A program made the position numbers and the translations under genes. From positions 12,769-76,768 of the forward strand of contig CAMZNS010000010.1 in NCBI GenBank assembly GCA_947313855.1: a DNA stretch of 64,000 nucleotides, written 5' to 3'. Under the pieces are notes generated by a model, which saw only the letters and a list, made by a program, of their open reading frames with translations, had not been told where the DNA came from and did no database searches. Origin of the DNA: an uncultured Deferribacteraceae bacterium. GTDB lineage: Bacteria; Chrysiogenota; Deferribacteres; CAMZNJ01. Positions 1 through 64,000 of the stretch are shown here, piece by piece (position 1 is the first letter of the stretch; the number at the start of each line of letters is the position of its first letter).

Positions 1-10
1 CGAAAATACC

Positions 11-745
11 TCACATGGGAACCAACACAGTGATGATAGCAGATGAAACCTGATTCTTAGTCGCAGCATTAAATCGCAGACTCTGAATCACTTCAGCTAC
101 AATCTGCTCCTGAAGGGGGAACCCCCGCTGTATAAAGTTTGTGCTATAAACTCGCCCCGATCTATCCACCAAAATGTACGCTGTAAGGCTTGCAGCCTTA
201 GGTTCGTCCCCCTGCGTAGACTTGCCGATACCACCAACAATAAGGCGTGCCAATCGCTGAAGGTACGCGGCGATACGACCCTTCCCATAGCTGTCGATAA
301 CACTCTGCACGCTATCAAAGCCAACAAGTAGCCTCGGATTTGTCTGAAACGTAATATCTATGCTACCTCTGTCGAGTAGTAGTGTGCGTGGTAGAATATT
401 CCCCACAATAGGTGGGTATTCGAGTGTTTGTGTTCTGTCTGGTGTGATGCTGACAAGGGTGCTTGGTGCGGTGAAGTTGCTTGTCACCGTGCTGATAGGT
501 GCGTGGTTGTTGCTTGTGAGAGTGTTGTTGGTGCTAATTCTTAGTGGTGGTATCGGTTGTTGTTCGACCCCCATGTTGGGCAAAATCTCTTTGATGCTCG
601 GTTTGGCTATGAGGTATGTGATTGATGCTTCGCCCAAGGGTGTGTCAGGTCTTTTGTTTAGTGGTGCAAGAAGGATAACTAGTGCAACGATGCCCACAAT
701 ATGGAGTATTACTGAGACGGAGTAAGCTAGTCGAATTTTGTTCAT
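11..745 (-). CDS. TonB-family energy transducer (N-terminal membrane anchor; C-terminal domain only weakly TonB-like)
   Basis: Third gene of an exbB-exbD-tonB-type operon. N-terminal TM helix, Pro-containing linker, C-terminal ~90 aa with a weak TonB_C-like pattern. Could also be TolA-like. Confidence 0.5.
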   Translation of the reverse strand: MNKIRLAYSVSVILHIVGIVALVILLAPLNKRPDTPLGEASITYLIAKPSIKEILPNMGVEQQPIPPLRISTNNTLTSNNHAPISTVTSNFTAPSTLVSITPDRTQTLEYPPIVGNILPRTLLLDRGSIDITFQTNPRLLVGFDSVQSVIDSYGKGRIAAYLQRLARLIVGGIGKSTQGDEPKAASLTAYILVDRSGRVYSTNFIQRGFPLQEQIVAEVIQSLRFNAATKNQVSSAIITVLVPM

Positions 746-760
746 TGTGTTCCCATCGCA

Positions 761-1171
761 TTATTGGTTTGAGGCTGTTACAGCCACGGCAAAGTTTGTG
801 AAGCCGGCTCTTCTTGCCAAGGCGATAACGTCCATAACATCGCCATGGTAGGAGCCTTTATCAGCTTGAATGGATATATTTGTGTTTGGGTTGCCGAGGG
901 ATTCTTTGAAGATATCATCTTGGAAAGTAGCGATATTGGTTTCTTCACCGTTAATGAAAATGTGTCCGTCGTTGTTGATTTGCACTCGAATGGTGGTGCT
1001 CATCTCCATTTTTGTTTGCGTGTTCATTTCGGGTAGTCGAATGCTTACGGCGTCGGTGTACACGAGTGTTGAAGAGAAGATGAAGAATATTAGCAGTAGG
1101 AACACAACATCCACCATGGGTGCAGTGTTGATCTCTATACCTTTGCCTTTCTCACGGTCGATAAATTTCAT
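761..1171 (-). CDS. exbD: Biopolymer transport protein ExbD/TolR
   Basis: 136 aa, single N-terminal TM (VDVVFLLLIFFIF) and periplasmic domain typical of ExbD/TolR. Sits between the ExbB-like and TonB-like genes. Confidence 0.75.
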   Translation of the reverse strand: MKFIDREKGKGIEINTAPMVDVVFLLLIFFIFSSTLVYTDAVSIRLPEMNTQTKMEMSTTIRVQINNDGHIFINGEETNIATFQDDIFKESLGNPNTNISIQADKGSYHGDVMDVIALARRAGFTNFAVAVTASNQ

Positions 1172-1200
1172 ACTAGTTTTGCTTGCCTGCCTTGGTTTTG

Positions 1201-1857
1201 TTACTCTTTGAAGATGAGGTTGATGACGGAGGATGTATTTTTTTCAATAAAGACTGATATTGCTGTGATACGCATTTCGATGATGTGGTAGAACACTGCC
1301 GTGGGAATGGCAACAATAAGCCCAGCAGCTGTGGTAACAAGGGCGACGGCGATACCAGCGGAGAGGTATTGCATGTCGGTGTACCCTGTGTCTAGTATGG
1401 CGAAGAAGACTTGCATCATCCCTAGGACAGTACCGAGGAGACCAAGGAGTGGTGCGATGGTTGTGATGAGTTTGAGGGTTTGCAGGTATTTGTCTTGTTT
1501 CATGATTTCGTGTCGTCCTGCTTCTTCTGCCACTTCGAGTAGTCGCGAGAGGGGCATATCGAGGTTATTGAGTATGGAGTAGATGATACGTGAGAAGGGT
1601 GAGGAGTCTTTTTTGCAGAGTTCGATGGCTGCGGGTATATTTTTGTTTTTGATGTGTCTGTTTAGGTCGATAAGAAAGTTGTCGTTGATGAATTGTTTTT
1701 CACGAATGGAGAAAAACCGTTCGATGAATACGCCTACGGACACGATGGATAGTGCCACTAGGGGGTAGATAACCATTCCGCTCATGCCTGTAAACAACCA
1801 CATAATTATTAAAACCGCCACTATTCGTTTGTGTTGAGCTCTGAAGTATAGAAACAA
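1201..1857 (-). CDS. exbB: MotA/TolQ/ExbB proton-channel family protein
   Basis: 218 aa. Three TM segments and the conserved LGLLGTVLGMMQVF motif of the MotA_ExbB family. Confidence 0.75.
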   Translation of the reverse strand: MFLYFRAQHKRIVAVLIIMWLFTGMSGMVIYPLVALSIVSVGVFIERFFSIREKQFINDNFLIDLNRHIKNKNIPAAIELCKKDSSPFSRIIYSILNNLDMPLSRLLEVAEEAGRHEIMKQDKYLQTLKLITTIAPLLGLLGTVLGMMQVFFAILDTGYTDMQYLSAGIAVALVTTAAGLIVAIPTAVFYHIIEMRITAISVFIEKNTSSVINLIFKE

Positions 1858-1929
1858 TGCTTACGTACTTATTGTATCATGGTTCACCCTATTTGTATAT
1901 ATTTTACCTAGTCTATTTGCAAAATATTT

Positions 1930-2046
1930 GGCGGGGGGTGTGCGGGGGGTGTGGAGAGGTTGTGTGCGAGGGTGTGCGGGAGGTGTGGAGAGGTTGTGCG
2001 GGGGTGGTCGGTGGTCGGCAGTCGGCAGTCGGCAGTCGGTGGTCAG
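1930..2046. repeat. Intergenic G-rich tandem repeats (about 25-mer x2, then heptamer cggcagt x4)
   Basis: Direct reading of gtgcgg..gtggagaggttgtg duplicated, followed by ggtcggcagtcggcagtcggcagtcggtggtc. Confidence 0.8.
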
Positions 2047-3326
2047 AGTCGTCGCAAAACCGCACGGTAGAATCCGTCGGAGTTCTCGAGATGGGGCATG
2101 ATGTACCCCTGTCGCTCTAGGGTGAACTCGGTATTCGTACGCAAAAAATCTTGGATGACGGCTGTTGTTTCCGCCGGCTCGAGGGAGCAGACACAGTAGT
2201 GGATGTAGTGTTTGGTCAGGGGGGCAACATGGTGGAGCATGGCAAGCTGTATGGGTTGCAATGTTTGTATGTCGCATGAGTTTTTGATGGCACGAACTTC
2301 GGGATGGCGACGAACGGTGCCGAGGCAGGAGCATGGTGCATCGAGCAGTGTGATGTCGCACAGGGGCACATCTTGTGGTGTTACGTCCATGATATCCTTG
2401 TTGAGGGGGCGAACATTGGACACGTTGTAGCCTCGGAGGTAGCTTTTGAGGGTGTTGAATCGGGAGGGATTAATCTCCACAGCGTGTACGAGTGCGTCGG
2501 GTAGGAGTTTTGCCATGGCGACGGTTTTGCCTCCAGGTGCGGCACAGGCGTCTAGGATGTGCAGGGTGTTGTCGTTGACGTTGGTGTTGTCGTTGACGTT
2601 GGTGTTGTCGTTGGCGATTTTCTCCCCAAGCTCAACGGTTTCCAGTGCGACCATGGCAGAGCCCTTGTCCATAGGTAGTACGCCATGTTTCTGCAGGTCT
2701 GATTCGGTTTTCAGGTTTTGGGGGTGTTCGTCCACGCGTATAATTTTGCCCGTATTGAGGTCTAGTCCCCAGTAGACGGGGGGCGTATTGAGGGTTGTGA
2801 GTAGGGTGTGGAGTTCAGCTCCTGTGCAGTGTGTTTTGAGGTTGTTGATAAAGTTGTTGGGGAAGTCGTCGTAAATAGTGTGTTTTGCGAGGATACTCTC
2901 CTTGGTGCGTGCTATTTCCATGAGTATCCAGTTTACAAACGGTTTTTGGTGTTTGGGGGCAAGTTCAACGGTTGTGCTGACTGCGGCGTAGTCGGGTACG
3001 GAGTCCATGAAGAGTATTTGTGCAATACCCATGGCGATAATACTGCGTAGGGCGGGTGTGGTGGTGGATTTGCTGTGGGTATCGATTAGGGAGTCGATGA
3101 AGGGGAGGTGTCGCATGGTGTTCAGGAATATTTTACGGTAGAATTTGCCGTGTTCCGAGTTGAGGAAGAACTCTTCGCTGTAGGAGCCGTTGTACACTTG
3201 GAGGATGAGGGACGCCACAGTACGGCGTTCATTGGCGTTAGCGTTAGTATTGGCGTTAGCGTTAGCAACTCCTGACGGTGATGACTGAGGGTGTGCCTCG
3301 GTGTGTGTGTGCTTGTGTTCAATCAT
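2043..3326 (-). CDS. rsmB: 16S rRNA (cytosine967-C5)-methyltransferase RsmB/Sun
   Basis: SAM-binding motif LDACAAPGGKT and catalytic DAPCSCLGTVRRHPE. N-terminal NusB-like part. Contains in-frame tandem repeats (NVNDNT x3 at 2566-2616; ANANTNANAN at 3232-3268). Confidence 0.85.
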   Translation of the reverse strand: MIEHKHTHTEAHPQSSPSGVANANANTNANANERRTVASLILQVYNGSYSEEFFLNSEHGKFYRKIFLNTMRHLPFIDSLIDTHSKSTTTPALRSIIAMGIAQILFMDSVPDYAAVSTTVELAPKHQKPFVNWILMEIARTKESILAKHTIYDDFPNNFINNLKTHCTGAELHTLLTTLNTPPVYWGLDLNTGKIIRVDEHPQNLKTESDLQKHGVLPMDKGSAMVALETVELGEKIANDNTNVNDNTNVNDNTLHILDACAAPGGKTVAMAKLLPDALVHAVEINPSRFNTLKSYLRGYNVSNVRPLNKDIMDVTPQDVPLCDITLLDAPCSCLGTVRRHPEVRAIKNSCDIQTLQPIQLAMLHHVAPLTKHYIHYCVCSLEPAETTAVIQDFLRTNTEFTLERQGYIMPHLENSDGFYRAVLRRL

Positions 3327-3363
3327 TGTTCAGCGGGCTCCTTTTTTGGGGCGGGAAGTGGCT

Positions 3364-3418
3364 GTTAGCGTTAGCGTTGGCGTTGGCGTTGGCGTTGGCG
3401 TTGGCGTTGCGTTGGCGT
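3364..3418. repeat. Intergenic hexamer tandem repeat (gcgttg/gcgtta x about 9)
   Basis: gttagcgttagcgttggcgttggcgttggcgttggcgttggcgttgcgttggcg. Confidence 0.9.
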
Positions 3419-3440
3419 GAAGGAGTCAGCCTAGCTCTGC

Positions 3441-4736
3441 TTAGTTGTTGCGGAGGATGACAAAATCGCGTGAAACCCAGGCTTTAACACCGTTATCGGT
3501 ACGAATCTGCACCCAGTCGGGGTAGCTGACGCTGTCTATTACTTCGAGTCGGGAGTTGCGTGGCGACTGCAGTATAACATCGGAGTTGAGTGATGGTTGG
3601 TTGCGTAAGTTGAGTACGCGTGCAGCGACAATGGCGTAGTCATATTGGGGGGCAGGGATTACCTCGGGGCTGAGCTCAAGGAGGGGGGTGCCGAGGGTGA
3701 CAACGGTATCGACGGTGTCGGTGTCGATGTCGGTGTCGATGGTTACGATGGCGTCCTCTGTTAGAGAGTTGCGGTCATCCTCGAATAGTGTTGTGTATGT
3801 TTCGACGTCATTGGCTTGAATGTCCACCATGGCGTTGTTCCATTTGGGGTAGAGGAATACTGTGACCGGCACTGTAATAACGACGACTGGGATAACAATG
3901 GTGAAGAAGTTTCGAATGTGGTTATGGAGTCGTACGTTGTTGTTTTCAGGTTTGGGTGTGTCGAAGCAGTCCAGGTCTGCGATGCAGATGTGTTTGCTAC
4001 GTTTGAGGTACATTTGGAAGAGGAGTGTGTGTAAAATACGATTGAGTTGTTCCGTGTTGAGTTTGGATTTCAGGGCGATTGCGGTGATGGTGTCGTTGTC
4101 GTCGTAGCTGATGTGTAGTCGTTCGAATAGTTCAGCAATGCTTAAAACAACTAGGGGTAGGGTTACTTTGGGTAGCGTGTAGAATTCAACTCGGTTTGTC
4201 GCGAGGGTTCCGTTTAGGTGTTTGTTGCTGACTTCGCCAATAGAGGAGATAATTACTTTGGGGATGTCAAGGTTGAGAATATGTTTGTAGAAGTAGGGTG
4301 TGCTTTTCTTTGCGGTGTGGTTGCTGACAATCAGAACGAGGGAGTCTTTGTTGTCGTTGATAAATTCTAGGGTAGAGCTCCATGTGGTGTAGTACTGTTT
4401 TCTGAGTTGGTTTCCTGTTCGGGAGTAGATAGTGGCGTATACTGTATCTTCTGTGTCTGGGTCGTCATGGGTGTGTTTTTTGTCTGGAGAGTGTGGAATG
4501 AGTGTGGAGTCAACTATGCAGATATGTCCGTCGTTGATGCTGTTTGATACGGTGCTGTAGATGATGCTGGTGGTGTCGTGGTGTTTGTCGCCATCGATAA
4601 TGAAGACGTTGTTTTCGGACACCATGAAGTCGCATATCATCGGTTTGAGGTTGTAGAAGAACTCTTGGTCAAGGTTTATGTATTCCCCGTCGCTGTAGAG
4701 TCCTCGGTTGTTGTGGAAAAATTCGTTAAACGTCAT
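3441..4736 (-). CDS. Hypothetical bitopic membrane protein with a C-terminal bacterial SH3 (SH3b) domain
   Basis: 431 aa. About 270 aa N-terminal cytoplasmic domain of unknown fold, one TM (FFTIVIPVVVITVPVTVFLY), D/T-rich linker (TIDTDIDTDTVDTV), C-terminal YPDWVQIRTDNGVKAWVSRDFV SH3b-like module. Last gene of the ank-fapA-like operon. Confidence 0.6.
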   Translation of the reverse strand: MTFNEFFHNNRGLYSDGEYINLDQEFFYNLKPMICDFMVSENNVFIIDGDKHHDTTSIIYSTVSNSINDGHICIVDSTLIPHSPDKKHTHDDPDTEDTVYATIYSRTGNQLRKQYYTTWSSTLEFINDNKDSLVLIVSNHTAKKSTPYFYKHILNLDIPKVIISSIGEVSNKHLNGTLATNRVEFYTLPKVTLPLVVLSIAELFERLHISYDDNDTITAIALKSKLNTEQLNRILHTLLFQMYLKRSKHICIADLDCFDTPKPENNNVRLHNHIRNFFTIVIPVVVITVPVTVFLYPKWNNAMVDIQANDVETYTTLFEDDRNSLTEDAIVTIDTDIDTDTVDTVVTLGTPLLELSPEVIPAPQYDYAIVAARVLNLRNQPSLNSDVILQSPRNSRLEVIDSVSYPDWVQIRTDNGVKAWVSRDFVILRNN

Positions 4737-4903
4737 ATGGCATCACCACTACTTTTTATTATCCCCACGCTCATTTTTGTATGAACAATACCTAGTGCAC
4801 AGGACATACTGGGGTTTGTTTTGAAGCGTTGTTGTGTGTGTGGGGTATTGTTTTTAGATAGTATATGTTAACTTTGGTTGTATTTCTAGTGTTTTCCACT
4901 AGA

Positions 4904-6619
4904 TTATTTTTGGTAGTTTTTGTCGAATGAAACTGGCGTGTTCGATTCTTTAGTGAGCACTGTGTGTCGTGGTGTGTGTATGCGAGTACCCTCTTGCATT
5001 TTTTGTATGTCAGCGTAGAAATTATTACTGTATAGATTTTTGGAGAGAGAGTCAATATTTTCTTGCAGGTTTGTGATATGTTTTTTGAGGTCGGTTATTT
5101 GTTCAAAAACATGTTGGGGATAGTCCATATCGTCGTGAGGGTTGTTGTTGTCGAGTTCTTGTAGTTCGTGGATTTTTATTTCGGTGGTAAGAGCCTGTTT
5201 TTTGAGTTGGTATATTTTGTTTGCTTTTCGGTAGTGGAGTCCCATGTGTATGGATGTGGCGGAGCTACTGGGTGTGCCGATGGTGCCGAGGTATGCGTTG
5301 TGGTAGAAGGTGAGCATCCCCCCTGAGATAGAGGTTGTATCTTTGGTGAGTATGGTTTGTGTTGCCCATATTTTTGAGTTAAAAATATAGTTATCGATGA
5401 TGATAGTGTTGCCGTAGATGTTGGCTTGGCTGGAGTATGAGCAGTGTATGGTGGTGCCATGGATAGAGCTCCCCTTGCCGGCAATGCCATGGGATATGTA
5501 GAGCGTGCCCGTAGAAACTAGCGAAGAGCTCTGTACGGAGCCCATGATGTAGATGGCGTCACCTTGGATTGTGTACCCGCTTTCAACGTCGCTGTTAATG
5601 ATGATGCCACCTTGGAAGGTGATGGTTTTGTCTGTGGGTGGGAGTTTGTCGTAGGTTTTGTGTGGTAGGATGTGGAATGTGTTGTTGTTGAAGGAGACAA
5701 GTCCGGATGTGGTGGCTGTTACAATATTTGACTCTATTTTCACCCCTTGACCAGCGTTGATGGTGATTGTGTTGATTTTTTTGCTAGGAATAATCTCACC
5801 GGTCACAAGTATGGTATCGCGGGCTTGTGTGGCTGGTATTATGCGTGCGAAGCTCTCCCCTTTGTGGACGATGAGTGGTGCTGTTGAGTGCCACAGTAGT
5901 TGTTCCCTATGTTTTGCAAACAGTTGATTGGTGTTGTTTGTGTCGGTGTGTTGTTCAGTTTCGTCGGTATCGGGTTTTTTGTGGAACAGGAGTTTGGTGA
6001 GGTGTGTCAGCCAGCCCTCCTTCTTGGGTACCGATGTGATGTTGCTGTTTATTGTTGTCTTGTGCGGGGTTAGGGGGTTGTGTGCAGTGGTGTGGATGTG
6101 GTTTATGTTGTATCGGGGGTTAGGTTCCGTTGGTTGTATGGGCATTATGGAGGTATCGACGCCGTGTATCGGTTGTTGTTGGTGTGCGATGGGTGCTTGC
6201 AAGATGATGTACCCTTGTGAGGCGTACTGTAGGTATGTGTTGAGTGCTTCGGTGTTTATGAGTGGTTGGTAAAGGTTGTATTTTTTGACGATGTAGTGGG
6301 TTACGGCATCGGGGGAGAGGGATCGCCCTGCACCTAATCGGGGGTAGATGTTGACAGCGACCATGGAGCCATCGGGTTCGATGGAGAGTTTGATGCGTGC
6401 GTCCTGTTTTGGTGCCCGTCCGTCGCTATTTCCGCGAAATATTTTTGCACCGAGTGTGTCGGTTGTTTGGTAGATGCGGTATTGGGAGTTGTGGAGCTTG
6501 TAGACGTCGGTCAGTATTTTGTCGAGAGCATCGCGTCCTGCTTTGGATGGTATGAGGATTGTCATCCCCATGGCGTTATACTGAGCCGTATTTTTTGTAT
6601 TTTTTGATTGCGGTTTCAT
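4904..6619 (-). CDS. FapA-like (DUF342) protein: N-terminal domain, beta-helix-like G/I/V periodic repeats, C-terminal coiled coil
   Basis: 571 aa. Central region with periodic ..G..I.G.V..G.. repeats (ISHGIAGKGSSIHGTTIHCSYSSQANIYGNTIII) and a C-terminal heptad-rich tail, as in flagellar-assembly protein A / DUF342 proteins. Assignment from pattern memory, not a search. Confidence 0.5.
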   Translation of the reverse strand: MKPQSKNTKNTAQYNAMGMTILIPSKAGRDALDKILTDVYKLHNSQYRIYQTTDTLGAKIFRGNSDGRAPKQDARIKLSIEPDGSMVAVNIYPRLGAGRSLSPDAVTHYIVKKYNLYQPLINTEALNTYLQYASQGYIILQAPIAHQQQPIHGVDTSIMPIQPTEPNPRYNINHIHTTAHNPLTPHKTTINSNITSVPKKEGWLTHLTKLLFHKKPDTDETEQHTDTNNTNQLFAKHREQLLWHSTAPLIVHKGESFARIIPATQARDTILVTGEIIPSKKINTITINAGQGVKIESNIVTATTSGLVSFNNNTFHILPHKTYDKLPPTDKTITFQGGIIINSDVESGYTIQGDAIYIMGSVQSSSLVSTGTLYISHGIAGKGSSIHGTTIHCSYSSQANIYGNTIIIDNYIFNSKIWATQTILTKDTTSISGGMLTFYHNAYLGTIGTPSSSATSIHMGLHYRKANKIYQLKKQALTTEIKIHELQELDNNNPHDDMDYPQHVFEQITDLKKHITNLQENIDSLSKNLYSNNFYADIQKMQEGTRIHTPRHTVLTKESNTPVSFDKNYQK

Positions 6620-6680
6620 ATGGCTAAAGCCCCGTTCTTTTTAATTAGGTGCTTTTTTTGTGCATTTAGTTCCCATTTGT

Positions 6681-8066
6681 TTAGTTCCCTTTAATGACGA
6701 CGGGTGTTGTTACGCCACCGATACCTCTGGATACCGATGCTGGTGAGAGTTCTTGTCCGCCGGTGAGTAGAGAGTAGAGGGTTTCGTCGTTATTTGCGGC
6801 AGCAACATCGATTGCGGTGAGTCCGTCACTATTTTGCACAGTTGGTAGTGCACCGAATCGCAGTAGTATTGAGACCCCTTGGTTGTTAGAGTTGCTAACG
6901 GCGTAGTAGAGAGCGGTGTTGCCGAGGTTGTCTTGTGTGTTTGGGTTTGCACCGTTGAGCAGTAGTAGGTACATGGTTTGTATGCTTGACAGTTCGGAGG
7001 AGACGATGAGGGGTGTTTTTCTTTGTCCAACGCGTATGTTTACATCGGCACCGCTTTGGATTAGTCGTCGGACAACGTTGTAGTTGCTGAATGTTATTGC
7101 GATGGTGAGCGGTGTTTGTTGTTCGAAGTTGAGTCTGTTGGGTGATGCTCCTGCAGTGAGTAGTCGTTCGAGTATGTAGATGTTGCTTGTGCCTGATGCT
7201 ATCATGAGAGGTGTGTTGCCGTTGTTGTTGGATATATTTGGGTTGCTGGATTCGTCTAGGAGTAGGTCGACGATGCCGTTGTATCCGCCTTGTGTTGCGT
7301 AGAACAGTTCGTTGTTGCCGGATGTGTCCACAGTGTTTATTTTGGCACCACGGTTGAGTAGTTCTTTTACGATGAAAAGGTTCCCCTGTTTGGCGGCGAT
7401 CATGAGTGCTGTTTGTCCGTCGTTGTTTTTGTGATTGATGTTGATGCCTGAGTTGGCCAAAATAACGGCGATGTCGTTGTATCGGTTCCTTACGGATGCG
7501 ATGAGTGCGTTGTCTCCTGTGACGCTGTCCACTTGGTCTATCTCCACATTGGGGGAGGAGATCATGGATACGACCCTGTCTACTTCGCCACGGGATGAGG
7601 CAACGATGAGGAATATGTCACCGTCGTCGATGGGTGTGCCGGTGGGGTATGCAATGGCGATATCGGAGTTGTAGCTGTAGAAGAACGGGTTAACGTCACT
7701 GCGTCTCATGCGTATGGAGACGTAGTCGGGTTTGACCACTTGAATGCTTCCTGTGAGGTAGTCGGTAAGCATTCCGATGGGTGCGGCGGGGAGTAGTAGT
7801 AGGTTGGCGTAAAACCATGGGCTAATCCCGTCGTAGAATTCGATGGTGGCGTCTTCGTACCCTTGTCGACTGATGGTGATTGAGTCCACAGCGTTTTGGC
7901 TATTGATTTCGAGTAGTGCGGGTGTTTTGTAGTCTTTGCCGTTCACAAAAAAGTTTGAGTTGGGTGGATCGGTGTTGATGGGCACGTATTGTGTTGATGG
8001 GTTCATTAGGGTGGCACATCCGAGTAGTGCGAGTAGTGTTGGCACGAGCAGTAGTGTTAGCAGCAT
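6681..8066 (-). CDS. Ankyrin-repeat lipoprotein
   Basis: Probable start at the internal Met (8066), giving MLLTLLLVPTLLALLGCATL with lipobox LLGC. At least 6 ANK repeats (GNTPLMIA..., TPLTIAI..., KTPLIVSS..., GNTALYYAV...). The ORF extends to 8207 if the upstream Met is used. Confidence 0.75.
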   Translation of the reverse strand: MLLTLLLVPTLLALLGCATLMNPSTQYVPINTDPPNSNFFVNGKDYKTPALLEINSQNAVDSITISRQGYEDATIEFYDGISPWFYANLLLLPAAPIGMLTDYLTGSIQVVKPDYVSIRMRRSDVNPFFYSYNSDIAIAYPTGTPIDDGDIFLIVASSRGEVDRVVSMISSPNVEIDQVDSVTGDNALIASVRNRYNDIAVILANSGININHKNNDGQTALMIAAKQGNLFIVKELLNRGAKINTVDTSGNNELFYATQGGYNGIVDLLLDESSNPNISNNNGNTPLMIASGTSNIYILERLLTAGASPNRLNFEQQTPLTIAITFSNYNVVRRLIQSGADVNIRVGQRKTPLIVSSELSSIQTMYLLLLNGANPNTQDNLGNTALYYAVSNSNNQGVSILLRFGALPTVQNSDGLTAIDVAAANNDETLYSLLTGGQELSPASVSRGIGGVTTPVVIKGN

Positions 8067-8465
8067 ATTGCGTTGTTGTGTGTATTGCGATGGTGCTTTG
8101 CCGACGATAACGCTACTGCTAACGCCACTGCTAACGCTACTGCCGACGATAACGCTGTGGGTAGAGTGTTGGTGGGCGTTAGGGTTGTTTTTCGTAAGTA
8201 TACGCATACCGTTAAGCTCCCTTTGTGGCTGGTAACTTTAGTGTGTTGCACTATGTTTATTGTTTATTCATGTCTCACCTATTTACAATCATACACCAAA
8301 ATAATAGTAGTGGTCAAGTATATTGGCGACTTAATAACGGAATATTCCGTGTACATATTTTATTTGCATGTTGTATAATTGCTATGTGTATTGTAAGATT
8401 GCTCTGACGGAAGTGTTGGAGACAGCAAAACGCAATAAACAACTTTGTTTTGGGAGGTAGTTAGT

Positions 8466-9785
8466 ATGCGAGTAGTAAGCTACACAGAAGGGTGGAGCGG
8501 GCTGAAAACGGTGACGGTAACGGCAATGTTGCTGCTAATGTTAACGATAATGCTGGCTATGGTTACCGCAACAGCAGTCGCATCACCATACTACGTAAAC
8601 TCCCTGCGTGCCCAAGGTATGGGGAACGCCTACACAGGCGTCTCCAACGACAAGTATGCACCATTCTACAACCCTGCAGGGCTGACCTATCTGCGAGAAA
8701 ACAGCATCGTAACCATTCTTGACGGCTCTTATGGCGAAGTGAGCAATCTTGTGCAAGATCTCTACGGCGACTACTCAGATGTCAAGCCGATTATCGACAG
8801 CACCGATATCATTGATCAGGTCGAGGGTGTGTCTGATATTCTGAATACACCGTCAACTTACCGATACTACAAGATAGCTCTGATGCCCCTAGCGTATACC
8901 AAACGTAAGTTTGCCATAGGAACATACGGTGTTGCCAATGCGTACGCCATCTACGGCGGCGACTACATCGAGCTGGAGCTACCCGACAGCATGGATGATA
9001 TCGAGTCTCTATCCGACCTACTCGACCTGCTATCATTCGACCCGGCAAAAGCACCCGTGGGAATAGCTTACACCGAGGCTGGAGCGGGTATCTACACCGC
9101 TCTGTCAAACGACTTTGGCGTAGGGGTAGGACGACTCTCTTACGGCGGTAACATAAGGGTTGGAACAAGATTCACGGGGCTAGGAACAGTAAACCTCGAC
9201 CTAAAACTAAAACAAGTAAGGGCAGAAACAGCGGTAACAGCAGTGTCGGACTTAGGACTAATGTATGCACTAGGTGAAACAGGGCTTCGATACCAAATGG
9301 GTGCCTCCTACAACAATATCTTTATCGCAGAAACAGCAATCAAGCAAAAGAAAGGGGACAAGCCGTTCCCCTACAACAGCTACCTAACACCGACGGTACT
9401 CAATATCGGTGGTGCAATCATCATTCCCACAGGCTCACAACCAACCATCGACGGCATTACCCTTGCCGTGGACCTACCCGACGCACTAGACCAACGGAAC
9501 ATATCTGACTACCGAATAGGCAATCAGTACGCGAATATGTTTAACTATGGTGCTGAAGTGAATTTTGCAGAACGGTTTGCATTACGCACAGGGCTAAACG
9601 AAGGGTATGGCACAGCGGGTGCGGGCATCAGACTGCTAGGACTCACAGTGGACTACGCCTACTACGTGGAAACACCTCCTGCCCCCGTAACCATTGAAAC
9701 AGGTGTGGAGGACGGCACCCTAACACTATTCGCCAATCGTGGAGCGGTACGCAAGCACTCGGTTAATGTTGGGTTCAACTTCTAG
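8466..9785 (+). CDS. FadL/OmpP1/TodX-family outer-membrane hydrophobic-compound transporter
   Basis: Signal peptide. N-terminal hatch region RAQGMGNAYTGVSNDKYAPFYNPAGL with the FadL-family NPA motif. About 440 aa, terminal Phe (VNVGFNF). Strong RBS GGGAGG 8 nt upstream of ATG 8466. The ORF track's 8445 start is a TTG extension. Confidence 0.65.
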   Translation: MRVVSYTEGWSGLKTVTVTAMLLLMLTIMLAMVTATAVASPYYVNSLRAQGMGNAYTGVSNDKYAPFYNPAGLTYLRENSIVTILDGSYGEVSNLVQDLYGDYSDVKPIIDSTDIIDQVEGVSDILNTPSTYRYYKIALMPLAYTKRKFAIGTYGVANAYAIYGGDYIELELPDSMDDIESLSDLLDLLSFDPAKAPVGIAYTEAGAGIYTALSNDFGVGVGRLSYGGNIRVGTRFTGLGTVNLDLKLKQVRAETAVTAVSDLGLMYALGETGLRYQMGASYNNIFIAETAIKQKKGDKPFPYNSYLTPTVLNIGGAIIIPTGSQPTIDGITLAVDLPDALDQRNISDYRIGNQYANMFNYGAEVNFAERFALRTGLNEGYGTAGAGIRLLGLTVDYAYYVETPPAPVTIETGVEDGTLTLFANRGAVRKHSVNVGFNF

Positions 9786-9805
9786 GGGGAGCAACACACA
9801 GCATA

Positions 9806-9889
9806 AACAGACGCACAGACGCACAGACGCACAGACGCACAGACGCACAGACGCACAGACGCACAGACGCACAGACGCACAGACGCACA
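9806..9889. repeat. 8-bp tandem repeat (cagacgca x about 10)
   Basis: Direct reading. Immediately after the stop of the FadL-like gene. Confidence 0.9.
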
Positions 9890-9924
9890 TCCATGGTTTA
9901 CATCCCGTGCAGAAATGGTCGTAG

Positions 9925-9961
9925 AAAAAGGGTAACTAGCTAGCAGCTGGCTACCCTTTTT
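9925..9961. terminator. Bidirectional rho-independent terminator candidate between convergent genes
   Basis: aaaaaGGGTAactagctagcagctggcTACCCttttt: a GC stem flanked by an A-run and a T-run. Lies between the 3' ends of the FadL-like (+) and ccdA (-) genes. Confidence 0.5.
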
Positions 9962-10034
9962 GCATGTTTGTTGCATGTTTGTTGCATGTTTGTTTTGCGT
10001 TCGGTACACCCTTAAGATTCAGTGCCTTGCTATC

Positions 10035-10760
10035 TTATAGTTTGTAGCTCAGGGAAAGGGTAAACGATGAGATGATACCCAGCAGACCTGATACCAAGAA
10101 CACGCCCAGTATCATCAACAGTACGCCTGAAACAATGTTTGTGTATTTCAAGAACTTGAGGCTTCTGATTTTGGTAATGAGTGTGCTTACGGATAGTCCG
10201 ACGATAAAGAGTGGCACGAAGATACCCATGGAGTATGCACCCAAAAGTATCATCCCTTGGTACACTGAGCCTTGAAGGGCTGCAAGGGTAAGTATCCCCG
10301 ATAGAATTGGGCTGATGCAGGGTGCCCATCCCACGGAAAACGCAATACCGATGATGAATGCGTTAACGTAGAAAGGTGCCCTTACAAAGCCGCTGAAGTG
10401 TGATTTCTTCTCACCGAGTAGTGCTTTTATCTTCAGGATGCCTGTCATGTGCAGACCTAAGAAGATTATCAACACGCCGAGAACTTTCTCAACGGTGTAA
10501 CGATACTCAAACAGTAGGGAGCCGAAGAACGTGGATGTTGCCCCGAGTAGGATGAATATTAGGGAGAACCCAACGCCGAAAGATAGTAGCCCTATGATTA
10601 CTCGAATACGTGTGGCGAGTTTTGGTTTGCCACTTAAGAGCTCTTTTGCACTAACCCCTGACGTGTAAGCTAAATACCCTGGAAGTAGGGGGATTATACA
10701 TGGCGAAAAGAACGACAGTAGTCCGCCAAAGAACGATGAAGCGATTAAAGCGATACTCAT
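10035..10760 (-). CDS. ccdA: Cytochrome c-type biogenesis thiol-disulfide transporter CcdA (DsbD transmembrane-domain family)
   Basis: Conserved CcdA motif LLSFFSPCIIPLLPGYLAY, six TM. Start placed at 10760 (MSIALIASSFF) with a perfect AGGAGG RBS 7 nt upstream. The ORF extends to 10829. Confidence 0.8.
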   Translation of the reverse strand: MSIALIASSFFGGLLSFFSPCIIPLLPGYLAYTSGVSAKELLSGKPKLATRIRVIIGLLSFGVGFSLIFILLGATSTFFGSLLFEYRYTVEKVLGVLIIFLGLHMTGILKIKALLGEKKSHFSGFVRAPFYVNAFIIGIAFSVGWAPCISPILSGILTLAALQGSVYQGMILLGAYSMGIFVPLFIVGLSVSTLITKIRSLKFLKYTNIVSGVLLMILGVFLVSGLLGIISSFTLSLSYKL

Positions 10761-11076
10761 TAGAGTGCCTCCTAGTCTATCATTGGTTTCATTTATGTTG
10801 TCGAGAGCATGATTGGGGGACAGAGTCATCAGGTAAACCCAGATTATGCACCCTACTTAATTCTATTTACAAGTGTTAGCAACGATTGTTCGAGCGTCAG
10901 TATTGTTAAGACCGACGCCAACCGATTTTGTTCAAAGTTTTATCACATTTCTTTTATTAATAGCTAACTAAGTGTCAACAATACTACAGAGAAAAATAAT
11001 GTCAACAATACTTTTTGCATAATTGACAAAGAGTGTGGGTAAAGAATAAATTATACTGAATAAGTAGCAATAAACC

Positions 11077-11106
11077 TTGACTTTAGTGTGCTTTTGTAAC
11101 TATAGT
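11077..11106 (+). promoter_or_regulatory. Sigma70-like promoter candidate for the ccm operon (TTGACT-18-TATAGT)
   Basis: ttgact at 11077-11082, 18-bp spacer, tatagt at 11101-11106, about 75 bp upstream of ccmE. AT-rich 350-bp region with a direct repeat tgtcaacaatact x2 at 10975-11011. Confidence 0.4.
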
Positions 11107-11181
11107 ATAAACAGTGAAGTATATTTAAGGTTAGTGCAACAGCTTGGTGCAATAGCTTGGTGCAATAGGTAGGTTTAGCCC

Positions 11182-11571
11182 ATGAATCAAAATAAGAAAA
11201 TACTATTGGCCACTGTAGTGTTCTCATTCATAATTATCGGTATGATGTTTGTTGCCTTCAAAGGATCAAACTTCTACTATGTCAACGTATCCGATCTGCA
11301 AAAAAACATGAGCACTAACGAATTCCGCGTAACAGGAGAAGTTATCGCCGGAACGGTAGTGGACGCACCCGCCAAATCAACACTAATGTTTGCAATGGCC
11401 GATATTGATGACACCAGTATCGCTGTAGACGTAGTCTACAAAGGGATCAAACCCGACGCTTTTGCTGAGGGACAACACGCTGTTGTCGAAGGATCTTACG
11501 ACAGGGTGACGAATACCTTCCATGCCAAGACGATGCTCGTCAAGTGCCCCTCCAAATACGAAGAGGAGTAA
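11182..11571 (+). CDS. ccmE: Cytochrome c maturation haem chaperone CcmE, CxxxY variant
   Basis: N-terminal TM anchor, OB-fold core (GIKPDAFAEGQHAVVEGSY aligns with E. coli GILPDLFREGQGVVVQGEL). The C-terminal LVKCPSKY replaces the canonical LAKHDENY, i.e. Cys instead of the haem-binding His. Confidence 0.8.
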   Translation: MNQNKKILLATVVFSFIIIGMMFVAFKGSNFYYVNVSDLQKNMSTNEFRVTGEVIAGTVVDAPAKSTLMFAMADIDDTSIAVDVVYKGIKPDAFAEGQHAVVEGSYDRVTNTFHAKTMLVKCPSKYEEE

Positions 11572-11650
11572 CGGTCGGCGGTCGGCGGTCGGCGGTCGGC
11601 GGTAACGGTCGCGGTTGCGGTAATGGTCGGCGGTTGCGGTAAGCACGCCC
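11572..11650. repeat. Intergenic tandem repeat (cggtcggcggt-type units)
   Basis: cggtcggcggtcggcggtcggcggtcggcggtaacggtcgcggttgcggtaatggtcggcggttgcggtaag. Confidence 0.85.
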
Positions 11651-11729
11651 TTACAGAACACACGCAGTCGTAACAGCAAAACGAACAAGCACGATTCATG
11701 TTATGAAAAAACACTCGGAGATATAAATA

Positions 11730-13694
11730 ATGACCCTCGGTTTATCCCTACAATATTTGGCGTTTGCCGCCTACACATTCGCCCTAGCGTCATACGCTCT
11801 TGCCATCTACAAAAACTCTAAAAAGATACGCTTTTACGCCTCACTAGGTGTTATGTTAGGCTTTGTCTTCGTTGTTGGTGCCGTCACACTACTGGAAATC
11901 GCACTCGTAACCGACGATATCCGCAACGTATACGTCGCCAATTACGCCGGTGCCAACATGCCCCTCATCTACAAAATAACAGCTTTGTGGGGTGGTCAGG
12001 CTGGTTCCCTCCTGTTCTGGCTCTTCCTCATCGCCATATTCGCTGTTGTGGAGTTGGCAAGCATCGAACGATACGATGTGAAATTCGGCTCATACATAAT
12101 GATAGCCATCATCGCCAATATCCTCTTCTTCAACATGATGGTCATCGAATACAACCCGTTCGAACTACTAGACGACCAGATTGCACCCATGCTCATACAG
12201 GGCGTTGGGCTCAATCCGCTACTGCAAAATATCGGAATGATATACCACCCGCCACTGCTCTACATCGGCTACACCGTAATGCTCATACCGTTCTCGTACG
12301 CCTTTGCAGCACTAATCACCCGTCGCCTCGATGCGTTCTGGATAGACTCCGTACGTAGCTGGATACTCTTCGCATGGACAGCACTCACAGCAGGTGTTAT
12401 CCTCGGTGGACAGTGGGCATACGTGGAGCTAGGTTGGGGTGGTTATTGGGCATGGGATCCTGTGGAGAACGCGTCCATCTTCCCTTGGTTTGCCATAACA
12501 GCGTACTTGCATATGGTTTTGGTGTATAAGTCCACGCGTAAGTTCGCCATCTTCACATTTGCCACAGCCATGGGGGTGCATATCCTGTCCATCTTCGGCA
12601 CCTACCTCACTCGTAGCGGTATCGTTACGTCTGTACACTCCTTTGCCCCCTCTAGCATCGGAACCCTGTTCCTGTACTACATGGGTGCACTGACCCTTGT
12701 TAGCGTTGCGTTGATTGTTTACAATAGGAACTCCCTATCACTTGTGGACAAGATTAACTTCCAATCGAAATCGTCGTTAATAGTCTACGGTGTGGTGCTT
12801 CTTTTTGCCCTCAATTTCGCTATTATCTTCGGAACTATTGCCCCCGTAATAACTGGCTGGTTCGGCGAACAACGCTCCCCCGCACTTGAGTACTACAATA
12901 TCGTATCCATACCCATCTTCATGGTCATACTGCTGCTTATGGGTATTGCGTCTGTGATGGTCACATTCCGTCGTTATGGGAAAAAGCTTCTCTACTTGGC
13001 TATTGTGGCATCGGTACTCAGTCTTCTGGTATTCCTCGTGATGGGTTACCGCTCGCTGATACCCTCCGCCCTCCTATTTGTGGCGTTCATGACCATGTAT
13101 GCTTCGGCTTTTACACTGTACTACTACTTCCGTAGCAAGGTGAAGTTTATTCGTGCTGGCTCGTTGTACGGTGCTCAGATTGTGCATTTCGGCATAGGGG
13201 TAATTGCCATCGGAATCATAAGCACATCGTTTTATTCCCAAGAGTTTGACATTGTCATTGATGGCGACGTCATCACCAATATTGGCGACACAGGTTACGG
13301 CGTCGAACCGAACAAGGTTCGCTACTTTGTTGGCTCGAATTACGAAGAGGCTGCCCTCGACATGAGTATTTACAAGGACGGGAAATACCTCACCAACCTA
13401 CTACCGGGCATACGCATGTACCCACCAGACGACCAACAAATATTCCGTGAAGTGGCAATTTACAGCCACGGTTTGTCCGAATTTTACGTAGCATTCATTA
13501 CCATTGTTGAGAAGGTGCAGTACCGCATACTAGTCATTATCCAACCACTCATGGCACTACTGTGGATCGGTTCCGGAATTATCATGCTTGGTGGACTATG
13601 GCTCTGGATTACATCCATGATAAACAACAGTATTCGCTACAGTCGTGGCAGAAAAGCACTCAAAACATCAACAAACCCAAGTCAGGGAAGTTAA
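11730..13694 (+). CDS. ccmF: Cytochrome c-type biogenesis protein CcmF (haem lyase, WWD domain)
   Basis: 654 aa polytopic protein with WWD motif LGWGGYWAWDPVENASIFPWF and conserved His residues. Follows ccmE. Confidence 0.9.
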   Translation: MTLGLSLQYLAFAAYTFALASYALAIYKNSKKIRFYASLGVMLGFVFVVGAVTLLEIALVTDDIRNVYVANYAGANMPLIYKITALWGGQAGSLLFWLFLIAIFAVVELASIERYDVKFGSYIMIAIIANILFFNMMVIEYNPFELLDDQIAPMLIQGVGLNPLLQNIGMIYHPPLLYIGYTVMLIPFSYAFAALITRRLDAFWIDSVRSWILFAWTALTAGVILGGQWAYVELGWGGYWAWDPVENASIFPWFAITAYLHMVLVYKSTRKFAIFTFATAMGVHILSIFGTYLTRSGIVTSVHSFAPSSIGTLFLYYMGALTLVSVALIVYNRNSLSLVDKINFQSKSSLIVYGVVLLFALNFAIIFGTIAPVITGWFGEQRSPALEYYNIVSIPIFMVILLLMGIASVMVTFRRYGKKLLYLAIVASVLSLLVFLVMGYRSLIPSALLFVAFMTMYASAFTLYYYFRSKVKFIRAGSLYGAQIVHFGIGVIAIGIISTSFYSQEFDIVIDGDVITNIGDTGYGVEPNKVRYFVGSNYEEAALDMSIYKDGKYLTNLLPGIRMYPPDDQQIFREVAIYSHGLSEFYVAFITIVEKVQYRILVIIQPLMALLWIGSGIIMLGGLWLWITSMINNSIRYSRGRKALKTSTNPSQGS

Positions 13695-13707
13695 AGAGAG
13701 TTGCTTT

Positions 13708-14385
13708 GTGATTTATAGTACCAACAACCTAAGTAAAGTTTACGGCACCAAAGTGGTTCTCAGAAAAGTGAACCTTAGTATCGGCGAAGGCGAATTTTTA
13801 CTCCTAGCAGGACACAACGGTGCGGGGAAATCCACACTCATAAGCCTGCTAGCAAATCGCCTGAAACCAACCAAAGGCGAAATCCTCTACAATGAAAAAC
13901 CCCTCAAAAGCTGGGGCAACGGCTACTACAACCATGTGGGCTTCCTCGGCGACGCAACAAACCTCTACCCACAGCTCACCGTCTACCGAAACCTCACCCT
14001 AGTAGCAAAAATATACGGACTACCGCAAAGCCGAGTTGATGACGTACTGGAAGAGTTTAGCCTCGAAGTGCACAAGGGCAAAAAATTGACAGAGCTGTCC
14101 AAGGGTCTCAAGCAGAGGGTGAACTTTGCCAGAGCCATAATGCACAACCCCAAAATTATCATGGCTGACGAACCGTTCTCAGGCATCGATATCACATTTA
14201 CGAAAACCATGGTCGACATGCTCGAAGGTTGGAAAAATATGGGGCGTACGATTATTCTTGCAACACACACGTTCGATCATATTTGGCACCTACCACACCG
14301 CGTTGCAATCATCAAAGACGCCTCACTAGTGTACCACGACAATACGGAAAACATCTCCCCCGAAGGTATTGTCGAGCACTACTAG
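13708..14385 (+). CDS. ccmA: Haem-exporter ABC ATPase CcmA
   Basis: Walker A GHNGAGKST, ABC signature LSKGLKQRV, Walker B IIMADEPFSGID. Start placed at GTG 13708 to avoid overlap with ccmF. The ORF track extends to 13645. Confidence 0.8.
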   Translation: MIYSTNNLSKVYGTKVVLRKVNLSIGEGEFLLLAGHNGAGKSTLISLLANRLKPTKGEILYNEKPLKSWGNGYYNHVGFLGDATNLYPQLTVYRNLTLVAKIYGLPQSRVDDVLEEFSLEVHKGKKLTELSKGLKQRVNFARAIMHNPKIIMADEPFSGIDITFTKTMVDMLEGWKNMGRTIILATHTFDHIWHLPHRVAIIKDASLVYHDNTENISPEGIVEHY

Positions 14386-14388
14386 CAA

Positions 14389-14544
14389 CCCGCACGGCTG
14401 GCAATTGGCACGGCTGGTAATTGGCACGGCTAGTAATTGGCACGGCTGGTAATTGGCACGGCTAGTAATTGGCACGGCTGGCAATTGGCACGGCTAGTAA
14501 TTGGCACGGCTAGTAATTGGCACGGCTGGTAATTGGCACGGCTA
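14389..14544. repeat. 17-bp tandem repeat (ggcacggctggtaattg x about 9, with g/c and g/a variants)
   Basis: Direct reading. Lies between ccmA and ccmB. Confidence 0.9.
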
Positions 14545-14576
14545 TGGCATGAAGCTACAAACTACAGGAAGGTACA

Positions 14577-15251
14577 ATGATTAGGTATTTCAGGGACTTC
14601 AAGGTGCTATTTGTGCACAACATGGTGAGCGAGCTACTCAATCGCGAACTCATATACCTCTCCGTGGCGTTCTCCCTAATGCTATCAGTAATACTCGCCT
14701 TCGCCACACATGGTAGCTCGAGCCTCGAACTCACCGTGTCCATGTACTCTGTAGCACTCATCTTCACCATCAACCTCATATCCATGCGTGCCATGTATTA
14801 CGAATACCAAGAGGGGGGGATAAACACCATCCTATTTTCGCCCATGGTTGACGCGTCAGCCTTTGTTTTTGCTAAAGGGTTGACCAACTTCTTTTACGTA
14901 ATGGTGGTAGCGGTGCTAATGTTGCCGTTCTACTTCACAACGGGCATCTTCACGCAGGGTGCATTACTAGGTGTTGTGCTTCTGATTACAGCAATAACTA
15001 TGGTTGGTGTTGCTGTGATAACGTCGTTTTTGGCGTTCATGGCATTCCATACTGCAGCCAAGGAGGTACTCCTGTTTGTTCTACAGCTACCCTTTGTTCT
15101 GCCAGTCATCATGGCGTACAATTTCATCCTTGGGTCGGTGGTTGTTGATGGTGCCGATATCCCTTGGCGAATGCTTACGCTACTGGTTGGGTACGACTTT
15201 ATCGTAATATTTATCATATTTATCCTGTTCGATTTTCTAATCAGGGACTAG
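14577..15251 (+). CDS. ccmB: Haem exporter membrane subunit CcmB
   Basis: 224 aa, 6 TM, position between ccmA and ccmC, CcmB-like composition. Confidence 0.75.
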   Translation: MIRYFRDFKVLFVHNMVSELLNRELIYLSVAFSLMLSVILAFATHGSSSLELTVSMYSVALIFTINLISMRAMYYEYQEGGINTILFSPMVDASAFVFAKGLTNFFYVMVVAVLMLPFYFTTGIFTQGALLGVVLLITAITMVGVAVITSFLAFMAFHTAAKEVLLFVLQLPFVLPVIMAYNFILGSVVVDGADIPWRMLTLLVGYDFIVIFIIFILFDFLIRD

Positions 15252-15306
15252 AAGGGGTATGACGTAAGGACTAACGCAGAGAATAAAACATAGAAACGGA
15301 GCTATT

Positions 15307-15978
15307 ATGAAAAAAAGTTATTTGATACCATTAAACATTGTATTCTTATCGGCATTCGGAGTGCTTGTGTATTTCGGGATAGTGTTCCCCCCAGTTGAGC
15401 GCGTTATGGGGATTGTTCAGAAGATATTTTACGTCCATATCGGTTTAGTTGCCATGGCGATGTTCTCTTTTTTCCTAGCCTTTGTTCTGTCTGTTATCTA
15501 TCTTATCACCGAAAGGCCGAAGATCGATATTTTGGCGTCGAACGCTATCTACATCGGAACGATAATGTTTGCTCTCGTAATCACTACAGGTATGATTTGG
15601 GCAAAGCCGGCATGGGGCACCTTTTGGGTTTGGGATCCACGCCTAACCATATCTCTGATGACGTTCCTGTTGTATATTTCCTACATTATGCTACGTGTTT
15701 TCATCGATGATCATTCCAAAAGGGCAACATTTTCGGCGGTACTAGCGATAATGACGTTTATCCTGACCCCCATCAATTATTTTGCAACAAGGTGGTGGAA
15801 TTCCATGCACCCCGTGGTATTTGGTAAAGAGGGTTCCGATGGACTAACGCCTGATATGATGACATCTGTTGAGGTATCGGTAGCCATGATGGCGATAATG
15901 TATCTGATTATATCGTGGGAAGCCTACACGGTGCAGGTGCTAAGCTACAAAAAACGTATGAAGAAACTGGATATCTAG
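15307..15978 (+). CDS. ccmC: Haem exporter / haem-handling protein CcmC (WWD domain)
   Basis: WWD motif GTFWVWDPRLTISLMTFLLY, conserved His residues, 223 aa. Confidence 0.85.
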   Translation: MKKSYLIPLNIVFLSAFGVLVYFGIVFPPVERVMGIVQKIFYVHIGLVAMAMFSFFLAFVLSVIYLITERPKIDILASNAIYIGTIMFALVITTGMIWAKPAWGTFWVWDPRLTISLMTFLLYISYIMLRVFIDDHSKRATFSAVLAIMTFILTPINYFATRWWNSMHPVVFGKEGSDGLTPDMMTSVEVSVAMMAIMYLIISWEAYTVQVLSYKKRMKKLDI

Positions 15979-15991
15979 GGAGTAGACAAAA

Positions 15992-16135
15992 TGGGCAATA
16001 ACGTAATATTTTTAATTTCGGCGTATGTGGTATCCATCGTAGTTCTTCTGGTTGTTCAGTTTTTCTTGACATACTTGGTTATCAAGAAGATGAACACAGC
16101 GGTGGAAGATTCTGACAACGGTTCTGACAACGATT
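15992..16135 (+). CDS. ccmD: Probable CcmD (small single-TM haem exporter protein D), 47 aa
   Basis: Not in the ORF track (<60 aa). ATG 14 nt after the ccmC stop. MGNNVIFLISAYVVSIVVLLVVQFFLTYLVIKKMNTAVEDSDNGSDND: one TM plus an acidic tail, as in CcmD. The 3' end runs into the aacggttctgacaacg repeat. Confidence 0.45.
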
Positions 16136-16167
16136 AGTGCAACGGTTCTGACAACTAATGGTTAGGG

Positions 16168-16360
16168 GTATTTGTGCGGTTACGCAATAATGGTAATCGT
16201 GGAGCCCGCAAGAGTGGTGTCATCCGTACAAGTGTCGACATGACTGACGTATTCGTATTTGTGCGGTTACGCAATAATGGTAATCGTGGAGCCCGCAAGA
16301 GTGGTGTCATCCGTACAAGTGTCGACATGACTGACGTATTCGTATTTGTGCGGTTTGGAG
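16168..16360. repeat. 87-bp direct repeat x2 plus a partial third copy
   Basis: gtatttgtgcggttacgcaataatggtaatcgtggagcccgcaagagtggtgtcatccgtacaagtgtcgacatgactgacgtattc at 16168 and 16255. A truncated copy starts at 16342. Each unit carries an internal inverted repeat gtcat..(SalI gtcgac)..atgac. Confidence 0.9.
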
Positions 16361-16417
16361 ATGATGGTGGGGCAAGGGGGTATTTGCCCCACTGTTGCCG
16401 CAACCTTCATCGCAACC

Positions 16418-17062
16418 TTAGTTGGAACCTTCATCGCAACCTTCGTCGGTGCTGTCAGCCGTGTGGTGGTTGACAATCCCCTCTTTAGCGGTGTACCTAT
16501 CGAGGTTGCGTGGTAGCTGTGTTTCGTACCTTTCCTCTTCGGAGTAGATGCAGCCGCAATATTGTTGTCGGTAAAGCCCGTACTCTTTGGAGATATCTAT
16601 CCCTTCTTTGTGTCCACTGCGGAAGTCACTGTAAACAAAAGGGATACCGAATCGTTTTGCGGCTTTTTCTGCCTCTTCCACAATAATATGGTGGTATTGG
16701 TGTTTGCTGTAGAGCAGGGAGGATGAGAACGCATCGACGCCCATCTTTTTTGCTTTTTGGGCAGTTTTCTGCAATCTCATGGCATAACATGTACGGCATC
16801 GTCTCTCTTTGGGTATTTTGGAGAGTTTCAGGAATTTTTTGAGTCCATACTCTTCGTCCCAGTGTGAGTTGACGTTTTCAATTTTGTTGAGTTGGAGTGT
16901 TGCTTCGAGTCGGTTGTAGAGTTCTTTCATGGGGTGTATGTTTGGGTTGTAGAAGAACCCTTCGACTTTGTATTCGTCTTGTAGTTTCAGGTTTTGGATG
17001 GGGTAACAGGAGCATGGTCCACAGCATTGGTGTAGTAGTAGAGTTTTTTTAGTTGAGGGCAT
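16418..17062 (-). CDS. queH: Epoxyqueuosine reductase QueH (DUF208)
   Basis: Hallmark LLLHQCCGPCS motif plus a downstream Cys/His cluster. Start at 17062 with an AGGAG RBS. The ORF extends to 17104. Confidence 0.8.
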   Translation of the reverse strand: MPSTKKTLLLHQCCGPCSCYPIQNLKLQDEYKVEGFFYNPNIHPMKELYNRLEATLQLNKIENVNSHWDEEYGLKKFLKLSKIPKERRCRTCYAMRLQKTAQKAKKMGVDAFSSSLLYSKHQYHHIIVEEAEKAAKRFGIPFVYSDFRSGHKEGIDISKEYGLYRQQYCGCIYSEEERYETQLPRNLDRYTAKEGIVNHHTADSTDEGCDEGSN

Positions 17063-17129
17063 ATTTTGTTGCTCCTTTGGGCGTGCAAAAACAATCGAAA
17101 ACACCCTGCACCCTTTGCCTATCTGGTTG

Positions 17130-17262
17130 GCGCGCTAGTTACGGTTACGGTTACGGTGGTGATTCGATTGCTTTGTGTCGACAACTACGGCTCCGACAAC
17201 ACCGTCACCATCTTCGCGCTAGTTACGGTTACGGTTACGGTGGTGATTCGATTGCTTTGTGT
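17130..17262. repeat. About 48-bp direct repeat x2 (cgcgctagttacggttacggttacggtggtgattcgattgctttgtgt) separated by 36 bp
   Basis: Direct reading. Internal ggttac trinucleotide-pair repeats. Confidence 0.9.
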
Positions 17263-17292
17263 AGTAGTCGATGTTGTGTTAAGGGTACAGTA

Positions 17293-17556
17293 TTAAGCTA
17301 TTTTGTCCATTTTGCGTGTTAGGCGTGATATTTTTTTGGATGCTTTATTCTGATGCAAGATACCTTTGCCCCCAAGTTTTGCGATGAAAGCGGAAGCGTC
17401 ATGAAGTAGTAGGGTAGCCTGCTCTTTGTCGTTAGCTTCAACAGCTGCCAAGTACTTCTTCACCATTGTTTTCATTGTAGATTTGTACGCAGTATTACGT
17501 TCATTTCTTTTAATATTTTGTCTAACCCTTTTTCTTCCTGATACGGTATGTGCCAC
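17293..17556 (-). CDS. rpsT: 30S ribosomal protein S20
   Basis: MAHTVSGRKRVRQNIKRNERN...GKGILHQNKASKKISRLTRKMDKIA aligns along the full length with E. coli S20. GTG start at 17556 with a GGAGGG RBS 4 nt upstream. The ORF track extends to 17637. Confidence 0.8.
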   Translation of the reverse strand: MAHTVSGRKRVRQNIKRNERNTAYKSTMKTMVKKYLAAVEANDKEQATLLLHDASAFIAKLGGKGILHQNKASKKISRLTRKMDKIA

Positions 17557-17679
17557 AATCCCTCCAATATGCCCTGTAGACATAGGTTTGCATTTAATTT
17601 GTAGTTGAATTCTAACGTTATCAAATAGAAATGTCAAGTTTTTATTGTAAAAAGCAATGCTTTTGCAGTACTATGTTAG

Positions 17680-19287
17680 TTGAAATATCTACTTTGGGGT
17701 TATAATAGCGTGTTGATTTTGATTCGCCTACTTCTTGTTGTTATAATTATGCATGCTGTTCTTGTGGGATCTGCCCTCGGCGTGTCGCCTCAGTATGACA
17801 AATCTGGTGCCACTCAGCGTGAGGGAGCAATATGGTACGATGGCAAACCGTACTACAATATGGGCTCCATCGAAAGCCTGCTGGGAACACTTATCGCCGA
17901 CGAAAACTACGACGAAGCTCTGTTCCTACTAGACACACTCGAACCCCTTTACCCGCAAAACTATCGCCTCTACAAATATCGTGCCGAAACCTATGCCAAC
18001 ATGGGGGAAGCCGCCAAAGCCGCCGACTCATATCGAGACTACTTCAACACAGCAACATTTCGCGATCGCGACGCACTAATAAAATTCACCACCATCCTTT
18101 TCGGACTACGGCAATACGGTGAAGTTCGAAACTACCTGGATAAGTTTCACAACCGAAACGGCGAATACTACTACTACTACGGCTTAACATACTACCGCGA
18201 AGGGTTATTTTATCAGGCAAGACGTAACTTCGCAAAGGTTCCCACGGGCAGTAGCTACTACCTCTCAGCACTACAACTTAGCGTTGAGTCGTGCATCGCT
18301 CTGGGGCAGTACGGCTGTGCACGCGACGGGTACGCCCTCATGAGCTCCCTCATCATCCCCGGTGCCAAGAGCCTGTCTGAGGCTGGATTCCTCCTGCTGA
18401 ACAGCTACAAAAGTCGCAACAGCTTCTACGTCGATGTACGAGGCACATATGAACTCAATCCGGGGCTAGTCAACAAAGGATCCATAGCAGCACCATCCGC
18501 AAGCGTTTTTGCCAACTACGCATACCTAGCCTACCCGTTCAGCACCTTCGATATTGTCACTAGCTCCATCTACATCGACACCAATCGATACCTTGGCTCT
18601 GAGGACTTAGGGTATTTGTCTTACACCGTAGCGGGGCTCTCCTTGGTGGGGGAGGTCAGCAACGACGGGTATCGTGTTCGCCCCTTAGACCTACTGGCAG
18701 AGTTGTGGGCAGGTGATGATGGTCTAACCCGTGCTAGGGTTGGACTAGGGGTGCAGTGGGCAGGGAACTACGCCCTAAGTGTGCGTTTCCCTGTCTCCAT
18801 CACATACAACCACTTCCTTGACGACAAAAGAAAGGGTGAAATCGGTGCTGTTGAGGGGGCGGGAGCCTTAATTCTGGGGTACAATAACATAAATGTTCAC
18901 CATAAAGTTTTTGTTAAAGGGCTCGCTTACTCACCCATTCAACCCCAAACTGTAGGCACAACATCATCCGGACCCTTCATTAATTTCGCTGGCGGATACG
19001 AAGGGGGCTACTTTACTGATCGTTATTCCTTAGGTTTTTTTATGAACCAATCAGCAGAGCAGTACCTCAATCAAATAGTGGATCTATCCGTAGGCGTTGC
19101 CGGAATTCAACCAACCTACTACACAACCACTGTTGGTGCTGATGTGGGCGTATTCCTTCGCAATAGCATCAAGCTTTACGTTACTGGGCAGTACACTAAA
19201 GGTTTCTCGAATATGGCGAAGTTTTACGGCGGACTAGGGGACTACAACAACGTGGTTTTCGGCTCGGGTGCATCCCTTGTCTTTTAA
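17680..19287 (+). CDS. Hypothetical outer-membrane protein: N-terminal TPR-like region plus C-terminal beta-barrel-like domain
   Basis: Signal-peptide-like N-terminus, TPR-like helical repeats (YDEALFLLDTLEPLYPQNYRLYKYRAETYANMGEAAKA), Gly/aromatic-rich C-terminal half ending GASLVF (terminal Phe). Confidence 0.55.
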   Translation: MKYLLWGYNSVLILIRLLLVVIIMHAVLVGSALGVSPQYDKSGATQREGAIWYDGKPYYNMGSIESLLGTLIADENYDEALFLLDTLEPLYPQNYRLYKYRAETYANMGEAAKAADSYRDYFNTATFRDRDALIKFTTILFGLRQYGEVRNYLDKFHNRNGEYYYYYGLTYYREGLFYQARRNFAKVPTGSSYYLSALQLSVESCIALGQYGCARDGYALMSSLIIPGAKSLSEAGFLLLNSYKSRNSFYVDVRGTYELNPGLVNKGSIAAPSASVFANYAYLAYPFSTFDIVTSSIYIDTNRYLGSEDLGYLSYTVAGLSLVGEVSNDGYRVRPLDLLAELWAGDDGLTRARVGLGVQWAGNYALSVRFPVSITYNHFLDDKRKGEIGAVEGAGALILGYNNINVHHKVFVKGLAYSPIQPQTVGTTSSGPFINFAGGYEGGYFTDRYSLGFFMNQSAEQYLNQIVDLSVGVAGIQPTYYTTTVGADVGVFLRNSIKLYVTGQYTKGFSNMAKFYGGLGDYNNVVFGSGASLVF

Positions 19288-19455
19288 AAAACCTTGCAAG
19301 AACGCTTAGTAAGATATACTATTAATAGTAATAACTAGATAGATTAATGTTTTTTTTGGGTTGCGAATGGTCAGGGAAGTATCGGTGTGATACTTATGTA
19401 TGCTGGCTGCAAAAGCAACACCATTGTTAAAGTTTGAAAAAACTAAGGAGCAGGT

Positions 19456-20262
19456 ATGATGAAGCTTTTCCTTGTTGCAGTAGTGGGGATGATGTCCATC
19501 GGAGCAACCTCTTTCGGCGGAGTAGTTAAAGTCGGTGAAGCCATGGAGTCGAAAGGGCGTGTGGAGGTTGTAAAACCTGACGCCGTTCGTGGTGCACCCC
19601 TTAAGTCTGGCGGAATTGTGGAGGCTGGGGATATTGTTCGTACCTCTTCAGGTGCGTCCGCCGTACTTCTTCTTGTAGACGGCTCTGTCTTAGAAGTTGG
19701 AGCAAGTTCCCGCGTGAAGTTCTACGAGCTAAACAAAAATTCCGATACACATGTTAACCTCGAAAAAGGGGATGTGCTCTTCGACATAACACCCATAACA
19801 CCCATTCGTGGCACATTCAAGATCAAAACAACAACCTCAATCATCGGGGTGAAGGGAACAAATTTTAGGGTGATTGCAACAGAATCAAGAACCAAAGTTA
19901 CCATGAACAGAGGGGTGGTTGCAATTAGTTCTGTGCTGTCTCCAGGGAAGACCGTTTCGGTTTCGGCAGGTCAAGTTGCTGTTATAACCACCTCAGGGGT
20001 GCAGACGCGTAAGCAAACACAGTCGGAGCAAAGCGGAACACTTATCGACCTACAAGCCAAACCGAGTGTTGTCGATGGCAGGATGGATATCCCCAATAAC
20101 ATAGAAACCATGCCTGCATCTACTATTGAGGGTGATGACTCCACCCCTGCAACGCCGCCAAGTCCTGTTGACCCCAAAGATAAACGCCCAGATAAGCCGG
20201 ATCCAACACCACCAACACCGCCAACACCTAGCGGTCCAGCGGTTAAGATTATTGTGAAGTAG
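19456..20262 (+). CDS. FecR-domain periplasmic protein with a Pro-rich C-terminal tail
   Basis: Signal peptide. FecR-like beta-rich domain (VVKPDAVRGAPLKSGGIVEAGDIVRTSSGASAVLLLVDGSVLEV...). C-terminal PDKPDPTPPTPPTPSGP. Confidence 0.55.
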   Translation: MMKLFLVAVVGMMSIGATSFGGVVKVGEAMESKGRVEVVKPDAVRGAPLKSGGIVEAGDIVRTSSGASAVLLLVDGSVLEVGASSRVKFYELNKNSDTHVNLEKGDVLFDITPITPIRGTFKIKTTTSIIGVKGTNFRVIATESRTKVTMNRGVVAISSVLSPGKTVSVSAGQVAVITTSGVQTRKQTQSEQSGTLIDLQAKPSVVDGRMDIPNNIETMPASTIEGDDSTPATPPSPVDPKDKRPDKPDPTPPTPPTPSGPAVKIIVK

Positions 20263-20452
20263 GTTGTGCGTTTGCAATGTTGTGCGTTGGTAGCGTTGCG
20301 TTTGCAATGTTGGTGTTGACCGCGTTGCGTTTGCAATGTTGTGCGTTGACCGCGTTGCGTTTGCAATGTTGTGCGTTGACCGCGTTGCGTTTGCAATGTT
20401 GTGCGTTGGTAGCGTTGCGTTTGCAATGTTGGTGTTGACCACGTTGCGTTGG
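20260..20452. repeat. About 30-bp tandem repeat x6 (core gcgttgcgtttgcaatgttg with variable 10-bp linkers)
   Basis: Direct reading. No unique spacers, so not CRISPR. Confidence 0.9.
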
Positions 20453-20539
20453 TTTCTGTAAATACATGGGGGTGCAAGTGTTTGTGATACTGTATCATAC
20501 TTTTTGCTTGTGCCTCCGTTCCCCGCTTAGGATGGTTTT

Positions 20540-21058
20540 ATGAGTACCTCTGTTTATCAAGCTCAGACTTTAGGGGATCTTGCTGATGTTGCGGGTTCCC
20601 TTGCGTCCTCCCTGTGTGGTAAGATTGTTTATCTTTCGGGTGATGTTGGTGCGGGTAAGACAACGTTTGTTAGTGCTTTGGCACCTCATCTTGGTTATTT
20701 CGGCTCAGTTAGTTCCCCCACGTTTACCCTGATAAACGAGTATTACCCGTCAACATCGCTGTCTACGTTGCCTATGCTCCCTATTTACCACGGTGATTTT
20801 TATCGTCTTCACGATGTTCAGCAGCTTGACAACATCGGTTTTTGGGATTTGGTTGACAATAGGGCAACTATTTTGGTAGAATGGTCAGAATCGGTATCAC
20901 TCAGCTCACTTTTACCACCTGATTGTACGATTACATTTACCCGTTTGCCGGGTCGGATAGATCTTCCTGATAAGGGTTTGAGTCTTTCGAATGTTGCAGG
21001 TAGTGGCGATTTGGGTTGCTACTTGGAGGTAGTTTTTCATCATGAAAGTAGCGTTTAA
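20540..21058 (+). CDS. tsaE: tRNA threonylcarbamoyladenosine biosynthesis ATPase TsaE (YjeE)
   Basis: P-loop GDVGAGKTTF, then SPTFTL...H.DFYRL...ILVEW, the TsaE signature. Confidence 0.8.
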   Translation: MSTSVYQAQTLGDLADVAGSLASSLCGKIVYLSGDVGAGKTTFVSALAPHLGYFGSVSSPTFTLINEYYPSTSLSTLPMLPIYHGDFYRLHDVQQLDNIGFWDLVDNRATILVEWSESVSLSSLLPPDCTITFTRLPGRIDLPDKGLSLSNVAGSGDLGCYLEVVFHHESSV

Positions 21059-21287
21059 GATTAATGAACGTCCGTTTACAGATGTTATTCCGGAGAGTTT
21101 GCAGTTCTATTTTTATGAGATAGAGTGTCTTTTGGAGTTGATAAACAGCGAAGAGGACGAGTCTTTGCTGAGCTATTACTCCTATCGGCTTGCGGCTATC
21201 GAGCGGGTTTTGAGTGAGCAGAATCTGCTTATGGTGGAGTTCCCCAATGGGCTTCCTACCATACTGGGCAACGACTACAACCATTAG
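21042..21287 (+). CDS. Hypothetical small protein (81 aa)
   Basis: ORF overlapping the tsaE stop by 17 nt (operon-like coupling). No recognisable domain. Confidence 0.3.
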   Translation: MKVAFKINERPFTDVIPESLQFYFYEIECLLELINSEEDESLLSYYSYRLAAIERVLSEQNLLMVEFPNGLPTILGNDYNH

Positions 21288-21592
21288 CGGGCAGCGTGGC
21301 ACAGCTTGAGTCGGCGTTGCGTTATGTTGGCGTATTCGCGTTGCAGTTGCGTTGCAGTTGCGTTGCACAGCTTGAGTCGGCGTTGCGTTATGTTGGCGTA
21401 TTCGCGTTGCAGTTGCGTTGCAGTTGCGTGGCACAGCTTGAGTCGGCGTTGCGTTATGTTGGCGTATTCGCGTTGCAGTTGCGTTGCACAGCTTGAGTCG
21501 GCGTTGCGTTATGTTGGCGTATTCGCGTGGCAGTTGCGTGGCACAGCTTGAGTCGGCGTTGCGTTATGTTGGCGTATTCGCGTTGCAGTTTT
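21288..21592. repeat. About 60-66-bp tandem repeat x5 (ggcacagcttgagtcggcgttgcgttatgttggcgtattcgcgttgcagttgcgttgca...)
   Basis: Direct reading. Units contain nested gcgttgcagtt sub-repeats. No unique spacers. Confidence 0.9.
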
Positions 21593-21679
21593 CAATAAAC
21601 TAATAAATTTAGTCGTCTTAGTCGTATGTAAGTAGTGTGTACGCGTGCCTGCATACTGAGCGATGCAGGAGTTTCAAGT

Positions 21680-24418
21680 ATGTCGAAAAATAACCACCCC
21701 TTAGCCCACCTATTTACCACCGAGTCGTGGTCGTCGCCCCGTGTACTCTTTGGCGACTACGAGTCTGATATCTACTCCTACTGGCTTGACTCCGCCTACT
21801 TTGAGGTGGACATGAACAGCTCTAAGCCACCCTTCTCCATGCTTATCCCCCCACCAAATGTTACTGGTAACCTGCACATCGGTCACGCACTCAACACCAC
21901 ACTGCAAGATATGCTTGCTCGGTATCATCGTCTTCGTGGGTACGAAGTGTTCTGGTCTGTGGGCACCGATCACGCTGGCATTGCCACACAAAATGTTGTT
22001 GAGCGTGAGCTGCACAAGGATGGCATAACCCGTCATGATTTGGGTCGCGAGAAGTTTGTGGAGCGTGTTTGGGAGTGGAAGGAGGAGTACGGCAGTAGCA
22101 TTAAGAATCAGCTGATGCGTATGGGTGCTTCCTGCGACTGGTCGCGAGAGTGGTTCACCATGGACGACAACCTCAGTCGTGTTGTTCGCCACACCTTTGT
22201 TGAATTCTACAAAAAGGGGCTTATCTACCGTGGCGAATACATGGTCAACTGGTGTCCACGGTGTCTGTCTGCCATTAGCGACTTGGAGACCAACAGCATT
22301 GAGGGCAAATCCCTCATGTACGACATAAAATACCCCCTCGCCGATGGTAGTGGTCATGTTGTCATATCCACTACCCGACCCGAAACCTATTTTGCCGATG
22401 TTGCTGTTGCTGTGCACCCCGATGATAATCGCTACAAGCACCTTGTTGGCAAGATGGTGGAGTTGCCCCTCGTTGGTCGTAGCATCCCCATTATTGCAGA
22501 TGATTACGTGGACATGGAGTTCGGATCCGCCTGCCTCAAGGTTACCCCTTCCCACGATGCCAATGATTTCGAAATCGGCAAACGACACAACCTAGAACAC
22601 CTCGAAGTAATCGACGCGGATGGTACCTTAAACCAACTTGCAGGCAAGTACGCTGGCTTGGATAGGTTTGAGGCACGCAAACAGGTTGTTGCGGGGTTGG
22701 AGGAGGCTGGCTACCTGATTGCCACCCACGATCACACCAATGCTGTTGGATCGTGCGACAGGTGCTCCACCGTAATCGAACCACGCCTGTCTGAGCAATG
22801 GTTTTTGAGCATGAAAGATATGGCTGCTGTTGCTATCGACGCTGTTGAGTCGGGTGAGATTAAACTCCATCCGCCAACATGGCAAAACCTTTACTTCGAC
22901 TGGATGACGAATATTCGCGACTGGTGCATCTCACGCCAACTTTGGTGGGGGCACCGCATCCCCGCATACTACTGCCACAACGGACACACCACCGTTGCCA
23001 TGGAAACACCCACCTCTTGTGCCACTTGTGGCGGCGAGATATCGCACCAAGATGAAGATGTTTTAGACACATGGTACTCATCGCAACTCCTACCATTTGC
23101 TGTGCTAGGATGGCCAGAAGATACGGCAATGATGGACAGATTCTACCCGTCGTCGGTGCTTTCCACCGGTTTTGACATAATATTCTTTTGGGTCGCACGA
23201 ATGATAATGATGGGGTACGAGTTTACAGGTAAAAAACCGTTTGACAATGTATACTTCCACGCCTTGGTGCGAGATTCAAACGGTCAGAAAATGAGCAAAT
23301 CCAAGGGGAATGTTGTGAACCCCCTAGAGCTGGCAGACAAATACGGTGCCGATACGCTACGTATGTCGTTGGCAGCTTTCGCTGTGCAGGGGCGAGATAT
23401 TAAGCTCGACCTCAACCGTGTCGAAGGGTTCTACCACTTTACAAACAAAATCTGGAACGCATCCCGCTTTGTCATGATAAACGCTCAAGACGCAACATAC
23501 ACCGAGCCCACAATTAGCGATAAAGGTGTGGTGGATACCGCCGACAGGTGGATAATCATGGAGCTCAATACCGCACTCAATAAATTCTCGCAACAAATAG
23601 AAGGGTACAACTTCGGCGGTGCAATGCAAACCGCTTACGACTTCTTCTGGAGCACATACTGCGACTGGTATCTCGAGGTTGTCAAAGTACGACTTGCTGG
23701 GGTGGATACATCCACAGAAGATGGTGCAAAAATACGGGACGAAGCAACAAGCATGACACTGTACGTTCTGCGTAGCTCACTAATCATGCTCCACAGTGTC
23801 GCACCATTCCTCACCGAGTACATCTACCAACAACTACCCAACAAACGAACACAATCTATTATGCTGGAGGAATACCCGAACCCCGCCATCTCGCAAGCAT
23901 TACAAGACGGTGGTGAAGGTGGAATCGCAGAAGCCTTCCAAAGTGCCACAACACAGATGAGCCTCGCAATGGAGTTTATCACCATGGTACGTAACATTCG
24001 TGGGGAATACAATATCCCCGCTAAGGTTGAGCTAAGTATTTTGGTGCGTTGTGATGAAGCGTCGCAAGGGGCACTGGAACAGTCGCAAAACCTTGTTCAC
24101 GCCCTTGCCAACGTGGGAACAATGAATTTTGTTGCAACACTTGAAGACGCACCTGAAGGGAGTGCCACCAAGGTTTCATCCAACTTTGAGGTTGCAGTCA
24201 ATATCAAAGACTACATCGATATTCCGCAAGAGATTGCACGCCTCGAACGTGAAAAGAAAGGACTACTGAAAGACCTGTCCGTGTATGGCAAAAAACTCGA
24301 AAATAAACGATTTCTGGAGAGTGCACCCAAAGAGGTTATTACCAAAGATAGGGCGAAGGTTGCGGACTTAAATGAACAGCTGGAATCAGTTGTTCGTGCG
24401 TTATCGTCGTTGACTTAG
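21680..24418 (+). CDS. valS: Valyl-tRNA synthetase
   Basis: HIGH (NLHIGHALN) and KMSKS motifs, editing domain, C-terminal coiled coil. Start at MSKNNHP (21680). The ORF extends to 21635. Confidence 0.9.
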   Translation: MSKNNHPLAHLFTTESWSSPRVLFGDYESDIYSYWLDSAYFEVDMNSSKPPFSMLIPPPNVTGNLHIGHALNTTLQDMLARYHRLRGYEVFWSVGTDHAGIATQNVVERELHKDGITRHDLGREKFVERVWEWKEEYGSSIKNQLMRMGASCDWSREWFTMDDNLSRVVRHTFVEFYKKGLIYRGEYMVNWCPRCLSAISDLETNSIEGKSLMYDIKYPLADGSGHVVISTTRPETYFADVAVAVHPDDNRYKHLVGKMVELPLVGRSIPIIADDYVDMEFGSACLKVTPSHDANDFEIGKRHNLEHLEVIDADGTLNQLAGKYAGLDRFEARKQVVAGLEEAGYLIATHDHTNAVGSCDRCSTVIEPRLSEQWFLSMKDMAAVAIDAVESGEIKLHPPTWQNLYFDWMTNIRDWCISRQLWWGHRIPAYYCHNGHTTVAMETPTSCATCGGEISHQDEDVLDTWYSSQLLPFAVLGWPEDTAMMDRFYPSSVLSTGFDIIFFWVARMIMMGYEFTGKKPFDNVYFHALVRDSNGQKMSKSKGNVVNPLELADKYGADTLRMSLAAFAVQGRDIKLDLNRVEGFYHFTNKIWNASRFVMINAQDATYTEPTISDKGVVDTADRWIIMELNTALNKFSQQIEGYNFGGAMQTAYDFFWSTYCDWYLEVVKVRLAGVDTSTEDGAKIRDEATSMTLYVLRSSLIMLHSVAPFLTEYIYQQLPNKRTQSIMLEEYPNPAISQALQDGGEGGIAEAFQSATTQMSLAMEFITMVRNIRGEYNIPAKVELSILVRCDEASQGALEQSQNLVHALANVGTMNFVATLEDAPEGSATKVSSNFEVAVNIKDYIDIPQEIARLEREKKGLLKDLSVYGKKLENKRFLESAPKEVITKDRAKVADLNEQLESVVRALSSLT

Positions 24419-24431
24419 GTAGTAGCTTTTT

Positions 24432-26294
24432 ATGGATGGTTTGAGTTTATACAAGTTTTTTCGGTGCTGTAACGAAATTTTCGGGGCTAACGCTAACGCT
24501 AACGCTAACGCTGGTGCTGGTGCTAACGCTGGTGCTGGTGCTAACGCTAACGCTGGTGCTAACGCTGGTGCACAAGTGAACTCACTCCTACTATGGAACG
24601 ACGCCATCTACCTCAACCTTTACAAAAAAGAGGTACACTCGTTGGCATTTACGTTCGGATCTGGTCGTGCTAGCCTGTCGTTTGTGAGCGATACATTTTC
24701 GTCGAAGCAGGTGGGTATTTTCGAGAACCTACGTGGGGGCACTGTTGAGGGGTTTTCCACCCATGGACATGATCGCATCGGGTTTGTTGACATAGCGAAA
24801 CGTCGCCCTAGTGGTAAGTTGCAGCGGTTTCGGTTAGTGTTTGAGATTGTTGGTGCCATGTCCAACTTCTTTATCCTTGATGGCGAAACTGGTCGCATCC
24901 TCTACAACCTTAATCAGCGTAACATGGATACCGCTCGCTCTATCGGCGTGTCCCATGTGTATCAACCCTTTGCCTCCAACAAAACCATGGCTTTGGCGAA
25001 CTACAGCAGTGCCTCTGAGGCTCGACTTGACGCCCCTACGAATAGTTCGGCGTCTGCTGCTGCTGAGGCGTATTTTTCGTCCCTCGAAGGGTTCTCCAAA
25101 CCACTTGTACGCGAGGCTGTTGATCTGGTTGAGTCGCACGGTTACGATGTGGCGTTGGAGTATATTTTCCATGAAATAAATATGGGCACCGACTTTTACG
25201 CCCAAGACGCCACCCTATTGCCCTTTACAAGGCATGTCTGTGGTATGGATGATTTCGCCAATGTGGGGGGTACATCCCCTGAGACACCCCCTGAGACACC
25301 CCCTGTTGAGGGAGCAAAGTGGCGTGCATACAACTTTCTGAGCCCAGAGATGGGAGCGTATTTGCAGTCCTTGACACCGCGGGAAGCTACCCTGCGAATA
25401 TCTGTGGCAAGTAGTATTCGTAAGGGGCTTAAAAAATATACTCAGCTGTGCAAAGGCTTACGTACCGAGTTGGAGAACGCCTCAAACTACGAAAAATATC
25501 GCCAAGAGGCAGACCTACTAAAGATGAACCTACACACTGTTCGAGGTCGCGGCGTCTACAGCCTCACCAAATACACCCCTGATGGCGTTGAATCGAATAT
25601 CCGATACACCTACAACAGCGATCTACATGTTCACGACTACATGAAACGACTCTACCACCGTGCAGGACGACTCGAACGAGGTATCCCTGTCATACAAGAA
25701 AGACTCAACCTCATGGAAAGCTATGTGAAGTTTTACGAAGAACAGGAACACTACTGCGAAACAGCATCATACGGCGAACTGCTCTACATGCGAAGTAACG
25801 TGCTCGTGCTTGGCAAAAAAGGGGGGGAACCTAACAAACACGGATCCGGCGGTGCCAAAGGACGCAAAAAACTGGACGCTCGACTAAAATATGAAGGGTT
25901 CCACCGATTCGAAATAGACGGCGTACTGTGCATGCTCGGGAAAAATAGTCGCGGAAACCACGAACTACTACGTGAAGCACTGCCACACGACCACTGGGTG
26001 CACGCCAAAGGGATACCATCTGCACACGGAATAATACGATGGAACAACGACAACAACACTAACCATGACCAAGATAAACTGGACGCACTAATACACACAA
26101 TGGCTCAACTAGTTGCACACTACACCAAAACAACCAACAAACAGGTGGAAATAGACTACACAATACGCAAAAATGTGCGAAACGTAAAAGGTGCACCCAT
26201 GGGGTTCGTAACCTACAAAGGATTCAAAACCATCGCTGTGAACAAAATGAACAAAAACAAAGTAGAACAAATTATCGAGAACAGGAAGCGGTAA
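24432..26294 (+). CDS. RqcH/FbpA-like NFACT-family protein (ribosome quality control)
   Basis: C-terminal NFACT-R/DUF814-like HDHWVHAKGIPSAHGIIRWNND, coiled coil in the middle. N-terminus carries an in-frame hexamer repeat (ANANANANAGAGANAGAGANANAGANAGA, 24487-24570) and PETPPETPP (25276-25303). Confidence 0.65.
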   Translation: MDGLSLYKFFRCCNEIFGANANANANAGAGANAGAGANANAGANAGAQVNSLLLWNDAIYLNLYKKEVHSLAFTFGSGRASLSFVSDTFSSKQVGIFENLRGGTVEGFSTHGHDRIGFVDIAKRRPSGKLQRFRLVFEIVGAMSNFFILDGETGRILYNLNQRNMDTARSIGVSHVYQPFASNKTMALANYSSASEARLDAPTNSSASAAAEAYFSSLEGFSKPLVREAVDLVESHGYDVALEYIFHEINMGTDFYAQDATLLPFTRHVCGMDDFANVGGTSPETPPETPPVEGAKWRAYNFLSPEMGAYLQSLTPREATLRISVASSIRKGLKKYTQLCKGLRTELENASNYEKYRQEADLLKMNLHTVRGRGVYSLTKYTPDGVESNIRYTYNSDLHVHDYMKRLYHRAGRLERGIPVIQERLNLMESYVKFYEEQEHYCETASYGELLYMRSNVLVLGKKGGEPNKHGSGGAKGRKKLDARLKYEGFHRFEIDGVLCMLGKNSRGNHELLREALPHDHWVHAKGIPSAHGIIRWNNDNNTNHDQDKLDALIHTMAQLVAHYTKTTNKQVEIDYTIRKNVRNVKGAPMGFVTYKGFKTIAVNKMNKNKVEQIIENRKR

Positions 26295-26320
26295 CAACAA
26301 AATAAACTGGATAGATAGCA

Positions 26321-27157
26321 ATGAACGACACTAACACCCAACAACAAATAAACAACAAACCGATTGTGGGGAAGTACGGCTGGTACGACTACTTCAACCC
26401 CAACATCGGCTCACGGGCAACACGCAATACGAATAACCCCCACGGCGTTGTAACACGCAAGCACTCCCGAGGAGACAACCTGAACAGTAGCTTCACAAAC
26501 TTCACCGACAACCGATACATTTACAGCAACAACATGTGGAACGCCATCGAAAAATACGCACCAAGATACCCCGAAGTACGACCCGAAACCGTTTTCGACA
26601 ATAACAACAAAACTGTCCTTGAAGTTGGCATCGGTAATGGCGAATTCCTCATCAATCTGGCGGAAAATAACCCCGAAACCAACTTTATCGGATTCGAAGT
26701 ATTCAAAGAGGGGGCAACAAAATGCATACGCCGATGCAAGTCTCTGGGACTAAACAACGTTCGTGTGGTGCATTTCGATGCAATATTCTACATGCACCTA
26801 CTGGAAAAATCATCCATCAGCGAAATCTACGTTAACTTCCCCGATCCATGGTTCAAAAAACGCCACAGAAAGAGACGTATCATTAATCCGCAATTTGTTG
26901 AGCTAGTTGCAAGCCTGCTAAAACCTGATGGCGTGCTCAATATTGCCACAGACAACGAAGACTACGCCACAGGCTTGGACGGAATACAGCATACCCTAGA
27001 AAACTGTGCATCGGGTGGCACCCTCTCCAATATGCAGGGAGAACCATTCACCCACGACGACTCACACTACTTCCCCACAAAATACTACCGCAAGTTCGGT
27101 CGCCAACGCTCCTACTTCTTCAAGTACTATCGACCCAACACCAATGCACAAAAGTAA
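26321..27157 (+). CDS. trmB: tRNA (guanine46-N7)-methyltransferase TrmB with an Asn-rich N-terminal extension
   Basis: SAM motif VLEVGIGNGEFL and downstream TrmB core (FPDPWFKKRHRKRRI). About 60 aa of extra N/T-rich N-terminal sequence. Confidence 0.8.
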   Translation: MNDTNTQQQINNKPIVGKYGWYDYFNPNIGSRATRNTNNPHGVVTRKHSRGDNLNSSFTNFTDNRYIYSNNMWNAIEKYAPRYPEVRPETVFDNNNKTVLEVGIGNGEFLINLAENNPETNFIGFEVFKEGATKCIRRCKSLGLNNVRVVHFDAIFYMHLLEKSSISEIYVNFPDPWFKKRHRKRRIINPQFVELVASLLKPDGVLNIATDNEDYATGLDGIQHTLENCASGGTLSNMQGEPFTHDDSHYFPTKYYRKFGRQRSYFFKYYRPNTNAQK

Positions 27158-27198
27158 CCAAATAACAACTAAATAATAAATTAAACGAGGTGATTTTT

Positions 27199-27624
27199 AT
27201 GAACCAAAACACAAGCAACACCAATAGCGTAGATGGTGCAAACGACGAAGGACAGGGGGCGAACCCCGCTGAAAACAACCTCCGCAAGGTCGAAGGGATG
27301 GCAGACTTTGACCCCGCTACACTCAAAAAAGCGAAAGTCGGACTGCACACACTTGGAGGCGGAGAACTAACCGCCGGATCCCTGGAAGACATGCTCGAAT
27401 TCCCCCTAGACTACACCTACAAGGTCATCGGTATCAATACCCCCGAATTCGTACCAGCAGTGGAAACTTTCTTTGCCGAGGCTTCCCCAAAAATACACCA
27501 AAAAGAATCATCGTCAGGGAAATACGTATCACTAAGCATCACAGTGCACCTAACAGATTACGCCACACTCAAAAAATACTACGACGGAGTGGCAACACTA
27601 AAAGGATTCAAATATTGCATGTAA
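27199..27624 (+). CDS. YbeD/UPF0250 (DUF493) family protein with a low-complexity N-terminal extension
   Basis: C-terminal 85 aa LEFPLDYTYKVIGINTPEFV...GKYVSLSITVHLTD aligns with E. coli YbeD (LEFPTPFTYKVMG...GNYHSVSITINA). Start ATG 27199 with an ACGAGG RBS. Confidence 0.65.
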   Translation: MNQNTSNTNSVDGANDEGQGANPAENNLRKVEGMADFDPATLKKAKVGLHTLGGGELTAGSLEDMLEFPLDYTYKVIGINTPEFVPAVETFFAEASPKIHQKESSSGKYVSLSITVHLTDYATLKKYYDGVATLKGFKYCM

Positions 27625-27763
27625 TAAATATTAAAATATGATACAATTAAGAAGTTATACTTTTCTAACGAATAAAACATGAAGAATTGCCTTTAAACAA
27701 AAGACATATTAAAATGTCCAAACCTACAAACACAACTACACAAGTAGCTAACGGAGCAAAACT

Positions 27764-28726
27764 ATGAAAACAATCGGTGTCTTAACCAGCGGTGGCGATA
27801 GCCCCGGAATGAACGCAGCCATACGTGCTGTTGTACGCACAGCACACGCCAAAGGACTCGTCGTCTACGGTATCGAAAACGGATACCAAGGGATGATCGA
27901 CAACAACATGAGGATACTACAACCCCACGACGTTGGCGGAATACTACACAGGGGCGGAACATTCCTCTACTCAGCACGCTGCAAAGAATTTCGTACCTAC
28001 GAAGGACGAGAAAAAGCCCACAATAACCTGAAAACCAGGGGCATCGAAGCCATTGTTGTCATCGGCGGTGACGGATCGCTAGCCGGTGCAAGGGACCTCT
28101 ACAACGAATTCAACATCCGGTGCATCGGAATACCCGGATCCATCGACAACGACCTCTACGGCACAGACATGTCACTCGGCGTGGACACCGCACTCAACAC
28201 CATCGTCAACGCACTGGACATGATAAGCGATACCGCCTCAAGCCACAACAGAACCTTCTTCGTAGAAGTAATGGGACGAAACAGCGGATACCTCGCAGCA
28301 CAAGCAGCACTAGCATCAGGAGCCGAAGCAGTAGTCGTACCCGAATACAAATTCGACTGGGACAAAGGGATCAAACAACTACTAGACAGACACAACAACG
28401 GATACAGATGCAATATTGTTATTGTTGCCGAAGGGGCAGGCTCGGTGCTGGAGATGGCATCAGAGGTTAAGAAAAAAGCACCCGAACTTGACGCTCGAAT
28501 CACTATCCTAGGACACGTGCAACGCGGTGGAGCACCAACCGCTTACGACCGTAACCTCGCATCCATACTAGGACGAACATCCGTCGAAGCACTACTTGAC
28601 GGCAAAACAGGACTCATGGTAGGAACGCAAGGGGGCAAAATAGCGTTCACAAGCTTCGAAGATGTGTTCAACAACAAATCAACACTCGACCCAGCCATCA
28701 TCGAAACATTAGTAATGATAAAATAA
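27764..28726 (+). CDS. pfkA: ATP-dependent 6-phosphofructokinase
   Basis: GVLTSGGDSPGMNAAIRAVVR, GGDGS and IPGSIDND motifs. 320 aa. Confidence 0.9.
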   Translation: MKTIGVLTSGGDSPGMNAAIRAVVRTAHAKGLVVYGIENGYQGMIDNNMRILQPHDVGGILHRGGTFLYSARCKEFRTYEGREKAHNNLKTRGIEAIVVIGGDGSLAGARDLYNEFNIRCIGIPGSIDNDLYGTDMSLGVDTALNTIVNALDMISDTASSHNRTFFVEVMGRNSGYLAAQAALASGAEAVVVPEYKFDWDKGIKQLLDRHNNGYRCNIVIVAEGAGSVLEMASEVKKKAPELDARITILGHVQRGGAPTAYDRNLASILGRTSVEALLDGKTGLMVGTQGGKIAFTSFEDVFNNKSTLDPAIIETLVMIK

Positions 28727-28757
28727 AACAAAATACATAACACGAGAGGGAATAAAT

Positions 28758-29213
28758 ATGCTGAGCGATAAGATTTTTGACGATATGAAACAAGCCATGC
28801 GTAACAAAGACAAAACCGCACTGGGTGTCTTGCGTATGCTTCGTTCTGAGATTAAATACTCGGAAACCGACGGAGGCAACAAACCTAGCGACGAAAATAC
28901 AATCAAAGTTGTACAGTCAGCTATCAAAAAACGCAAAGTGGCAGCAGAACAATACAAAGAAGCTGGAAGAGACGATCTCGCTGAACAAGAAATAGCCGAA
29001 GCCGATGTGCTAGCACTGTACCTGCCCAAACAACTATCCGAAACCGAAATCATAGAAATAATAACAGCCGAAGCAGAAAAACTCGGTATCAACAAAGGCA
29101 GCAAAAACGGTGCCGCAATGGGACAACTCATGAAAGGCGTAATGGCAGTAGTCGGTGCTAGTGCTGAAGGCAAAGCTGTCAATAATCTAGTGAAATCGTT
29201 TGTCAACGACTAA
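28758..29213 (+). CDS. yqeY: GatB/YqeY-domain protein
   Basis: 151 aa. N-terminal MKQAMRNKDKTALGVLRMLRSEIKY typical of the YqeY family. Confidence 0.7.
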   Translation: MLSDKIFDDMKQAMRNKDKTALGVLRMLRSEIKYSETDGGNKPSDENTIKVVQSAIKKRKVAAEQYKEAGRDDLAEQEIAEADVLALYLPKQLSETEIIEIITAEAEKLGINKGSKNGAAMGQLMKGVMAVVGASAEGKAVNNLVKSFVND

Positions 29214-29295
29214 GCAGAGACGTAAATAAATAAAAATAATTGACTGACGGTCTTGTTGCGTACCGATGTGCCAACAACACCAGGGAGGAGAAGGT

Positions 29296-29766
29296 ATGTT
29301 AGGTTTTTTGGATATTATTATTGTTGCCGTGTTGGCAACTCTGTACGCAGGATTAGGGTTTTATCGTGGCATATTAAGGTCGATAACAGCTGTGGCCGTT
29401 CTTTACGGATCATACATGGCAGCCAAAATTGGTGCACCAGTGGTATTCCCCATTGTTGTTGGTATCATCCCTATCTTTGGGGCTTACATGTATATCGCAA
29501 TCTTCGCGATAATAATGTACTTGACATACCTCCTCTTAGGCATGATAACAGGCATGATGTTTAAACGTGTCCTAAACTTTAGTCGTCCGAGATGGCTTTC
29601 TAGGTTCTTTGGTGGTCTTATTGGTGCAATGATGGGTGTGTTTTTGGCGAGTATTTTGTTCTATTTGCTACAAATTTTCGCTCCCATGGGCACCCCATTC
29701 GTATCATCCATACTGAACTCCCCCGTTGCCAATGCTCTGATCGGGTCTGTGGGTAGGCTTTTGTAG
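29296..29766 (+). CDS. cvpA: CvpA-family membrane protein (colicin V production protein)
   Basis: MLGFLDIIIVAVL...GFYRGILRS with four TM. GGGAGGAG RBS. The ORF track start 29266 is an upstream extension. Confidence 0.65.
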   Translation: MLGFLDIIIVAVLATLYAGLGFYRGILRSITAVAVLYGSYMAAKIGAPVVFPIVVGIIPIFGAYMYIAIFAIIMYLTYLLLGMITGMMFKRVLNFSRPRWLSRFFGGLIGAMMGVFLASILFYLLQIFAPMGTPFVSSILNSPVANALIGSVGRLL

Positions 29767-29806
29767 TCTAGTGCCCCTGTTCGTTAGTTCTTGAATTAAA
29801 TATAAT

Positions 29807-30268
29807 ATGGTAGGTTTTATCGACATGACTTTGATTTACGCATCACTATTTGCACCCATACTGATTTTCGCCGTTGTAGGTTTTCGCAAAGGGGCGATGT
29901 TTACGTTGTTGTCCCTTTTGGTGTTTAACATTGCGTACCAAATATCTGTTTTGGCAACACCGTTTGTTTATATTTTGGTTGTGTCGTTGCTCCCGTTTTT
30001 GGAGAGCACTGCCTACCCATACGTTTATGTTACACTGCTGGGGTTGTTGTACCTTGGCGGTGTACGTTTAACATTTTTCGCCATAGGCAAGATTTCTGGT
30101 TCGGTAAGATTTTTCATGTTTTCGCGATTGCTGACGTTCATTGATATCAGTCTTCGTACCGCACCGAGTCTACGTTCTAGCATATTGGGTGGCATACTTG
30201 GTCTTGTTTGGGGTTTGTTGGTAACGGTTGCAGTATTTTATTTGATTACGATCTACTATGTCGCTTAA
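29807..30268 (+). CDS. Second CvpA-like membrane protein (tandem paralogue)
   Basis: MVGFIDMTLIYASLFAPILIFAVVGFRKGAMFTL mirrors the CvpA N-terminus of the preceding gene. 4 TM. Confidence 0.5.
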   Translation: MVGFIDMTLIYASLFAPILIFAVVGFRKGAMFTLLSLLVFNIAYQISVLATPFVYILVVSLLPFLESTAYPYVYVTLLGLLYLGGVRLTFFAIGKISGSVRFFMFSRLLTFIDISLRTAPSLRSSILGGILGLVWGLLVTVAVFYLITIYYVA

Positions 30269-30274
30269 CAACAT

Positions 30275-30318
30275 TGCTACGATGAGTCTTGCTACGATGA
30301 GTCTTGCTACGATGAACA
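30275..30318. repeat. 18-bp tandem repeat x3 (gagtcttgctacgatga)
   Basis: Direct reading. Just upstream of mutS2. Confidence 0.9.
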
Positions 30319-30343
30319 TTATTGAGCTAGTGGGGCTAGACGT

Positions 30344-32890
30344 ATGATACACTCTACTCATGTTGCGGGGCATGGTTCTTCTGAGGATTATGCTGCCCTA
30401 GATTTTGGCACTTTCAAAACTCTTCTCTCCAGTCGTTATGTTTCGTCATTCTCCCTAGATTTTTTTTCAGGTTTGGAGCCCCTACTAAGCTCCGATGGTA
30501 GCACCCGTATGGATGGGATATTTCGTTCGCACAAGCTGTTTGGCGAGTCGATGTTGTTTGTGCCATTGTCGTCTTATTCCCCTGCCCCCGACACTGTTTT
30601 TTTCCATCTGATGGACGATGTGGACATGGAGTTTCGCACAACATTTGAGGGGTTGTGGCTGTACAATTTTCAACTGCTAATTCATGATGTTGAGTTGCTA
30701 CGCACCTTACTGTCTGATTTCAAAGACACCCCTGCGTTGACCGCCCTTGCTTTGTCCCTCCCTGACTACTCCTCTTTGGCGAGTAGTATTCGTCGGTCTG
30801 TGGATGATCTTGGTGGTGTTCGCGATGATGCGACTCCTGAGTTGCGTCGTATTCGTGGTGTGCTTCGTTCGTCTCGTAGTACTGCGTACGGTATCGCACA
30901 AAATTATACGCATGGTGCGAACTCCTCCCGTTTTATTCAGGATGATGTTTTGACCATGAAAAATGGTCGCTACACCATTGCTTGCAAGAGCTCTTACAAG
31001 AGTCATATTTCCAACGGCATTTTGCAGGGTGTGTCGAAATCTGGTCAGACATTTTTTGTTGAGCCGTCAGACTTGGCATCGGTGAATAATAGTATTCATC
31101 AGGCGTTGTCCGATGAGCGTGCGGAGGTGTTTCGAATACTTCGCGACTTGTCGGATGAGGTGTATGATAGTTACGCGAATTTTGTGCATCTTTGGTCGTT
31201 GTATGGCGAGTTGCTGTTTTTCTTGGAGACCGCACACATTTACGCTCAGTTTGAGTATTGTTACCCCGAGTTTTCTAACACTAGTATCAACTTAGTTGAT
31301 GTTCATCACCCTGTAATTTACTTGATGAGTCGTGCAACTGGTGGTGCAACTGGTGGTGCAACTGGTGGTAAGTCGTCGTCATCTATTCCTATTTCGTTTG
31401 ATTTGGACGAGAGTTGCTCCTTGGCTGTTATCTCTGGTGCCAACGCTGGCGGTAAGAGTTCGGCGTTGAAATCTGTGGGCTTGAACCACATCATCGCCAA
31501 GTGTGGGCTCCCCCTGTTTGGCAAAAAAGCTGTTGTGATGGATTACCGCACCATCATGGCAGACATAGGCGATCATCAGTCCATAGACATGAGCCTCTCC
31601 ACCTTTTCCGCCAATGTGGCTAACATCAAACGTGTGCTCGAAACAGCTCAAGGGAACGATCTTGTTCTGCTCGATGAACTCGGATCCTCCACGGAGCCTC
31701 GCGAAGGTGCTGCCTTGGCTGTTGCTGTTTTGGAGAGTATGCTGTCGAAAGGTGTGAAGTGCATCGTTACCACCCATTACGGCGAAGTGAAAAAGCTTGG
31801 CTTTGCCCACGAAAGGGCTGTCTCTTACGGCACAACGTTTGACGACGAAACACTCATGCCAACGTACAAGCTCCTCAAAGGGATCATGGGGGTGTCTAAT
31901 CCGTTTACCCTGGCAAGACGAATGGGACTACCCGAAGAGGTGCTGGAACGTGCCGAACACCTTGTAGACGAAAGTCGAACCATGCTGGAAAAAAGTGTGG
32001 AAGAACTCAACGAAATGCGTGTAAAAGTTGACGCACAAGCTCTGGAAGTAGCCGAACTCGAAAAATACCTCAACGAACAACACGACGACCTAAAACAACG
32101 CGAAGACCAACTAACAACCAAACTCGCCATGAAAGAAGAAGACCTCCTAAGCGAAACAATGGCTCTGCTACAACAAGCAAAACGACTCTCCAAAGAGGCT
32201 ATTCGCAACTCCGTGAGAGGCGGAAAGGTGGGAGCAACAACACCAAACAAACCTGAAATGAAGATGCAAAATGCCGAAACACTACTAACAGCTGTTCAAG
32301 GTCGCGTCAAAGCTGTGGACAAACACAAAGTGGCACTCAAAGACATTAACGTCGGACACACAATATTCCTCAACAAATACCAGAAAGAAGCAACAGTTAC
32401 CGCCGTCGAAGGATCAAAAATCGTACTCGACCTCGGCGGGATGAGGGTAACATTCCCACGAAAAGATATCAATAACCAAACAGCAGCCGTCGTGGACAAA
32501 AGTAGCCGTGGAAATAGTCGCAGAGACACTGACAGCAACACTGACAGCAACACAGGACGAAAAGCATCGCACACCAAAAATACACAACACAAACAACGAA
32601 CACACAACGGTGCCCAAGTTATCAATACCGTAAATACATACACATCGATGGAGAAAGTGTTGGTAGGGATGCGTGTGGATGACGGAATCGACGAACTGGA
32701 CAGATTCCTAGACGAAGCTGTGCTCTCTAACCACGACAAAGTATACGTGATACATGGACGTGGGAGTGGTGATCTGCGTCGAGCTGTGCACCAGTTTCTG
32801 AAGTCTGATAGGCGGGTCAAAACATTCCGACTAGCAGACCACGAACAGGGCGAACAAGGATTTGACGCCGTAACAGTTGTATTCCTGTAA
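30344..32890 (+). CDS. mutS2: Endonuclease MutS2 (MutS domain V ATPase plus C-terminal Smr domain)
   Basis: Walker A ISGANAGGKSSALKSVGL, DELGSST, coiled coil, C-terminal Smr (VYVIHGRGSGDLRRAVHQFL). In-frame repeats ATGGATGGATGG (31334-31369) and DTDSNTDSNT (32527-32556). Confidence 0.9.
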   Translation: MIHSTHVAGHGSSEDYAALDFGTFKTLLSSRYVSSFSLDFFSGLEPLLSSDGSTRMDGIFRSHKLFGESMLFVPLSSYSPAPDTVFFHLMDDVDMEFRTTFEGLWLYNFQLLIHDVELLRTLLSDFKDTPALTALALSLPDYSSLASSIRRSVDDLGGVRDDATPELRRIRGVLRSSRSTAYGIAQNYTHGANSSRFIQDDVLTMKNGRYTIACKSSYKSHISNGILQGVSKSGQTFFVEPSDLASVNNSIHQALSDERAEVFRILRDLSDEVYDSYANFVHLWSLYGELLFFLETAHIYAQFEYCYPEFSNTSINLVDVHHPVIYLMSRATGGATGGATGGKSSSSIPISFDLDESCSLAVISGANAGGKSSALKSVGLNHIIAKCGLPLFGKKAVVMDYRTIMADIGDHQSIDMSLSTFSANVANIKRVLETAQGNDLVLLDELGSSTEPREGAALAVAVLESMLSKGVKCIVTTHYGEVKKLGFAHERAVSYGTTFDDETLMPTYKLLKGIMGVSNPFTLARRMGLPEEVLERAEHLVDESRTMLEKSVEELNEMRVKVDAQALEVAELEKYLNEQHDDLKQREDQLTTKLAMKEEDLLSETMALLQQAKRLSKEAIRNSVRGGKVGATTPNKPEMKMQNAETLLTAVQGRVKAVDKHKVALKDINVGHTIFLNKYQKEATVTAVEGSKIVLDLGGMRVTFPRKDINNQTAAVVDKSSRGNSRRDTDSNTDSNTGRKASHTKNTQHKQRTHNGAQVINTVNTYTSMEKVLVGMRVDDGIDELDRFLDEAVLSNHDKVYVIHGRGSGDLRRAVHQFLKSDRRVKTFRLADHEQGEQGFDAVTVVFL

Positions 32891-33006
32891 GCTAACGAAT
32901 TGCCTTGCCAAATGCCTTGCCAAAGTTGCACTACTTTGCTACAATAAACCTATTTTAGTGCGTAAACTAGGAACAAAAATACACACACAAGCAGGAGCCA
33001 AGAAGA

Positions 33007-34659
33007 ATGTTTTTTATGAAGACAAGGTATGTATTACTTTACTTATTAGGCATGGCAATAATCGCAACCTACATGCTGACTGCAGTGGCGTGGGCTGAAT
33101 CGGATGACCTTGACTCCGAAAATACCACCAGAAATACCACCGAAAATACCGACAACTACAGCGACGCCGGAAGCGACACAGCAGCGTACGACTTCGCATA
33201 CAACACCAGTGTGGACTATCGAAGCATACGAGAACGTGCCATACAATTCTCCACCACCACGGCCGTCAACAACATGAACAGCATAAACAACAACAACCTC
33301 ATACTCGCCAACATATTTATCTATAACCAAAGCCAGCAAAAAAACGTTGCATTTGTTGACAAAAGCAACCTCACAATATATGTGGGAACTTACCAAGGCG
33401 ATAAACTCGAAATAACCGATACATTCGACATCCTAGTCGGTGAAGCAGAGGGGGACAAAGTACGCGAAGGGGATCGAAAAACACCCGAAGGGGTCTACTA
33501 CACCGTGGACTACCTAAGCAATAAATACCTCACAAACCGATACGGAAACCAAGTGGGAAATATCTACGGCACAGGAGCTTTCCCCATCAACTACCCCAAC
33601 ATTGTCGACAAAATAGAAGGGCGAGGCGGAAGCGGTATCTGGATACACGGACTCAACCCCGAAAAACACAAACCCGTTACCCTCGGGTGCATCGCCATGG
33701 GGAACGAACGATTCGACCGACTAATGACCTACATGAACGTAGGGGTGACCACGGTCATCGGCGAAACACTAAACTTTACCCCCGACAGGGATGCCTACCT
33801 AAAGGAAAAAACTCGCTACTACAACTTCATCGAAAACTTCACAAACGCTTGGAGCACAAACAATTACGACGCTTACGCCGAAATGTTCCACCAACAGTTT
33901 AGAACACCAGCAGGGGTCAGGCGTGGAAGCTTCCTTGGACGCAAAAAAAGCATAATGGATTACGGACTCTCAATCAACAAACAAACAAACAAAAACATTA
34001 CCAACACAACAAACACCGTGGAAACAACAGGGGCAACTCTTGCCGAAAACAGACGCATCGCACAAATGCTCAAAGGGAACAAACTAATCACCTTCAACAA
34101 CCTAACAGTATTCGTTGAGCGAGACCTAGTTGTCTACGACTTCAACCAACTCTACGCAACCAACAACCTCATCTCCTACGGCAATAAGCGTTACTACGTC
34201 AAAGATACTGCCAACGAACTCGATGGACGCAACGGACGCAACGGACGCAACGGACTGCAGGTAATATCGGAAGAGTTCACACCCAGCGATGCCAACACCA
34301 AAAAAGAGGCGATTATGCCTTACGTGCAAACATTCCTGCAAACGTGGATACAGGCTTGGGAAACCAAAGATGTGGACGGCTACACAGCAATGTACTCGCC
34401 GGCATTCCGCCACAAAGGCACAAACATGGGGCTAAGACAGTTTGCCGCATACAAACAAGGCGTATTCCAGAGGGCGGGGAACATCTCCGTGGAATACTCC
34501 AACGTAACAATCGAATCCATTGCCGCAGGTAGTGTTACCGTGAGCTTTACACAAAAATACTCATCAGACACCGTCGCCGATACGGGCAAAAAAGTCTTAG
34601 TGCTAACAGGGCGACCCGATCTATTCAGTATCCGCTCCGAAGCTTGGTTCAAACTGTAA
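33007..34659 (+). CDS. L,D-transpeptidase (YkuD domain) with two C-terminal NTF2/SnoaL-like (DUF4440-type) domains
   Basis: Signal peptide. Catalytic GSGIWIHGLNPEKHKPVTLGCIAMGN (His...Gly-Cys). Two copies of the pattern F..W..AW...D.D.Y..MF downstream. In-frame GRNGRNGRNG (34225-34253). Confidence 0.7.
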   Translation: MFFMKTRYVLLYLLGMAIIATYMLTAVAWAESDDLDSENTTRNTTENTDNYSDAGSDTAAYDFAYNTSVDYRSIRERAIQFSTTTAVNNMNSINNNNLILANIFIYNQSQQKNVAFVDKSNLTIYVGTYQGDKLEITDTFDILVGEAEGDKVREGDRKTPEGVYYTVDYLSNKYLTNRYGNQVGNIYGTGAFPINYPNIVDKIEGRGGSGIWIHGLNPEKHKPVTLGCIAMGNERFDRLMTYMNVGVTTVIGETLNFTPDRDAYLKEKTRYYNFIENFTNAWSTNNYDAYAEMFHQQFRTPAGVRRGSFLGRKKSIMDYGLSINKQTNKNITNTTNTVETTGATLAENRRIAQMLKGNKLITFNNLTVFVERDLVVYDFNQLYATNNLISYGNKRYYVKDTANELDGRNGRNGRNGLQVISEEFTPSDANTKKEAIMPYVQTFLQTWIQAWETKDVDGYTAMYSPAFRHKGTNMGLRQFAAYKQGVFQRAGNISVEYSNVTIESIAAGSVTVSFTQKYSSDTVADTGKKVLVLTGRPDLFSIRSEAWFKL

Positions 34660-34721
34660 TGGCACACAACTTAAATGGGGCACTTATCATACGTCAAAGA
34701 TTGTCAAAAAGGGGAACAGAT

Positions 34722-36374
34722 ATGAAACATAAACACAACGCCCCTACTCTAAACACGCCTGTATGGAGCCCGAGAGCTACAACTATCTACACACTGACCC
34801 TTTTACTAACGGTTGGCATCATCCTAATCGCTACGTCCTCCACTGCTCATGCACGCAAGATGGTGTTTGAACCCAACAACGTGAAACATATTTCATACTT
34901 CCCGCAAACCGACTACTCACTAGACGTATACATTATCACAGGTGCAAAACCCGGTGCAACAGGACTCATTGTCGGCGGTATTCAGGGCGACGAAGAGGGG
35001 GGCTACCTTGCCGCTGATCAGTTTATCGACATGCAGGTGGATACCGGAACACTAATCGTTATCCCACGTGCCAACGCAAAGGCTGTTGCCATTGCTGAGC
35101 GTGCAACGGCTGTGGACATGAATCGCCAATTCAAAAATATTACTTATGAAAAGATGCGTGGTGCCATTGAAACCATCAAAAAATATATCAGTGAAGCGGA
35201 TGTGTTTATTAATTTCCACGATGGCTGGGGGTTTCACCGTAAGGTGTACACCGATTGGTCGTATTCCCCTGATAGGTTCGGTCAATCGGTTGTTACCGAC
35301 TCCGACGAATACACATGTAGCAACGACACCATACTAAACCTACGTGAACCAGCATTCATAGCCATAAAAAGTGCCAACGAACGCATTCAGCTAGAAAAAT
35401 ACTACCTCGAATACTTCAACACAAGAACTTTTGAAGAAACATCGAAATACTACACATCCATGACAAACGCATCCACCTACTACGTACTGACAGCTGAATG
35501 CAAGCCTGCTTTCGCAATCGAGGCATCCAAAAACCTGCCAACGGTTAGAGACAAAGTCTTGGTACATGTTTACGCCGCCATCCCACTGCTAGCATATTAC
35601 GGCATTATCGTCAACGAATCGGTGTCGCCAGTGGTGGCACCAACCATGAACCATGTTGTTGTAGATGTGGACGGTACGGAGTATGCTGTGCAAGCGGGGC
35701 AAACCATCAACGTAACACAAGGCTCCACGATCACGGTGAAAAATATTTACGGCAACTATCGACGTGGCTACACTGTGGATATTATCGGGGTCAATGCGAA
35801 AGGGGAGCGTGGGCAGTTGGACACAAATACGCCCCATGTAATGTCTGAGCGTGGTAAGGTTGTGGCAAATGTCTACAAAGACTCCGTTAGCGTTGGCAAG
35901 GTGTTTTTCCGAGTGCAAGCACCTGTGCAAGCACCTGTGCAAGCACCTGTGCCTCGGGGAGGGGGCGAAATCTTGTCCGAAGGGCTAACCACACCGACAA
36001 CACCATCCCTGCTGGCTTCAGTCAATGGACAGATAGGCGTCTACCCTGTTGCTCAAAATATCGTACTCAACAAAGGGGACGCTTTCATACCCATCTATTT
36101 CCTCCTACCAAAAACAGATGTGCCTTATTCTGTTAACGTTATTAACATCAAGGGGTTTGTGCCCAAGGGGCTCCCTTCAGGTGTAAATACTGGGAACGAC
36201 ATGGGGCACACAATGGTTGCGGGCGTGTCTGACATGTTGGCACAGTATGCTGTTCCCCCCACTGCAGGGGATGATTTCGGTGTTGGCGAGGTGTTCCCCA
36301 TTGTGGTGGAGTATACCATGGCAGACTCTGTTGCTCGCAAGGTGGAAGTTTTTCGTATCCAAATCCTAAAGTAG
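34722..36374 (+). CDS. Secreted AstE/AspA (succinylglutamate desuccinylase/aspartoacylase, M14-like) family protein with a variant metal site, plus a C-terminal beta-rich extension
   Basis: Signal/TM anchor. GGIQGDEEGG where the family has G.HGNE.G (His->Gln), followed by the DMNRQF motif (family DLNR.F). In-frame QAPVQAPVQAPV (35914-35952). Start ATG 34722 (RBS AAAGGGGA). Confidence 0.5.
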   Translation: MKHKHNAPTLNTPVWSPRATTIYTLTLLLTVGIILIATSSTAHARKMVFEPNNVKHISYFPQTDYSLDVYIITGAKPGATGLIVGGIQGDEEGGYLAADQFIDMQVDTGTLIVIPRANAKAVAIAERATAVDMNRQFKNITYEKMRGAIETIKKYISEADVFINFHDGWGFHRKVYTDWSYSPDRFGQSVVTDSDEYTCSNDTILNLREPAFIAIKSANERIQLEKYYLEYFNTRTFEETSKYYTSMTNASTYYVLTAECKPAFAIEASKNLPTVRDKVLVHVYAAIPLLAYYGIIVNESVSPVVAPTMNHVVVDVDGTEYAVQAGQTINVTQGSTITVKNIYGNYRRGYTVDIIGVNAKGERGQLDTNTPHVMSERGKVVANVYKDSVSVGKVFFRVQAPVQAPVQAPVPRGGGEILSEGLTTPTTPSLLASVNGQIGVYPVAQNIVLNKGDAFIPIYFLLPKTDVPYSVNVINIKGFVPKGLPSGVNTGNDMGHTMVAGVSDMLAQYAVPPTAGDDFGVGEVFPIVVEYTMADSVARKVEVFRIQILK

Positions 36375-36390
36375 TAAAGTAGGGGGCATT

Positions 36391-37425
36391 ATGGAGTTGA
36401 GCTTCATCAACAACCTGCAACGCCACTTCAACCCTTCGGGGGGTGTGGACGGTATTGGGGATGATGGTGTTTTTGTGTCACCCTACATTTACGTTAGCGA
36501 TACCGTTGTGGAGGGGGTACATTTCCACCCCACCACGCCACGTAAGCATGTGTTGCACTACCTATTCACGTCGAATATTAGCGATATGGCTGCCATGGGG
36601 GCGAAGGCTGAGTATGGGATACTCAACATTAGTGCCCCTGTGGCGTTTCTGTCTTCGGAAACAGCTAGCACCATCAAAGAGCTGTGCCATGCGAACGGGA
36701 TTCGCCTTATTGGTGGAGATACTTGTGGCGGCTCCAGTGTTGTGCTGTCCCTCACACTTTTTGGCAGGGCAGAGCATAATATTCTAACACGCTCGGGTGC
36801 CACGGCTGGGGATATCATATTCATATCGCGACCCATTGGTCTCACCAACATTGCCCTCGCCAACGAAACACAGCTGAGTCGTCGTTCTCACGAAACGAAT
36901 AACTCAGTGGAGTTGGGAAATCCATTGGAAGGGGAACTCGACCTGTACTACCACTACAACCGCCCTCCGGAGACGAAACTAGGTCTGCACCTAGCTGCCA
37001 CCGGTGTTGTAACATCGTGCATGGACATATCCGACGGACTCGGTGTTGACCTAACAAGGCTCGGGAAAAGTAGTGGTGTGCGGTGTGTTGTCCATGAGGA
37101 CGCCCTCCCGTTGGAGCATATTGAAACCATGGTTGATCGTGTGCAAAAGTTGGGTGGGATGATCGGCGTTGATGGTACGGACGTGGGCAGGGTTTCACCT
37201 TTGGAGCACGCACTTTCGTCGGGACAAGAATTTGCACTACTGTTTACCGTTGCACCCCAAGAGGCGTACGGACTGCAAGAACATTTGCGAACAGCTTTGG
37301 GGCGTGAGATTATCCCTGTGGGTTGGTGCGAGGAGTATGTTGAAGGTGAGCACCATGGGGTTGTTTGTCTGCAGGATAGCACAACTGAGAGCATCGCCAA
37401 CAGAGGCTGGATACACGGTAACTAG
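36391..37425 (+). CDS. thiL: Thiamine-monophosphate kinase
   Basis: N-terminal GIGDDGVFV motif and PurM-like (AIR synthase-related) fold signature. 344 aa. Confidence 0.75.
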   Translation: MELSFINNLQRHFNPSGGVDGIGDDGVFVSPYIYVSDTVVEGVHFHPTTPRKHVLHYLFTSNISDMAAMGAKAEYGILNISAPVAFLSSETASTIKELCHANGIRLIGGDTCGGSSVVLSLTLFGRAEHNILTRSGATAGDIIFISRPIGLTNIALANETQLSRRSHETNNSVELGNPLEGELDLYYHYNRPPETKLGLHLAATGVVTSCMDISDGLGVDLTRLGKSSGVRCVVHEDALPLEHIETMVDRVQKLGGMIGVDGTDVGRVSPLEHALSSGQEFALLFTVAPQEAYGLQEHLRTALGREIIPVGWCEEYVEGEHHGVVCLQDSTTESIANRGWIHGN

Positions 37426-37460
37426 GCACACGGCAACTAGCCACACAGCACACAAAGACA

Positions 37461-38366
37461 CTACAGCAGTACGTCTAGAAGTACTCCCACCATTACCGCA
37501 ATGCTAATGTAAATATTAACGTTGAACGCCTGCATGAGGTGATTCGTCCCCCTGCTACTGTGGTTATCCCTGCTAGCAATGACGTGTTGCCAGACGATTA
37601 GAACACCGACGATTAATACTGCCATGTAAAACCATGACCCTAACCCCAAAAATACTCCAGACAAGACCAACAGAGCCACAAATAGGGCATGAAGCAAACG
37701 CGATAGAAACACAGCACTACTGCGACCCAATATTGACGGTACTGAGTGGAGACGCTCCCTCCTGTCGAAATCCATATCCTGAAGGGCGTAAATAATGTCG
37801 AACCCAGCTGTCCACACAAGGACGCTGCCACCCAAAAGGATAATCCCCCACGAGATGGTTCCCGTAATGGCAATAAACGCACCAATAGGGGCGATGGCAA
37901 GGGATAAACCAAGGATAAAATGGCACAAAGCTGTAAACCTCTTGCTGTAGGCATACAGCACAAACAGGGCGACGGGGATGGGGGCTAGGATGAAGCACAG
38001 GGGGGAGAGTAGGAGGGCGGCGATACCATAACCGATAACCGATATGGTTATGAAAACCATGGAGGTGGCGTTGGATATCTGTCCAGAGGGTATCTCCCTG
38101 CCAGCTGTTCGAGGGTTTCGTCGGTCGATACCGCTGTCAATCACACGGTTTACACCCATGGCAACACTGCGAGCAAATGCAACCGCAATCACAATCAGAA
38201 TAGCATCACCAATGAACCCGTAGATAGACGATCCAACAGGGTCGACACGGTACTGATATGCAATGGCGATGGCAGTTGCCGATACCGCAAAGGGCATGGC
38301 AAAGAGTGTATGGCTGATTTTTATCATTTTGGAGTAGGTTGTTATCTGTGCAAAAAGGGTATTCAT
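37461..38366 (-). CDS. UbiA-family aromatic prenyltransferase (UbiA/MenA-like)
   Basis: 8-9 TM. First Asp-rich motif NRVIDSGIDRRNPRT (NxxxDxxxD). 301 aa. Confidence 0.7.
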   Translation of the reverse strand: MNTLFAQITTYSKMIKISHTLFAMPFAVSATAIAIAYQYRVDPVGSSIYGFIGDAILIVIAVAFARSVAMGVNRVIDSGIDRRNPRTAGREIPSGQISNATSMVFITISVIGYGIAALLLSPLCFILAPIPVALFVLYAYSKRFTALCHFILGLSLAIAPIGAFIAITGTISWGIILLGGSVLVWTAGFDIIYALQDMDFDRRERLHSVPSILGRSSAVFLSRLLHALFVALLVLSGVFLGLGSWFYMAVLIVGVLIVWQHVIASRDNHSSRGTNHLMQAFNVNIYISIAVMVGVLLDVLL

Positions 38367-38404
38367 GCCCCCATTTTAACGGATTTGCTGGATTAAATCA
38401 ATAA

Positions 38405-38490
38405 AGTTTATGGGTAGCGTTGCGGTAGCGGTAGCGTTGCGGTTGTACAACTGTGCACAATTGTGCACGATTGTGCACGATTGTGCAGAA
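38405..38490. repeat. Intergenic tandem repeats (agcgttgcggt units; ttgtgcacgattgtgcacgattgtgca)
   Basis: Direct reading between ubiA-like and the following membrane protein. Confidence 0.85.
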
Positions 38491-38559
38491 GGCATAAATA
38501 TTGCTAGTTTACTTGGGAAACTATCAGTACGTCTTATTAAGGTTCCCTTTGGGAGAAGC

Positions 38560-39822
38560 ATGGGTGCAAATACAAATATTCTACAAAAAATACAGGTCGG
38601 GTTCTCAACCTTAGGGATTTGGTTAGGGCTACGAATGATCGGTTTTACGATCCTAATTGCTGTGTCCGGAGCAGTGTTTGTTTCGGGGATCAAAATTGGT
38701 GCCGAAGAGAACTCTAATTCGTACAATGTTCAGGGGAACTACTTCTACAACATAAAACTACTCTCACCACCATACTTCAAGTCTGGGGGGAGTATTACCT
38801 TTTTCAGTCAGTTTTATCTGTCCAAAAATTTCCGTGAAGACAATAGTTTTGTGTACATGTTGAGCAATGGTGATGATAGGCGGATAATTGCCATTAACAA
38901 AACGGCTGATGGTGTAAAGTATTCCGATATTAAGGTCGGTTATAATTTTTCTGATTACATTCGGTTGGATATCCCTGAATCGTTTGAGAAGAGCAGTTAC
39001 GATATTAGTGTTGGGTTTGCCTATGCGGATCAGCCTTTGGAGTCTATTCTCGAGCGTGAGAATGTGGATAATCTGTTCATTAAGGTGTTAACCATTTACA
39101 GGGTTACCGATTCTGATGCTGTGAGGATAGCTTTTGCGGCCATAGTATTGGTTGTTTCTCTTGCTGGTTTGTCCATAGCTTTGGCAGAGATATTGTTGCC
39201 GTCCACCAAGGTCAACACAGTGTTATCTCTGACAGCCATGACTTTTGCCATGGGTGTGACTTTCATGACCATGGTGGTAACATTTAGTTTTGCTTCGTCC
39301 ATGTGGGTTTTTGGTCGTGTTATCATACCTGAGTATATTTTCATATTCACGTTGCCATTTTTCATTATTGTCCTTTGGTTCTCCCTGTTTTACCTAATAC
39401 TGGGACGAATAGATACGGCATTGTATTTAATTATTATGTTTGTTGCTCTTTTGGCGACCACTCACATTTATATTGCTAATTACGAGGGTAATACTTCGGG
39501 CAATATGCTTGACATTATTTTGGGTATTGATGATCTTTTTATGTATTTGATAACGGATAAGTATGTTGGGAGTCTCATCGCCCTGATGTTCTTTGCCTTG
39601 GTCATACTGATTGCAAATACTTATCGCAAGGTTTTGTTTTCAAGCACATTTGTGCTACGTTTTTATCTGTTTCTTGGGATGTTGATTATCAATATTGCGT
39701 TGTTCTCCATAATAGACTACGTTATGGTGTCGTATACTGGGATTAACATTCTCAACATGATGAATTCTTTCGAATTTTTCGGTTTGTTCATATCGTACTT
39801 CACTTCGTACATTAACTTGTAA
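38560..39822 (+). CDS. Hypothetical polytopic membrane protein
   Basis: About 420 aa. N-terminal TM, large extracytoplasmic domain, then 7 or more TM helices. No recognisable family. Start 38560 with a GGGAGAAG RBS. The ORF extends to 38410 through the repeats. Confidence 0.55.
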   Translation: MGANTNILQKIQVGFSTLGIWLGLRMIGFTILIAVSGAVFVSGIKIGAEENSNSYNVQGNYFYNIKLLSPPYFKSGGSITFFSQFYLSKNFREDNSFVYMLSNGDDRRIIAINKTADGVKYSDIKVGYNFSDYIRLDIPESFEKSSYDISVGFAYADQPLESILERENVDNLFIKVLTIYRVTDSDAVRIAFAAIVLVVSLAGLSIALAEILLPSTKVNTVLSLTAMTFAMGVTFMTMVVTFSFASSMWVFGRVIIPEYIFIFTLPFFIIVLWFSLFYLILGRIDTALYLIIMFVALLATTHIYIANYEGNTSGNMLDIILGIDDLFMYLITDKYVGSLIALMFFALVILIANTYRKVLFSSTFVLRFYLFLGMLIINIALFSIIDYVMVSYTGINILNMMNSFEFFGLFISYFTSYINL

Positions 39823-39833
39823 CCTGCCTAGCG

Positions 39834-40406
39834 TTAGGGTAGCTGTAGCGAATCCAAAATTCCACTTTGCAGGGGTAGCATTACGTTGCTGTCGCAATCT
39901 TGTATATGGTCGAAGCCTAGCAGGTGCAGTGTGCCATGAATGAGAAGGAACGCAACCTCCTTGGTAACGCTATGACCGAGGGTAATACTCTGTCTGAGTG
40001 CTACAGGTGTGCATATGATGATGTCGCCTAGGGGGATGGTGGTGTTGCTGGTGTTGACGGTGTTGCTGGTGTTGCTGGTGTTGCTGGCGTTGACGGTGGA
40101 CTGAATAAGTTGGTGAATGGTGGTAACCTCCTGTGCGTCAAACAGGGGGAACGTTAGAACGTCGGTGGGTTTGTTTACCTGCCGATGGGTATTGTTGATG
40201 TCTTGCATCTGGACTTCGTCCACCATGGTGAGGTGGATGGTGAACGTTGCTGTTGCGTTGTTGTCAGCCATGCCCATTTTCTCTACAACGGTTGCGTTGT
40301 TGACAGTACTGGTTGCCGCTCGGAGTAGTGTGGCGTTGATGTTCGCATCGCTGATATTTGCATCGCTGTTAGCGTGTGGGTTTACGATTAGTGTTACTTT
40401 GTGCAT
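39834..40406 (-). CDS. ybeY: Endoribonuclease YbeY (16S rRNA 3'-end maturation)
   Basis: Zn-binding motif HGTLHLLGFDH. In-frame NTSNTSNTVNTSNTT repeat (40039-40097) inserted in the core. Overlaps the phoH 3' end. Confidence 0.8.
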   Translation of the reverse strand: MHKVTLIVNPHANSDANISDANINATLLRAATSTVNNATVVEKMGMADNNATATFTIHLTMVDEVQMQDINNTHRQVNKPTDVLTFPLFDAQEVTTIHQLIQSTVNASNTSNTSNTVNTSNTTIPLGDIIICTPVALRQSITLGHSVTKEVAFLLIHGTLHLLGFDHIQDCDSNVMLPLQSGILDSLQLP

Positions 40407-41340
40407 GTTCGTTTTCATGTTTGTCGTATGCCTCCACAATGTCTTGTATTAGGCGGTGTCTGACTACATCTTCGTTGGTGAATTGTGTGAAGTGTACCCC
40501 TTCAATTTTGTTTAGTATTTCGGTGGCATTTCGTAGTCCATTTGTTTGGTGTTTTGGTAGATCGGCTTGTGTTAGGTCGCCAGTGATGACCATTTTGGAT
40601 CCTTGTCCGAGTCTTGTGAGGAACATTTTCATCTGTGCGACGGTGGTGTTTTGTGCTTCGTCGAGTACGATAAAGCTGTTGTTCAGCGTACGTCCACGCA
40701 TGAATGCTAGTGGTGCGATTTCGATTGTTTGTGTTTCGAGTAGTTTGTTGAGCTGGTTTGTGTTGAGCAGTGTGTGTAGTGCGTCGTACATGGGTTGCAG
40801 GTATGGTGTAATTTTCTCTTCGATGTCACCCGGTAGGAAGCCGAGTGCTTCTCCTGCTTCCACGGCGGGTCGGGTGAGGATTAGTCGTTCCACGTCTTTG
40901 TTGAGTAGGTGGTGTAGTCCGGCGGCGATTGCGAGGAATGTTTTCCCTGTTCCGGCTGTACCGATGGCAAAGTTGAGGTCGTGTGTTTTCATTGCGTGGA
41001 AGTATTTGGATTGGTTTGCATTTTTGAGTCGTAAATCTTTGGCACGTCCTCCGATGTGCACAATATTCCCTACGGTTTGTGCAATATTTCCGGGTTGTTG
41101 TCGTAGAGCGAGGTTTAGTGCGTTTGCGACGTCTTCTTGTACGAGTTCACGTTTGGCGGCGATGATGGCCATGGATTCGAGTATCTCTTTTGCGATTGCA
41201 CTGTTGTTTCCGGTGATACGAAACAGTCCGCCAATATTGTTGATGTTGACACCGAGGTGTGTTTTGAATAGTTTGAGGTTGGAGTTGTTGACACCCACTA
41301 GTGCTGGGACAACGCTTTCGTTTACTTGAATTTCTGTCAT
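40369..41340 (-). CDS. phoH: PhoH-like ATPase (YbeZ)
   Basis: Walker A AIGTAGTGKTFLAIA, Walker B IVLDEAQN, PhoH C-terminal region. Classic phoH-ybeY adjacency. Confidence 0.85.
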   Translation of the reverse strand: MTEIQVNESVVPALVGVNNSNLKLFKTHLGVNINNIGGLFRITGNNSAIAKEILESMAIIAAKRELVQEDVANALNLALRQQPGNIAQTVGNIVHIGGRAKDLRLKNANQSKYFHAMKTHDLNFAIGTAGTGKTFLAIAAGLHHLLNKDVERLILTRPAVEAGEALGFLPGDIEEKITPYLQPMYDALHTLLNTNQLNKLLETQTIEIAPLAFMRGRTLNNSFIVLDEAQNTTVAQMKMFLTRLGQGSKMVITGDLTQADLPKHQTNGLRNATEILNKIEGVHFTQFTNEDVVRHRLIQDIVEAYDKHENEHAQSNTNRKPTR

Positions 41341-42440
41341 ATTGTTTCCCCTTGGGCGAGTTTTTCGAGGTATCGTTTGATGTGTTTTTGAGTTGCGTGT
41401 GGTTTCCCTTGTAGTGCGAGTGCTACGATGTTGTGTTGTTGAGTTGTTTGTGCGTGTTGCGTTAGTGTGTGCACCCTTAGTGCGTACCGTTTGTTGGCTG
41501 TATTTGTTGTGTTGTCGAATTGCTCATCACCATGGCGTATCTCTGAGGCGAGGTTTGTTTGTGCGGTTTGGGTGTTGAACATTATGCTGAAGATATCTAT
41601 TCCTAGGGTGTGTGCGAGGGTGATTATCTGTGGCAATGAGTTTTCGTCCATGAGTTTTGCCATTTCGTAGGGGGTACGGTTGGCATTGAGGTTTGCTAGT
41701 GTGATTTTGGCGTTGTGGATTAGTGTTACTGTGTGGTGTGTGGGTGTGAGGTTGTAGCGTGCGGCGAACCTGAGGCAACGGAGTATGCGTGATGGGTCGT
41801 CTGTGAAGCTTTGGTCGTGGAGTACGGCTATGGTCTTGTTGCGGATGGCGTCCAAGCCGTTAAACGGGTCGAGGAGGTGTTCGGCGAGGTGTTCGGTTAT
41901 GTGTTCGGCGAGGTGTTCGGCGGTTATCTGCGTGCCCGTTGCGATGAGTGTGTCTAGTGTTTGCGTTGGGATGTTGAGTGCCATGGCGTTGATATTGAAG
42001 TCGCGTCGTGGCAGGTCGTGTTCGATGGTGGGCATGATGGTGATTTGTGGTTGTCCCCCTGATGTGAGGAAGGTTTCTGTTCGTGGCGTGGTGATATCGA
42101 TTTTGCGGGTGTTGTTGCCGTCGTTGTAGGATATGCTAGCTGTGCGGTATTTCTTGTATTGGCGAACGGTGGCATTGGGCATAATTTTGCCGTACTCTTC
42201 ACTTAAAACGCATGCGTCCATTTCGGTAATAATATCCACGTCGTGGCTGTTGTTGCCCATGATGATATCTCGCACTGTTCCGCCAACAAGCCATACGCCA
42301 CGATTGTCACGATTGTCACGATTGTCACGATTGTCACGATTGTCACGATTGGTGGAGCTTGTTTTTTGGACGATATTTTGTAGTAGGCGTATTGTTTTTA
42401 GGGTGGCAGTGCTGAAGTTTGGGTTATTGTGTGGGTTCAT
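41337..42440 (-). CDS. tRNA nucleotidyltransferase / poly(A) polymerase family protein (Pol-beta NTase head domain)
   Basis: GGTVRDIIMG...DVDI head motif. 367 aa without an HD domain. In-frame NRDNRDNRDNRDNRDNR insertion (42299-42352) immediately N-terminal to the catalytic glycine motif. Confidence 0.7.
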   Translation of the reverse strand: MNPHNNPNFSTATLKTIRLLQNIVQKTSSTNRDNRDNRDNRDNRDNRGVWLVGGTVRDIIMGNNSHDVDIITEMDACVLSEEYGKIMPNATVRQYKKYRTASISYNDGNNTRKIDITTPRTETFLTSGGQPQITIMPTIEHDLPRRDFNINAMALNIPTQTLDTLIATGTQITAEHLAEHITEHLAEHLLDPFNGLDAIRNKTIAVLHDQSFTDDPSRILRCLRFAARYNLTPTHHTVTLIHNAKITLANLNANRTPYEMAKLMDENSLPQIITLAHTLGIDIFSIMFNTQTAQTNLASEIRHGDEQFDNTTNTANKRYALRVHTLTQHAQTTQQHNIVALALQGKPHATQKHIKRYLEKLAQGETI

Positions 42441-42546
42441 GTTGCGTGGGGGCTCCTGCGTATGTGGCTTTGTGTTTGTCGATGCTACATTGTAGCGAGT
42501 TTCAACTATTTACTCAACAGGCAACATTAGGTGTTGGGCGGTATGG

Positions 42547-43638
42547 TTATTGGTGTTTTCGGTATCGAGGGTGGAACTGCTCTAGTGTGTTGCGTTTGCG
42601 ATCGTCAGTAATGTGGGTGTATATTTGTGTTGTGGATAGGGAGGTGTGCCCCAAAAATATTTGGATAGTGCGTAGGTCGGCACCGCCAAAGAGCATATTG
42701 GTGGCGAATGAGTGTCGCAGGGTGTGTGGCGATGGTTTTTTGGTGAGCCCAGCTAGGCGTGCGTATTTGCGAACAATGTACCAGCATCCTTGACGAGTCA
42801 TCTGTTTCCCACTCCTGTCAACAAAAATAAAACCTTCATCGCGGATATTTTTGTTTTTTGGGGAGGACATGAAAACATGGCGACGCTCTAGTAAGGTTGG
42901 GTAGTCGTTTAAAAGTGAAAGGTACAAGGGGGCGTATCGTGTTTTGCCGCCTTTACCCACAACAACTGCCACACCGCGTTCTAAATCGATACTAGTAACC
43001 TTGAGGTTAATGACTTCGCTAACACGCATGCCAGAGGAGTATAAGGTCTGGATGATAACACTGTCCCGCTGACCTAAGTAGTTGTTGGTTTTGATTACGC
43101 CCAGGAGGGTGTCAACTTCGGTTTGGGTGAGGAAGGAGGGGAGCTTGTTGACGCTTCGCGGTTTGATGGTGCTTAATAAGGGGTTTACGGGGAGGTGTTG
43201 CTCTTGAACCAAGTAGTCGAAAAAACAGGAAAGACCGCTCAACTTACGCTGAATGGTTCTGTTGCCCATGGCATTGGTACGCATGTAAACAAGGAGTTGG
43301 GTGACGCCAGATCTGTCTAAGGAGCTCGCGAGGTTGTTTAAGTTGATGAGCATGTTGTTGACGTTGAATATGTCCGCACCATCAGCACCATCAGCACCAT
43401 CAGCACCATCCGTCGCCACAGGGGGGGATGCAGGCTTGTAGTACACAGTGCTAGAGTTGCCACCGTGACCATCAAGGTCGTAACTTGAAAGGAATTTCAG
43501 GAGCGTAATAACGTCATTGCTGTAGGAGATTAAGGTGTTCGCCGAGTAGCCCAACTCAAACTTGAGGTAGTCCTGAAGAAAAGACTCAAGGAGCTTAGAC
43601 ACAGACAACGCCTCAATATTAGTTCTATGCCTGTGCAT
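42547..43638 (-). CDS. xerD: Tyrosine recombinase XerD-like
   Basis: C-terminal HTLRHSFATNMLFGGADLRTIQIFLGHTSLSTTQIYTH (R-H-R-Y tetrad context) and N-terminal SAM-like domain. In-frame DGADGADGADGAD insertion (43377-43412). Confidence 0.8.
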   Translation of the reverse strand: MHRHRTNIEALSVSKLLESFLQDYLKFELGYSANTLISYSNDVITLLKFLSSYDLDGHGGNSSTVYYKPASPPVATDGADGADGADGADIFNVNNMLINLNNLASSLDRSGVTQLLVYMRTNAMGNRTIQRKLSGLSCFFDYLVQEQHLPVNPLLSTIKPRSVNKLPSFLTQTEVDTLLGVIKTNNYLGQRDSVIIQTLYSSGMRVSEVINLKVTSIDLERGVAVVVGKGGKTRYAPLYLSLLNDYPTLLERRHVFMSSPKNKNIRDEGFIFVDRSGKQMTRQGCWYIVRKYARLAGLTKKPSPHTLRHSFATNMLFGGADLRTIQIFLGHTSLSTTQIYTHITDDRKRNTLEQFHPRYRKHQ

Positions 43639-44602
43639 GCTGCTGCTGTTGATGATTACGACGCAAACGACGCCTTGAAACACTCTTCACTTTCTCAGGC
43701 TTGGCAACAACAACAGGGGCGACCAGCTCGCGGGATCGACGACCGTAATGATTGATACAACGCTCAGATGGAGCAAATATTATGTAAATGAAGCTTGCCA
43801 AAAATATTGCCGAAACAAGACTAGCAGCAACGGTAAGGAAGAAGCTGGTAATGCCAGCAGTATGGAGAACATCCAATGTCACCAAAGACAGAGTAACGAC
43901 AACCAACTTAAACGTAGTGCCACGACGTAAACCGATATCGTTGACGCGGTTTTTGAGCAGGCACACAAAGCTGTAGGTGTAGACGAGGAGCAGAACGCAA
44001 GCGTAAGCGATGGCAACAATACTCATGGTACTAAGGTTGCTGAGATTAATACTAATATCAAGGGGAACAACACCAAGGTAAACCAGACCAACCAAAGGGA
44101 GACTCAGTATGGCAACCATCAGGAGGAGGAGTACATTGTATTGAACAAACATAAAGCGATGAACACGAGACCTAAACGTAAACACTGAATGGAAAAAGCT
44201 TTTTAAGGGGGCATTTATGCGAAACGGAGGGGTGCCGTAACGGTTGATATATTTTTGTCCAGGGATAAGGGATATGAGTATGGTGATTGCTATGCCGACG
44301 CCAGCAAAGTTTAAAATCACCTTGAGAATGGCCATTTTGGAGGGTATGCCAATATCTTTAAGACGCTTGGTTGTAAGGATGAAGTCGCTAACGGCACCGA
44401 TGGAGACTAGTAGTATGAGCATAAGGGTTCCCAAGGCGGGATAGAGGTGTGACGACGATAAGTAGAATACGCCGGAAGCAAGGAGCAACATGAGGTATGC
44501 AGTAATGTAGAGACGACCGTTGATGCGTCCTGATGATGCAAAAAATAGTCGAAAAAGGTTATCGCGACGAATTAGTGTTTTGGTTTGGTGATTGATAGAC
44601 AT
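43625..44602 (-). CDS. DUF805-family inner-membrane protein with an extended C-terminal membrane domain
   Basis: N-terminal GRINGRLYITAYLMLLL and NRYGTPP, signatures of DUF805 (YhaH-like). 325 aa, multiple TM. Confidence 0.55.
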   Translation of the reverse strand: MSINHQTKTLIRRDNLFRLFFASSGRINGRLYITAYLMLLLASGVFYLSSSHLYPALGTLMLILLVSIGAVSDFILTTKRLKDIGIPSKMAILKVILNFAGVGIAITILISLIPGQKYINRYGTPPFRINAPLKSFFHSVFTFRSRVHRFMFVQYNVLLLLMVAILSLPLVGLVYLGVVPLDISINLSNLSTMSIVAIAYACVLLLVYTYSFVCLLKNRVNDIGLRRGTTFKLVVVTLSLVTLDVLHTAGITSFFLTVAASLVSAIFLASFIYIIFAPSERCINHYGRRSRELVAPVVVAKPEKVKSVSRRRLRRNHQQQQHAQA

Positions 44603-44613
44603 AGGTATTCTCC

Positions 44614-45915
44614 CTATTCTGAATCTGAATAAGAATCGTTGTTTTCATGCTGTGTGTCGCTCTTCTTAAACTCAACTCGTCCGATACGTGTGCCAGTCAT
44701 GGTTTTGACCGTAACGGAGTAACCTTGGTAGTACATTTTTTGACCAGCAGTGGGGATGTCGCCGGCGATGTCAAATACCAAGCCCCCAACAGTATCGTAG
44801 CTTTTGTCGTTCTCCACCATGTGAACCCCTAGCACTTCAAAGAAGTCTTCCAAGTTCATCCTTGAGTCTACAATATAAGTATCACTGCCAATTTTAATAT
44901 AGTCAATATCTTTTTCGTCGTATTCGTCGTAAATTTCGCCAACAATCTCTTCGAGGATATCCTCCATGGTAACAATCCCCGACAGTCCGCCGTATTCATC
45001 GACTACAAGGGCGATGTGGCGACTTTTCGATCGCATATCAGCAAGGAGGCTGCTAATTGTTTTGGTTTCGGGTACGTGTAGTGCAACGTGTAGTGTGCTT
45101 TTGTCTTTAAGGGAGGACTCAATATTTTGCAGTATGCTTTCAGTATTGGATTTTACCAAATCCTTAACGTAAAAGATGCCAGAAATCTCGTCGATATTGC
45201 CACTGTGGACGGGGTAACGTGAAAACTGATGTTCTTCGATTGTATCTAAGTTGGACTCTGGTGGGGCGGAAGAGTTCAGAAAAACAATTTCGGTGCGGGG
45301 AACCATAATCTCTTTGACCATGGCGGTCTGCATGTCAAAAATACTAGACAGCATGGCGTGTGTTTCCTCTTCAATTGCCCCTTCGCCGAGGGAGGCATCA
45401 ACAATAAACTCAAGCTCATCGGAGGTAATGGTAGGGTTGCTGCCACCGTTGCTTTTCTCACCCCAAGAGCTTAGCCAAGAGGAGATGAAGCTTAGAAGCA
45501 GGCTGAGGGGGTAGACCAAGGTATTGATAATGTAGATGGGGTAGATGAACGCAAGGGTGACAACCATGGGGTTGCGTTTGGCAAATGTTTTGGGGATTAT
45601 CTCGCCAAACATGAGGATGAGGAGGGTCATCACACCTGTGGCGGCGGCAATGGCATTGTGTTCAAACAGCGTGAGTGCCATGCCTGTGGCAAGGGCAGAG
45701 GAGAAGATGTTAACAAGGTTGTTGCCGATTAAAATGGTGGCAAGGGTCATTTCAGGGCGATTGAGCCACATGCGTAGCGGTTTAGCGAAAAACGGGTGAT
45801 CGTCAATGGCCTTGCGGGTGCGGAGCTCATTGAGGGAGGTGAGTGCGGTTTCGCTACTGGAAAAGAAGCCGGATAGTACTAGGGATATGGATATCAAAAC
45901 TATTTCTAGGTACAA
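44614..45915 (-). CDS. CNNM/HlyC-CorC family transporter (DUF21 TM domain, CBS pair, CorC_HlyC)
   Basis: N-terminal 4-TM DUF21, tandem CBS domains, C-terminal [19 protein letters not shown]...RIGRV transporter-associated domain. Confidence 0.8.
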
Positions 45916-45949
45916 AATATACTCTCCTTGAGGGTCGGGGGGGTACTCG

Positions 45950-46200
45950 CAGTAGTATTGTTGGTACTGGTGTTAGCATGGGCATTAGCATGGTCGTTAG
46001 CAGGGCTGCACAAAATGCACGGGGGCACTGTCATTGCTATTGCTGTTGGGCAAAGGGAAGCTGTGACGAGGGGGGTGGGTGTCTGTGATGCACACGGTTC
46101 TGGAGGTTGGGAGTCTTGCGGGGCACACGGTTCTGGAGGTTGGGAGTCTTGCGGGGCAAGTAGGTCGTCCCCTGTTATTGTCTGGGGGGTGGTTGTATTG
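45950..46200. repeat. Intergenic repeat block including a 33-bp unit x2 (cacggttctggaggttgggagtcttgcggggca) and shorter G-rich repeats
   Basis: Direct reading. Confidence 0.85.
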
Positions 46201-46339
46201 CGTTGAGTGTTGGTGGCTGTACTAATACTATCTCTCCTTGATGTTGGAAACTGCTATCCCTTTGATTATATATTGTCTTGCTGTAAATGTCTACAAAAAC
46301 AGGTGTATAAAAAATAATTACGGGCAAAAAGCTCGAAGA

Positions 46340-47578
46340 CTACTGTGGAACAGCCTTAAGACGTAGGGTGATATCGGTGATGATGGCGTCCTTGCTGGTG
46401 AAGTATTGGAGTAGTTCGGGGATGGTGTTCTGGATGCGTGCAAGGTTTTGCGACCAAGACTGTATGGCAAGGTTTACCTTTTGTGGATTACTGAGATCCA
46501 TGGCTTCGTTGTAAATGAGGTTAGCTGATGATCGGCTGAAGTATAGTTTGTAGAGGAGGGTCTGCACATCTTGGGCGTTTGTTGCAAGGAATTTTGCTGT
46601 TTCGGTGCCATAGGTTTGTGCGAGGTTTGTTTCGGTGATATTGCCGTTCATGTATTCGATGAGGGCGCTAGCGGGTATGGAGTTCGTGTTCATTGTGGTC
46701 ATGGTTTCGGTGGAGATTTTCTGCAGTAGGGTGGAGGAGTCGTAGGTGTTGATACGCAGTTGTCCAGCAATATTGACGAGTTCGTTGTAGGATATTTCGC
46801 CACGCATAAACCTGTAGGCGAGGGCTTCGTTGTCGCGATACAAACGCTCCTCAGGGGTATCGCCTGATTTTATGGAGGTTGCGATAGGTTTGTTGTTGAA
46901 GACTAGTCTGTTGTCGTAAACCTGAAGGTTGGCTTTGACACGTAGATCGGTGAAATCGAAAAGGATGTCGGGTATGCCGTCGTGATTGTAGTCTAGAACA
47001 TTTTGCGGGGAGTCTATGTTAGTGAGGGATACGGAGATATTTTCAGCGTACTGACCCCAGTTAAGAATAACATAGTCAACGATAACAAGGGTGTTGCCTG
47101 AGGGTTTAACTAGGAGCAGGTAGTTGTTGTAGGAGTTGTTGTCGGAGTTGTTGTCCCTGCCATAAACCACAACGCCGTTGTCCACTAGCCCCATGAATCC
47201 AATATTTAAGTTAATCTCATTCTCCGTGTAAAAGTTTGGACGAAGGGTTCCGCTACGTGGTGGCACTATCCCCCATAGGGAGTAGGAGCGGTTCTGGTAT
47301 CGGAAGATGTCGGAGCTGTTGGACTTTGCACCATAGCTTGAAGCACCAACAATGGATATGGCACCCCCATCGGAGCTGTTGCGTGGGGGAGTTGGTGGCG
47401 AGGTTGATGTGCCCCTTGAATTCAATGAGTAGCGATCTATATTGTAAGTATCACCATCAGACTGAGCAACAATAGTAGCAGTAGCAGTAGCAGTAACGAT
47501 GGCGATGGCGATGAAGGGTAACGCCAAAAACATGGTGACGAGGAGCAATAAGTATGGGGTATGGGTAGGTGGTGGCAT
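46340..47578 (-). CDS. Hypothetical secreted protein with an EF-hand/dockerin-like Ca-binding loop
   Basis: Signal peptide (LLLLVTMFLALPFIAIAIVTATATA). DYNHDGIPDILFD (DxNxDGxxD) loop. In-frame SSS/DGD trinucleotide-pair repeats at 47474-47512. No family recognised. Confidence 0.5.
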   Translation of the reverse strand: MPPPTHTPYLLLLVTMFLALPFIAIAIVTATATATIVAQSDGDTYNIDRYSLNSRGTSTSPPTPPRNSSDGGAISIVGASSYGAKSNSSDIFRYQNRSYSLWGIVPPRSGTLRPNFYTENEINLNIGFMGLVDNGVVVYGRDNNSDNNSYNNYLLLVKPSGNTLVIVDYVILNWGQYAENISVSLTNIDSPQNVLDYNHDGIPDILFDFTDLRVKANLQVYDNRLVFNNKPIATSIKSGDTPEERLYRDNEALAYRFMRGEISYNELVNIAGQLRINTYDSSTLLQKISTETMTTMNTNSIPASALIEYMNGNITETNLAQTYGTETAKFLATNAQDVQTLLYKLYFSRSSANLIYNEAMDLSNPQKVNLAIQSWSQNLARIQNTIPELLQYFTSKDAIITDITLRLKAVPQ

Positions 47579-47960
47579 GCGAGTAAAGTCTCCATTTATG
47601 CAAGTATGCAAGTATGCACGGCAAGGGGGCGGAAATAGGGGATTAACGTGACGCAATTAGCCTGTACATGGTTATACAACTACTCAACCAAAGGTCAGGG
47701 AACGCCAAAGTAGTTATTCAGTTATTTTTACGCTCAAAAAATGAGCAGCTTACGCCCGATGATCTTAAAACTAAAACCGATGGTATCACAGTACCCTTGA
47801 AGTTGAAATGCAAGCAAGCATAAGGCGTTTGAGGCTCCCATGTTATTTTGAAATGAACACAATGATAGCAGTTTATTTTGGATTTCATAGGTCATAATAA
47901 TAAGAAAAAGAGGATTTTGCAATAAAAAAATGTTTACAATTTGTTTAAAATATATTAAAT

Positions 47961-47980
47961 AGTTGTAATAGAGTTGCAAC
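47961..47980 (+). promoter_or_regulatory. Putative operator: tandem 8-mers agttgtaa / agttgcaa 11 bp apart; the second lies within the palindrome gttgcaac, immediately upstream of the XRE gene RBS
   Basis: agttgtaatagagttgcaac. gttgcaac is a perfect 8-bp palindrome ending 9 nt before ATG 47990. Confidence 0.35.
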
Positions 47981-47989
47981 GGAGTAATT

Positions 47990-48787
47990 ATGCGAAATGA
48001 TGTGAAAACTAGGCAACGAGGGAATATTGCACAGTATCAGTCCGTGGCAAATGTGCTGAAAGTTCGAATGATTACCATCGGTATGAAACAAAATGAACTG
48101 TCAGAACGACTAGGAATAAGCCAGTCAAGGGTCTCAAACTACCTCAACGGGAAGAGCGAACCCGACTTCCACACACTCTCCAAGATGGCCGAATACCTCG
48201 GTATCAGCCTCAACGACCTTGTCCGAAACGCCGAAACTCTCCTAGGTGACGAAAACCTCAGAACCACCGCAGGAAGCTACGACACAGAACCCAAAGACTT
48301 GAACGATAGGGACGAACAAAATGATCTGAACCACCCACACGAAGCCTACATGCCCTTTATTGTTGCCAAAAAATTACGCATAAGAGACTCCGTAACTAAC
48401 GCCAAAAACCTTGTCAGCCTACCACCGCAAGTCGCCAAGATGGTCAATGTGTCCCCTGATGCACTGAATAAAAACGGCGACGAACAGATGATTATACTCG
48501 AAATTACAGAAAAAATATACTCATCCAAAATTGTCGTAAATATTGGCGACGTTGTCTTTGCCGTACCATATTCAGCAGGGATGGATGTGGGAGACGATGC
48601 TTTGCTGGTCAAACCGGGGAAAAACTTTAGCGTGCTGAAACTCTCGCGAACACTAAGCATTAACGGCGAACACACCTACACAGCACTGCAAGAGCACTGC
48701 AACCAAGGTGAGGGTGTTGGGGCAAGCCTGGATACGATCGACCTTTCCGGCTACCACCTTGTCACAGCTGTTTTGCAGGTTATGTAG
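47990..48787 (+). CDS. XRE-family helix-turn-helix transcriptional regulator with an about 180-aa C-terminal domain of unknown function
   Basis: HTH_XRE: MKQNELSERLGISQSRVSNYLNGKSEPDFHTLSKMAEYLGISLNDLV. Confidence 0.7.
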   Translation: MRNDVKTRQRGNIAQYQSVANVLKVRMITIGMKQNELSERLGISQSRVSNYLNGKSEPDFHTLSKMAEYLGISLNDLVRNAETLLGDENLRTTAGSYDTEPKDLNDRDEQNDLNHPHEAYMPFIVAKKLRIRDSVTNAKNLVSLPPQVAKMVNVSPDALNKNGDEQMIILEITEKIYSSKIVVNIGDVVFAVPYSAGMDVGDDALLVKPGKNFSVLKLSRTLSINGEHTYTALQEHCNQGEGVGASLDTIDLSGYHLVTAVLQVM

Positions 48788-48825
48788 CTCGAAAAGGCAC
48801 ACGATATTCCGCTCGTGCGTTATGG

Positions 48826-49320
48826 GTGTTGCCGGGTGTTATGGGGGGGCTATGCCCGTCCACGCCCACGTACAACCGTCCACGCCCACGCACAACCGTC
48901 CACGCCCACGCCCACTCACAACCGTCCACGCCCACGCACAACCGTCCACGACCACGCACAACCGTCCACGCCCACGCACAACCGTCCACGACCACGCCCA
49001 CGTACAACCTCGTACAACCGTCCACGCCCACGCACAACCGTCCACGCCCACGCACAACCGTTCACGCCCACGCACAACCGTCCACGACCACGCACAACCG
49101 TCCACGACCACGCACAACCGTCCACGCCCACGCACAACCGCCCACGCCCACACACAACCCCCCACCCCCACACACACCCCCCCACCCCCCCACCCACCCC
49201 CCCCCCCGCCCACCCGCCCCCCCCCCCCCACACCCGACCCCGCCCACGCACAACCGTCCACGACCACGCACAACCGTCCACGACCACGCACTCATCTTTC
49301 CCCACAATCCCGACTTCGTT
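48826..49320. repeat. About 500-bp array of a 21-bp tandem repeat (ccacgcccacgcacaaccgtc x about 20, with a/c variants), decaying into poly-C tracts (runs of 11 and 13 C)
   Basis: Direct reading. All six frames are open through it (ORF-track ORFs of 150-218 aa here are repeat artefacts). Minus strand carries G-runs. Confidence 0.9.
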
Positions 49321-49602
49321 TGTTACAAAATGTAAACTTTTCTTATAATTCACTGATATTTTGAGTTTTGTTCGAGGTGTGTATTGTGGTGAGTTTTGTT
49401 TGTAATGGCGTACATTTTTTTGAGTGCGATGACTTCCCCTCGCGTCAGGGCTTTCGACACGATTAACATTTGCCTGCAAACAGGCTTCGCTCCCGCCATT
49501 GCGTTAAAAGTAGTTCGGTTACTTAGGGATTATTTTTTGTTACTGCAACCCCTTCTATTATTGAGTATACAGTATAATTTGAAAATAATTTCAAGATTAG
49601 TC

Positions 49603-49631
49603 TTGACAAGGGGTCAACGTTTGGCTATACT
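49603..49631 (+). promoter_or_regulatory. Consensus sigma70 promoter TTGACA-17-TATACT driving the tRNA pair
   Basis: ttgaca 49603-49608, 17-bp spacer, tatact 49626-49631. The tRNA starts at 49645. Confidence 0.7.
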
Positions 49632-49644
49632 TGCAGAACGTTAT

Positions 49645-49718
49645 CGCGGGGTAGAGCAGCTTGGTAGCTCGTTGGGCTCATAACCCAGAGGTCGTTGGTT
49701 CAAATCCAGCCCCCGCAA
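49645..49718 (+). tRNA. tRNA-fMet (initiator, anticodon CAT)
   Basis: Cloverleaf read by hand: acceptor CGCGGGG/CCCCGCA with a C1-A72 mismatch typical of bacterial initiator tRNA. Anticodon loop CTCATAA. T-arm GGTTCAAATCC. No encoded CCA. Confidence 0.8.
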
Positions 49719-49744
49719 TGTCTTTTTTCACAGTTTAACTTATG

Positions 49745-49818
49745 TGGCGGATTAGCTCAGGTGGTTAGAGCATACGGCTCATATCCGTAGGGTCCGGGGT
49801 TCAAGTCCCTGATCCGCC
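49745..49818 (+). tRNA. tRNA with CAT anticodon (elongator Met or lysidine-modified Ile2)
   Basis: GGCGGAT...ATCCGCC acceptor, D-arm TAGCTCAGGTGGTTAGAGC, anticodon loop CTCATAT, T-arm GGTTCAAGTCC. Confidence 0.75.
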
Positions 49819-49920
49819 ATTATCCCCTCACTTTCGTCGCCGTATTCGGCACAATCTTTCACCGTTCACCCCTCACCCCTCACTTTTTTAATGTAGTAAC
49901 AAGCGTTCGGCGTACTGTGT

Positions 49921-50200
49921 CCTGCGTGGATGTTTCTACGTGGATGCTCGGCGTACGGCTCGGCGTACACTACACGTAATCAGATGTGTGTGCGGGGGGG
50001 AAGGGGTATGGCATGGTATGGTTGCCCCTACTACCTCTGCTACCCCTGTCCCCCCCTGCCACAATACTCGTACTCCGATGAATTCGAGACGTGTGTACGG
50101 CTCGGCGTACTGCTCGGCGTATCGTGCCCCGCGTACCGTGCCCCGCGTACCGTGACCCGCGTACTGCTCGGCGTACACTGCCCCGCGTACTGTCGTCAGT
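49921..50200. repeat. Intergenic repeat block (ctcggcgta / ccccgcgtaccgtg units)
   Basis: cggctcggcgtac... and cgtgccccgcgtaccgtgccccgcgtaccgtgacccgcgtactgctcggcgtacactgccccgcgtac. Confidence 0.85.
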
Positions 50201-50204
50201 AGCC

Positions 50205-51314
50205 CTAGTTGAAGTCCACGCTAACAAACGGCTCACCAATGGACTCAGCAAGCTGTTTGTGCACAATTTTGCCGTTGTACACATTTAGTCCGTTTTTGAG
50301 GTGTGTATTTTCGGCGAGTGCTTTCGAGATGCCTTTGTTGGCGAGTTCTACGATAAAGGGTATTGTGGCGTTGTTTAGTGCTATGGTGGATGTTTTGGCA
50401 ACGCCGCCCGGCATGTTGGCAACGCAGTAGTGGATTATGCCGTCCACTTCGAACACAGGGTTGTCGTAGCTTGTTGGCTTGGAGGTTTCAAAGCAGCCAC
50501 CCTGATCGATGGATACGTCCACGAGTACGGAGCCTTTTTTCATGGTTTTGAGCATCTCTTTGGTAACAAGTTTTGTAGCTTTGGCACCGGGGATGAGTGC
50601 TGCTCCAACAACGATGTCGGCTTCGGCCACACTTTTTGCGATTGCGTCTTTGGAGGAGTACAGGGTGGTGATTTTGTTGCCGTAAAGTGCGTCTAGTTGT
50701 CTGAGGCTGTTCATGTTTCTGTCAAGGGCGACAACTTTTGCACCGATACCGATGGCTGTTGCGATGGCGTTGCTTCCAACCACACCGGCACCGATAACGC
50801 AAACGTTACCTTGGGCTACACCCGGAACGCCGTTGAGTAGTACACCGGAGCCGTTGTTGCTTTTGAGTAGGAATTGGCATCCGCTGAGTATTGAGAGTCG
50901 TCCAGCGACTTCGCTCATGGGTGCGAGTAGTGGTAGTCGTCCGTTGTTGTCGGTTACGGTTTCGTAAGCGATGGCAGTGGATTTGGATTCTTTGAGTAGT
51001 TTTGTTTGTTCGGGTAGTGCTGCTAGGTGTAGGTAGGTGAAGATTGTGTGTGATTTGGTGAGCAGTAGGCATTCGTCGAGTGTTGGTTCTTTGACTTTGA
51101 CGAGTAGTTCTGATTTTTGGAAGAGTTCTTCCACAGTGTCAACGATGGTTGCACCAACATTTTTATAATCGTTGTCGGAAAATCCGATTGCTTCGCCGAG
51201 TCCTTTTTGTATAAAAACGGTATGTCCGTGCTGTACTAGTTCGATAACGCTGGAGGGGATGAGGCTAGCACGATATTCGTGTACTTTAGTTTCTTTTATT
51301 GCTCCAATTTTCAT
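50205..51314 (-). CDS. ald: Alanine dehydrogenase
   Basis: N-terminal MKIGAIKETKVHEYRASLIPSSV. Rossmann GAGVVGSNA. 369 aa, AlaDH/PNT family. Confidence 0.85.
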   Translation of the reverse strand: MKIGAIKETKVHEYRASLIPSSVIELVQHGHTVFIQKGLGEAIGFSDNDYKNVGATIVDTVEELFQKSELLVKVKEPTLDECLLLTKSHTIFTYLHLAALPEQTKLLKESKSTAIAYETVTDNNGRLPLLAPMSEVAGRLSILSGCQFLLKSNNGSGVLLNGVPGVAQGNVCVIGAGVVGSNAIATAIGIGAKVVALDRNMNSLRQLDALYGNKITTLYSSKDAIAKSVAEADIVVGAALIPGAKATKLVTKEMLKTMKKGSVLVDVSIDQGGCFETSKPTSYDNPVFEVDGIIHYCVANMPGGVAKTSTIALNNATIPFIVELANKGISKALAENTHLKNGLNVYNGKIVHKQLAESIGEPFVSVDFN

Positions 51315-51594
51315 AATTATACTTCTCCTTTCTAAATTTAGTATGTTTTCATTATTTATTAAGATGGTATAAAAATTTCATATTGTCAAGATAATTTTTC
51401 CCGAGGTTTAGTATCGCTATGGAACACAAGGGTTTTGAGAACTGCTTTTTTTTTTGCCTTTAGGGTGAAATTAGTTGTACCAATTGTTGTGGATTTGTGC
51501 CATAGTATTAATATGTTGTACTGCGAAAAGCTACTAATCAACTCTGACATGTGTGGTACGACAGGTCAATAACTTTCAGCGAGGTATATAAAAT

Positions 51595-52422
51595 ATGATG
51601 AAAGTTACAACTATGGGTATGATGCTAACCTTTATACTTGCCCTAAGCGGAATCGCAGTTGCTGCCCCCGGCGACGTTGTCGTCTACAACAAAACTAGTG
51701 GCACAACCGTTGTCCTTGATAGCGAAGCGGACTCTGTACCCGGTGGTGTAAGTGGGTTCAGCTTCCAAAATACAGTTATTCTTGGTGCAGAGTTCAGCGA
51801 CCGTCCATACAAAAGCTTCTCGCCAGGAAGAAGTGGCGATAGTGCCTCCTATGTCGGTTCCTACTACTCCAACCTCGTGGACACCAGCATATTCCGTGCC
51901 AAACTAGGGTCGTCGGTGGAATTTAACCGACGAAACGCAGCTACACTCTACTTCGTATACCAAGGCACAGTCCTCAATGACGCATACGGAATACTTACCG
52001 ACGGCGAACTTGCCTCTCTAGACGACTCGTGGCCGTACTACAAAATCGCCGGATACCTAAACGGTGCCGGTGCCGAATTCGAATACGGCTTCAGAATATT
52101 CCCAGCACTAAGCATAAACCCGTTTATCGGTGGCTACATCTCAAGGGGAATGGTCTGTGCAGAGGACGACTACAGCGACAAATACCTTGCCGCAACAACT
52201 ACAGCACCCGAACGCTTTCGTGAATGCTACAACGTTAAGGCAAGCAACTACGATCTAGGCTCACGCCTTGTTCTACACACAAGGTTCAACGTCGAACCGT
52301 ACGTCGGCTTCGCCTACTCGCAGGCAAACATGAGAGGGAAACCGTACGAAGCTGTGGGCTACACCGTGGGGATACAAACACGCTTTGCAAGCTCGTTCAC
52401 ATCATTTGTCGTAGCAGAATAG
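51595..52422 (+). CDS. Secreted beta-rich paralogue P1 (array of five)
   Basis: Signal peptide ending LSGIAVAAPGD. Family motif EPYVGFAYSQANM...KPYE. Cys-x24-Cys pair. Confidence 0.6.
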   Translation: MMKVTTMGMMLTFILALSGIAVAAPGDVVVYNKTSGTTVVLDSEADSVPGGVSGFSFQNTVILGAEFSDRPYKSFSPGRSGDSASYVGSYYSNLVDTSIFRAKLGSSVEFNRRNAATLYFVYQGTVLNDAYGILTDGELASLDDSWPYYKIAGYLNGAGAEFEYGFRIFPALSINPFIGGYISRGMVCAEDDYSDKYLAATTTAPERFRECYNVKASNYDLGSRLVLHTRFNVEPYVGFAYSQANMRGKPYEAVGYTVGIQTRFASSFTSFVVAE

Positions 52423-52474
52423 AACGTACAATTAAACCGAATACACTGAATACACTGAATACGGGGGGGGAGCA

Positions 52475-53221
52475 ATGAGGACGATTATACTATTTGGAAG
52501 CATGCTTGTATTAACACTGAGTGGGGTTGCCTATGGGGCACCAGGTGTTACTGTCATACCCAACCCTGATGAGCCTGTCAACCTTCAACCACTTGATAGA
52601 GCCGACAGCATGGCCATTGCCGACAATGAAGTTTCCAACAGGAAACCTATTGTGATAGACTTTAGCCTAGGAACATCAACCTACTCGGCCATAAAGAAGA
52701 ATAATCCCGTTTACGATACAGGGACGTCTTCCAATAGTATTATCAGAATAAATATAGGCTCCTACAAAAAAGTTGGTGGCAATGGAGGTGTTTTCGAATA
52801 CTTCTTTGGCTACCAAGGCTTAGAATTAGGGGATGGAGTATTTATTATCTCCAAAGATGAACTCGCCGCCTCAAACTACACAACAACAGTGAGCACCATG
52901 GATGGGCTCGGTGTAGGTGCTGCCTACTTTGTCAGGGTTGTGCCCAATGTGGGCATAGGATCGCGGGTTCAAGCTTACTCCTCGGGGGTTACGACCTGTG
53001 TAGGGGCGGACTCATACCGACCTGAACTCTACGACCAGAACTGCCGTAATTTCAAAGGGTACAACGCCGATGTGGATCTAACTGTAAAATACTATGGCAA
53101 AAGTGGGCTCAGTGCCTACCTTAGTCTACTGCAGTCCTACGCAAACATAAGGGACAGAAGCTTTACAGGAACAGGAGCTGTGCTAGGAATCGCCTACAGC
53201 TTCAGACCTATTTTTCAGTAA
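52475..53221 (+). CDS. Secreted beta-rich paralogue P2
   Basis: Signal peptide LSGVAYGAPG. Cys-x15-Cys. Gly/aromatic-rich. Confidence 0.6.
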   Translation: MRTIILFGSMLVLTLSGVAYGAPGVTVIPNPDEPVNLQPLDRADSMAIADNEVSNRKPIVIDFSLGTSTYSAIKKNNPVYDTGTSSNSIIRINIGSYKKVGGNGGVFEYFFGYQGLELGDGVFIISKDELAASNYTTTVSTMDGLGVGAAYFVRVVPNVGIGSRVQAYSSGVTTCVGADSYRPELYDQNCRNFKGYNADVDLTVKYYGKSGLSAYLSLLQSYANIRDRSFTGTGAVLGIAYSFRPIFQ

Positions 53222-53296
53222 AATAAATAGGCTAGACACAAGGGGTTTATCATGTTATATAATCTGTATACTACTTTAAAAGGAAGGAGATAGAGT

Positions 53297-53992
53297 ATGA
53301 GACATATAATACTAACTGCCATGGTTGCAGTTTTAACCGTATCAGGAGTGGCGATGGCTGCACCGGGCGACGATCAAAACAGCAAAGGTGCCTTCGTTGT
53401 TCTTGGCTTTGGAGCAGGAGCAACATACTACACTACCCTAGACGACAACCTCTTCGACCTAGGATTAATACCCAGTGTTTACAGCAAATTCGGGCTCGGT
53501 TACAAGTTTAACGAAAAAAATCAGTTTAGCGTTTACATGACTCCCACATACGCCCTTCTAGACGGAGCAGGCTTCTTCACCTCCCAAGGGTATGTTTTGG
53601 CGGACAAACCAAAATCTAACGAGAGCTTTACCACTGCTGGCGGAGTAATGTCAGGGGGGGGCTTGAGTGCTGACTATGTCTTCAAACCATCCCCATCTTA
53701 CGGATTTGGACCCTATGTTAGCGGCAAAAGGTACACAGCCTTAACCTGCGACAACTTCTACAAAGAGAACTCCAAAAACATGACCTGCGACTACTCTAAG
53801 GCTAGCAGTTTTGAAACCGGCTTGTCGGCTAACTACTATTTCAGCAATGGCTTCAACCCATTCATTACCCTAGGGTACACACAGCTGAACTTCGATTCGC
53901 ATCCTTACCAGGGTGCCAATGTGGTTGTCGGTCTCAACTACATCTTTACCCCCGCTCGCGACTCCAAAACAGCCGCACTAATCCTATTTTAG
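53297..53992 (+). CDS. Secreted beta-rich paralogue P3
   Basis: Signal peptide VSGVAMAAPGD. NPFITLGYTQLNFDSHPYQG motif. Cys-x12-Cys. Terminal Phe. Confidence 0.6.
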   Translation: MRHIILTAMVAVLTVSGVAMAAPGDDQNSKGAFVVLGFGAGATYYTTLDDNLFDLGLIPSVYSKFGLGYKFNEKNQFSVYMTPTYALLDGAGFFTSQGYVLADKPKSNESFTTAGGVMSGGGLSADYVFKPSPSYGFGPYVSGKRYTALTCDNFYKENSKNMTCDYSKASSFETGLSANYYFSNGFNPFITLGYTQLNFDSHPYQGANVVVGLNYIFTPARDSKTAALILF

Positions 53993-54029
53993 TACGGTGA
54001 GTGGAGCTCTGCAGGATTATGAGCAGACC

Positions 54030-54080
54030 ATAAACCATCGATTATCGACTATCGACCATCGATTATCGACCATCGACTAA
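54030..54080. repeat. Intergenic tandem repeat (catcgattatcgac / catcgac units)
   Basis: accatcgattatcgactatcgaccatcgattatcgaccatcgacta. Confidence 0.85.
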
Positions 54081-54209
54081 TCAGAAACAGGGGAGGGTGC
54101 CATGTGCCCCTCCCTTTTTTGCGTGTAAAGTACCCCCAACCACTTGAAAGCGTGTCGCCATGTGCCTATATTTTGTTTGGTAATATGCCACGACGGAGGG
54201 GGAATATTT

Positions 54210-54890
54210 ATGAATACTACAATCACACAAATAGGTATGTTGCTCTGTGCAATACTCCTTTTCAGCGTTGCGAGTGTTGCCACTTCGGCACCAGAGGATA
54301 CCGGCACAGCTAGTAATAAGGTTGCGGAAGACACAAATATCGCCCTTGGGTTCGGTGTCCACGCTGACCATGGGTTTTACACCAGCACCAACGATGAATT
54401 ATCCAGCCTAGGACTACTCAGCTCCCTTTACCTAACGGCGGGGTTGAGCAAAATTTACAAAGAGCAACATGAGCTGAGTGCCTACCTAGGCTACCAATTA
54501 ACAGCTCTAGAATCATACTACGGCGACAGTAGGGCTGATGCGAATCGCCCCGATGGTGCAACAGGGTATCTTAACGGTGTGGGCGTTGAAGGGTACTACA
54601 CCTTCCGACCATACAAATACCTAACAGCAGGAGGGTTCGCAACACTTTACGCCTCCACAGGGCAGGATTGTAGCGAAGAGAGTCGCACGTCATGCAGTGT
54701 CGCCAAAGCAAACAAAATCGACATAGGCTTGACACTAGGAACCAACATCGGCGAAAGCTTCAACCCCTACATGTATGTGGGCTACTCGCAAATGAACTTC
54801 CGACTCAAGCCGTACGAATCAACAAGGATGGGCATAGGCATCAAAGGACGTATCACAAATACACGTCTGTTTGGTGCTGACGCAGGATAG
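54210..54890 (+). CDS. Secreted beta-rich paralogue P4
   Basis: Start ATG 54210 (RBS GGAGGGGG). Signal peptide ...SVATSAPED. NPYMYVGYSQMNFRLKPYES motif. Cys-x7-Cys. Confidence 0.6.
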   Translation: MNTTITQIGMLLCAILLFSVASVATSAPEDTGTASNKVAEDTNIALGFGVHADHGFYTSTNDELSSLGLLSSLYLTAGLSKIYKEQHELSAYLGYQLTALESYYGDSRADANRPDGATGYLNGVGVEGYYTFRPYKYLTAGGFATLYASTGQDCSEESRTSCSVAKANKIDIGLTLGTNIGESFNPYMYVGYSQMNFRLKPYESTRMGIGIKGRITNTRLFGADAG

Positions 54891-54986
54891 TGCTACACAT
54901 TTTACCATATAATAATTTGTACCCCCCCTTGAAAATATATTCTCTTTATGTTATGATTATTTCAGCTTTAATGCGGGAGTGTATTT

Positions 54987-55727
54987 ATGGCGAATAATGC
55001 GAGTACGATAAAGGTGGGTCGTAAATATATCGTTCTATCAGGGCTGGTCTTGCTAATATTAAGTACAGTTCTCTTTTCAACCATTGCGGTCGCAGCCCCC
55101 AACATTACTCCCCCTGCAGATAAAAGCGGTGCTGTTAGTGTTCCCTACGACGAAAACCCTACAACAGGTGCTGTTACGAGTCTTTCGTTTAGTGCCTCCT
55201 TAGAGGTTCCCGTGTTTGGTCGCTCTAACTATGCCGACGCCTATGGCTTATTTACTAGATACCCCGCCGTAGGCTTTACAGCTGGGTTCTCCACCCTTGT
55301 GAACCCCCATCACGAATTTCGATACAGTGTCGGTTTTAAGCGTGCTTTCCCCATAACCGTGATAGATAAAATTATTGAATACCCCCAACTCATGACTTTT
55401 ATGTCGTACAACAGTGTGGGGTTAGAGGGTAGTTACTACTATCGACCTGTACGTTGGTTTGGCATAGGACCTACTGCTAAAACTTATGTTGTGTTGGACA
55501 GAAAACCGAAGGGAATTGGTTTGCTCACAGGGACTAGGATCATGCAAGAAACAGAAGAGCTCTCCAATGCGATACCTATCGTTAGCGATATCGGTGGACA
55601 GGTACGGTACTACACCAAGGGTCGTCATTCGTTGTATGCGTCGTTCCTGCTTTCCAATTACTACAAGGGTAGCGATTCGTGGTTCTACACCCATGTTTAT
55701 TCAATAGGCGTAATTGTTGATTTGTAA
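54987..55727 (+). CDS. Secreted beta-rich paralogue P5 (most divergent, no Cys pair)
   Basis: Signal peptide TIAVAAPN. Similar size and Gly/Tyr-rich composition. Confidence 0.5.
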   Translation: MANNASTIKVGRKYIVLSGLVLLILSTVLFSTIAVAAPNITPPADKSGAVSVPYDENPTTGAVTSLSFSASLEVPVFGRSNYADAYGLFTRYPAVGFTAGFSTLVNPHHEFRYSVGFKRAFPITVIDKIIEYPQLMTFMSYNSVGLEGSYYYRPVRWFGIGPTAKTYVVLDRKPKGIGLLTGTRIMQETEELSNAIPIVSDIGGQVRYYTKGRHSLYASFLLSNYYKGSDSWFYTHVYSIGVIVDL

Positions 55728-55729
55728 CC

Positions 55730-56020
55730 GACGGAGGTGCTGACGGTCGTGTTGGCGGTGCTGACGGTCGTGTTGGCGGTGGCGACGGTGGTGTTGGCGG
55801 TGGCGCTGGTCGTGTCCGCGGTGCTTTCGGTCGGGGTGGCGGTGGTTTCGGTCGTGTTGGCGGTGGCGACGGTCGTGTTGGCGGTGCTGACGGTCGTGTT
55901 GGCGGTGGCGATGGTCGTGTTGGCGGTGGCGATGGTCGTGTTGGCGGTGGCGATGGTCGTGTTGGCGGTGGCGATGGTCGTGTTGGCGGTGGCGATGGCG
56001 GTGCAGTTCGGTGGCGATGG
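55730..56020. repeat. 21-bp tandem repeat x about 13 (ggtgctgacggtcgtgttggc with gcg/gat variants)
   Basis: Direct reading. Both strands are open through it (ORF-track artefacts 55697-56101 and 55737-56024). Confidence 0.9.
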
Positions 56021-56084
56021 CTGACTTTTGGGCGACGGGGCGACGGCGTTCCTGCTTGGCGGTGACAACTCGACTGCTAATCCC

Positions 56085-56663
56085 CTATGGCAGTTTCTCA
56101 ATCAACATGGTGTGTTGCGGGCGTAACCAGCCCTTGTTGTCAATGGTTTTCTCGAAGTGGAACTCTTTGCGACACATGGGTGTGTTGTCGTATGAGTCGT
56201 AGAAGTGGTAGCAGCACTCCTGCACGTATTTAAGGATTGTCCAGTGTTCAAACCTGCTTTTATACTGCAGTAGCACAACATGGTTGTCGCTTTTGGCAAT
56301 ATGTTTCTCCATAATCTCAAACAGATCCTCTTTCTCCCCTTTAAAAGTGTCTAGGTATGTGATTTTCATGTTTGTTTGCTGTTCGTCGGGCAGTTTGTAT
56401 CTACTGTAGTGTTCCACCAAGAACTTCATCTGCTCGTAGGTTATGCCATCGATAAACAGCTCCTCCATCCATCCTTCGCGTGTGTAAAACTGTTTTAGCA
56501 TGTCTAGTAGTAGTATGTTTGAGTCTTTGAATTTGATACCGTAAAGCAGTCGCACAAGGTTGAGGACGGTGTAAACGCCACACAACATGTTGTCACCTTG
56601 GGAGAGTGGATTGACCTTGTGGCTTTGGATATTGGCGTCGTCTAGTGTAAATATACTGCTCAC
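56085..56663 (-). CDS. Standalone papain-fold (peptidase C39-like) cysteine peptidase domain protein
   Basis: 192 aa, no signal peptide. QGDNMLCGVYTVLNLV (Q-x5-CG: oxyanion Gln plus catalytic Cys) and DNHVVLLQY (His motif), like the double-glycine-leader peptidase domain of ABC exporters but without the ABC transporter part. Confidence 0.4.
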   Translation of the reverse strand: MSSIFTLDDANIQSHKVNPLSQGDNMLCGVYTVLNLVRLLYGIKFKDSNILLLDMLKQFYTREGWMEELFIDGITYEQMKFLVEHYSRYKLPDEQQTNMKITYLDTFKGEKEDLFEIMEKHIAKSDNHVVLLQYKSRFEHWTILKYVQECCYHFYDSYDNTPMCRKEFHFEKTIDNKGWLRPQHTMLIEKLP

Positions 56664-56894
56664 TCTGTTCCTCGTTCTTCTGTTGTCACAATTTTATTTT
56701 GGTGCAAAACTTTCCCAATTGTATCATACTATTCCCATAGTATCCACAGATTTATTGTGTAACAAAGCTTGTGTTTAGTTGGTAGATTTTGTTTGTCAAA
56801 GGGTATATAATTGTGTAGTATTTAGTATTATGAATATGTTGCGTAGTGGGTAGTCATTGTTCACTAATCATTTTTGCAACACTAGAGGTTTGCT

Positions 56895-57740
56895 ATGTTA
56901 TTCCAAGATATTATCATGAATCTGCAACGCTACTGGGCGGATAGGGGGTGCATCGTTACATCTGGCTTGGATATTGAAGTTGGTGCTGGTACGTTTAACC
57001 CCACAACATTCCTCCGATCATTGGGTGGCAAGCCGTTTAGTGCTGCCTATGTTGAGCCTAGCCGACGCCCAACTGATGGACGTTACGGGCAAAACCCCAA
57101 CAGACTCCAACAACACCATCAGTTCCAAGTTTTTCTCAAACCGTCACCCGATGATATTGTTGACATCTACCTAGGATCCTTGGAAATGCTAGGTATCAGG
57201 AGTTCTGAGCACGATATCCGCTTTGTGGAAGACAACTGGGAATCCCCCACCTTAGGTGCGTGGGGTTTAGGTTGGGAGGTCTGGCTGGACGGCATGGAGA
57301 TTACACAGTTTACCTACTTTCAACAGGTCGGCGGTATCGCCATGGAGATGGTTCCGGGTGAGATAACATACGGCTTGGAGCGAATAGCCATGCACCTGCA
57401 AGGGGTGGACAGCGTGTACGACCTCAAATGGAACGATAACATATCGTACGGCGATGTGTTTTTGCAAAACGAAGTTCAGCTGTCGAAATACAACTTCGAA
57501 CATGCCGACGTTGCAATGCTCTTCGGGTTGTTCGACACCTACCAACACGAATGCCATGCCCTTGTAGAGGCGAGCCTTCCCATACCGGCTTACGAATACT
57601 GTCTCAAGGCGAATCATGTGTTTAACTTGCTGGATGCACGTTCGGCTATTTCGGTGAACGAGCGGGCTGCGTATATCGGTCGCATTCGCAAGATGTCTGC
57701 TGGTTGTGCCTCTTTGTACCTTGAGGAGCTTGCGTCGTAA
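56895..57740 (+). CDS. glyQ: Glycyl-tRNA synthetase alpha subunit
   Basis: Near-colinear identity with E. coli GlyQ ([63 protein letters not shown]). Confidence 0.95.
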
Positions 57741-57791
57741 TGTTCCGGCTATTTAGCTGTATTGGATTAATTAAGGGTTGCGGAGAATATT

Positions 57792-58835
57792 ATGATAGCT
57801 GAGAGTAAAGCGTTTAGGTTTTTGGGTTTGAGCAAGTTTTTTGTAGTGTCACTTCTTGCAACAAATCTTGGGTTGTTTTATGTTTTCATCAAATATATTG
57901 CCCCGAGTTATAATATATTAGTTAATGTTTACATGCAGTTTTTTGCTTTGGGTATTATTGCTGCTTACGTTATGGTATTGGTAAGCGTTGTTCGCCCCTT
58001 GTATTTCCCTTTTTCTCAGGGGATGATGGCGTTGTTTTTTACGTTGACCATGATGCTGTTTGCACTACTCATGGGTGCACAGTTCTGTCTTGTTGACGGG
58101 CTCAATTTCATGGCAAAGATTTCAGGTGGCAGGTTGCCTTATTTGGCACCGATTGTACTTCTGTTTATTTCGGTTGTTGTGCTTGCTGTTGCTTATGAGG
58201 TGTCTGAACATCGTGGTTGGTTGCGTTTGAAGTCTGCGATAACGATAATTGCGTTTGTGCCGTTTATTTACATTGCGTCTAAGAGTTTGTACCTTTATTA
58301 TTCCTCCCTTTACTACTCCGAGCTATGGGTTTACATCCCCTACTATGTTGGTGTTGGCGTTGTGAGTCTTCTGTCTTGGCTTAGTTTTGCTTTGTTATTT
58401 GCGTCGCCTCGTTTTGCATTGGGTCGTTTTCAGTCTAAGGTGCAGAGCTCCACACCTGTGCGGCTGCTTTACATATTGCTAGGGTTGTACTCCCTTGTTT
58501 TAGCGTTGTTTCAGTTTACGCCATTTAGTGTCATATTCCTTTTGGCGGCGATATTTTTTGTGTACATCTACTTGCGTCCTATGGGTTTGGGTTCCGAGTA
58601 TTCCAGTAAGGATGCCGAGAGTCGTTCAAGAGAGTTTTGGTCAGCGTTGTTGCGTCTTTATGTAGTAAACTCTGCTACCTTGACGCTTTACATCGCCCTT
58701 AACATGTTTGTATTCTATTCCGTATTTGAATACACGTTGCCTCTGTTTGTCGAGAATATGATTATCATGGGGATTCTGATGATAATCGTAGTACCGCTTT
58801 TCCCCTTAGCGTTGCGAATGTTCCGTAGTTTGTAG
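57792..58835 (+). CDS. Hypothetical polytopic membrane protein (10 or more TM)
   Basis: Hydrophobic throughout. No recognisable motif. Occupies the position where glyS would normally follow glyQ. Confidence 0.5.
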   Translation: MIAESKAFRFLGLSKFFVVSLLATNLGLFYVFIKYIAPSYNILVNVYMQFFALGIIAAYVMVLVSVVRPLYFPFSQGMMALFFTLTMMLFALLMGAQFCLVDGLNFMAKISGGRLPYLAPIVLLFISVVVLAVAYEVSEHRGWLRLKSAITIIAFVPFIYIASKSLYLYYSSLYYSELWVYIPYYVGVGVVSLLSWLSFALLFASPRFALGRFQSKVQSSTPVRLLYILLGLYSLVLALFQFTPFSVIFLLAAIFFVYIYLRPMGLGSEYSSKDAESRSREFWSALLRLYVVNSATLTLYIALNMFVFYSVFEYTLPLFVENMIIMGILMIIVVPLFPLALRMFRSL

Positions 58836-58853
58836 GATTGTTAGGTTTCCCTG

Positions 58854-59507
58854 ATGGCAACAAAAACAACAGCAGTAAGGATGACCAAACCGAGGCGTGT
58901 GTCCATGGTGTTGCCGTATTTGGAGGCGAGGTACGGCGATGTTGAGTGTGCACTTCTCCACGATTCACCGTTTCAGTTGCTGATTGCGACCGTGTTGTCG
59001 GCACAGTGTCGTGATGAGCGAGTTAATATTGTTGCGCGTGAGTTGTTTGCACAGTATGGCACAGCGTGGGAGCTGGCAAACGCCGATCTGAGCCATGTTG
59101 CTGGCATCCTAAAATCTTTGGGACTGTACAAAACCAAGTCCAAAAATATCATCGCCCTGTCGACTATTCTTTGCGAAAAACACAACGGCACACCACCCAA
59201 CAACATGACCGACCTTGTGGCTCTCCCCGGAGTTGGTCGCAAAACAGCTAACGTTCTCCTTGGCGAGTGTTTCGAGGTTGAAGGCGTTGTTGTTGATACC
59301 CACGTAAATCGTATCACCAACAGGCTAGGGCTCACAACATCCAACAACCCCGTTGTCATCGAAAAAGAGCTCATGAAACTGCTCCCAAAAAACGAGTGGC
59401 GGAACTTTACCCATCGAACCATATATTTTGGTCGTGAAGTATGCATCGCACGCAAACCGAATTGCCACGACTGCGGTCTGCAGTCCATCTGCACCTACAA
59501 GCCTTAA
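58854..59507 (+). CDS. nth: Endonuclease III
   Basis: HhH-GPD (LVALPGVGRKTANVLLGE), catalytic Lys/Asp context, C-terminal 4Fe-4S cluster C-x6-C-x2-C-x5-C. Confidence 0.9.
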   Translation: MATKTTAVRMTKPRRVSMVLPYLEARYGDVECALLHDSPFQLLIATVLSAQCRDERVNIVARELFAQYGTAWELANADLSHVAGILKSLGLYKTKSKNIIALSTILCEKHNGTPPNNMTDLVALPGVGRKTANVLLGECFEVEGVVVDTHVNRITNRLGLTTSNNPVVIEKELMKLLPKNEWRNFTHRTIYFGREVCIARKPNCHDCGLQSICTYKP

Positions 59508-59590
59508 TAATAGTGTTGTAGTAGTAATGCTACTGTGCTACACTGGTGCAATATGTTGGTGTTGGGGTAAACTACCACGGAGGCATAGGG

Positions 59591-61048
59591 ATGGCAATGA
59601 AGTGGAGCAGGCTCTTGGAAGGCAAAACATTGGTCTCCAAACAGGACAACAAATCTGAAAATAACCCCATACGTACAATTTTTGAGCGTGACTACGACCG
59701 ACTCATCTACTCCACAGCATTCCGACGACTAGGACGAAAAACACAGGTGCACCCCCTATCCGAAAACGACCATGTACATAACCGACTATCACACACTCTG
59801 GAAACAACAACCGTAGGACGATCTCTAGGACGTATCCTTGTACAGAAATTACGCGAAGAGGACAACAGCAAGAAACTAGACACTTACGACAACAACGCCT
59901 TGGATAATATCCCAAACATTATGGTTGCGGCATGCCTTGCCCACGATATGGGTAACCCACCATTCGGACACAGCGGCGAAGACATACTCAGCAAACACAT
60001 GTTTCACGGCAAAAAAAGATACCCCGATCTATTCGAAAAACTGTCTGATGACGAAAATATCGATATCACTCGCTTTGAAGGGAACGCACAAACATTCCGA
60101 ATACTCACAAAACTAGAAATATACGGGAAAGAGGGTGGACTAAAACTAAGCATGCCAACACTCGCAACAACCATCAAATACCCGTGGGGACTACCTGATG
60201 CTCCCGAAGGCAAAAATAAATTCAACTACTACCAATCTGAAAAAACAGAATTCGAAACCCTAGTGGAAAAACTAGGACTCAAAACTGAAGCAGGGAAGGC
60301 GTGTCGCCACCCCCTATCATACCTACTCGAAGCCGCAGACGATATCTGCTACCTAATCATGGACTTCGAAGACGCACTAGACATGAACATTATCAGTGAA
60401 GCCAACTTCTACAAAGAGCTCGAACCACTATGCAAAAAACTAGGACTAGAAGGGGAGTGTGGGGACAAAAAAAATAGCAATAGCAACGTCAACAACGTCA
60501 ACAACGTCAACAACGTCAACAACGAAGCTAATGGCGATGACGAAAAAAAGATTTCACCTGGGAAGGTCAGGGGACAACTAATCAACAAACTAACACACAG
60601 AGCTGTGGACATATTCATGGCAAACTACGACAACATTATGGCAGGTAGGTTCAAAGGGGCGTTGCTTAACTGGGCGGGGAACAACAATATCCCATCAATC
60701 AAAGAGGAACTGGATAGTATTCGTTGGTTCTTCAGCGAAAACGTCTACGACACCGGTCGAAATATGAGTATTGATATCGGTGCATACCAAGTGCTGGGCG
60801 ATCTGGTGGACTACTCACTCAAACGACTCGACAACCATGTGCAAGCCCTGAAAAGTGAGGCGAATACTATCCCCGATTTTGACAGAAAACTGACGAAAGT
60901 TATGGGGATAGAAAGTATTCAGAATACCATCGAAAAATATGACGATAGCCACTACGAAGCCCTGCGTATGGTGCTGGACTACATCTCCGGAATGACAGAC
61001 AACTTCTCGGTGAATATGCGAAAAACAGTTCGAGGGCACAACCTATGA
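59591..61048 (+). CDS. dgt: dGTP triphosphohydrolase-like HD-domain protein
   Basis: FERDYDRLIYSTAFRRLGRKTQV, HSLE-like RLSHTLETT, CLAHDMGNPPFGHSGE. In-frame NVNNVNNVNNVNN (60484-60524). Start 59591 (GGAGG RBS). The ORF extends to 59546. Confidence 0.8.
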   Translation: MAMKWSRLLEGKTLVSKQDNKSENNPIRTIFERDYDRLIYSTAFRRLGRKTQVHPLSENDHVHNRLSHTLETTTVGRSLGRILVQKLREEDNSKKLDTYDNNALDNIPNIMVAACLAHDMGNPPFGHSGEDILSKHMFHGKKRYPDLFEKLSDDENIDITRFEGNAQTFRILTKLEIYGKEGGLKLSMPTLATTIKYPWGLPDAPEGKNKFNYYQSEKTEFETLVEKLGLKTEAGKACRHPLSYLLEAADDICYLIMDFEDALDMNIISEANFYKELEPLCKKLGLEGECGDKKNSNSNVNNVNNVNNVNNEANGDDEKKISPGKVRGQLINKLTHRAVDIFMANYDNIMAGRFKGALLNWAGNNNIPSIKEELDSIRWFFSENVYDTGRNMSIDIGAYQVLGDLVDYSLKRLDNHVQALKSEANTIPDFDRKLTKVMGIESIQNTIEKYDDSHYEALRMVLDYISGMTDNFSVNMRKTVRGHNL

Positions 61049-61479
61049 AAATAACCAAAGCCTCCGACTATGCCATCAAAGCACTGGCATACATGTCGCA
61101 AGACCCGAAAGCAAAATACCTAAGACACAGGCTCGCTAAAGATTGCGATATCCCCGACTACTTTCTCGCACGAATATTGCAAGGACTCGCCAAGGCAGGA
61201 TTACTGCAGTCCGAAAGGGGGGCACACGGCGGCTTCTTCCTGCTAAGATCCCCCGGTGAGATAACACTCTTAGACGTAATAGTTGCCGTTGATGGGAACA
61301 TTAGCCTCCTAGACTGTACCGGTGCTGATGGGTGCAAAAGCATGGGCAACTGTGTGGCGGCATCTGCTTGGATGGACATACAGAGTGGATTCGAAGCCTT
61401 GCTCAGCTCCAAAACCGTGGAGTCTATTGCGGAAGGGTTCTGCTTCAACATCAGTAACGACGATAACACCGACAACTGA
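61045..61479 (+). CDS. Rrf2-family transcriptional regulator, probably Fe-S cluster-binding
   Basis: N-terminal wHTH MKITKASDYAIKALAYM. C-terminal C-x6-C-x5-C (CTGADGCKSMGNC), as in IscR/NsrR. Confidence 0.75.
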   Translation: MKITKASDYAIKALAYMSQDPKAKYLRHRLAKDCDIPDYFLARILQGLAKAGLLQSERGAHGGFFLLRSPGEITLLDVIVAVDGNISLLDCTGADGCKSMGNCVAASAWMDIQSGFEALLSSKTVESIAEGFCFNISNDDNTDN

Positions 61480-61486
61480 TAGGGGG

Positions 61487-61672
61487 GTGTGCCCCGAGCA
61501 CGCTCACACACGCCCCGAGCACGCTCACACACGCCCGAGCACGCTCACACACGCCCGAGCACGCTCACACACGCCCGAGCACGCTCACACACGCCCGAGC
61601 ACGCTCACACGCCCCGAGCACGCTCACACGCCCGAGCACGCTCACACACGCCCGAGCACGCTCACACGCCCC
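61487..61672. repeat. About 19-bp tandem repeat x about 9 (cccgagcacgctcacacacg with length variants)
   Basis: Direct reading between rrf2 (+) and murD (-) 3' ends. Confidence 0.9.
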
Positions 61673-63149
61673 TGAGGGCTTCAGCAACATACTCCCTGAA
61701 CCGATTGCCACGATCTTCGAACGATTGAAACTCATCAAAGCTCGGCGAACCGGGGCTCATCAACACATAAATAACACTGTCGTCAGGTTCGGTGTTAGAG
61801 CCGTCATCGTTTCGCTCCTTCCCGTCATTGTCAGCATTTCGCAATACTGTTTGTGCTTCGTCAAGGGCATGTTGTATGCTTTTCTGCACCCCTTCACGCA
61901 GGGTTTTGCATGGTGTTGAGGTAATATGTTTTTCCGGCGTTACTAGCCTATTGATGCGGTATGCTTCTTCGCCAAAGGAGTAGATTGCGATTGCATGTTT
62001 GTTGATGGCATCTAGTGCGGTTTCGTAGTTTGTGCGTCTGTGTTGTCCGCCAATGAGCAGTATGATGTTTGGGTTGTCGTTAGTATTTGTGAGACTTGCG
62101 AGGGCGGTGACAACAGATTGTGCGTTTGTGCTTTTGGAGTCGTTGACGAATATAATTTTGCAGCCGTTAGTTTTGTTATTGTTGTGTGTGATATGGTGGG
62201 TGTGGCATGGCTCCATTCTGTGTGGTAGTGGCGGGATATTTTCGACAATGTGCGTAATGGAGTTGGATTTTAGTGTTTTGAGGTAGTTGGGTACAACTGT
62301 GCTGATGGTGAATAGGGCGTAGTGTAGGTTTATGAGGTTGTGGTTCCCCATGAAGTTGAATCGGTTGTTGAGGAAGTGTAGTCCATTGACGTAGGTGTAG
62401 TTGTTTCCGAAGTAGACTTTGTGTTTTGCTGGTATAACTTTGTCGAGGTGTTTTTGGATGGTGTTATTGGTGTCCACGTTGCTTGTGGGGTGTTGTTGTA
62501 GTAGTGTTTTCACCGTGTTGACGTATTCGTGGTTGATTATCAACGTACCATTCTCTTTGAGGTGTCCCACGCCCATGGCTTTGGAGAGGTAGTACTGTTC
62601 GGCAGTGGTGTAGCGTTCTTGGTGTGTATGGGCGAGGTTGAGGATGATGAATGCGTCTAGGAGTAGCTCTTTCATGATATCGATTTGGAAGCTGGAGAGT
62701 TCGAGTACGAGGATTTCGGCGTTGGGGTTGTCGTAGAGGGTGTCCCCTAGTGTGTTGCCGATGTTGCCACATGCGTGTACGTTGGCACCGAGTTGTTTGA
62801 GGAGGCTTGTGAGCATTGTTGCGGTGGTGGTTTTGCCGCTGCTCCCTGTGATGGCGATGATTAGTGGTTTGTGGCTTTTTTGTTTGTTTAGGATGTACCT
62901 TTGGCACAGGTCGAGTTCGTTTGTGATGTGTGGCAGTGTTGTGTCGGGGTAGTTGGTCATTGTTTTCGGGTTTAGCCCTGGTGAGACGACTGTTAGGGTG
63001 TTGCCATGGTCTTGGTTTCGGTAGCTGTTGAGTGGTTTTGCGTTTGGGGTATTGTCGTCGTAGATGTGAAACTGAGTGTAGCCGTTTTGTGATAGGATTC
63101 GTTTGGCCGTGTTGCCACTTTTGCCCATGCCTAGAATAATTGCTTTCAT
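61662..63149 (-). CDS. murD: UDP-N-acetylmuramoylalanine--D-glutamate ligase
   Basis: Mur ligase P-loop AITGSSGKTTTATML. N-terminal Rossmann KAIILGMGKSG. Start at 63149. The ORF extends to 63215. Confidence 0.85.
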   Translation of the reverse strand: MKAIILGMGKSGNTAKRILSQNGYTQFHIYDDNTPNAKPLNSYRNQDHGNTLTVVSPGLNPKTMTNYPDTTLPHITNELDLCQRYILNKQKSHKPLIIAITGSSGKTTTATMLTSLLKQLGANVHACGNIGNTLGDTLYDNPNAEILVLELSSFQIDIMKELLLDAFIILNLAHTHQERYTTAEQYYLSKAMGVGHLKENGTLIINHEYVNTVKTLLQQHPTSNVDTNNTIQKHLDKVIPAKHKVYFGNNYTYVNGLHFLNNRFNFMGNHNLINLHYALFTISTVVPNYLKTLKSNSITHIVENIPPLPHRMEPCHTHHITHNNNKTNGCKIIFVNDSKSTNAQSVVTALASLTNTNDNPNIILLIGGQHRRTNYETALDAINKHAIAIYSFGEEAYRINRLVTPEKHITSTPCKTLREGVQKSIQHALDEAQTVLRNADNDGKERNDDGSNTEPDDSVIYVLMSPGSPSFDEFQSFEDRGNRFREYVAEALRGV

Positions 63150-63157
63150 GTTAAATA

Positions 63158-64000
63158 TTACCTTATGCGAAGTAGTGAAACGGCGATGAGTGCAAGGATG
63201 AATGCCACTATCCAAAACCTAATGACGATTTTTTGTTCGGCAATGCCGGAGAGTTCGAAGTGGTGGTGTAGGGGAGACATTTTGAAGATACGTTTCCCTT
63301 TGGTTGCTTTGAAGTAGCCCACCTGCATTATTACGGATAGTGTTTCGGCAATAAAAACGCCAGCGATGAGTATGAGGATAAGTTCTTGTTTGATCATAAT
63401 CGCCATGACGGCCATGGAGCCACCGAGGGATAAGGATCCTGTGTCGCCCATGAAAAGTTGTGCGGGGTAGGCGTTGTACCAGAGAAATCCGAGACCGGCA
63501 CCAACAATTGCAGTGGCAAATATTGCAAGCTCAGATGTTCCGGGGATGGGGGTAACGTAGAGGTAGTTGGCGATATTACTGCTACCAGCGATGTAGGCGT
63601 ACAGCCCGAGTGTTGCGAATGCTATGACCGATGGCATAATTGCTAGTCCGTCAAGACCGTCGGTGAGGTTGACCGAGTTGCTGCTGCCCACAATAATAAA
63701 TATGGCAAAGAGTATGTAAAGGTATGAGATGCTGATTTCAATATTTTTGAAAATGGGGAGGTAGATGGTGAAAAGGGTGGCGGTATCTTGAACCAAACTA
63801 ATGAGAACGATGACGACGAGGGAGACAGCTATTTGAAGGAGGAACTTTATTCGTGCCGAAACCCCTTCAGGGTTGCCCTTGACCTTGTTGTGGTCGTCGT
63901 ACCACCCTATTGCGGCAAAACTCAAAAAAGATACGAGAATAATGGCGATGTAGGGGTTGCGTAGGTCGGACAAAAGGAGGGTGGTAACAACTGCAGGAAC
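63158..64000 (-). CDS. mraY: Phospho-N-acetylmuramoyl-pentapeptide transferase (5' end beyond the window)
   Basis: DDHNK (DDxxK) and C-terminal MraY motifs (HHHFEL). The N-terminus continues past position 64000. The ORF-track Met at 63973 is internal. Confidence 0.85.
   Translation of the reverse strand, partial: VPAVVTTLLLSDLRNPYIAIILVSFLSFAAIGWYDDHNKVKGNPEGVSARIKFLLQIAVSLVVIVLISLVQDTATLFTIYLPIFKNIEISISYLYILFAIFIIVGSSNSVNLTDGLDGLAIMPSVIAFATLGLYAYIAGSSNIANYLYVTPIPGTSELAIFATAIVGAGLGFLWYNAYPAQLFMGDTGSLSLGGSMAVMAIMIKQELILILIAGVFIAETLSVIMQVGYFKATKGKRIFKMSPLHHHFELSGIAEQKIVIRFWIVAFILALIAVSLLRIR

Follow-up and report, generated by a model that had tools for sequence, protein, structure and literature searches.

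A predicted System I*-type cytochrome c maturation locus with a cysteine-type CcmE in a host-associated Deferribacterota bacterium

Introduction

Does a compact cytochrome c maturation (Ccm) locus, in which the haem chaperone carries a cysteine at the haem-attaching position and neither CcmH nor CcmG is encoded, specify a working apparatus, and are its genes all that this apparatus requires? The question is raised by positions 10035-16137 of the 64-kb window, the whole stretch of DNA analysed here, in which ccdA on the minus strand diverges from ccmE-ccmF-ccmA-ccmB-ccmC and a 48-aa single-helix ORF. The bacterium carrying it probably belongs to Candidatus Rimicarispirillum, in the midgut of Rimicaris shrimp. 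The System I* variant was reportedly described by Allen in 2006 and Goddard in 2010; System I* is an already described kind, of which the operon is a further example and an ordinary finding. Judged by sequence, what this Deferribacterota bacterium, which is host-associated, carries here is very probably a working Ccm module of the System I* type.

Results

All ORFs described in the first-pass annotation were present where it had placed them. The gene content, gene order, divergent ccdA and CxxxY-class CcmE that it had claimed were all borne out by ORFs, family matches and alignments, and its assignment to System I* agrees with published descriptions of that system (PMC3601427; PMC9084895). We infer that ccmE-F-A-B-C-D is transcribed as a single operon. 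No Rfam family was found in the locus.

The ccmE gene (11182-11571, plus strand) encodes a membrane-anchored haem chaperone of 129 aa (PF03100, E=7.3e-24 in Pfam). Its C-terminus (...TMLVKCPSKYEEE) contains the motif LVKC122PSKY126EEE, which is the Cys-type C122-P-S-K-Y126. Comparison with E. coli CcmE by phmmer (8ce8_E and 1sr3_A) placed 'lvkCpskY' opposite 'lakHdenY', and a MAFFT alignment with 20 relatives gave an identical register, so that the pairwise and multiple alignments alike pair C122 with H130 of E. coli CcmE, and Y126 with its Y134. The His-to-Cys replacement read from the sequence at first pass was thereby upheld. C122 is the sole Cys of the protein, while its two His residues (H99 and H114) lie in non-conserved columns, and no alternative conserved His for haem was found in another register among the 20 relatives. 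The solved structure ranking first was 2KCT (E=9.5e-10), the Cys-type CcmE of Desulfovibrio vulgaris according to a review (PMC3884852).

Among proteins of this class, covalent haem binding has been described for D. desulfuricans CcmE (PMC3601427). The CxxxY Cys is required in Methanosarcina acetivorans, where a C120A variant gave no haem-stained CcmE, a C120H variant was undetectable, and neither restored holocytochrome c (PMC9084895). For D. vulgaris CcmE, non-covalent binding was reported (PMC3884852), so the covalent Cys-haem step is unsettled even in model proteins.

The next gene, ccmF (11730-13694, plus strand), encodes a 654-aa haem lyase (cytochrome c synthetase) with the Pfam domains Cytochrom_C_asm (PF01578, 5e-30) and CcmF_C (PF16327, 1.2e-32). 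It scored 324 bits against TIGR00353, below the cut-off, and aligned with Thermus thermophilus CcmF (6ZMQ_A, E=3.7e-66) at all motifs. These include the WWD motif W236GGYWAWDPVEN and His173, His261, His303 and His486 within the conserved motifs HPP, LH, SVH[AS]F and VHF, which we take to be the four haem-ligand histidines.

Haem delivery is represented by CcmC through direct matches, by CcmB through an intermediate profile and by CcmA through position. CcmC (15307-15978, plus strand; 223 aa), a haem-handling protein, matched PF01578 (1.2e-31), TIGR01191 (3.3e-34, 118 bits, below the cut-off of 186) and E. coli CcmC (7F02_C, 7.8e-19). Its haem residues, His44, the WWD motif W103GTFWVWDPRLT and His168, fall on the E. 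coli segments iiylHvp, WGTWWVWDARLT and wwntlHqg, respectively. The 225-aa ABC ATPase encoded at 13708-14385 (plus strand; PF00005, 7.2e-31) has Walker A G35HNGAGKS, the signature LSKGLKQ, Walker B IIMADEP and the H-loop ATH, and reached 110 bits against TIGR01189 (cut-off 131.6). Its identification as CcmA rests on context, with homologues at this position in about 40 loci. The longest ORF spans 13645-14385; ATG 13708 is the likely start, the one called both on contigs with the identical gene (L082/L083) and in the relative.

The 224-aa product of 14577-15251 (plus strand), a divergent CcmB, the membrane component of the CcmAB ABC complex, had no direct family match in Pfam, NCBIfam or PDB, TIGR01190 and PF03379 included. 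With phmmer it matched ORFs at the same position in three other loci (L003, L007 and L065; 8e-16 to 4e-16), which in turn match TIGR01190 ccmB at 1e-15 to 7e-20; their scores there, 57-72 bits, fall short of the cut-off of 156. When 22 proteins encoded at this position, the window protein left out, were combined into a profile, that profile matched the window protein end to end (4e-22) and also matched E. coli CcmB (2e-23). At the level of sequence, homology to CcmB is established by this route. None of CcmA, CcmB, CcmC and CcmF reaches its curated NCBIfam cut-off, which counts against our reading of the locus.

The small ORF at 15991-16137 (plus strand) encodes 48 aa, one more than the 47 first reported for the ccmD candidate. 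It begins 12 nt past ccmC, is preceded by GGGAG, and specifies one hydrophobic helix (residues ~5-31) followed by KK and an acidic tail. Its first 41 residues differ from those of the sister species L002 by a single substitution (I31L), and it is present as a gene product in an NCBI-sourced collection. More than 20 other loci, L003 and L007 included, have a small ORF at this position, and three that were compared with TIGR04391 CcmD_alt matched at 7e-11, 3e-16 and 6e-7. The window ORF itself matched no Pfam or NCBIfam model at E<=10, TIGR04391, TIGR03141 and PF04995 included. Against the same-position small ORFs, hhalign gave P=2.7e-4 and a probability of 42%; with a custom HMM, hmmsearch ranked it second among 693 window ORFs at a non-significant E=1.7. 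Position, topology and conservation point to CcmD; the sequence evidence is weak.

On the opposite strand, ccdA (10035-10760, minus strand) encodes a DsbD_TM-family thiol-disulfide transporter with six helices (PF02683, E=5.5e-16, 59 bits where the cut-off is 27.1, nearly full-length; PF13386, 2.3e-10), with no fused thioredoxin domain. The longest ORF runs from 10035 to 10829, and the 23-aa extension beyond 10760 is not open in the relative; by comparison of the sequences, 10760 is probably the conserved start, for a product of 241 aa, the length also seen in the relative and in the gene calls of L001, L083 and L084. CcdA contains exactly two Cys, C21 in FSPC and C148 in WAPC, both conserved Pro-Cys motifs, and is 96% identical in amino acids to its counterpart in L002 (dN/dS 0.066). 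The arrangement of ccdA diverging from ccmE-F-A-B-C-D, with ccmF and ccmA adjoining without a gap, recurs in L002 and in the Deferribacterales MAGs L003 and L007. With L005 and L008, which also have the divergent pair, five Deferribacterota loci keep the ccdA-ccmE pairing, and its phylum-wide occurrence suggests that the form lacking CcmH and CcmG may use CcdA as its dedicated channel for reductant.

Neither CcmH (best E=0.26) nor a CcmG-like protein (best E=0.57) was found among the 693 ORFs of the 64-kb window, the CcmG probe being the E. coli sequence. Elsewhere these probes did detect their targets, CcmH in 31 loci and CcmG-like proteins in 7. Only three well-supported window genes have products bearing CxxC; these products, QueH and two proteins of 927 and 217 aa, matched neither the CcmG nor the CcmH probes. 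In the four Deferribacterota loci where ccmF is visible (L002, L003, L007 and L076), ccmF directly adjoins ccmA, and CcmH was not found within 10-20 kb per locus. The first-pass statement that CcmG and CcmH are lacking therefore holds for the window and, over up to 20 kb, for the homologous Deferribacterota loci; the search covered 64 kb of a genome of ~1.3 Mb. The window also encodes no CxxCH protein, which counts against the reading of a functional module.

Two broader statements of the first-pass annotation fared less well. It had tied the absence of CcmH to the Cys-type CcmE, yet 31 of the 50 comparable CPSKY loci contain CcmH, nearly always directly after ccmF, which makes its loss lineage-specific and not tied to the Cys. 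According to Stevens et al. 2011, about one third of bacteria with a Cys-type CcmE have CcmH, and its absence is not characteristic of System I*, though historically part of the definition. It had also confined the variant to Archaea and Desulfovibrio-like bacteria, a range that proved far too narrow: one narrow pattern, KCPSK[YF], finds such a CcmE in at least 509 GTDB species of many phyla.

All reading frames are intact both in the window and in the relative, a second species ~88% identical in DNA (dS 0.29-0.66 across the locus genes). Against the relative, dN/dS is 0.025-0.084 for six genes, including 0.084 for CcmE, 0.061 for CcmF and 0.025, the lowest of the locus, for CcmB, and is 0.26 for the small ORF. 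In these comparisons purifying selection on the genes is strong, and the catalytic residues of CcmC, CcmF, CcdA and CcmA are kept.

The divergent ccdA-ccmE intergenic region (10761-11181) is AT-rich, largely conserved in the relative, and includes a 13-mer repeated 2.7 times (11134-11168, TRF); a consensus scan gave putative sigma-70-like hexamer pairs at 11023-11052 (+), 11077-11106 (+) and 11005-10978 (-). The 158-nt ccmE-ccmF spacer holds an array that starts right after the ccmE stop codon (11572-11642; CGGTCGG x4.6 within a 19-mer x4.2, TRF), and the relative has a different array there. Most of the 191-nt ccmA-ccmB spacer is taken up by 9.5 copies of the 16-mer GCACGGCTGGTAATTG (14392-14543, TRF score 262); the corresponding spacer of the relative measures 47 nt, with one near-copy of the 8-nt core (GTACGGCT). 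Transcription through both arrays, which lie inside the putative operon, is assumed. The repeats are confined to non-coding sequence. Short-read contigs stop at these arrays, L001 at the ccmE-ccmF spacer and L082 at the ccmA-ccmB spacer.

Discussion

By homology to the E. coli, Desulfovibrio and Methanosarcina systems, a sequence of steps can be proposed. CcmC would hold haem between His44 and His168 beneath its WWD motif and offer it to membrane-anchored CcmE, in a complex that the 48-aa CcmD-like helix may stabilise. A haem vinyl group would be joined covalently to Cys122 of CcmE in place of the canonical His, with Tyr126 as the predicted axial ligand, and ATP hydrolysis by CcmA/CcmB would release holo-CcmE. 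CcmF, which has a WWD motif and four conserved His, would accept the haem and form two thioether bonds to the CxxCH of exported apocytochromes, its presumed substrates, the locus encoding no CcmH partner. CcdA, using Cys21 and Cys148, would carry reducing equivalents across the membrane and keep the apocytochrome cysteines reduced, directly or via a thioredoxin-like protein encoded elsewhere.

Possibly the seven genes are the whole of the apparatus, with nothing like CcmH, CcmI or CcmG anywhere, CcdA reducing directly or via CcmE/CcmF, and the ccdA-ccmE pair a Deferribacterota-wide solution; we offer this tentatively. The same machinery might instead be non-minimal, with CcmH/CcmI and/or a CcmG/ResA/TlpA-like partner of CcdA elsewhere in the 1.3-Mb genome, which we consider rather unlikely. 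Beyond the 64-kb scope of the search and the occurrence of CcmH in 31 of 50 CPSKY-type loci and of a CcmG-like gene in 7, it is favoured by the usual passage of electrons from CcdA to a thioredoxin-like protein and by M. acetivorans, where ccmG and ccdA share a locus apart from the other ccm genes (PMC9084895). Against it, CcmH in CPSKY loci almost always directly follows ccmF, the place where ccmF abuts ccmA in L002, L003, L007 and L076 with no CcmH within 10-20 kb, and the D. desulfuricans operon, with its Cys-type CcmE and without CcmH and CcmG, matures cytochromes c in E. coli (PMC3601427).

Two further readings are both highly improbable. The first NCBIfam match of CcmF by E-value is TIGR03145 nrfE (329 bits), as for a dedicated lyase of the CXXCK haem site of nitrite reductase rather than a general synthetase; this score lies far under the cut-off of 927 and is nearly equalled by the general CcmF/NrfE model TIGR00353. 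Moreover, the gene sits inside a full ccmEFABCD operon, no nrfA, nrfF, nrfG or CxxCK/CxxCH protein is encoded nearby, and nitrate reduction genes are reported missing from symbiont MAGs. That the locus is a decaying remnant that no longer makes cytochromes c would fit the reduced genome (1.25-1.36 Mb), the divergence of CcmB and CcmD beyond recognition by family models, the expanded spacer repeats and the silence of published symbiont reconstructions on cytochromes. Decay is contradicted by frames intact in two species at dS ~0.3-0.65, by a dN/dS of 0.025-0.084 that is lowest in CcmB itself, by retention of all catalytic residues and by repeats that stay out of the coding sequences.

A functional System I*-type module implies that Ca. 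Rimicarispirillum retains c-type cytochromes and hence some electron transport, either periplasmic or by a terminal oxidase. Published reconstructions of these symbionts name fumarate reductase and complex I alone, and no c-type cytochromes. Among cultured organisms the nearest relative is Mucispirillum schaedleri, which is equipped with a cbb3 oxidase, NrfA and cytochrome c peroxidase and in vivo shows high expression of cytochrome c biogenesis genes (PMC5285517). Were the seven genes indeed a complete apparatus, the Rimicaris gut symbiont would have a c-type-cytochrome-dependent respiration, e.g. microaerobic cbb3, unreported in those reconstructions. The understanding of cytochrome c biogenesis is unchanged by the locus. 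What it adds is a clean, strongly conserved System I* example from a phylum, Deferribacterota, and a lifestyle, that of a reduced symbiont of the shrimp gut, which the older surveys do not name.

Its closest parallels are the System I* loci of D. desulfuricans and D. vulgaris (ccmEFABCD), which have a CPSKY Cys-type CcmE and a CcmD, CcmH and CcmG both being absent from the operon; their gene order is said, after Goddard 2010, to be E-F-A-B-C-D as here, and 2KCT leads the structure matches of the window CcmE. The window differs from them in belonging to a host-associated Deferribacterota genome of ~1.3 Mb, in the divergent pairing of ccdA with ccmE, in CcmB and CcmD too divergent for a family-model match, and in the repeat arrays of its spacers; its CcmE is only ~28% identical to that of a Desulfovibrio-type locus (L081). 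M. acetivorans CcmABCEF1F2 shares the CxxxY CcmE, the lack of CcmH/CcmI and the presence of CcdA, whereas the archaeal genes are scattered, with CcmF split in two, no CcmD and ccmG beside ccdA (PMC9084895); in the window the genes form a single locus, which has one CcmF and a CcmD-like ORF, and ccmG is not encoded nearby. E. coli System I (CcmABCDEFGH and DsbD; 7F02, 8CE8, 1SR3) has homologues of CcmA, B, C, E and F, and the WWD motifs and haem-ligand histidines are shared, but there His130 stands for Cys122, the gene order is different, and a three-domain DsbD takes the place of CcdA, which has the membrane domain only; CcmG and CcmH are absent from the window locus. The CPSKY loci with CcmH, from Acidobacteriota, Chloroflexota, Desulfobulbus, Latescibacterota, Eisenbacteria, Cytobacillus and others, have the same Cys-type motif and ccmE-ccmF...ccmA-ccmB-ccmC-ccmD(alt) backbone. 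Unlike the window, most lack an adjacent ccdA, and they carry ccmH (PF03918, 1e-15 to 1e-23), often with a further ~100-aa ORF, between ccmF and ccmA.

Gene content and organization of the locus

Window positions 10035–16137 contain one ORF on the minus strand and six on the plus strand. On the minus strand, the product is a thiol-disulfide transporter of the CcdA type, with a DsbD_TM match (E = 5.5e-16) across nearly the entire protein. The plus-strand ORFs encode CcmE (PF03100, 7.3e-24), CcmF (Cytochrom_C_asm and CcmF_C), an ABC ATPase in the ccmA position (probable start 13708, 225 aa), a 224-aa membrane protein in the ccmB position without a direct family match, CcmC (PF01578, 1.2e-31; TIGR01191, 3.3e-34), and a small hydrophobic ORF after ccmC. 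ORF, Pfam and NCBIfam scans thus recovered the gene content described in the first-pass annotation, except that the small ORF, given there as 47 aa, has 48.

The longest-ORF start of ccmA is a GTG at 13645, giving a 50-nt overlap with ccmF, and that of ccdA is an ATG at 10829. Gene calls in contigs whose copies are identical or nearly so give 225 aa for the ATPase and 241 aa for CcdA, corresponding to starts at 13708 and 10760. Since calls on related contigs as well as identical ones agree on these positions, and the upstream frame is closed in the sister-genome locus (L002), the true starts are probably 13708 and 10760, with the longer-ORF segments 13645–13707 and 10761–10829 outside the genes. 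The spacers between ccmF and ccmA (13 nt), ccmB and ccmC (55 nt), and ccmC and the small ORF (12 nt) are short, while those between ccmE and ccmF (158 nt) and ccmA and ccmB (191 nt) are long and made up mostly of tandem repeats, which are not the same in the two species. A terminator scan of the region returned 9 sites against 8.1 expected, none within a spacer; the promoter and terminator scans performed at about chance level and are used descriptively only. Co-transcription of the ccm genes is plausible. An Rfam scan of the locus found no RNA family.

The closest relative among the matches listed was CAMZNJ010000010.1 ([quoted passage not shown]), which is fully syntenic with the window at ~88% DNA identity over 18.9 kb. 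The window has a G+C content of ~47%; the M_SnakePit_MAG_00002 genome is 1.25–1.36 Mb with 46.7–47.6% G+C, and ANI between the two described species is ~87% (PMC9636832). On these values the window probably derives from the sister species, Ca. Rimicarispirillum atlantis. With dS of 0.29–0.66 between the two genomes, dN/dS ranged from 0.025 (CcmB) to 0.084 (CcmE), and was 0.26 for the small ORF, in which almost all changes fall in the acidic tail. These ratios indicate strong purifying selection on every component, and the possibility that the locus is a pseudogene remnant was rejected on the same comparison.

Conserved residues of CcmE, CcmF, CcmC and CcdA

The CcmE C-terminus reads TMLVKC122PSKY126EEE. 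A phmmer search against solved structures paired "lvkCpskY" of the window protein with E. coli "lakHdenY" (CcmE structures 8ce8_E and 1sr3_A), and the top structure match was 2KCT, which according to a review is the Desulfovibrio vulgaris CcmE, of the Cys type (PMC3884852). A MAFFT alignment with 19 relatives and E. coli CcmE gave an identical register. C122 is the sole cysteine of the protein, and its two histidines, H99 and H114, both lie in variable columns. A different register, with a His in the haem-site column, was therefore rejected, C122 falling on E. coli H130 in every alignment by either method, and the earlier proposal that Cys replaces the haem-attaching His is upheld.

CcmF aligned with Thermus thermophilus CcmF (6ZMQ) over 624 residues (3.7e-66), retaining the WWD motif (WGGYWAWDPVEN) and, within conserved motifs, His173, 261, 303 and 486; an NrfE-specific role for this homologue was rejected on NCBIfam scores. 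CcmC matched E. coli CcmC (7F02_C, 7.8e-19), with His44, the WWD motif and His168 retained on the matching conserved motifs. CcdA has two cysteines and no more, one in an SPC motif and the other in an APC motif. Walker A, signature, Walker B and H-loop motifs are all complete in the ATPase; its name CcmA rests on context, since its score against the ccmA equivalog (110 bits) lies under the cut-off of 131.6.

Identity of the 224-aa and 48-aa proteins

The 224-aa protein had no match in Pfam, NCBIfam or the PDB sequences, and a search of 5.8 billion proteins returned only its own cluster. In 25 other loci, the ORF flanked by ccmA and ccmC is homologous to this protein (phmmer, 1e-5 to 4e-16), and ORFs at this position match TIGR01190 ccmB (1e-15 to 7e-20). 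A profile built solely from 22 same-position proteins matched both E. coli CcmB (E = 2e-23) and the full length of the window ORF (E = 4e-22), identifying the 224-aa protein by sequence as a divergent CcmB.

In about 20 other loci, ccmC is directly followed by an ORF of 42–57 aa with the pattern YLFAAYxVIW...L..R, and the three of these tested match TIGR04391 (CcmD_alt; 7e-11, 3e-16 and 6e-7). The 48-aa ORF sits there too, 12 nt past ccmC with GGGAG in front, and encodes one hydrophobic helix followed by KK. It differs from its sister-genome counterpart by a single substitution in the first 41 residues, and is listed as a gene product in an NCBI-sourced protein collection. No match was found in Pfam or NCBIfam and nothing useful among PDB sequences, and a homologue search returned its own cluster and the sister species only. 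Comparison by hhalign gave P = 2.7e-4 with a probability of 42%. Membership in the CcmD family is not claimed, because the hit to a custom CcmD_alt HMM in hmmsearch (E = 1.7, rank 2 of 693 window ORFs) is not significant. The ORF is a probable CcmD equivalent, for which the sequence evidence is only suggestive.

Absence of CcmG and CcmH from the locus

An HMM built from five Pfam-verified CcmH proteins matched nothing in the window (best E = 0.26, a weak match to the ccmD-like ORF), nor in the Deferribacterota loci L002, L003, L007 and L076. Two ORFs in comparison loci (L031 8970–9419 and L071 12979–13404) were dropped as CcmH, being probably spurious high-GC ORFs; the conclusions are the same either way. 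E. coli CcmG and CcmH sequences served only as probes or alignment guides; the CcmG probe found nothing in the window but did find CcmG-like genes in seven other loci. Among well-supported window genes, only QueH, a 927-aa protein and a 217-aa protein contain a CxxC motif, and none of these matched the CcmG or CcmH probes. The absence of CcmG and CcmH, as first proposed, is established for the locus, no probe having matched within the 64 kb.

A CxxCH motif is absent from all window ORFs. Cytochromes c are unmentioned in the Rimicaris papers, and the supplements of Aubé 2022 and the termite Deferribacterota paper list neither cytochromes nor ccm genes. Mucispirillum schaedleri and termite-gut Deferribacterota suggest, by analogy, cbb3 oxidase subunits, cytochrome c peroxidase or nitrite reductases as the likely substrates. 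That the seven genes are the whole apparatus, and reveal an unreported cytochrome c-dependent respiration in the symbiont from the Rimicaris shrimp gut, is a tentative reading that we lean against.

Comparison with other System I* loci

The locus is a System I* with a Cys-type CcmE, a type reportedly described from genomes in 2006; we infer its mechanism by homology. When placed in E. coli, the Desulfovibrio operon matures cytochromes with neither CcmH nor CcmG (PMC3601427), and the Cys is required in Methanosarcina CcmE (PMC9084895).

Searching GTDB species representatives with the pattern [LVI][AVT]KCPSK[YF][EK] retrieved at least 509 CcmE genes. Taxa among the matches listed included Acidobacteriota, Chloroflexota, Desulfobacterota, Latescibacterota, Eisenbacteria, Actinomycetota, Nitrospirota, Armatimonadota, Bacillota and Methanoperedens, among others. 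The distribution initially assumed, Archaea and Desulfovibrio-like bacteria, is too narrow, many phyla being represented. Likewise, the proposed coupling of Cys-type CcmE with CcmH absence holds at the window locus but not in 31 of 50 judgeable loci among the matches listed, which do carry a CcmH gene (PF03918, 1e-15 to 1e-23), in almost every case as the next gene behind ccmF. Judged from these loci, Cys-type CcmE and CcmH loss are separable, as noted by Stevens et al. 2011 ("approximately one-third ... contain CcmH", PMC3601427). The original observation as a whole is confirmed and its interpretation supported, with caveats on the CcmH link, the distribution and the locus-only scope of the absence.

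Among the matches listed, the divergent ccdA-ccmE pair occurs in Deferribacterota only (L002, L003, L005, L007 and L008), and the complete arrangement, which lacks CcmH behind ccmF and any nearby CcmG, in L002, L003 and L007, whose ccmF is visible. A termite-associated Deferribacteraceae MAG (L076 4535–7655) has ccmE-ccmF-ccmA followed by unrelated opposite-strand genes, and ccmB and ccmC were undetected in what remains of the contig (2.5 kb), so the operon is split in this lineage.

CcmH homologues beside Cys-type CcmE in Acidobacteriota and others (L012 6021–6491, L018 12408–12869, L022 12390–12875, L016 7370–7843, L065 12409–12873) carry L[VM]CxCGC, for example LVCTCGC, a respacing of the redox motif relative to LRCPKC in E. 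coli CcmH. Many CPSKY-type loci also have an ORF of ~100 aa at a conserved position between ccmH and ccmA (L012 6527–6811, L018 12870–13181, L072 12946–13254, L029 2947–3249). The two tested (L012, L018) have no Pfam match, and the ORF may encode a further, undescribed accessory of these systems.

Tandem repeats and other features of the window

The 64-kb window contains ~35 short tandem-repeat arrays with periods of 6–156 nt, many in intergenic spacers. Arrays at the locus lie at 11572–11642, 14392–14543 and 16168–16355, and others at 9807–9889, 20267–20450, 21294–21590, 48856–49291, 55742–55995 and 61493–61667. The same spacers in the sister genome have different arrays or none; the ccmA-ccmB spacer is 191 nt in the window (a 16-mer, 9.5 copies) versus 47 nt in the sister genome. 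Arrays of both genomes share a recurring GCACGG core. Assembled copy numbers may be unreliable, since the short-read Logan contigs L001 and L082 end exactly at arrays. The array at 48856–49291 (a 20-mer, 22 copies), with a very C-rich tract of ~70 nt (49158–49229), lies just upstream of two tRNA genes (49645–49718 and 49746–49819), and may reflect either hypervariability or misassembly.

Repeats also reach into the 5' ends of ORFs, at 24432–24570 (+), ~3230–3270 in ORF 2043–3326 (−) and ~8100–8160 in ORF 6681–8207 (−), encoding low-complexity N-termini such as ANANANANAGAGANAGAGANAN and SSVSSGVSSSV. ORF 6681–8207 (−) encodes a 508-aa protein with multiple ankyrin repeats, whose orthologue in contig L084 has Ank_2, Ank_5 and Ank Pfam matches; ankyrin-repeat proteins are common in host-associated bacteria.

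Follow-up and report, generated by a model that had tools for sequence, protein, structure and literature searches.

A noncoding 20-bp minisatellite with a degenerate C-rich core behind an XRE regulator gene in a repeat-rich Deferribacterota lineage

The array, its gene neighborhood, and the organism

The window, i.e., the whole stretch of 64,000 nucleotides of DNA that was analyzed, contains a long tandem array downstream of an open reading frame (ORF) with an HTH_3 domain, which therefore was considered to encode an XRE-type regulator (Table 1). The array starts 69 nt past the stop codon of this gene (48787) and is followed by a promoter-like site, by a near-consensus sigma-70 promoter that lies ∼310 nt 3' of the array end and 13 nt 5' of the first of two tRNA genes, and by a convergent gene for alanine dehydrogenase (ald). 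No intrinsic-terminator-like site was found from the XRE stop codon to the tRNA promoter. Inspection of the first tRNA(CAU) by eye revealed the hallmarks of an initiator tRNA, a C1:A72 mismatch and a GGG/CCC anticodon stem.

The region 3' of the tRNA genes has features of its own. Further short repeats are found at positions 49866 to 50190, and a very stable hairpin is predicted at 49987 to 50063 (-47 and -48 kcal/mol, with z values of -3.6 and -4.7, on the two strands); sub-threshold matches to Rfam "miRNA" families merely reflect this hairpin. Partial inverted copies of the array unit and core (49924 to 49946 and 49985 to 50011) have 75 to 85% complementarity and are of borderline significance in this low-complexity DNA.

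Table 1. Features at the array locus and whole-unit indels in neighboring arrays relative to contig L059
Feature	Coordinates	Strand	Remarks
Whole-unit indel vs L059	38447		3 x 10 nt
Whole-unit indel vs L059	40040		9 nt
Whole-unit indel vs L059	40337		15 nt
Whole-unit indel vs L059	42299		2 x 9 nt
Whole-unit indel vs L059	43376		9 nt
Whole-unit indel vs L059	46090		33 nt
XRE-family regulator gene	47990-48787	+	265 aa; HTH_3 domain, E = 1.3e-16
Left flank, G-rich	48823-48849	+	TGGGTGTTGCCGGGTGTTATGGGGGGG; plus-strand G4 motif inside
Left block of array, regular	48856-49137	+	13 head-to-tail units: 11 x 20 nt, 1 x 26 nt, 1 x 36 nt
Core of array, degenerate and C-rich	49138-49253	+	∼116 nt; 78% C over the first 96 nt (49138-49233)
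Right block of array	49254-49293	+	2 b-variant units; final unit diverges at its 3' end (CACTC)
Promoter-like site	49320-49349	+	TTGTTA-18-TATAAT, 10/12; directly 3' of array
Near-consensus sigma-70 promoter	49603-49631	+	TTGACA-17-TATACT, 11/12
tRNA gene	49644-49719	+	anticodon CAU
tRNA gene	49745-49820	+	anticodon CAU
Alanine dehydrogenase gene (ald)	50205-51314		convergent

The alanine dehydrogenase encoded in the window was 96% identical to that of the uncultured Deferribacteraceae bacterium M_SnakePit_MAG_00002, and the XRE protein was 99% identical to one in assembly GCA_947313805.1, a contig of which (L059) had 96.9% nucleotide identity with positions 37948 to 48841 of the window. Both assemblies look like metagenome-assembled genomes (MAGs) obtained from midguts of Rimicaris exoculata, a vent shrimp; the name M_SnakePit_MAG_00002 conforms to the naming used for the MAGs of that shrimp, and in the case of GCA_947313805.1, we infer the shrimp-midgut origin from its neighboring accession series. 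The MAGs of Candidatus Rimicarispirillum, which are Deferribacteres of Rimicaris, have GC contents of 46.7 to 47.6% and an average nucleotide identity of 87 to 97.6% among one another (PMC9636832), and both the GC content of the window and its average nucleotide identity agree with the Rimicaris Deferribacteres MAGs. Judging from these similarities, we assign the window to a Deferribacterota gut symbiont of Rimicaris shrimp of the Candidatus Rimicarispirillum type.

Tandem Repeats Finder (TRF) placed the array at 48856 to 49291, with a period of 20, 21.9 copies, 85% matches, and a score of 496 to 527, and parsing into individual units gave an extent of 48856 to 49293. The consensus, CCGTCCACGCCCACGCACAA, consists of (CCACGC)x2 followed by ACAACCGT, so that the unit is itself built on a duplicated hexamer. 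Two variants of the unit alternate, one (a) with C and the other (b) with A at position 10. The consensus had 19 matches with no more than three mismatches, compared to 0.01 expected from shuffles, and all 19 were at the focal locus. Head-to-tail repetition of a unit of 10 to 100 bp beyond chance, as is characteristic of a bacterial VNTR or minisatellite, was thus found, and none of the other tandem arrays in the window, which has ∼40 in all, is as large as this one. The units abut head to tail without the spacers of a CRISPR array, and that reading was dropped.

The left block is regular apart from a 26-nt unit, which contains one additional CCACGC-type hexamer, and a 36-nt unit, which contains an internal duplication of 16 nt. 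In the core, identity to the consensus in a 20-nt register was 18, 15, 13, 10, and 13 of 20 positions and then 15 of 16. Pure poly-C already scores 11 of 20 against the consensus, and thus the register is supported at the edges of the core only. Most of the substitutions in the core (23 of 31) were to C, and the core includes two runs of C7, one of C11 (49197 to 49207), and one of C13 (49217 to 49229). Apart from C11 and C13, no run of C or G in the window exceeds 8 nt. The G-rich left flank is complementary to the first array unit, giving a predicted local hairpin, and is 74% complementary to positions 49220 to 49246 of the core.

The original prediction, which was made from the DNA letters, placed the array between the XRE gene and the tRNA promoter, as confirmed here, and described about 20 copies of a 21-mer at 48826 to 49140. 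The repeat is real and far beyond chance, but its period is 20, the 21st base of the prediction already being the one with which the following unit begins. The repeat starts at 48856 rather than 48826, with positions 48826 to 48855 being G-rich flank without the repeat, and there are 13 regular units up to 49137; a count of about 20 is reached only if the core and the right block are included. The CCACGACCACG variant units, the pure C runs of 11 and 13 nt, and the two additional units after the core were all present as described.

The unit appears to be specific to this locus. The 20-mer had no exact match in 185,579 species genomes, and a degenerate scan of JGI metagenomes recovered seven contigs, each with a single copy and none with an array. 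These seven were judged to be chance matches.

Coding status, homopolymeric tracts, and G-quadruplex potential

ORFs of 150 to 218 amino acids run across the array. However, the array starts only after the XRE stop codon, a period of 20 is not divisible by 3, and one variant of the unit has an extra 16 nt, and a coding tandem repeat specifying a repeat protein was rejected on the basis of the period of 20 and this variant. None of the five ORFs had a Pfam match above the cut-off, and an Rfam search of the region with gathering and E-value thresholds recovered the two tRNAs only, with no family for the array. Given a period not divisible by 3 and the lack of Pfam matches above the cut-off, the ORFs across the array are spurious, in agreement with the original prediction, and the array is noncoding. 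The accompanying claim that all six frames are open was correct for the three frames of the plus strand and one of the minus strand, but the other two minus-strand frames have one stop codon each, at 48918 and 49064. Four frames are open because stop codons are simply missing, and the ORFs of 150 to 218 amino acids should stay out of annotation.

Homopolymeric tracts are the basis of contingency loci in Neisseria, Haemophilus, and Campylobacter, at Bordetella fim, and in Treponema tpr promoters. In such loci, the tract either is part of an ORF or lies between or beside the hexamers of the promoter that drives the regulated gene. The C11 and C13 tracts exceed the length at which slippage is expected (about 8 nt or more), but they are in no credible ORF and are neither in nor next to a -35/-10 region. 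They are 410 to 440 nt past the XRE stop codon and 374 to 406 nt 5' of the -35 hexamer of the tRNA promoter, and the closest promoter-like site (49320 to 49349) is 91 nt away. Therefore, changes in tract length cannot alter a reading frame or the spacing of -35 and -10 hexamers. As no tract lies in an ORF or promoter spacer, the array lacks the anatomy of a phase switch, contrary to the original prediction, and the C tracts should not be taken for a contingency locus. The suggestion that length changes modulate read-through into the tRNA genes fared no better; the tRNA genes have their own near-consensus promoter, and thus read-through from the XRE gene would add little.

The potential of the minus strand to form G-quadruplexes (G4s), which had been attributed to the array as a whole, was evaluated with a criterion of four or more G runs, each 3 nt or longer and separated by short loops, together with a G4Hunter score of at least ∼1.5. 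The core (49137 to 49253; ∼117 nt) had a G4Hunter score of -2.42 and three canonical G3+N1-7 motifs on the minus strand, which makes it the strongest candidate in the window for a G4 on the minus strand and an i-motif on the plus strand. However, the regular 20-mers had a mean score of -0.83, which in magnitude is under the usual threshold of 1.2 to 1.5. Predicted G4 potential is thus restricted to the ∼117-nt core.

Tandem arrays across the window and in related strains

The abundance of tandem repeats was not limited to the focal locus. TRF recovered 41 merged arrays in the window, corresponding to 0.64 arrays per kb and 5.2% of the bases, compared to 0.043 arrays per kb and 0.17% of the bases at identical settings in 48 control loci (493 kb) around ald genes of other bacteria. 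Array density in the window was thus ∼15 times that of the control loci, and the related contigs (L001 to L003, L059, and L060) were likewise array-rich. Nearly all arrays within genes (17 of 18) had periods divisible by 3, and intergenic arrays had periods of any length.

The coding density of the window is ∼87%, and the intergenic arrays were unevenly distributed among the spacers. In a census that counted 39834 to 40439 as a gene, arrays (83 to 436 nt) were present in each of the six convergent spacers that are 35 nt or longer, versus two of the eight divergent, promoter-bearing spacers (arrays of 35 to 41 nt). In codirectional spacers, arrays usually began no more than ∼35 nt after the upstream stop codon. 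Five of the six arrays in spacers between plus-strand genes were G-rich in the sense direction. Intrinsic-terminator-like sites numbered 24, 30, and 19, compared to 19.7, 21.1, and 20.6 expected in shuffles; over 60 kb, the 73 sites found versus ∼61 expected indicate that such sites are not more common than in shuffles. Among the units of 23 intergenic arrays, CG-containing k-mers (e.g., GCACA and ACGGT) were enriched 3- to 7-fold. A shared motif is not claimed, as this enrichment was marginal after correction for multiple testing and was confounded by the higher GC content of the arrays.

Comparison with related strains suggested that the arrays are unstable. There were 15 indels in the 11 kb over which L059 aligned with the window, and at least 6 of the 15 were whole-unit changes inside arrays (Table 1). 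A Logan contig with 99.9% identity (L002) had one difference of a 14-nt unit, at 54050. In a species with 86% identity, the same spacers carried other arrays, with a 222-nt insertion at 54920 and the loss of 178 nt of the array at 55742. An XRE orthologue with 69% identity was followed, directly 3' of its stop codon, by a CA-rich 10-nt repeat with ∼5 copies of GCGAACACTT. Arrays of the symbiont lineage thus undergo fast expansion, contraction, and replacement. Whole-unit changes of this type provide VNTR markers that can be used directly to follow symbiont strains across hosts and vents.

All three short-read contigs that reached the focal array ended at or before unit 3. L059 ended 45 nt after the XRE stop codon, and a Logan contig with 100% identity (L001) ended in unit 3, matching the first 46 nt of the array exactly; the sequence beyond 48901, including the C tracts, comes from the present assembly alone. 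The breaks of short-read assemblies at the focal array help to explain why MAGs of the symbiont are fragmented. Because neighboring arrays differed by whole units between strains, it is plausible by analogy that the focal array also changes in length by slippage.

Neither the richness in tandem repeats nor the bias of arrays toward gene 3' ends is mentioned in the description of the Rimicaris Deferribacteres (PMC9636832), in which "repeat" is used in the context of CRISPR only, and none of the papers searched combined Rimicaris, Deferribacter, and "tandem repeat." The genome-wide repeat pattern is a more interesting lead than the focal array itself.

Possible consequences of the array and comparison with known systems

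In the direction of XRE transcription, the RNA of the array is 58% C and 12% G. Every 78-nt segment across positions 48848 to 49362 had a C/G ratio of at least 3 (median, 3.8; maximum, 32), versus a 99th percentile of 3.9 for the window as a whole, and the YC density of this region was 0.31, compared to 0.10 for the window. The minimum free energy predicted for the array RNA was -83 kcal/mol for 543 nt, with a z value of +2.3, which is worse than shuffles. In RhoTermPredict, Rho utilization (rut) sites are recognized as segments of at least 78 nt that have a C/G ratio above 1 and regularly spaced C residues and are rich in YC (PMC6407284). By its composition and predicted fold, the array has both the composition of rut sites and the unstructured, ribosome-free RNA on which Rho loads. 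The array would thus provide the XRE transcript with a C-rich, G-poor, unstructured, and untranslated tail of ∼515 nt that would be an ideal Rho-loading (rut-like) substrate. Because these rut properties are combined with the lack of an intrinsic terminator, the most likely consequence would be passive, Rho-dependent termination of XRE transcripts within or just after the array, rather than tunable read-through. Most arrays in spacers between plus-strand genes are G-rich in the sense direction, which indicates that C-richness is not a shared design, and the rut-like effect of the focal array is therefore probably incidental. The idea that the arrays are rut-like in general was dropped for the same reason.

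The explanation that we consider probable, with appreciable room for doubt, is that the array is a noncoding 20-bp minisatellite (VNTR) that turns over by slippage or recombination and that has putative passive Rho loading as a consequence. Such arrays would originate, and vary in length, via replication slippage or unequal recombination, and they would persist where they are harmless, namely, in spacers behind the 3' ends of genes, presumably in the absence of selection for any function. At the focal locus, the C tracts would then be what is left of central units that decayed, for the most part through substitutions to C. Rho would terminate read-through from the XRE gene inside the array or shortly past it, and transcription of the tRNA genes would start at the strong promoter in front of them.

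The strict enrichment of arrays in spacers that follow the 3' ends of genes is also compatible with selection for a function at these ends. It is conceivable that the arrays are kept as terminators or insulators in a genome poor in intrinsic terminators, by Rho loading on C-rich RNA, by a G4 roadblock on the template strand, or by both, with copy number tuning the efficiency. The presence of arrays in every convergent spacer of at least 35 nt but few divergent ones, the short distance at which they usually follow stop codons, intrinsic-terminator-like sites without an excess over shuffles, and the extremely rut-like focal array, which lacks a hairpin-plus-U terminator, are all consistent with this possibility, as is the repeat of differing, CA-rich sequence at the same position in the relative with 69% identity. 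However, the arrays are heterogeneous in sequence, period, and strand composition, and the five G-rich ones between plus-strand genes are not rut-like. Furthermore, arrays turn over between close relatives, and purifying selection against arrays in promoter regions predicts the same positional bias. Selection for a 3'-end function is thus considered unlikely, though not negligible. The broader proposal that the arrays are genome-wide, fast-evolving 3'-end modules that replace hairpin-plus-U terminators for termination or insulation seems rather improbable. If that proposal were true, the modules would act through Rho loading, a template-strand G4, or another roadblock, with a strength set by the number of units, and the focal array would act as an insulator between the XRE regulator gene and the initiator-tRNA operon.

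Other explanations appear to be more doubtful. A slipped-strand phase-variable element, with or without a G4, in which tract or array length switches or tunes read-through into the tRNA genes, would agree with the presence of the longest C or G runs of the window, which are long enough to slip, with the very high G4 propensity of the core, and with the variation of nearby arrays in copy number between strains. Yet the tracts are outside ORFs and promoter spacers, at least 410 nt past the XRE stop and 374 nt or more from the -35 hexamer of the tRNA promoter; the tRNA genes carry a promoter of their own with 11 of 12 consensus positions; the regular units are below G4 thresholds; and homopolymer lengths are error-prone in long-read assemblies, with the tract lengths here coming from one assembly. 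We thus regard this element as very unlikely. We give equally little credence to the possibility that the C-rich core, the copy number, or both are errors of long-read assembly or base calling. Independent sequence ends at 48901, and the short-read assemblies (Logan contig L001 and NCBI MAG contig L059) all break at this locus, but the first 46 nt of the array were exact in a short-read contig, and most changes in the core are substitutions that build up in a graded manner before a clean return of perfect units, rather than the indel noise typical of homopolymer errors. The unit spans about two helical turns, a length like that of iterons, and it is adjoined by a gene for a helix-turn-helix regulator, with two inverted copies of the TCCACG sub-motif beyond the tRNA genes (49924 to 49946), as might be expected if the 20-bp units bound the XRE regulator or a replication or partition protein. 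Such an iteron- or operator-like array seems exceedingly unlikely, however, considering that the unit is not palindromic, that its sub-motifs (TCCACG and others) are no more than ∼2-fold enriched elsewhere in the window, that genes for replication or partition are absent from the vicinity and the cumulative GC skew continues without a turn across the region, that the inverted match is borderline in low-complexity DNA, and that the sequence downstream of XRE orthologues is not conserved. Sites linked to, and conserved with, a binding protein, as expected for iterons or operators, were not found for the focal array.

The focal array is a noncoding bacterial VNTR that has a degenerate core with C tracts and belongs to a newly recognized repeat-rich lineage, and the value of this finding is mainly practical. 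Several known systems share individual properties with it. Its C tracts of 11 and 13 nt have the length at which slipped-strand mispairing is frequent in contingency loci, but they are in neither an ORF nor a promoter hexamer region. The core, with three canonical minus-strand G3+N1-7 motifs and a G4Hunter score of 2.4 in magnitude, is reminiscent of the G4 at Neisseria pilE; however, no recombination or antigenic-variation system is associated with it, and the degenerate core alone qualifies, by prediction only. The transcript of the array resembles rut sites in offering at least 78 nt of YC-rich, unstructured, ribosome-free RNA with more C than G after a stop codon (PMC6407284), the C/G ratio of the array region being 3.5 to 31 over 515 nt, whereas rut sites in nature lack tandem repetition and typically span 70 to 100 nt, and the array is rut-like by composition and predicted fold. 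The MIRU elements of mycobacteria and the TAACTGA repeats of Beggiatoaceae (PMC4679880) are also short direct repeats concentrated in intergenic spacers, but each of those is a single family dispersed over many loci, whereas in the window the units of different spacers are unrelated to one another and the focal unit is confined to a single locus.

The closest precedent for a reduced genome with intergenic tandem repeats that we considered is Ehrlichia ruminantium (2005 PNAS; Frutos et al. 2006 J Bacteriol; PMC10710844). E. ruminantium is likewise reported to be host associated, with a small genome and many different arrays in noncoding spacers, and its expansion and contraction are aimed at the arrays, with strains differing by whole units. 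The lineage studied here differs in being a Deferribacterota and an extracellular symbiont of the shrimp gut, with a coding density of ∼87% and unrelated units, and its 3'-end bias was measured in a single 64-kb window. After E. ruminantium, the symbiont thus offers a second natural case in which to study why some reduced genomes breed intergenic repeats.

Tandem arrays across the window and between strains

In the window (1-64000), TRF detected 41 merged arrays, corresponding to 0.64 arrays per kb and 5.2% of bases. This density was ∼15-fold higher, and the share of bases in arrays 31-fold higher, than in control loci analyzed with the same settings (48 loci around the ald genes of other bacteria; 493 kb in total). 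Of the convergent spacers 35 nt or longer, all six contained arrays, compared with two of the eight divergent spacers. Arrays usually started a few nucleotides past a stop codon. Each spacer had a unit of its own, unrelated to the units of other spacers.

The window was compared with contigs from a strain that is 96.9% identical (L059; window positions 37948-48841), from a 99.9% identical short-read assembly (L002; 49900-55300), and from an 86%-identical species (L003; 50139-57382). Inter-strain indels clustered within tandem arrays, and many of them were changes in the copy number of whole units. Some of these fell inside genes: 9-nt units had changed in frame within a PolyA_pol-like gene (42299) and an integrase-like gene (43376). 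The same spacers carried different arrays in the 86%-identical species versus the window.

Throughout the window, the sense strands of genes consistently had more C than G and more A than T (for example, at 1-8000, 26000-28000, and 40000-47000). GC skew reached approximately -0.16 (sense direction) in plus-strand gene blocks and approximately -0.3 to -0.4 in minus-strand blocks, and its sign switched with gene orientation. Most of the arrays were likewise asymmetric, with one GT-rich and one CA-rich strand.

The focal array and the tRNA genes

For the G-rich flank directly before the focal array, the noncoding 20-bp repeat upstream of the tRNA genes, a local hairpin with the first array unit was predicted (48823-48867; z = -2.0 for folding energy versus shuffled sequence). 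In the predicted fold of the full-length sequence, this flank was paired with the C-rich core of the array at 49220-49246. It is tempting to speculate that a 3' hairpin once stood here and that the focal array grew from its descending arm.

The tRNA(CAU) gene at 49644-49719, read by eye, has a C1:A72 mismatch and an anticodon stem closed by three G-C pairs, which are hallmarks of initiator (fMet) tRNA. The second tRNA(CAU) may be an elongator Met or an Ile2 tRNA. Past the two genes lie weak inverted matches to the focal-array unit (17/20) and to the C-rich core (49924-49946 and 49985-50011), and the tRNA pair is therefore loosely bracketed by inverted low-complexity sequence. These matches were of borderline significance.

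Features beyond the tRNA genes; the five paralogous ORFs encode ∼230 to 275 aa with signal peptides
Feature	Coordinates	Description
Short-repeat cluster	49866-50190	Second such cluster; far side of tRNA genes from focal array
Very stable hairpin	49987-50063	Arms with G7/C7; between convergent tRNA operon and ald
ORF 1	51595-52422	
ORF 2	52475-53221	
ORF 3	53297-53992	
ORF 4	54144-54890	
ORF 5	54987-55727	

Hairpins, termination, and the ORF run

The short-repeat cluster contains TCACCCC (2.6 copies), copies of GCTCGGCGTAC, and a 14-nt GCGTACCGTGCCCC array (6 copies), and the short-read contigs L002 and L003 break there, as short-read contigs do at the focal array. The very stable hairpin (-47 and -48 kcal/mol, z = -3.6 and -4.7 for the two strands) lacks a U tract, and its Rfam matches to miRNA precursors were sub-threshold. 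It may act as a terminator in both directions or as a stem for processing. Terminator-like sites (a hairpin plus a T tract) were not enriched in window positions 1-60000 (73 found versus ∼61 expected from dinucleotide shuffles), and few were located at gene ends. These results suggest that termination is mostly factor dependent in this organism.

Among the paralogous ORFs, no Pfam family was detected in the three of five that were scanned, except for a faint PagL-like match. The run probably represents a lineage-specific family of outer-membrane beta-barrels.

Follow-up and report, generated by a model that had tools for sequence, protein, structure and literature searches.

Organization of the locus

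Five open reading frames (P1–P5) lie on the forward strand between the alanine dehydrogenase gene and glyQ in the 64-kb window, that is, the whole stretch of DNA that was analyzed, and their positions agree with those given in an earlier note on this DNA (cf. Table 1). They were taken as real genes because of their signal peptides and ribosome-binding sites. The list of open reading frames started P4 at TTG 54144, whereas its orthologs and a GGAGG ribosome-binding site favor ATG 54210. The source bacterium is Candidatus Rimicarispirillum, a member of the Deferribacterota that inhabits the midgut of Rimicaris shrimps as a symbiont and is found wedged between the microvilli there (PMC9636832). 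Both the taxonomy and the synteny were obtained via glyQ-matched loci.

A terminator-like hairpin and two promoter-like sites occupy the two long spacers of the array and are kept between strains. Each of the five loci has the hairpin at the same position, although its stem sequence is different in L084. The promoter-like site of P4 is conserved in L001–L003. The promoter-like site of P5 is preceded by a poly-C run, the length of which varies between strains. The repeat arrays that had been described as bracketing the genes are real; their supposed link to the gene array was not supported, however, since tandem-repeat arrays are spread throughout the 64-kb window (49 TRF rows). Repeat arrays at orthologous spacers also differ freely between strains.

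Table 1 Features of the P1–P5 locus. Signal peptides were assigned by inspection.
Feature	Position	Strand	Length (aa)	Signal peptide (aa)	Cys spacing	Remarks
P1	51595-52422	+	275	23	Cys-x22-Cys	
P2	52475-53221	+	248	21	Cys-x14-Cys	
P3	53297-53992	+	231	21	Cys-x12-Cys	
P4	54210-54890	+	226	26	Cys-x7-Cys	counted from ATG 54210
P5	54987-55727	+	246	36 (long)		
Terminator-like hairpin	54090-54120	+				GGGAGGG, loop, CCCTCCC, then T6; 3' of P3
Promoter-like site upstream of P4	54144-54172	+				TTGAAA-17-TATATT; consensus match only
Promoter-like site upstream of P5	54929-54957	+				TTGAAA-17-TATGAT, extended TG; consensus match only
Repeat array	54026-54079					
Repeat array	55733-56047					

Relationship among the five proteins

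Inspection of the N-termini revealed in all five proteins a Sec-type signal peptide composed of a basic n-region, a hydrophobic core, and an A-x-A/AP end, with no lipobox and no Cys at position +1 in any of them. The conserved SG[VI]A.AAPG-like end of the signal peptide reported in the earlier note is genuine, and its A-A-P is invariant in all five sequences. The C-terminal motif was likewise found in P1, P3, and P4, and a degenerate version of it occurs in P2 and P5. As for the Cys pair claimed for four of the proteins, it is indeed present in P1–P4, though with 7 to 22 intervening residues instead of the 7 to 24 proposed, whereas P5 has no Cys at all. This pair is invariant in all P1–P4 orthologs and in the distant relatives P0011–P0013, and both Cys residues are among the invariant columns of a 12-sequence family alignment, which are confined to the residues A, F, G, Y, L, C, K, and N. 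As regards a possible C-terminal β-signal, which would end in an aromatic residue, the predicted last strand of all five proteins follows the pattern G-x-x-[YTGV]-x-[FIL]. The canonical C-terminal aromatic residue is found solely in P3, which ends in ...ALILF with a terminal Phe, while P1, P2, and P4 run 2 to 14 residues further and P5 ends in Leu.

The proposal that the locus is a tandem array of divergent paralogs with signal peptides and β-rich bodies was supported. Pairwise blastp scores among P1–P4 ranged from 44 to 78 bits, except for P2 and P4, which are joined only via P1 and P3. Judged by their sequences, P1–P4 are clear paralogs and P5 is a distant, divergent member of the same family. 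Mature P5 scored 14.2 bits against a hidden Markov model of P1–P4, while the best of 2000 shuffled sequences scored 7.6 (0/2000 reached the P5 score), and hhalign matched it to P1–P4 with an E value of 3.4e-4 over 132 columns. P5 and P1–P4 also have the motif NxVGxExxYxxRPxxxxGIGP in common. Indels between the paralogs cluster in the N-terminus and in the predicted outward loops, and P2 carries a Pro-rich N-terminal extension after its signal peptide.

Predicted fold and membrane location

The idea of β-barrel surface proteins gained support from structure prediction, which gave outer-membrane barrels, their location being predicted as well. The models of P4 and P5, built on shallow alignments (8–10 sequences) and with loop pLDDT below 50, show a closed barrel in which eight antiparallel strands follow a meander; P1–P4 served as alignment rows for P5, and its model is thus not independent. 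In the P4 model, Cys128 and Cys136 (mature numbering) top strands 5 and 6. One face of the P4 strands has a mean hydropathy of +1.2 to +1.7 and the opposite face -0.4 to -1.7, and the alternation of hydrophobic with small or polar residues is clear in 5 of the 8 strands (b1, b3, b5, b6, and b8). By alignment to the P4 model, P1 is predicted to be an eight-stranded barrel with enlarged loops L1 and L3, though it could in principle contain extra strands, given the large loop 1 and an N-terminal extension of roughly 45 aa after the signal peptide.

The top Foldseek matches were of the Ail/OmpX/Rck type (E value of 5e-9), and the best structural matches of the models overall were NspA, Ail, and OmpA-type barrels, not OmpW. 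Pfam and NCBIfam scans of the five proteins and seven relatives gave nothing that reached a gathering score and only two sub-threshold matches: P4 scored 22.5 bits against OMP_b-brl (PF13505; gathering threshold 28.7), which had no match at all in P1, P2, P3, P5, or the seven relatives, and P3 scored 17.8 bits against PagL (threshold 23) in its N-terminal strands only. A profile search against PDB sequences was empty even at an E value of 10. We consider it very probable that the family consists of eight-stranded outer-membrane barrels, and very unlikely that the proteins are soluble secreted or periplasmic eight-stranded barrels, i.e., ligand binders of the lipocalin, YceI, or avidin-like kind. 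The "porin" label used in the earlier note is improbable since the barrel is eight-stranded, and a role as a general porin was dismissed because such a barrel is too narrow. As for lipid A-modifying enzymes of the outer membrane (PagL or PagP type), the weak PagL match of P3 is partial and falls below the threshold. The lipid A deacylase PagL has a catalytic His and Ser conserved on its barrel, whereas no His or Ser is invariant in the family alignment, and we rate the chance of such an activity as negligible.

Distribution and evolution of the family

A profile search run exhaustively over 1.84 billion proteins revealed that the family is confined to the symbiont lineage, to related metagenome reads, probably from the gut of Rimicaris kairei, and to one weak fragment, and found it in no other Deferribacterota. 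Synteny of the array extends to four further loci. The orthologs of P1 show 82–97% amino acid identity in L001–L003 and 54% in L084, while the nearest other Deferribacterales loci (L005 and L006, glyQ 69–70% identical) contain no family member. The weak relative P0013 says little, as its N-terminus is missing and its contig spans 2 kb, with a truncated PTS gene beside it.

P1–P5 do evolve faster than the neighboring genes. Their dN values are 0.074–0.13, compared with 0.005–0.024 for the neighbors, and their divergence is 4–25 times faster; identity to the L084 proteins is 37–58% in the array and 87.5% for ald. The diversifying selection that the earlier note had read from the divergence among the paralogs was not supported. 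Between the two species-level clades, dN/dS is 0.16–0.48 per gene and 0.23 in the predicted outward loops, and all five genes are thus under purifying selection. No positive selection was detected per gene or per topological class, and the sole dN/dS value above 1 (1.46, P2 loops) comes from 4 amino acid changes and a near-zero dS. Substitutions between orthologs are only mildly enriched in the predicted outward loops (18%) in comparison with the strands (13–14%). Evolution is fastest in the N-terminal extension, periplasmic by the predicted topology, for which relaxed constraint and host interaction would be equally fitting explanations. P2 displays a mosaic, low-dS pattern between lineages, and the mosaic identity at P2 and P5 suggests that the lineages have recombined at these genes.

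The mosaic pattern is one of the points in favor of antigenic variation, which the earlier note had in mind, or phase variation, in which the repeat arrays close by would drive alternate expression or recombination of the paralogs. The presence of tandem repeats in the spacers and the length differences between strains in homopolymer runs by the upstream regions of P1 and P5 point in the same direction. However, six-frame open reading frames of the 64-kb window contained no donor cassettes, extra copies, or fragments, and protein searches of public metagenome-assembled genomes yielded only clusters matching the array genes, although these searches would miss any copy that has diverged as far as P5. 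The paralogs share no nucleotide tracts of the kind left by gene conversion, the longest similarity (37 nt, 70%) lying at the conserved C-terminal motif, and the coding and signal-peptide regions of P1–P5 are free of tandem repeats. Furthermore, dN/dS stays under 1 apart from the P2 loops, the repeat arrays are not specific to the locus, and the poly-C run falls outside the promoter spacer. Antigenic or phase variation is already largely refuted by these observations and appears hardly credible.

Discussion

The features described above are consistent with the following model. After export by the Sec pathway and cleavage behind A-x-A, each protein would enter the outer membrane and form there, as a monomer, an antiparallel β-barrel of eight strands of the NspA/Ail/OmpX/OmpA-N type. 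The long strands of the barrel would extend past the membrane, and four outward loops would make up the exposed face. In P1–P4, the neck of loop 3 (7 to 22 residues) would be closed by the conserved Cys pair, presumably as a disulfide, and the paralogs would differ in loops 1 and 2 and in the N-terminal extension as well. The genes would form about three transcription units (P1-P2-P3 up to the terminator, then P4, then P5), so that the paralogs would be displayed together rather than switched. The most likely role of such a constitutive surface set, by analogy with Ail, OmpX, NspA, and Opa, would be to serve as the contact face with the host, mediating adhesion to microvilli or protection from host factors.

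Compared with known systems, the proteins resemble Ail, OmpX, and Rck in having eight strands and protruding β-sheet edges, which are used for host binding in those proteins. They differ in being about 50–100 residues longer and in having N-terminal extensions and large loops, in not matching Pfam Ail_Lom, and in coming from the phylum Deferribacterota rather than from Enterobacteriaceae. In Opa proteins, the region coding for the signal peptide contains phase-variable pentamer repeats. P1–P5 have no such repeats for phase variation in their coding regions and no detectable sequence similarity to the neisserial NspA or Opa (Pfam; PDB sequences); they are also set apart from these by purifying selection on the orthologs, by a Cys pair that probably closes loop 3 as a disulfide, and by lying in one array, whereas NspA/Opa genes are scattered. 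Unlike OmpA and OprF, whose N-terminal domains belong with OMP_b-brl to the membrane β-barrel clan, they are devoid of the C-terminal OmpA peptidoglycan-binding domain, have no OmpA match in Pfam, and end 0–14 residues past strand 8. The OMP-1/Msp2/P44 proteins of Anaplasmataceae offer a parallel as tandem arrays of divergent paralogous outer-membrane barrels in host-restricted bacteria. However, P1–P5 do not match Pfam Surface_Ag_2, their barrels are much smaller, and there are only five copies, with no pseudogene cassettes in the window and no expression-site architecture.

Proteins of the same fold and location might instead do housekeeping work, either as major structural outer-membrane proteins or as narrow channels of the OmpW/OprG/AlkL type for small hydrophobic molecules, the paralogs being specialized by substrate or condition and not by host contact. 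Since the models match NspA, Ail, and OmpA-type barrels better than OmpW, since absence from all other Deferribacterota in the 1.84 billion proteins searched would be unusual for such a function, and since the genes diverge so much faster than their neighbors, we find this explanation rather unlikely. A role in host contact or adhesion, drawn by analogy with the proteins above, is possible and is put forward tentatively. Taken as one blended estimate, a lineage-restricted family of outer-membrane barrels with a role at the host interface seems on balance the probable reading.

Of the two genome studies of Deferribacterota from Rimicaris guts, one (PMC9636832) contains, by a text search, no discussion of outer-membrane or attachment proteins, and the other (PMC10344455) mentions the outer membrane only with regard to type II secretion. 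Neither of them explains how the filamentous cells hold their place between the microvilli. A bolder conjecture, which we regard as unlikely, is that the array is a symbiosis-specific invention, in which co-displayed barrels would bind distinct ligands of the midgut brush border through the disulfide-closed loop 3 and the other outward loops and so anchor the filamentous cells between the microvilli, while co-resident species of the symbiont would swap alleles through recombination. The near-identity of P2 and P5 across species would follow from such an exchange. If this were true, P1–P5 would for the first time provide candidate determinants of host attachment for an animal symbiont from the Deferribacterota. 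The findings add one more family of sequence orphans to a fold class that is already very well known, and provide both a locus useful as a marker in the typing of strains and a concrete set of candidates for host contact.

Five related genes between ald and glyQ

The five genes of the array, P1 to P5, are consecutive, and a purine-rich Shine-Dalgarno-like motif lies upstream of each. The encoded proteins all carry an N-terminal signal peptide of the Sec type, whose small-x-small end is followed by Ala-Pro, with A-A-P invariant in the cleavage region. No cysteine follows the cleavage site in any of P1-P5, so they are not lipoproteins. Pairwise blastp of P1-P4 gave 44-78 bits at 22-30% identity over almost the full length, except for P2 and P4, which were linked only through P1 and P3. 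An alignment of 12 sequences (P1-P4 from three genomes) contained 13 invariant columns, among them both cysteines and a lysine four residues past the second one, and at the sequence level the mutual relationship of P1-P4 is beyond doubt. P5 lacks the cysteine pair and reached 30 bits against P4 in blastp, signal peptide included. With signal peptides removed, it scored 14.2 bits against a P1-P4 profile (maximum of 2000 shuffles, 7.6; reversed sequence, 1.2), and it was the sole additional ORF of the window picked out by that profile. Alignment with hhalign placed 132 columns in register (E 3.4e-4), yet with a probability of just 38%; the strongest common stretch was N-x-V-G-x-E-x-x-Y-x-x-R-P...G-I-G-P. 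On these comparisons, we accept P5 as a divergent fifth member. The earlier note's five related paralogous proteins were borne out, as were its C-terminal motif and its Cys loop, whose spacing (x22 in P1, x14 in P2, x12 in P3, x7 in P4) is kept in every orthologue and in distant relatives.

In all five loci compared, P3 is followed by a GC-rich hairpin and then a T-run; the stem has a different sequence in L084, a more distant locus from a Logan contig. Conserved promoter-like sites (10/12 matches) were found upstream of P4 and P5; they are matches to a consensus, and such matches are overall no more numerous than expected by chance. Together, hairpin and sites suggest three transcription units, P1-P2-P3, P4, and P5. 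Poly-C beside the -35-like hexamer of P5 is C7 in the window and C9-10 in L003, a related symbiont locus, and poly-T upstream of P1 varies between strains (T10 versus T6). The 192-aa protein, always encoded between P5 and glyQ, is 95-97% identical across strains and has no match in Pfam or NCBIfam.

Features of the window and of one external relative. Identity, dN and dN/dS refer to the window versus L001, across two species-level clades.
Feature	Position	Strand	Amino-acid identity	dN	dN/dS	Remark
ald, alanine dehydrogenase	50205-51314	minus	95.7%	within 0.005-0.024	0.06	one flank of the array
Poly-T	~51445-51454					upstream of P1
P1-P5 together			76-86%	0.074-0.13		
P1	51595-52422	plus			0.16	ORF
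P2	52475-53221	plus			0.48	ORF
High-identity part of P2	52588-53187
P3	53297-53992	plus			0.22	ORF
P4	from 54144; ATG 54210 favoured	plus			0.16	start from orthologues and ribosome-binding site
Poly-C	~54921-54927					beside P5 -35-like hexamer
P5	54987-55727	plus			0.42	ORF
High-identity core of P5	55268-55467
Conserved 192-aa gene of unknown function	56085-56663	minus	94.8%	within 0.005-0.024	0.06	other flank, with glyQ
glyQ	56895-57740	plus	98.9%	within 0.005-0.024	0.01	other flank
YkuD-domain gene	33007-34659
Tandem repeat	9807-9889					TRF
Tandem repeat	14392-14543					TRF
Tandem repeat	20267-20450					TRF
Tandem repeat	21294-21590					TRF
Tandem repeat	48856-49291					TRF; C-rich tract 49158-49247
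Tandem repeat	55733-56047					TRF
Tandem repeat	61493-61667					TRF
Relative on L087 (ENA ERZ23486813)	1418-1939 of L087					173 aa

Distribution and host lineage

L001/L004, a syntenic locus, comes from 'uncultured Deferribacteraceae bacterium M_SnakePit_MAG_00002', a MAG that received the name Candidatus Rimicarispirillum nautilei. This filamentous bacterium is wedged among the microvilli of the midgut in the vent shrimp Rimicaris exoculata (PMC9636832). Since the locus closest to the window is L003 (flanking genes 97-99% identical in amino acids), the window probably derives from Ca. R. atlantis, the sister species. The array is complete and syntenic in L001, L002, and L003. L084 carries the first four genes, again adjoining ald, and its contig stops short of the expected position of P5. 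The number and date of its run, SRR23346875, make the gut project on Rimicaris kairei, PRJNA931729 (PMC10344455), the probable source of the reads. Word-indexed searches of 5.8 billion proteins retrieved only array orthologues. When 1.84 billion cluster representatives were searched exhaustively with an HMMER profile, six proteins reached E ≤ 0.001, of which five come from the shrimp-symbiont group. The sixth is a weak relative (E 2.9e-4) that is truncated at its N-terminus and has a Cys-x12-Cys loop; it is encoded beside a truncated gene for PTS EIIC on a metagenome contig of 2 kb. In the nearest other Deferribacterales, the surroundings of glyQ contained no family member.

Elsewhere in the window, a gene encodes a protein of 550 aa that has a YkuD L,D-transpeptidase domain and, at its C-terminus, a Cds6_C/SnoaL-like NTF2 domain. 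Downstream of this locus, L002 and L003 have a 1184-1236-aa gene whose two Mur ligase middle domains (Pfam for L003) suggest a fused Mur ligase.

Evolution of the array

In comparison with L084, identity is 37-58% for the array proteins and 87.5% for ald. Pooled by predicted topology, dN/dS of the five genes was 0.34 in the N-terminal extension, 0.23 in outward loops, 0.16-0.22 in strands, and 0.16 in periplasmic turns. Judged from these values and those per gene, the family is evolving fast under weakened purifying selection. At this resolution there was no sign of positive selection, and the diversifying selection proposed in the earlier note was not borne out.

Between the two species-level clades, nucleotide identity reaches 96-98% over most of P2 and in the P5 core, versus 76-88% for P1, P3, and P4 and mostly 90-94% (82-94% across windows) for the housekeeping flanks; dS was 0.16 for P2, 0.31 for P5, and 0.33-0.60 for the remaining genes. 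This excess of identity and the low dS of P2 suggest either recent recombination between co-resident symbiont lineages or chimeric MAG assembly.

Tandem repeats are unusually dense throughout the window (49 TRF rows, mostly in intergenic spacers, with units of 6-30 nt and longer). In orthologous spacers of the four Rimicarispirillum loci, units and copy numbers differ or repeats are absent; the P4-P5 spacer comprises 96 nt in the window versus 230-325 nt of repeats in L001-L003. The repeat arrays said to bracket the genes exist, but a link between the two is not supported. A further tandem repeat, located between ald and the gene for an HTH_3 regulator, has a 20-nt unit repeated ~22 times, is followed by a C-rich tract and yields long spurious ORFs on both strands.

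Predicted fold and likely role

P1-P5 are securely a lineage-restricted family of five predicted eight-stranded outer-membrane barrels. According to the P4 model and the standard rule placing both termini in the periplasm, loops L1 to L4 would face outward, and the two cysteines, closing strand 5 and opening strand 6, would sit at the neck of L3, where a disulfide is likely. Over six paralogue pairs, 111 gapped positions fell in the N-terminal extension and 126 in outward loops, with very few in strands and periplasmic turns; P1 has a 45-residue extension and larger L1 and L3.

Several readings of these proteins were weighed. A soluble barrel is poorly supported. Most modelled strands, clearly so in five of eight, are hydrophobic on one face and small or polar on the other, as expected for a lipid-embedded barrel. 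At the sequence level, support for the fold came from just two sub-threshold Pfam matches, P4 with OMP_b-brl PF13505 (22.5 bits; threshold 28.7) and P3 with PagL (17.8 bits; threshold 23), and a lipid A-modifying enzyme is likewise poorly supported. Antigenic or phase variation, the former proposed in the earlier note, fares no better, as P1-P5 contain neither internal repeats nor nucleotide tracts common to paralogues that would signal gene conversion, and the window holds no further members. Chief among the alternatives is a housekeeping role, either structural or as an OmpW-like small-molecule channel. Searched with the family profile, PDB sequences gave no match up to E 10; the best structural matches are NspA, Ail, OmpX, and Opa-type proteins. 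By analogy with these matches, and in view of how closely the symbiont touches the microvilli of its host, the likeliest role of P1-P5 is that of a co-displayed set of surface proteins making up the host-contact face.

The five-gene array is confirmed, and its earlier reading is supported in part: the proteins hold up as secreted paralogues with beta-barrels at the cell surface, without the diversifying selection, antigenic variation, and repeat link once attached to them. In such a surface set, the proteins would differ from one another mainly in loop 3, which is variable and probably closed by a disulfide. The array provides a new sequence family inside a very familiar fold class.
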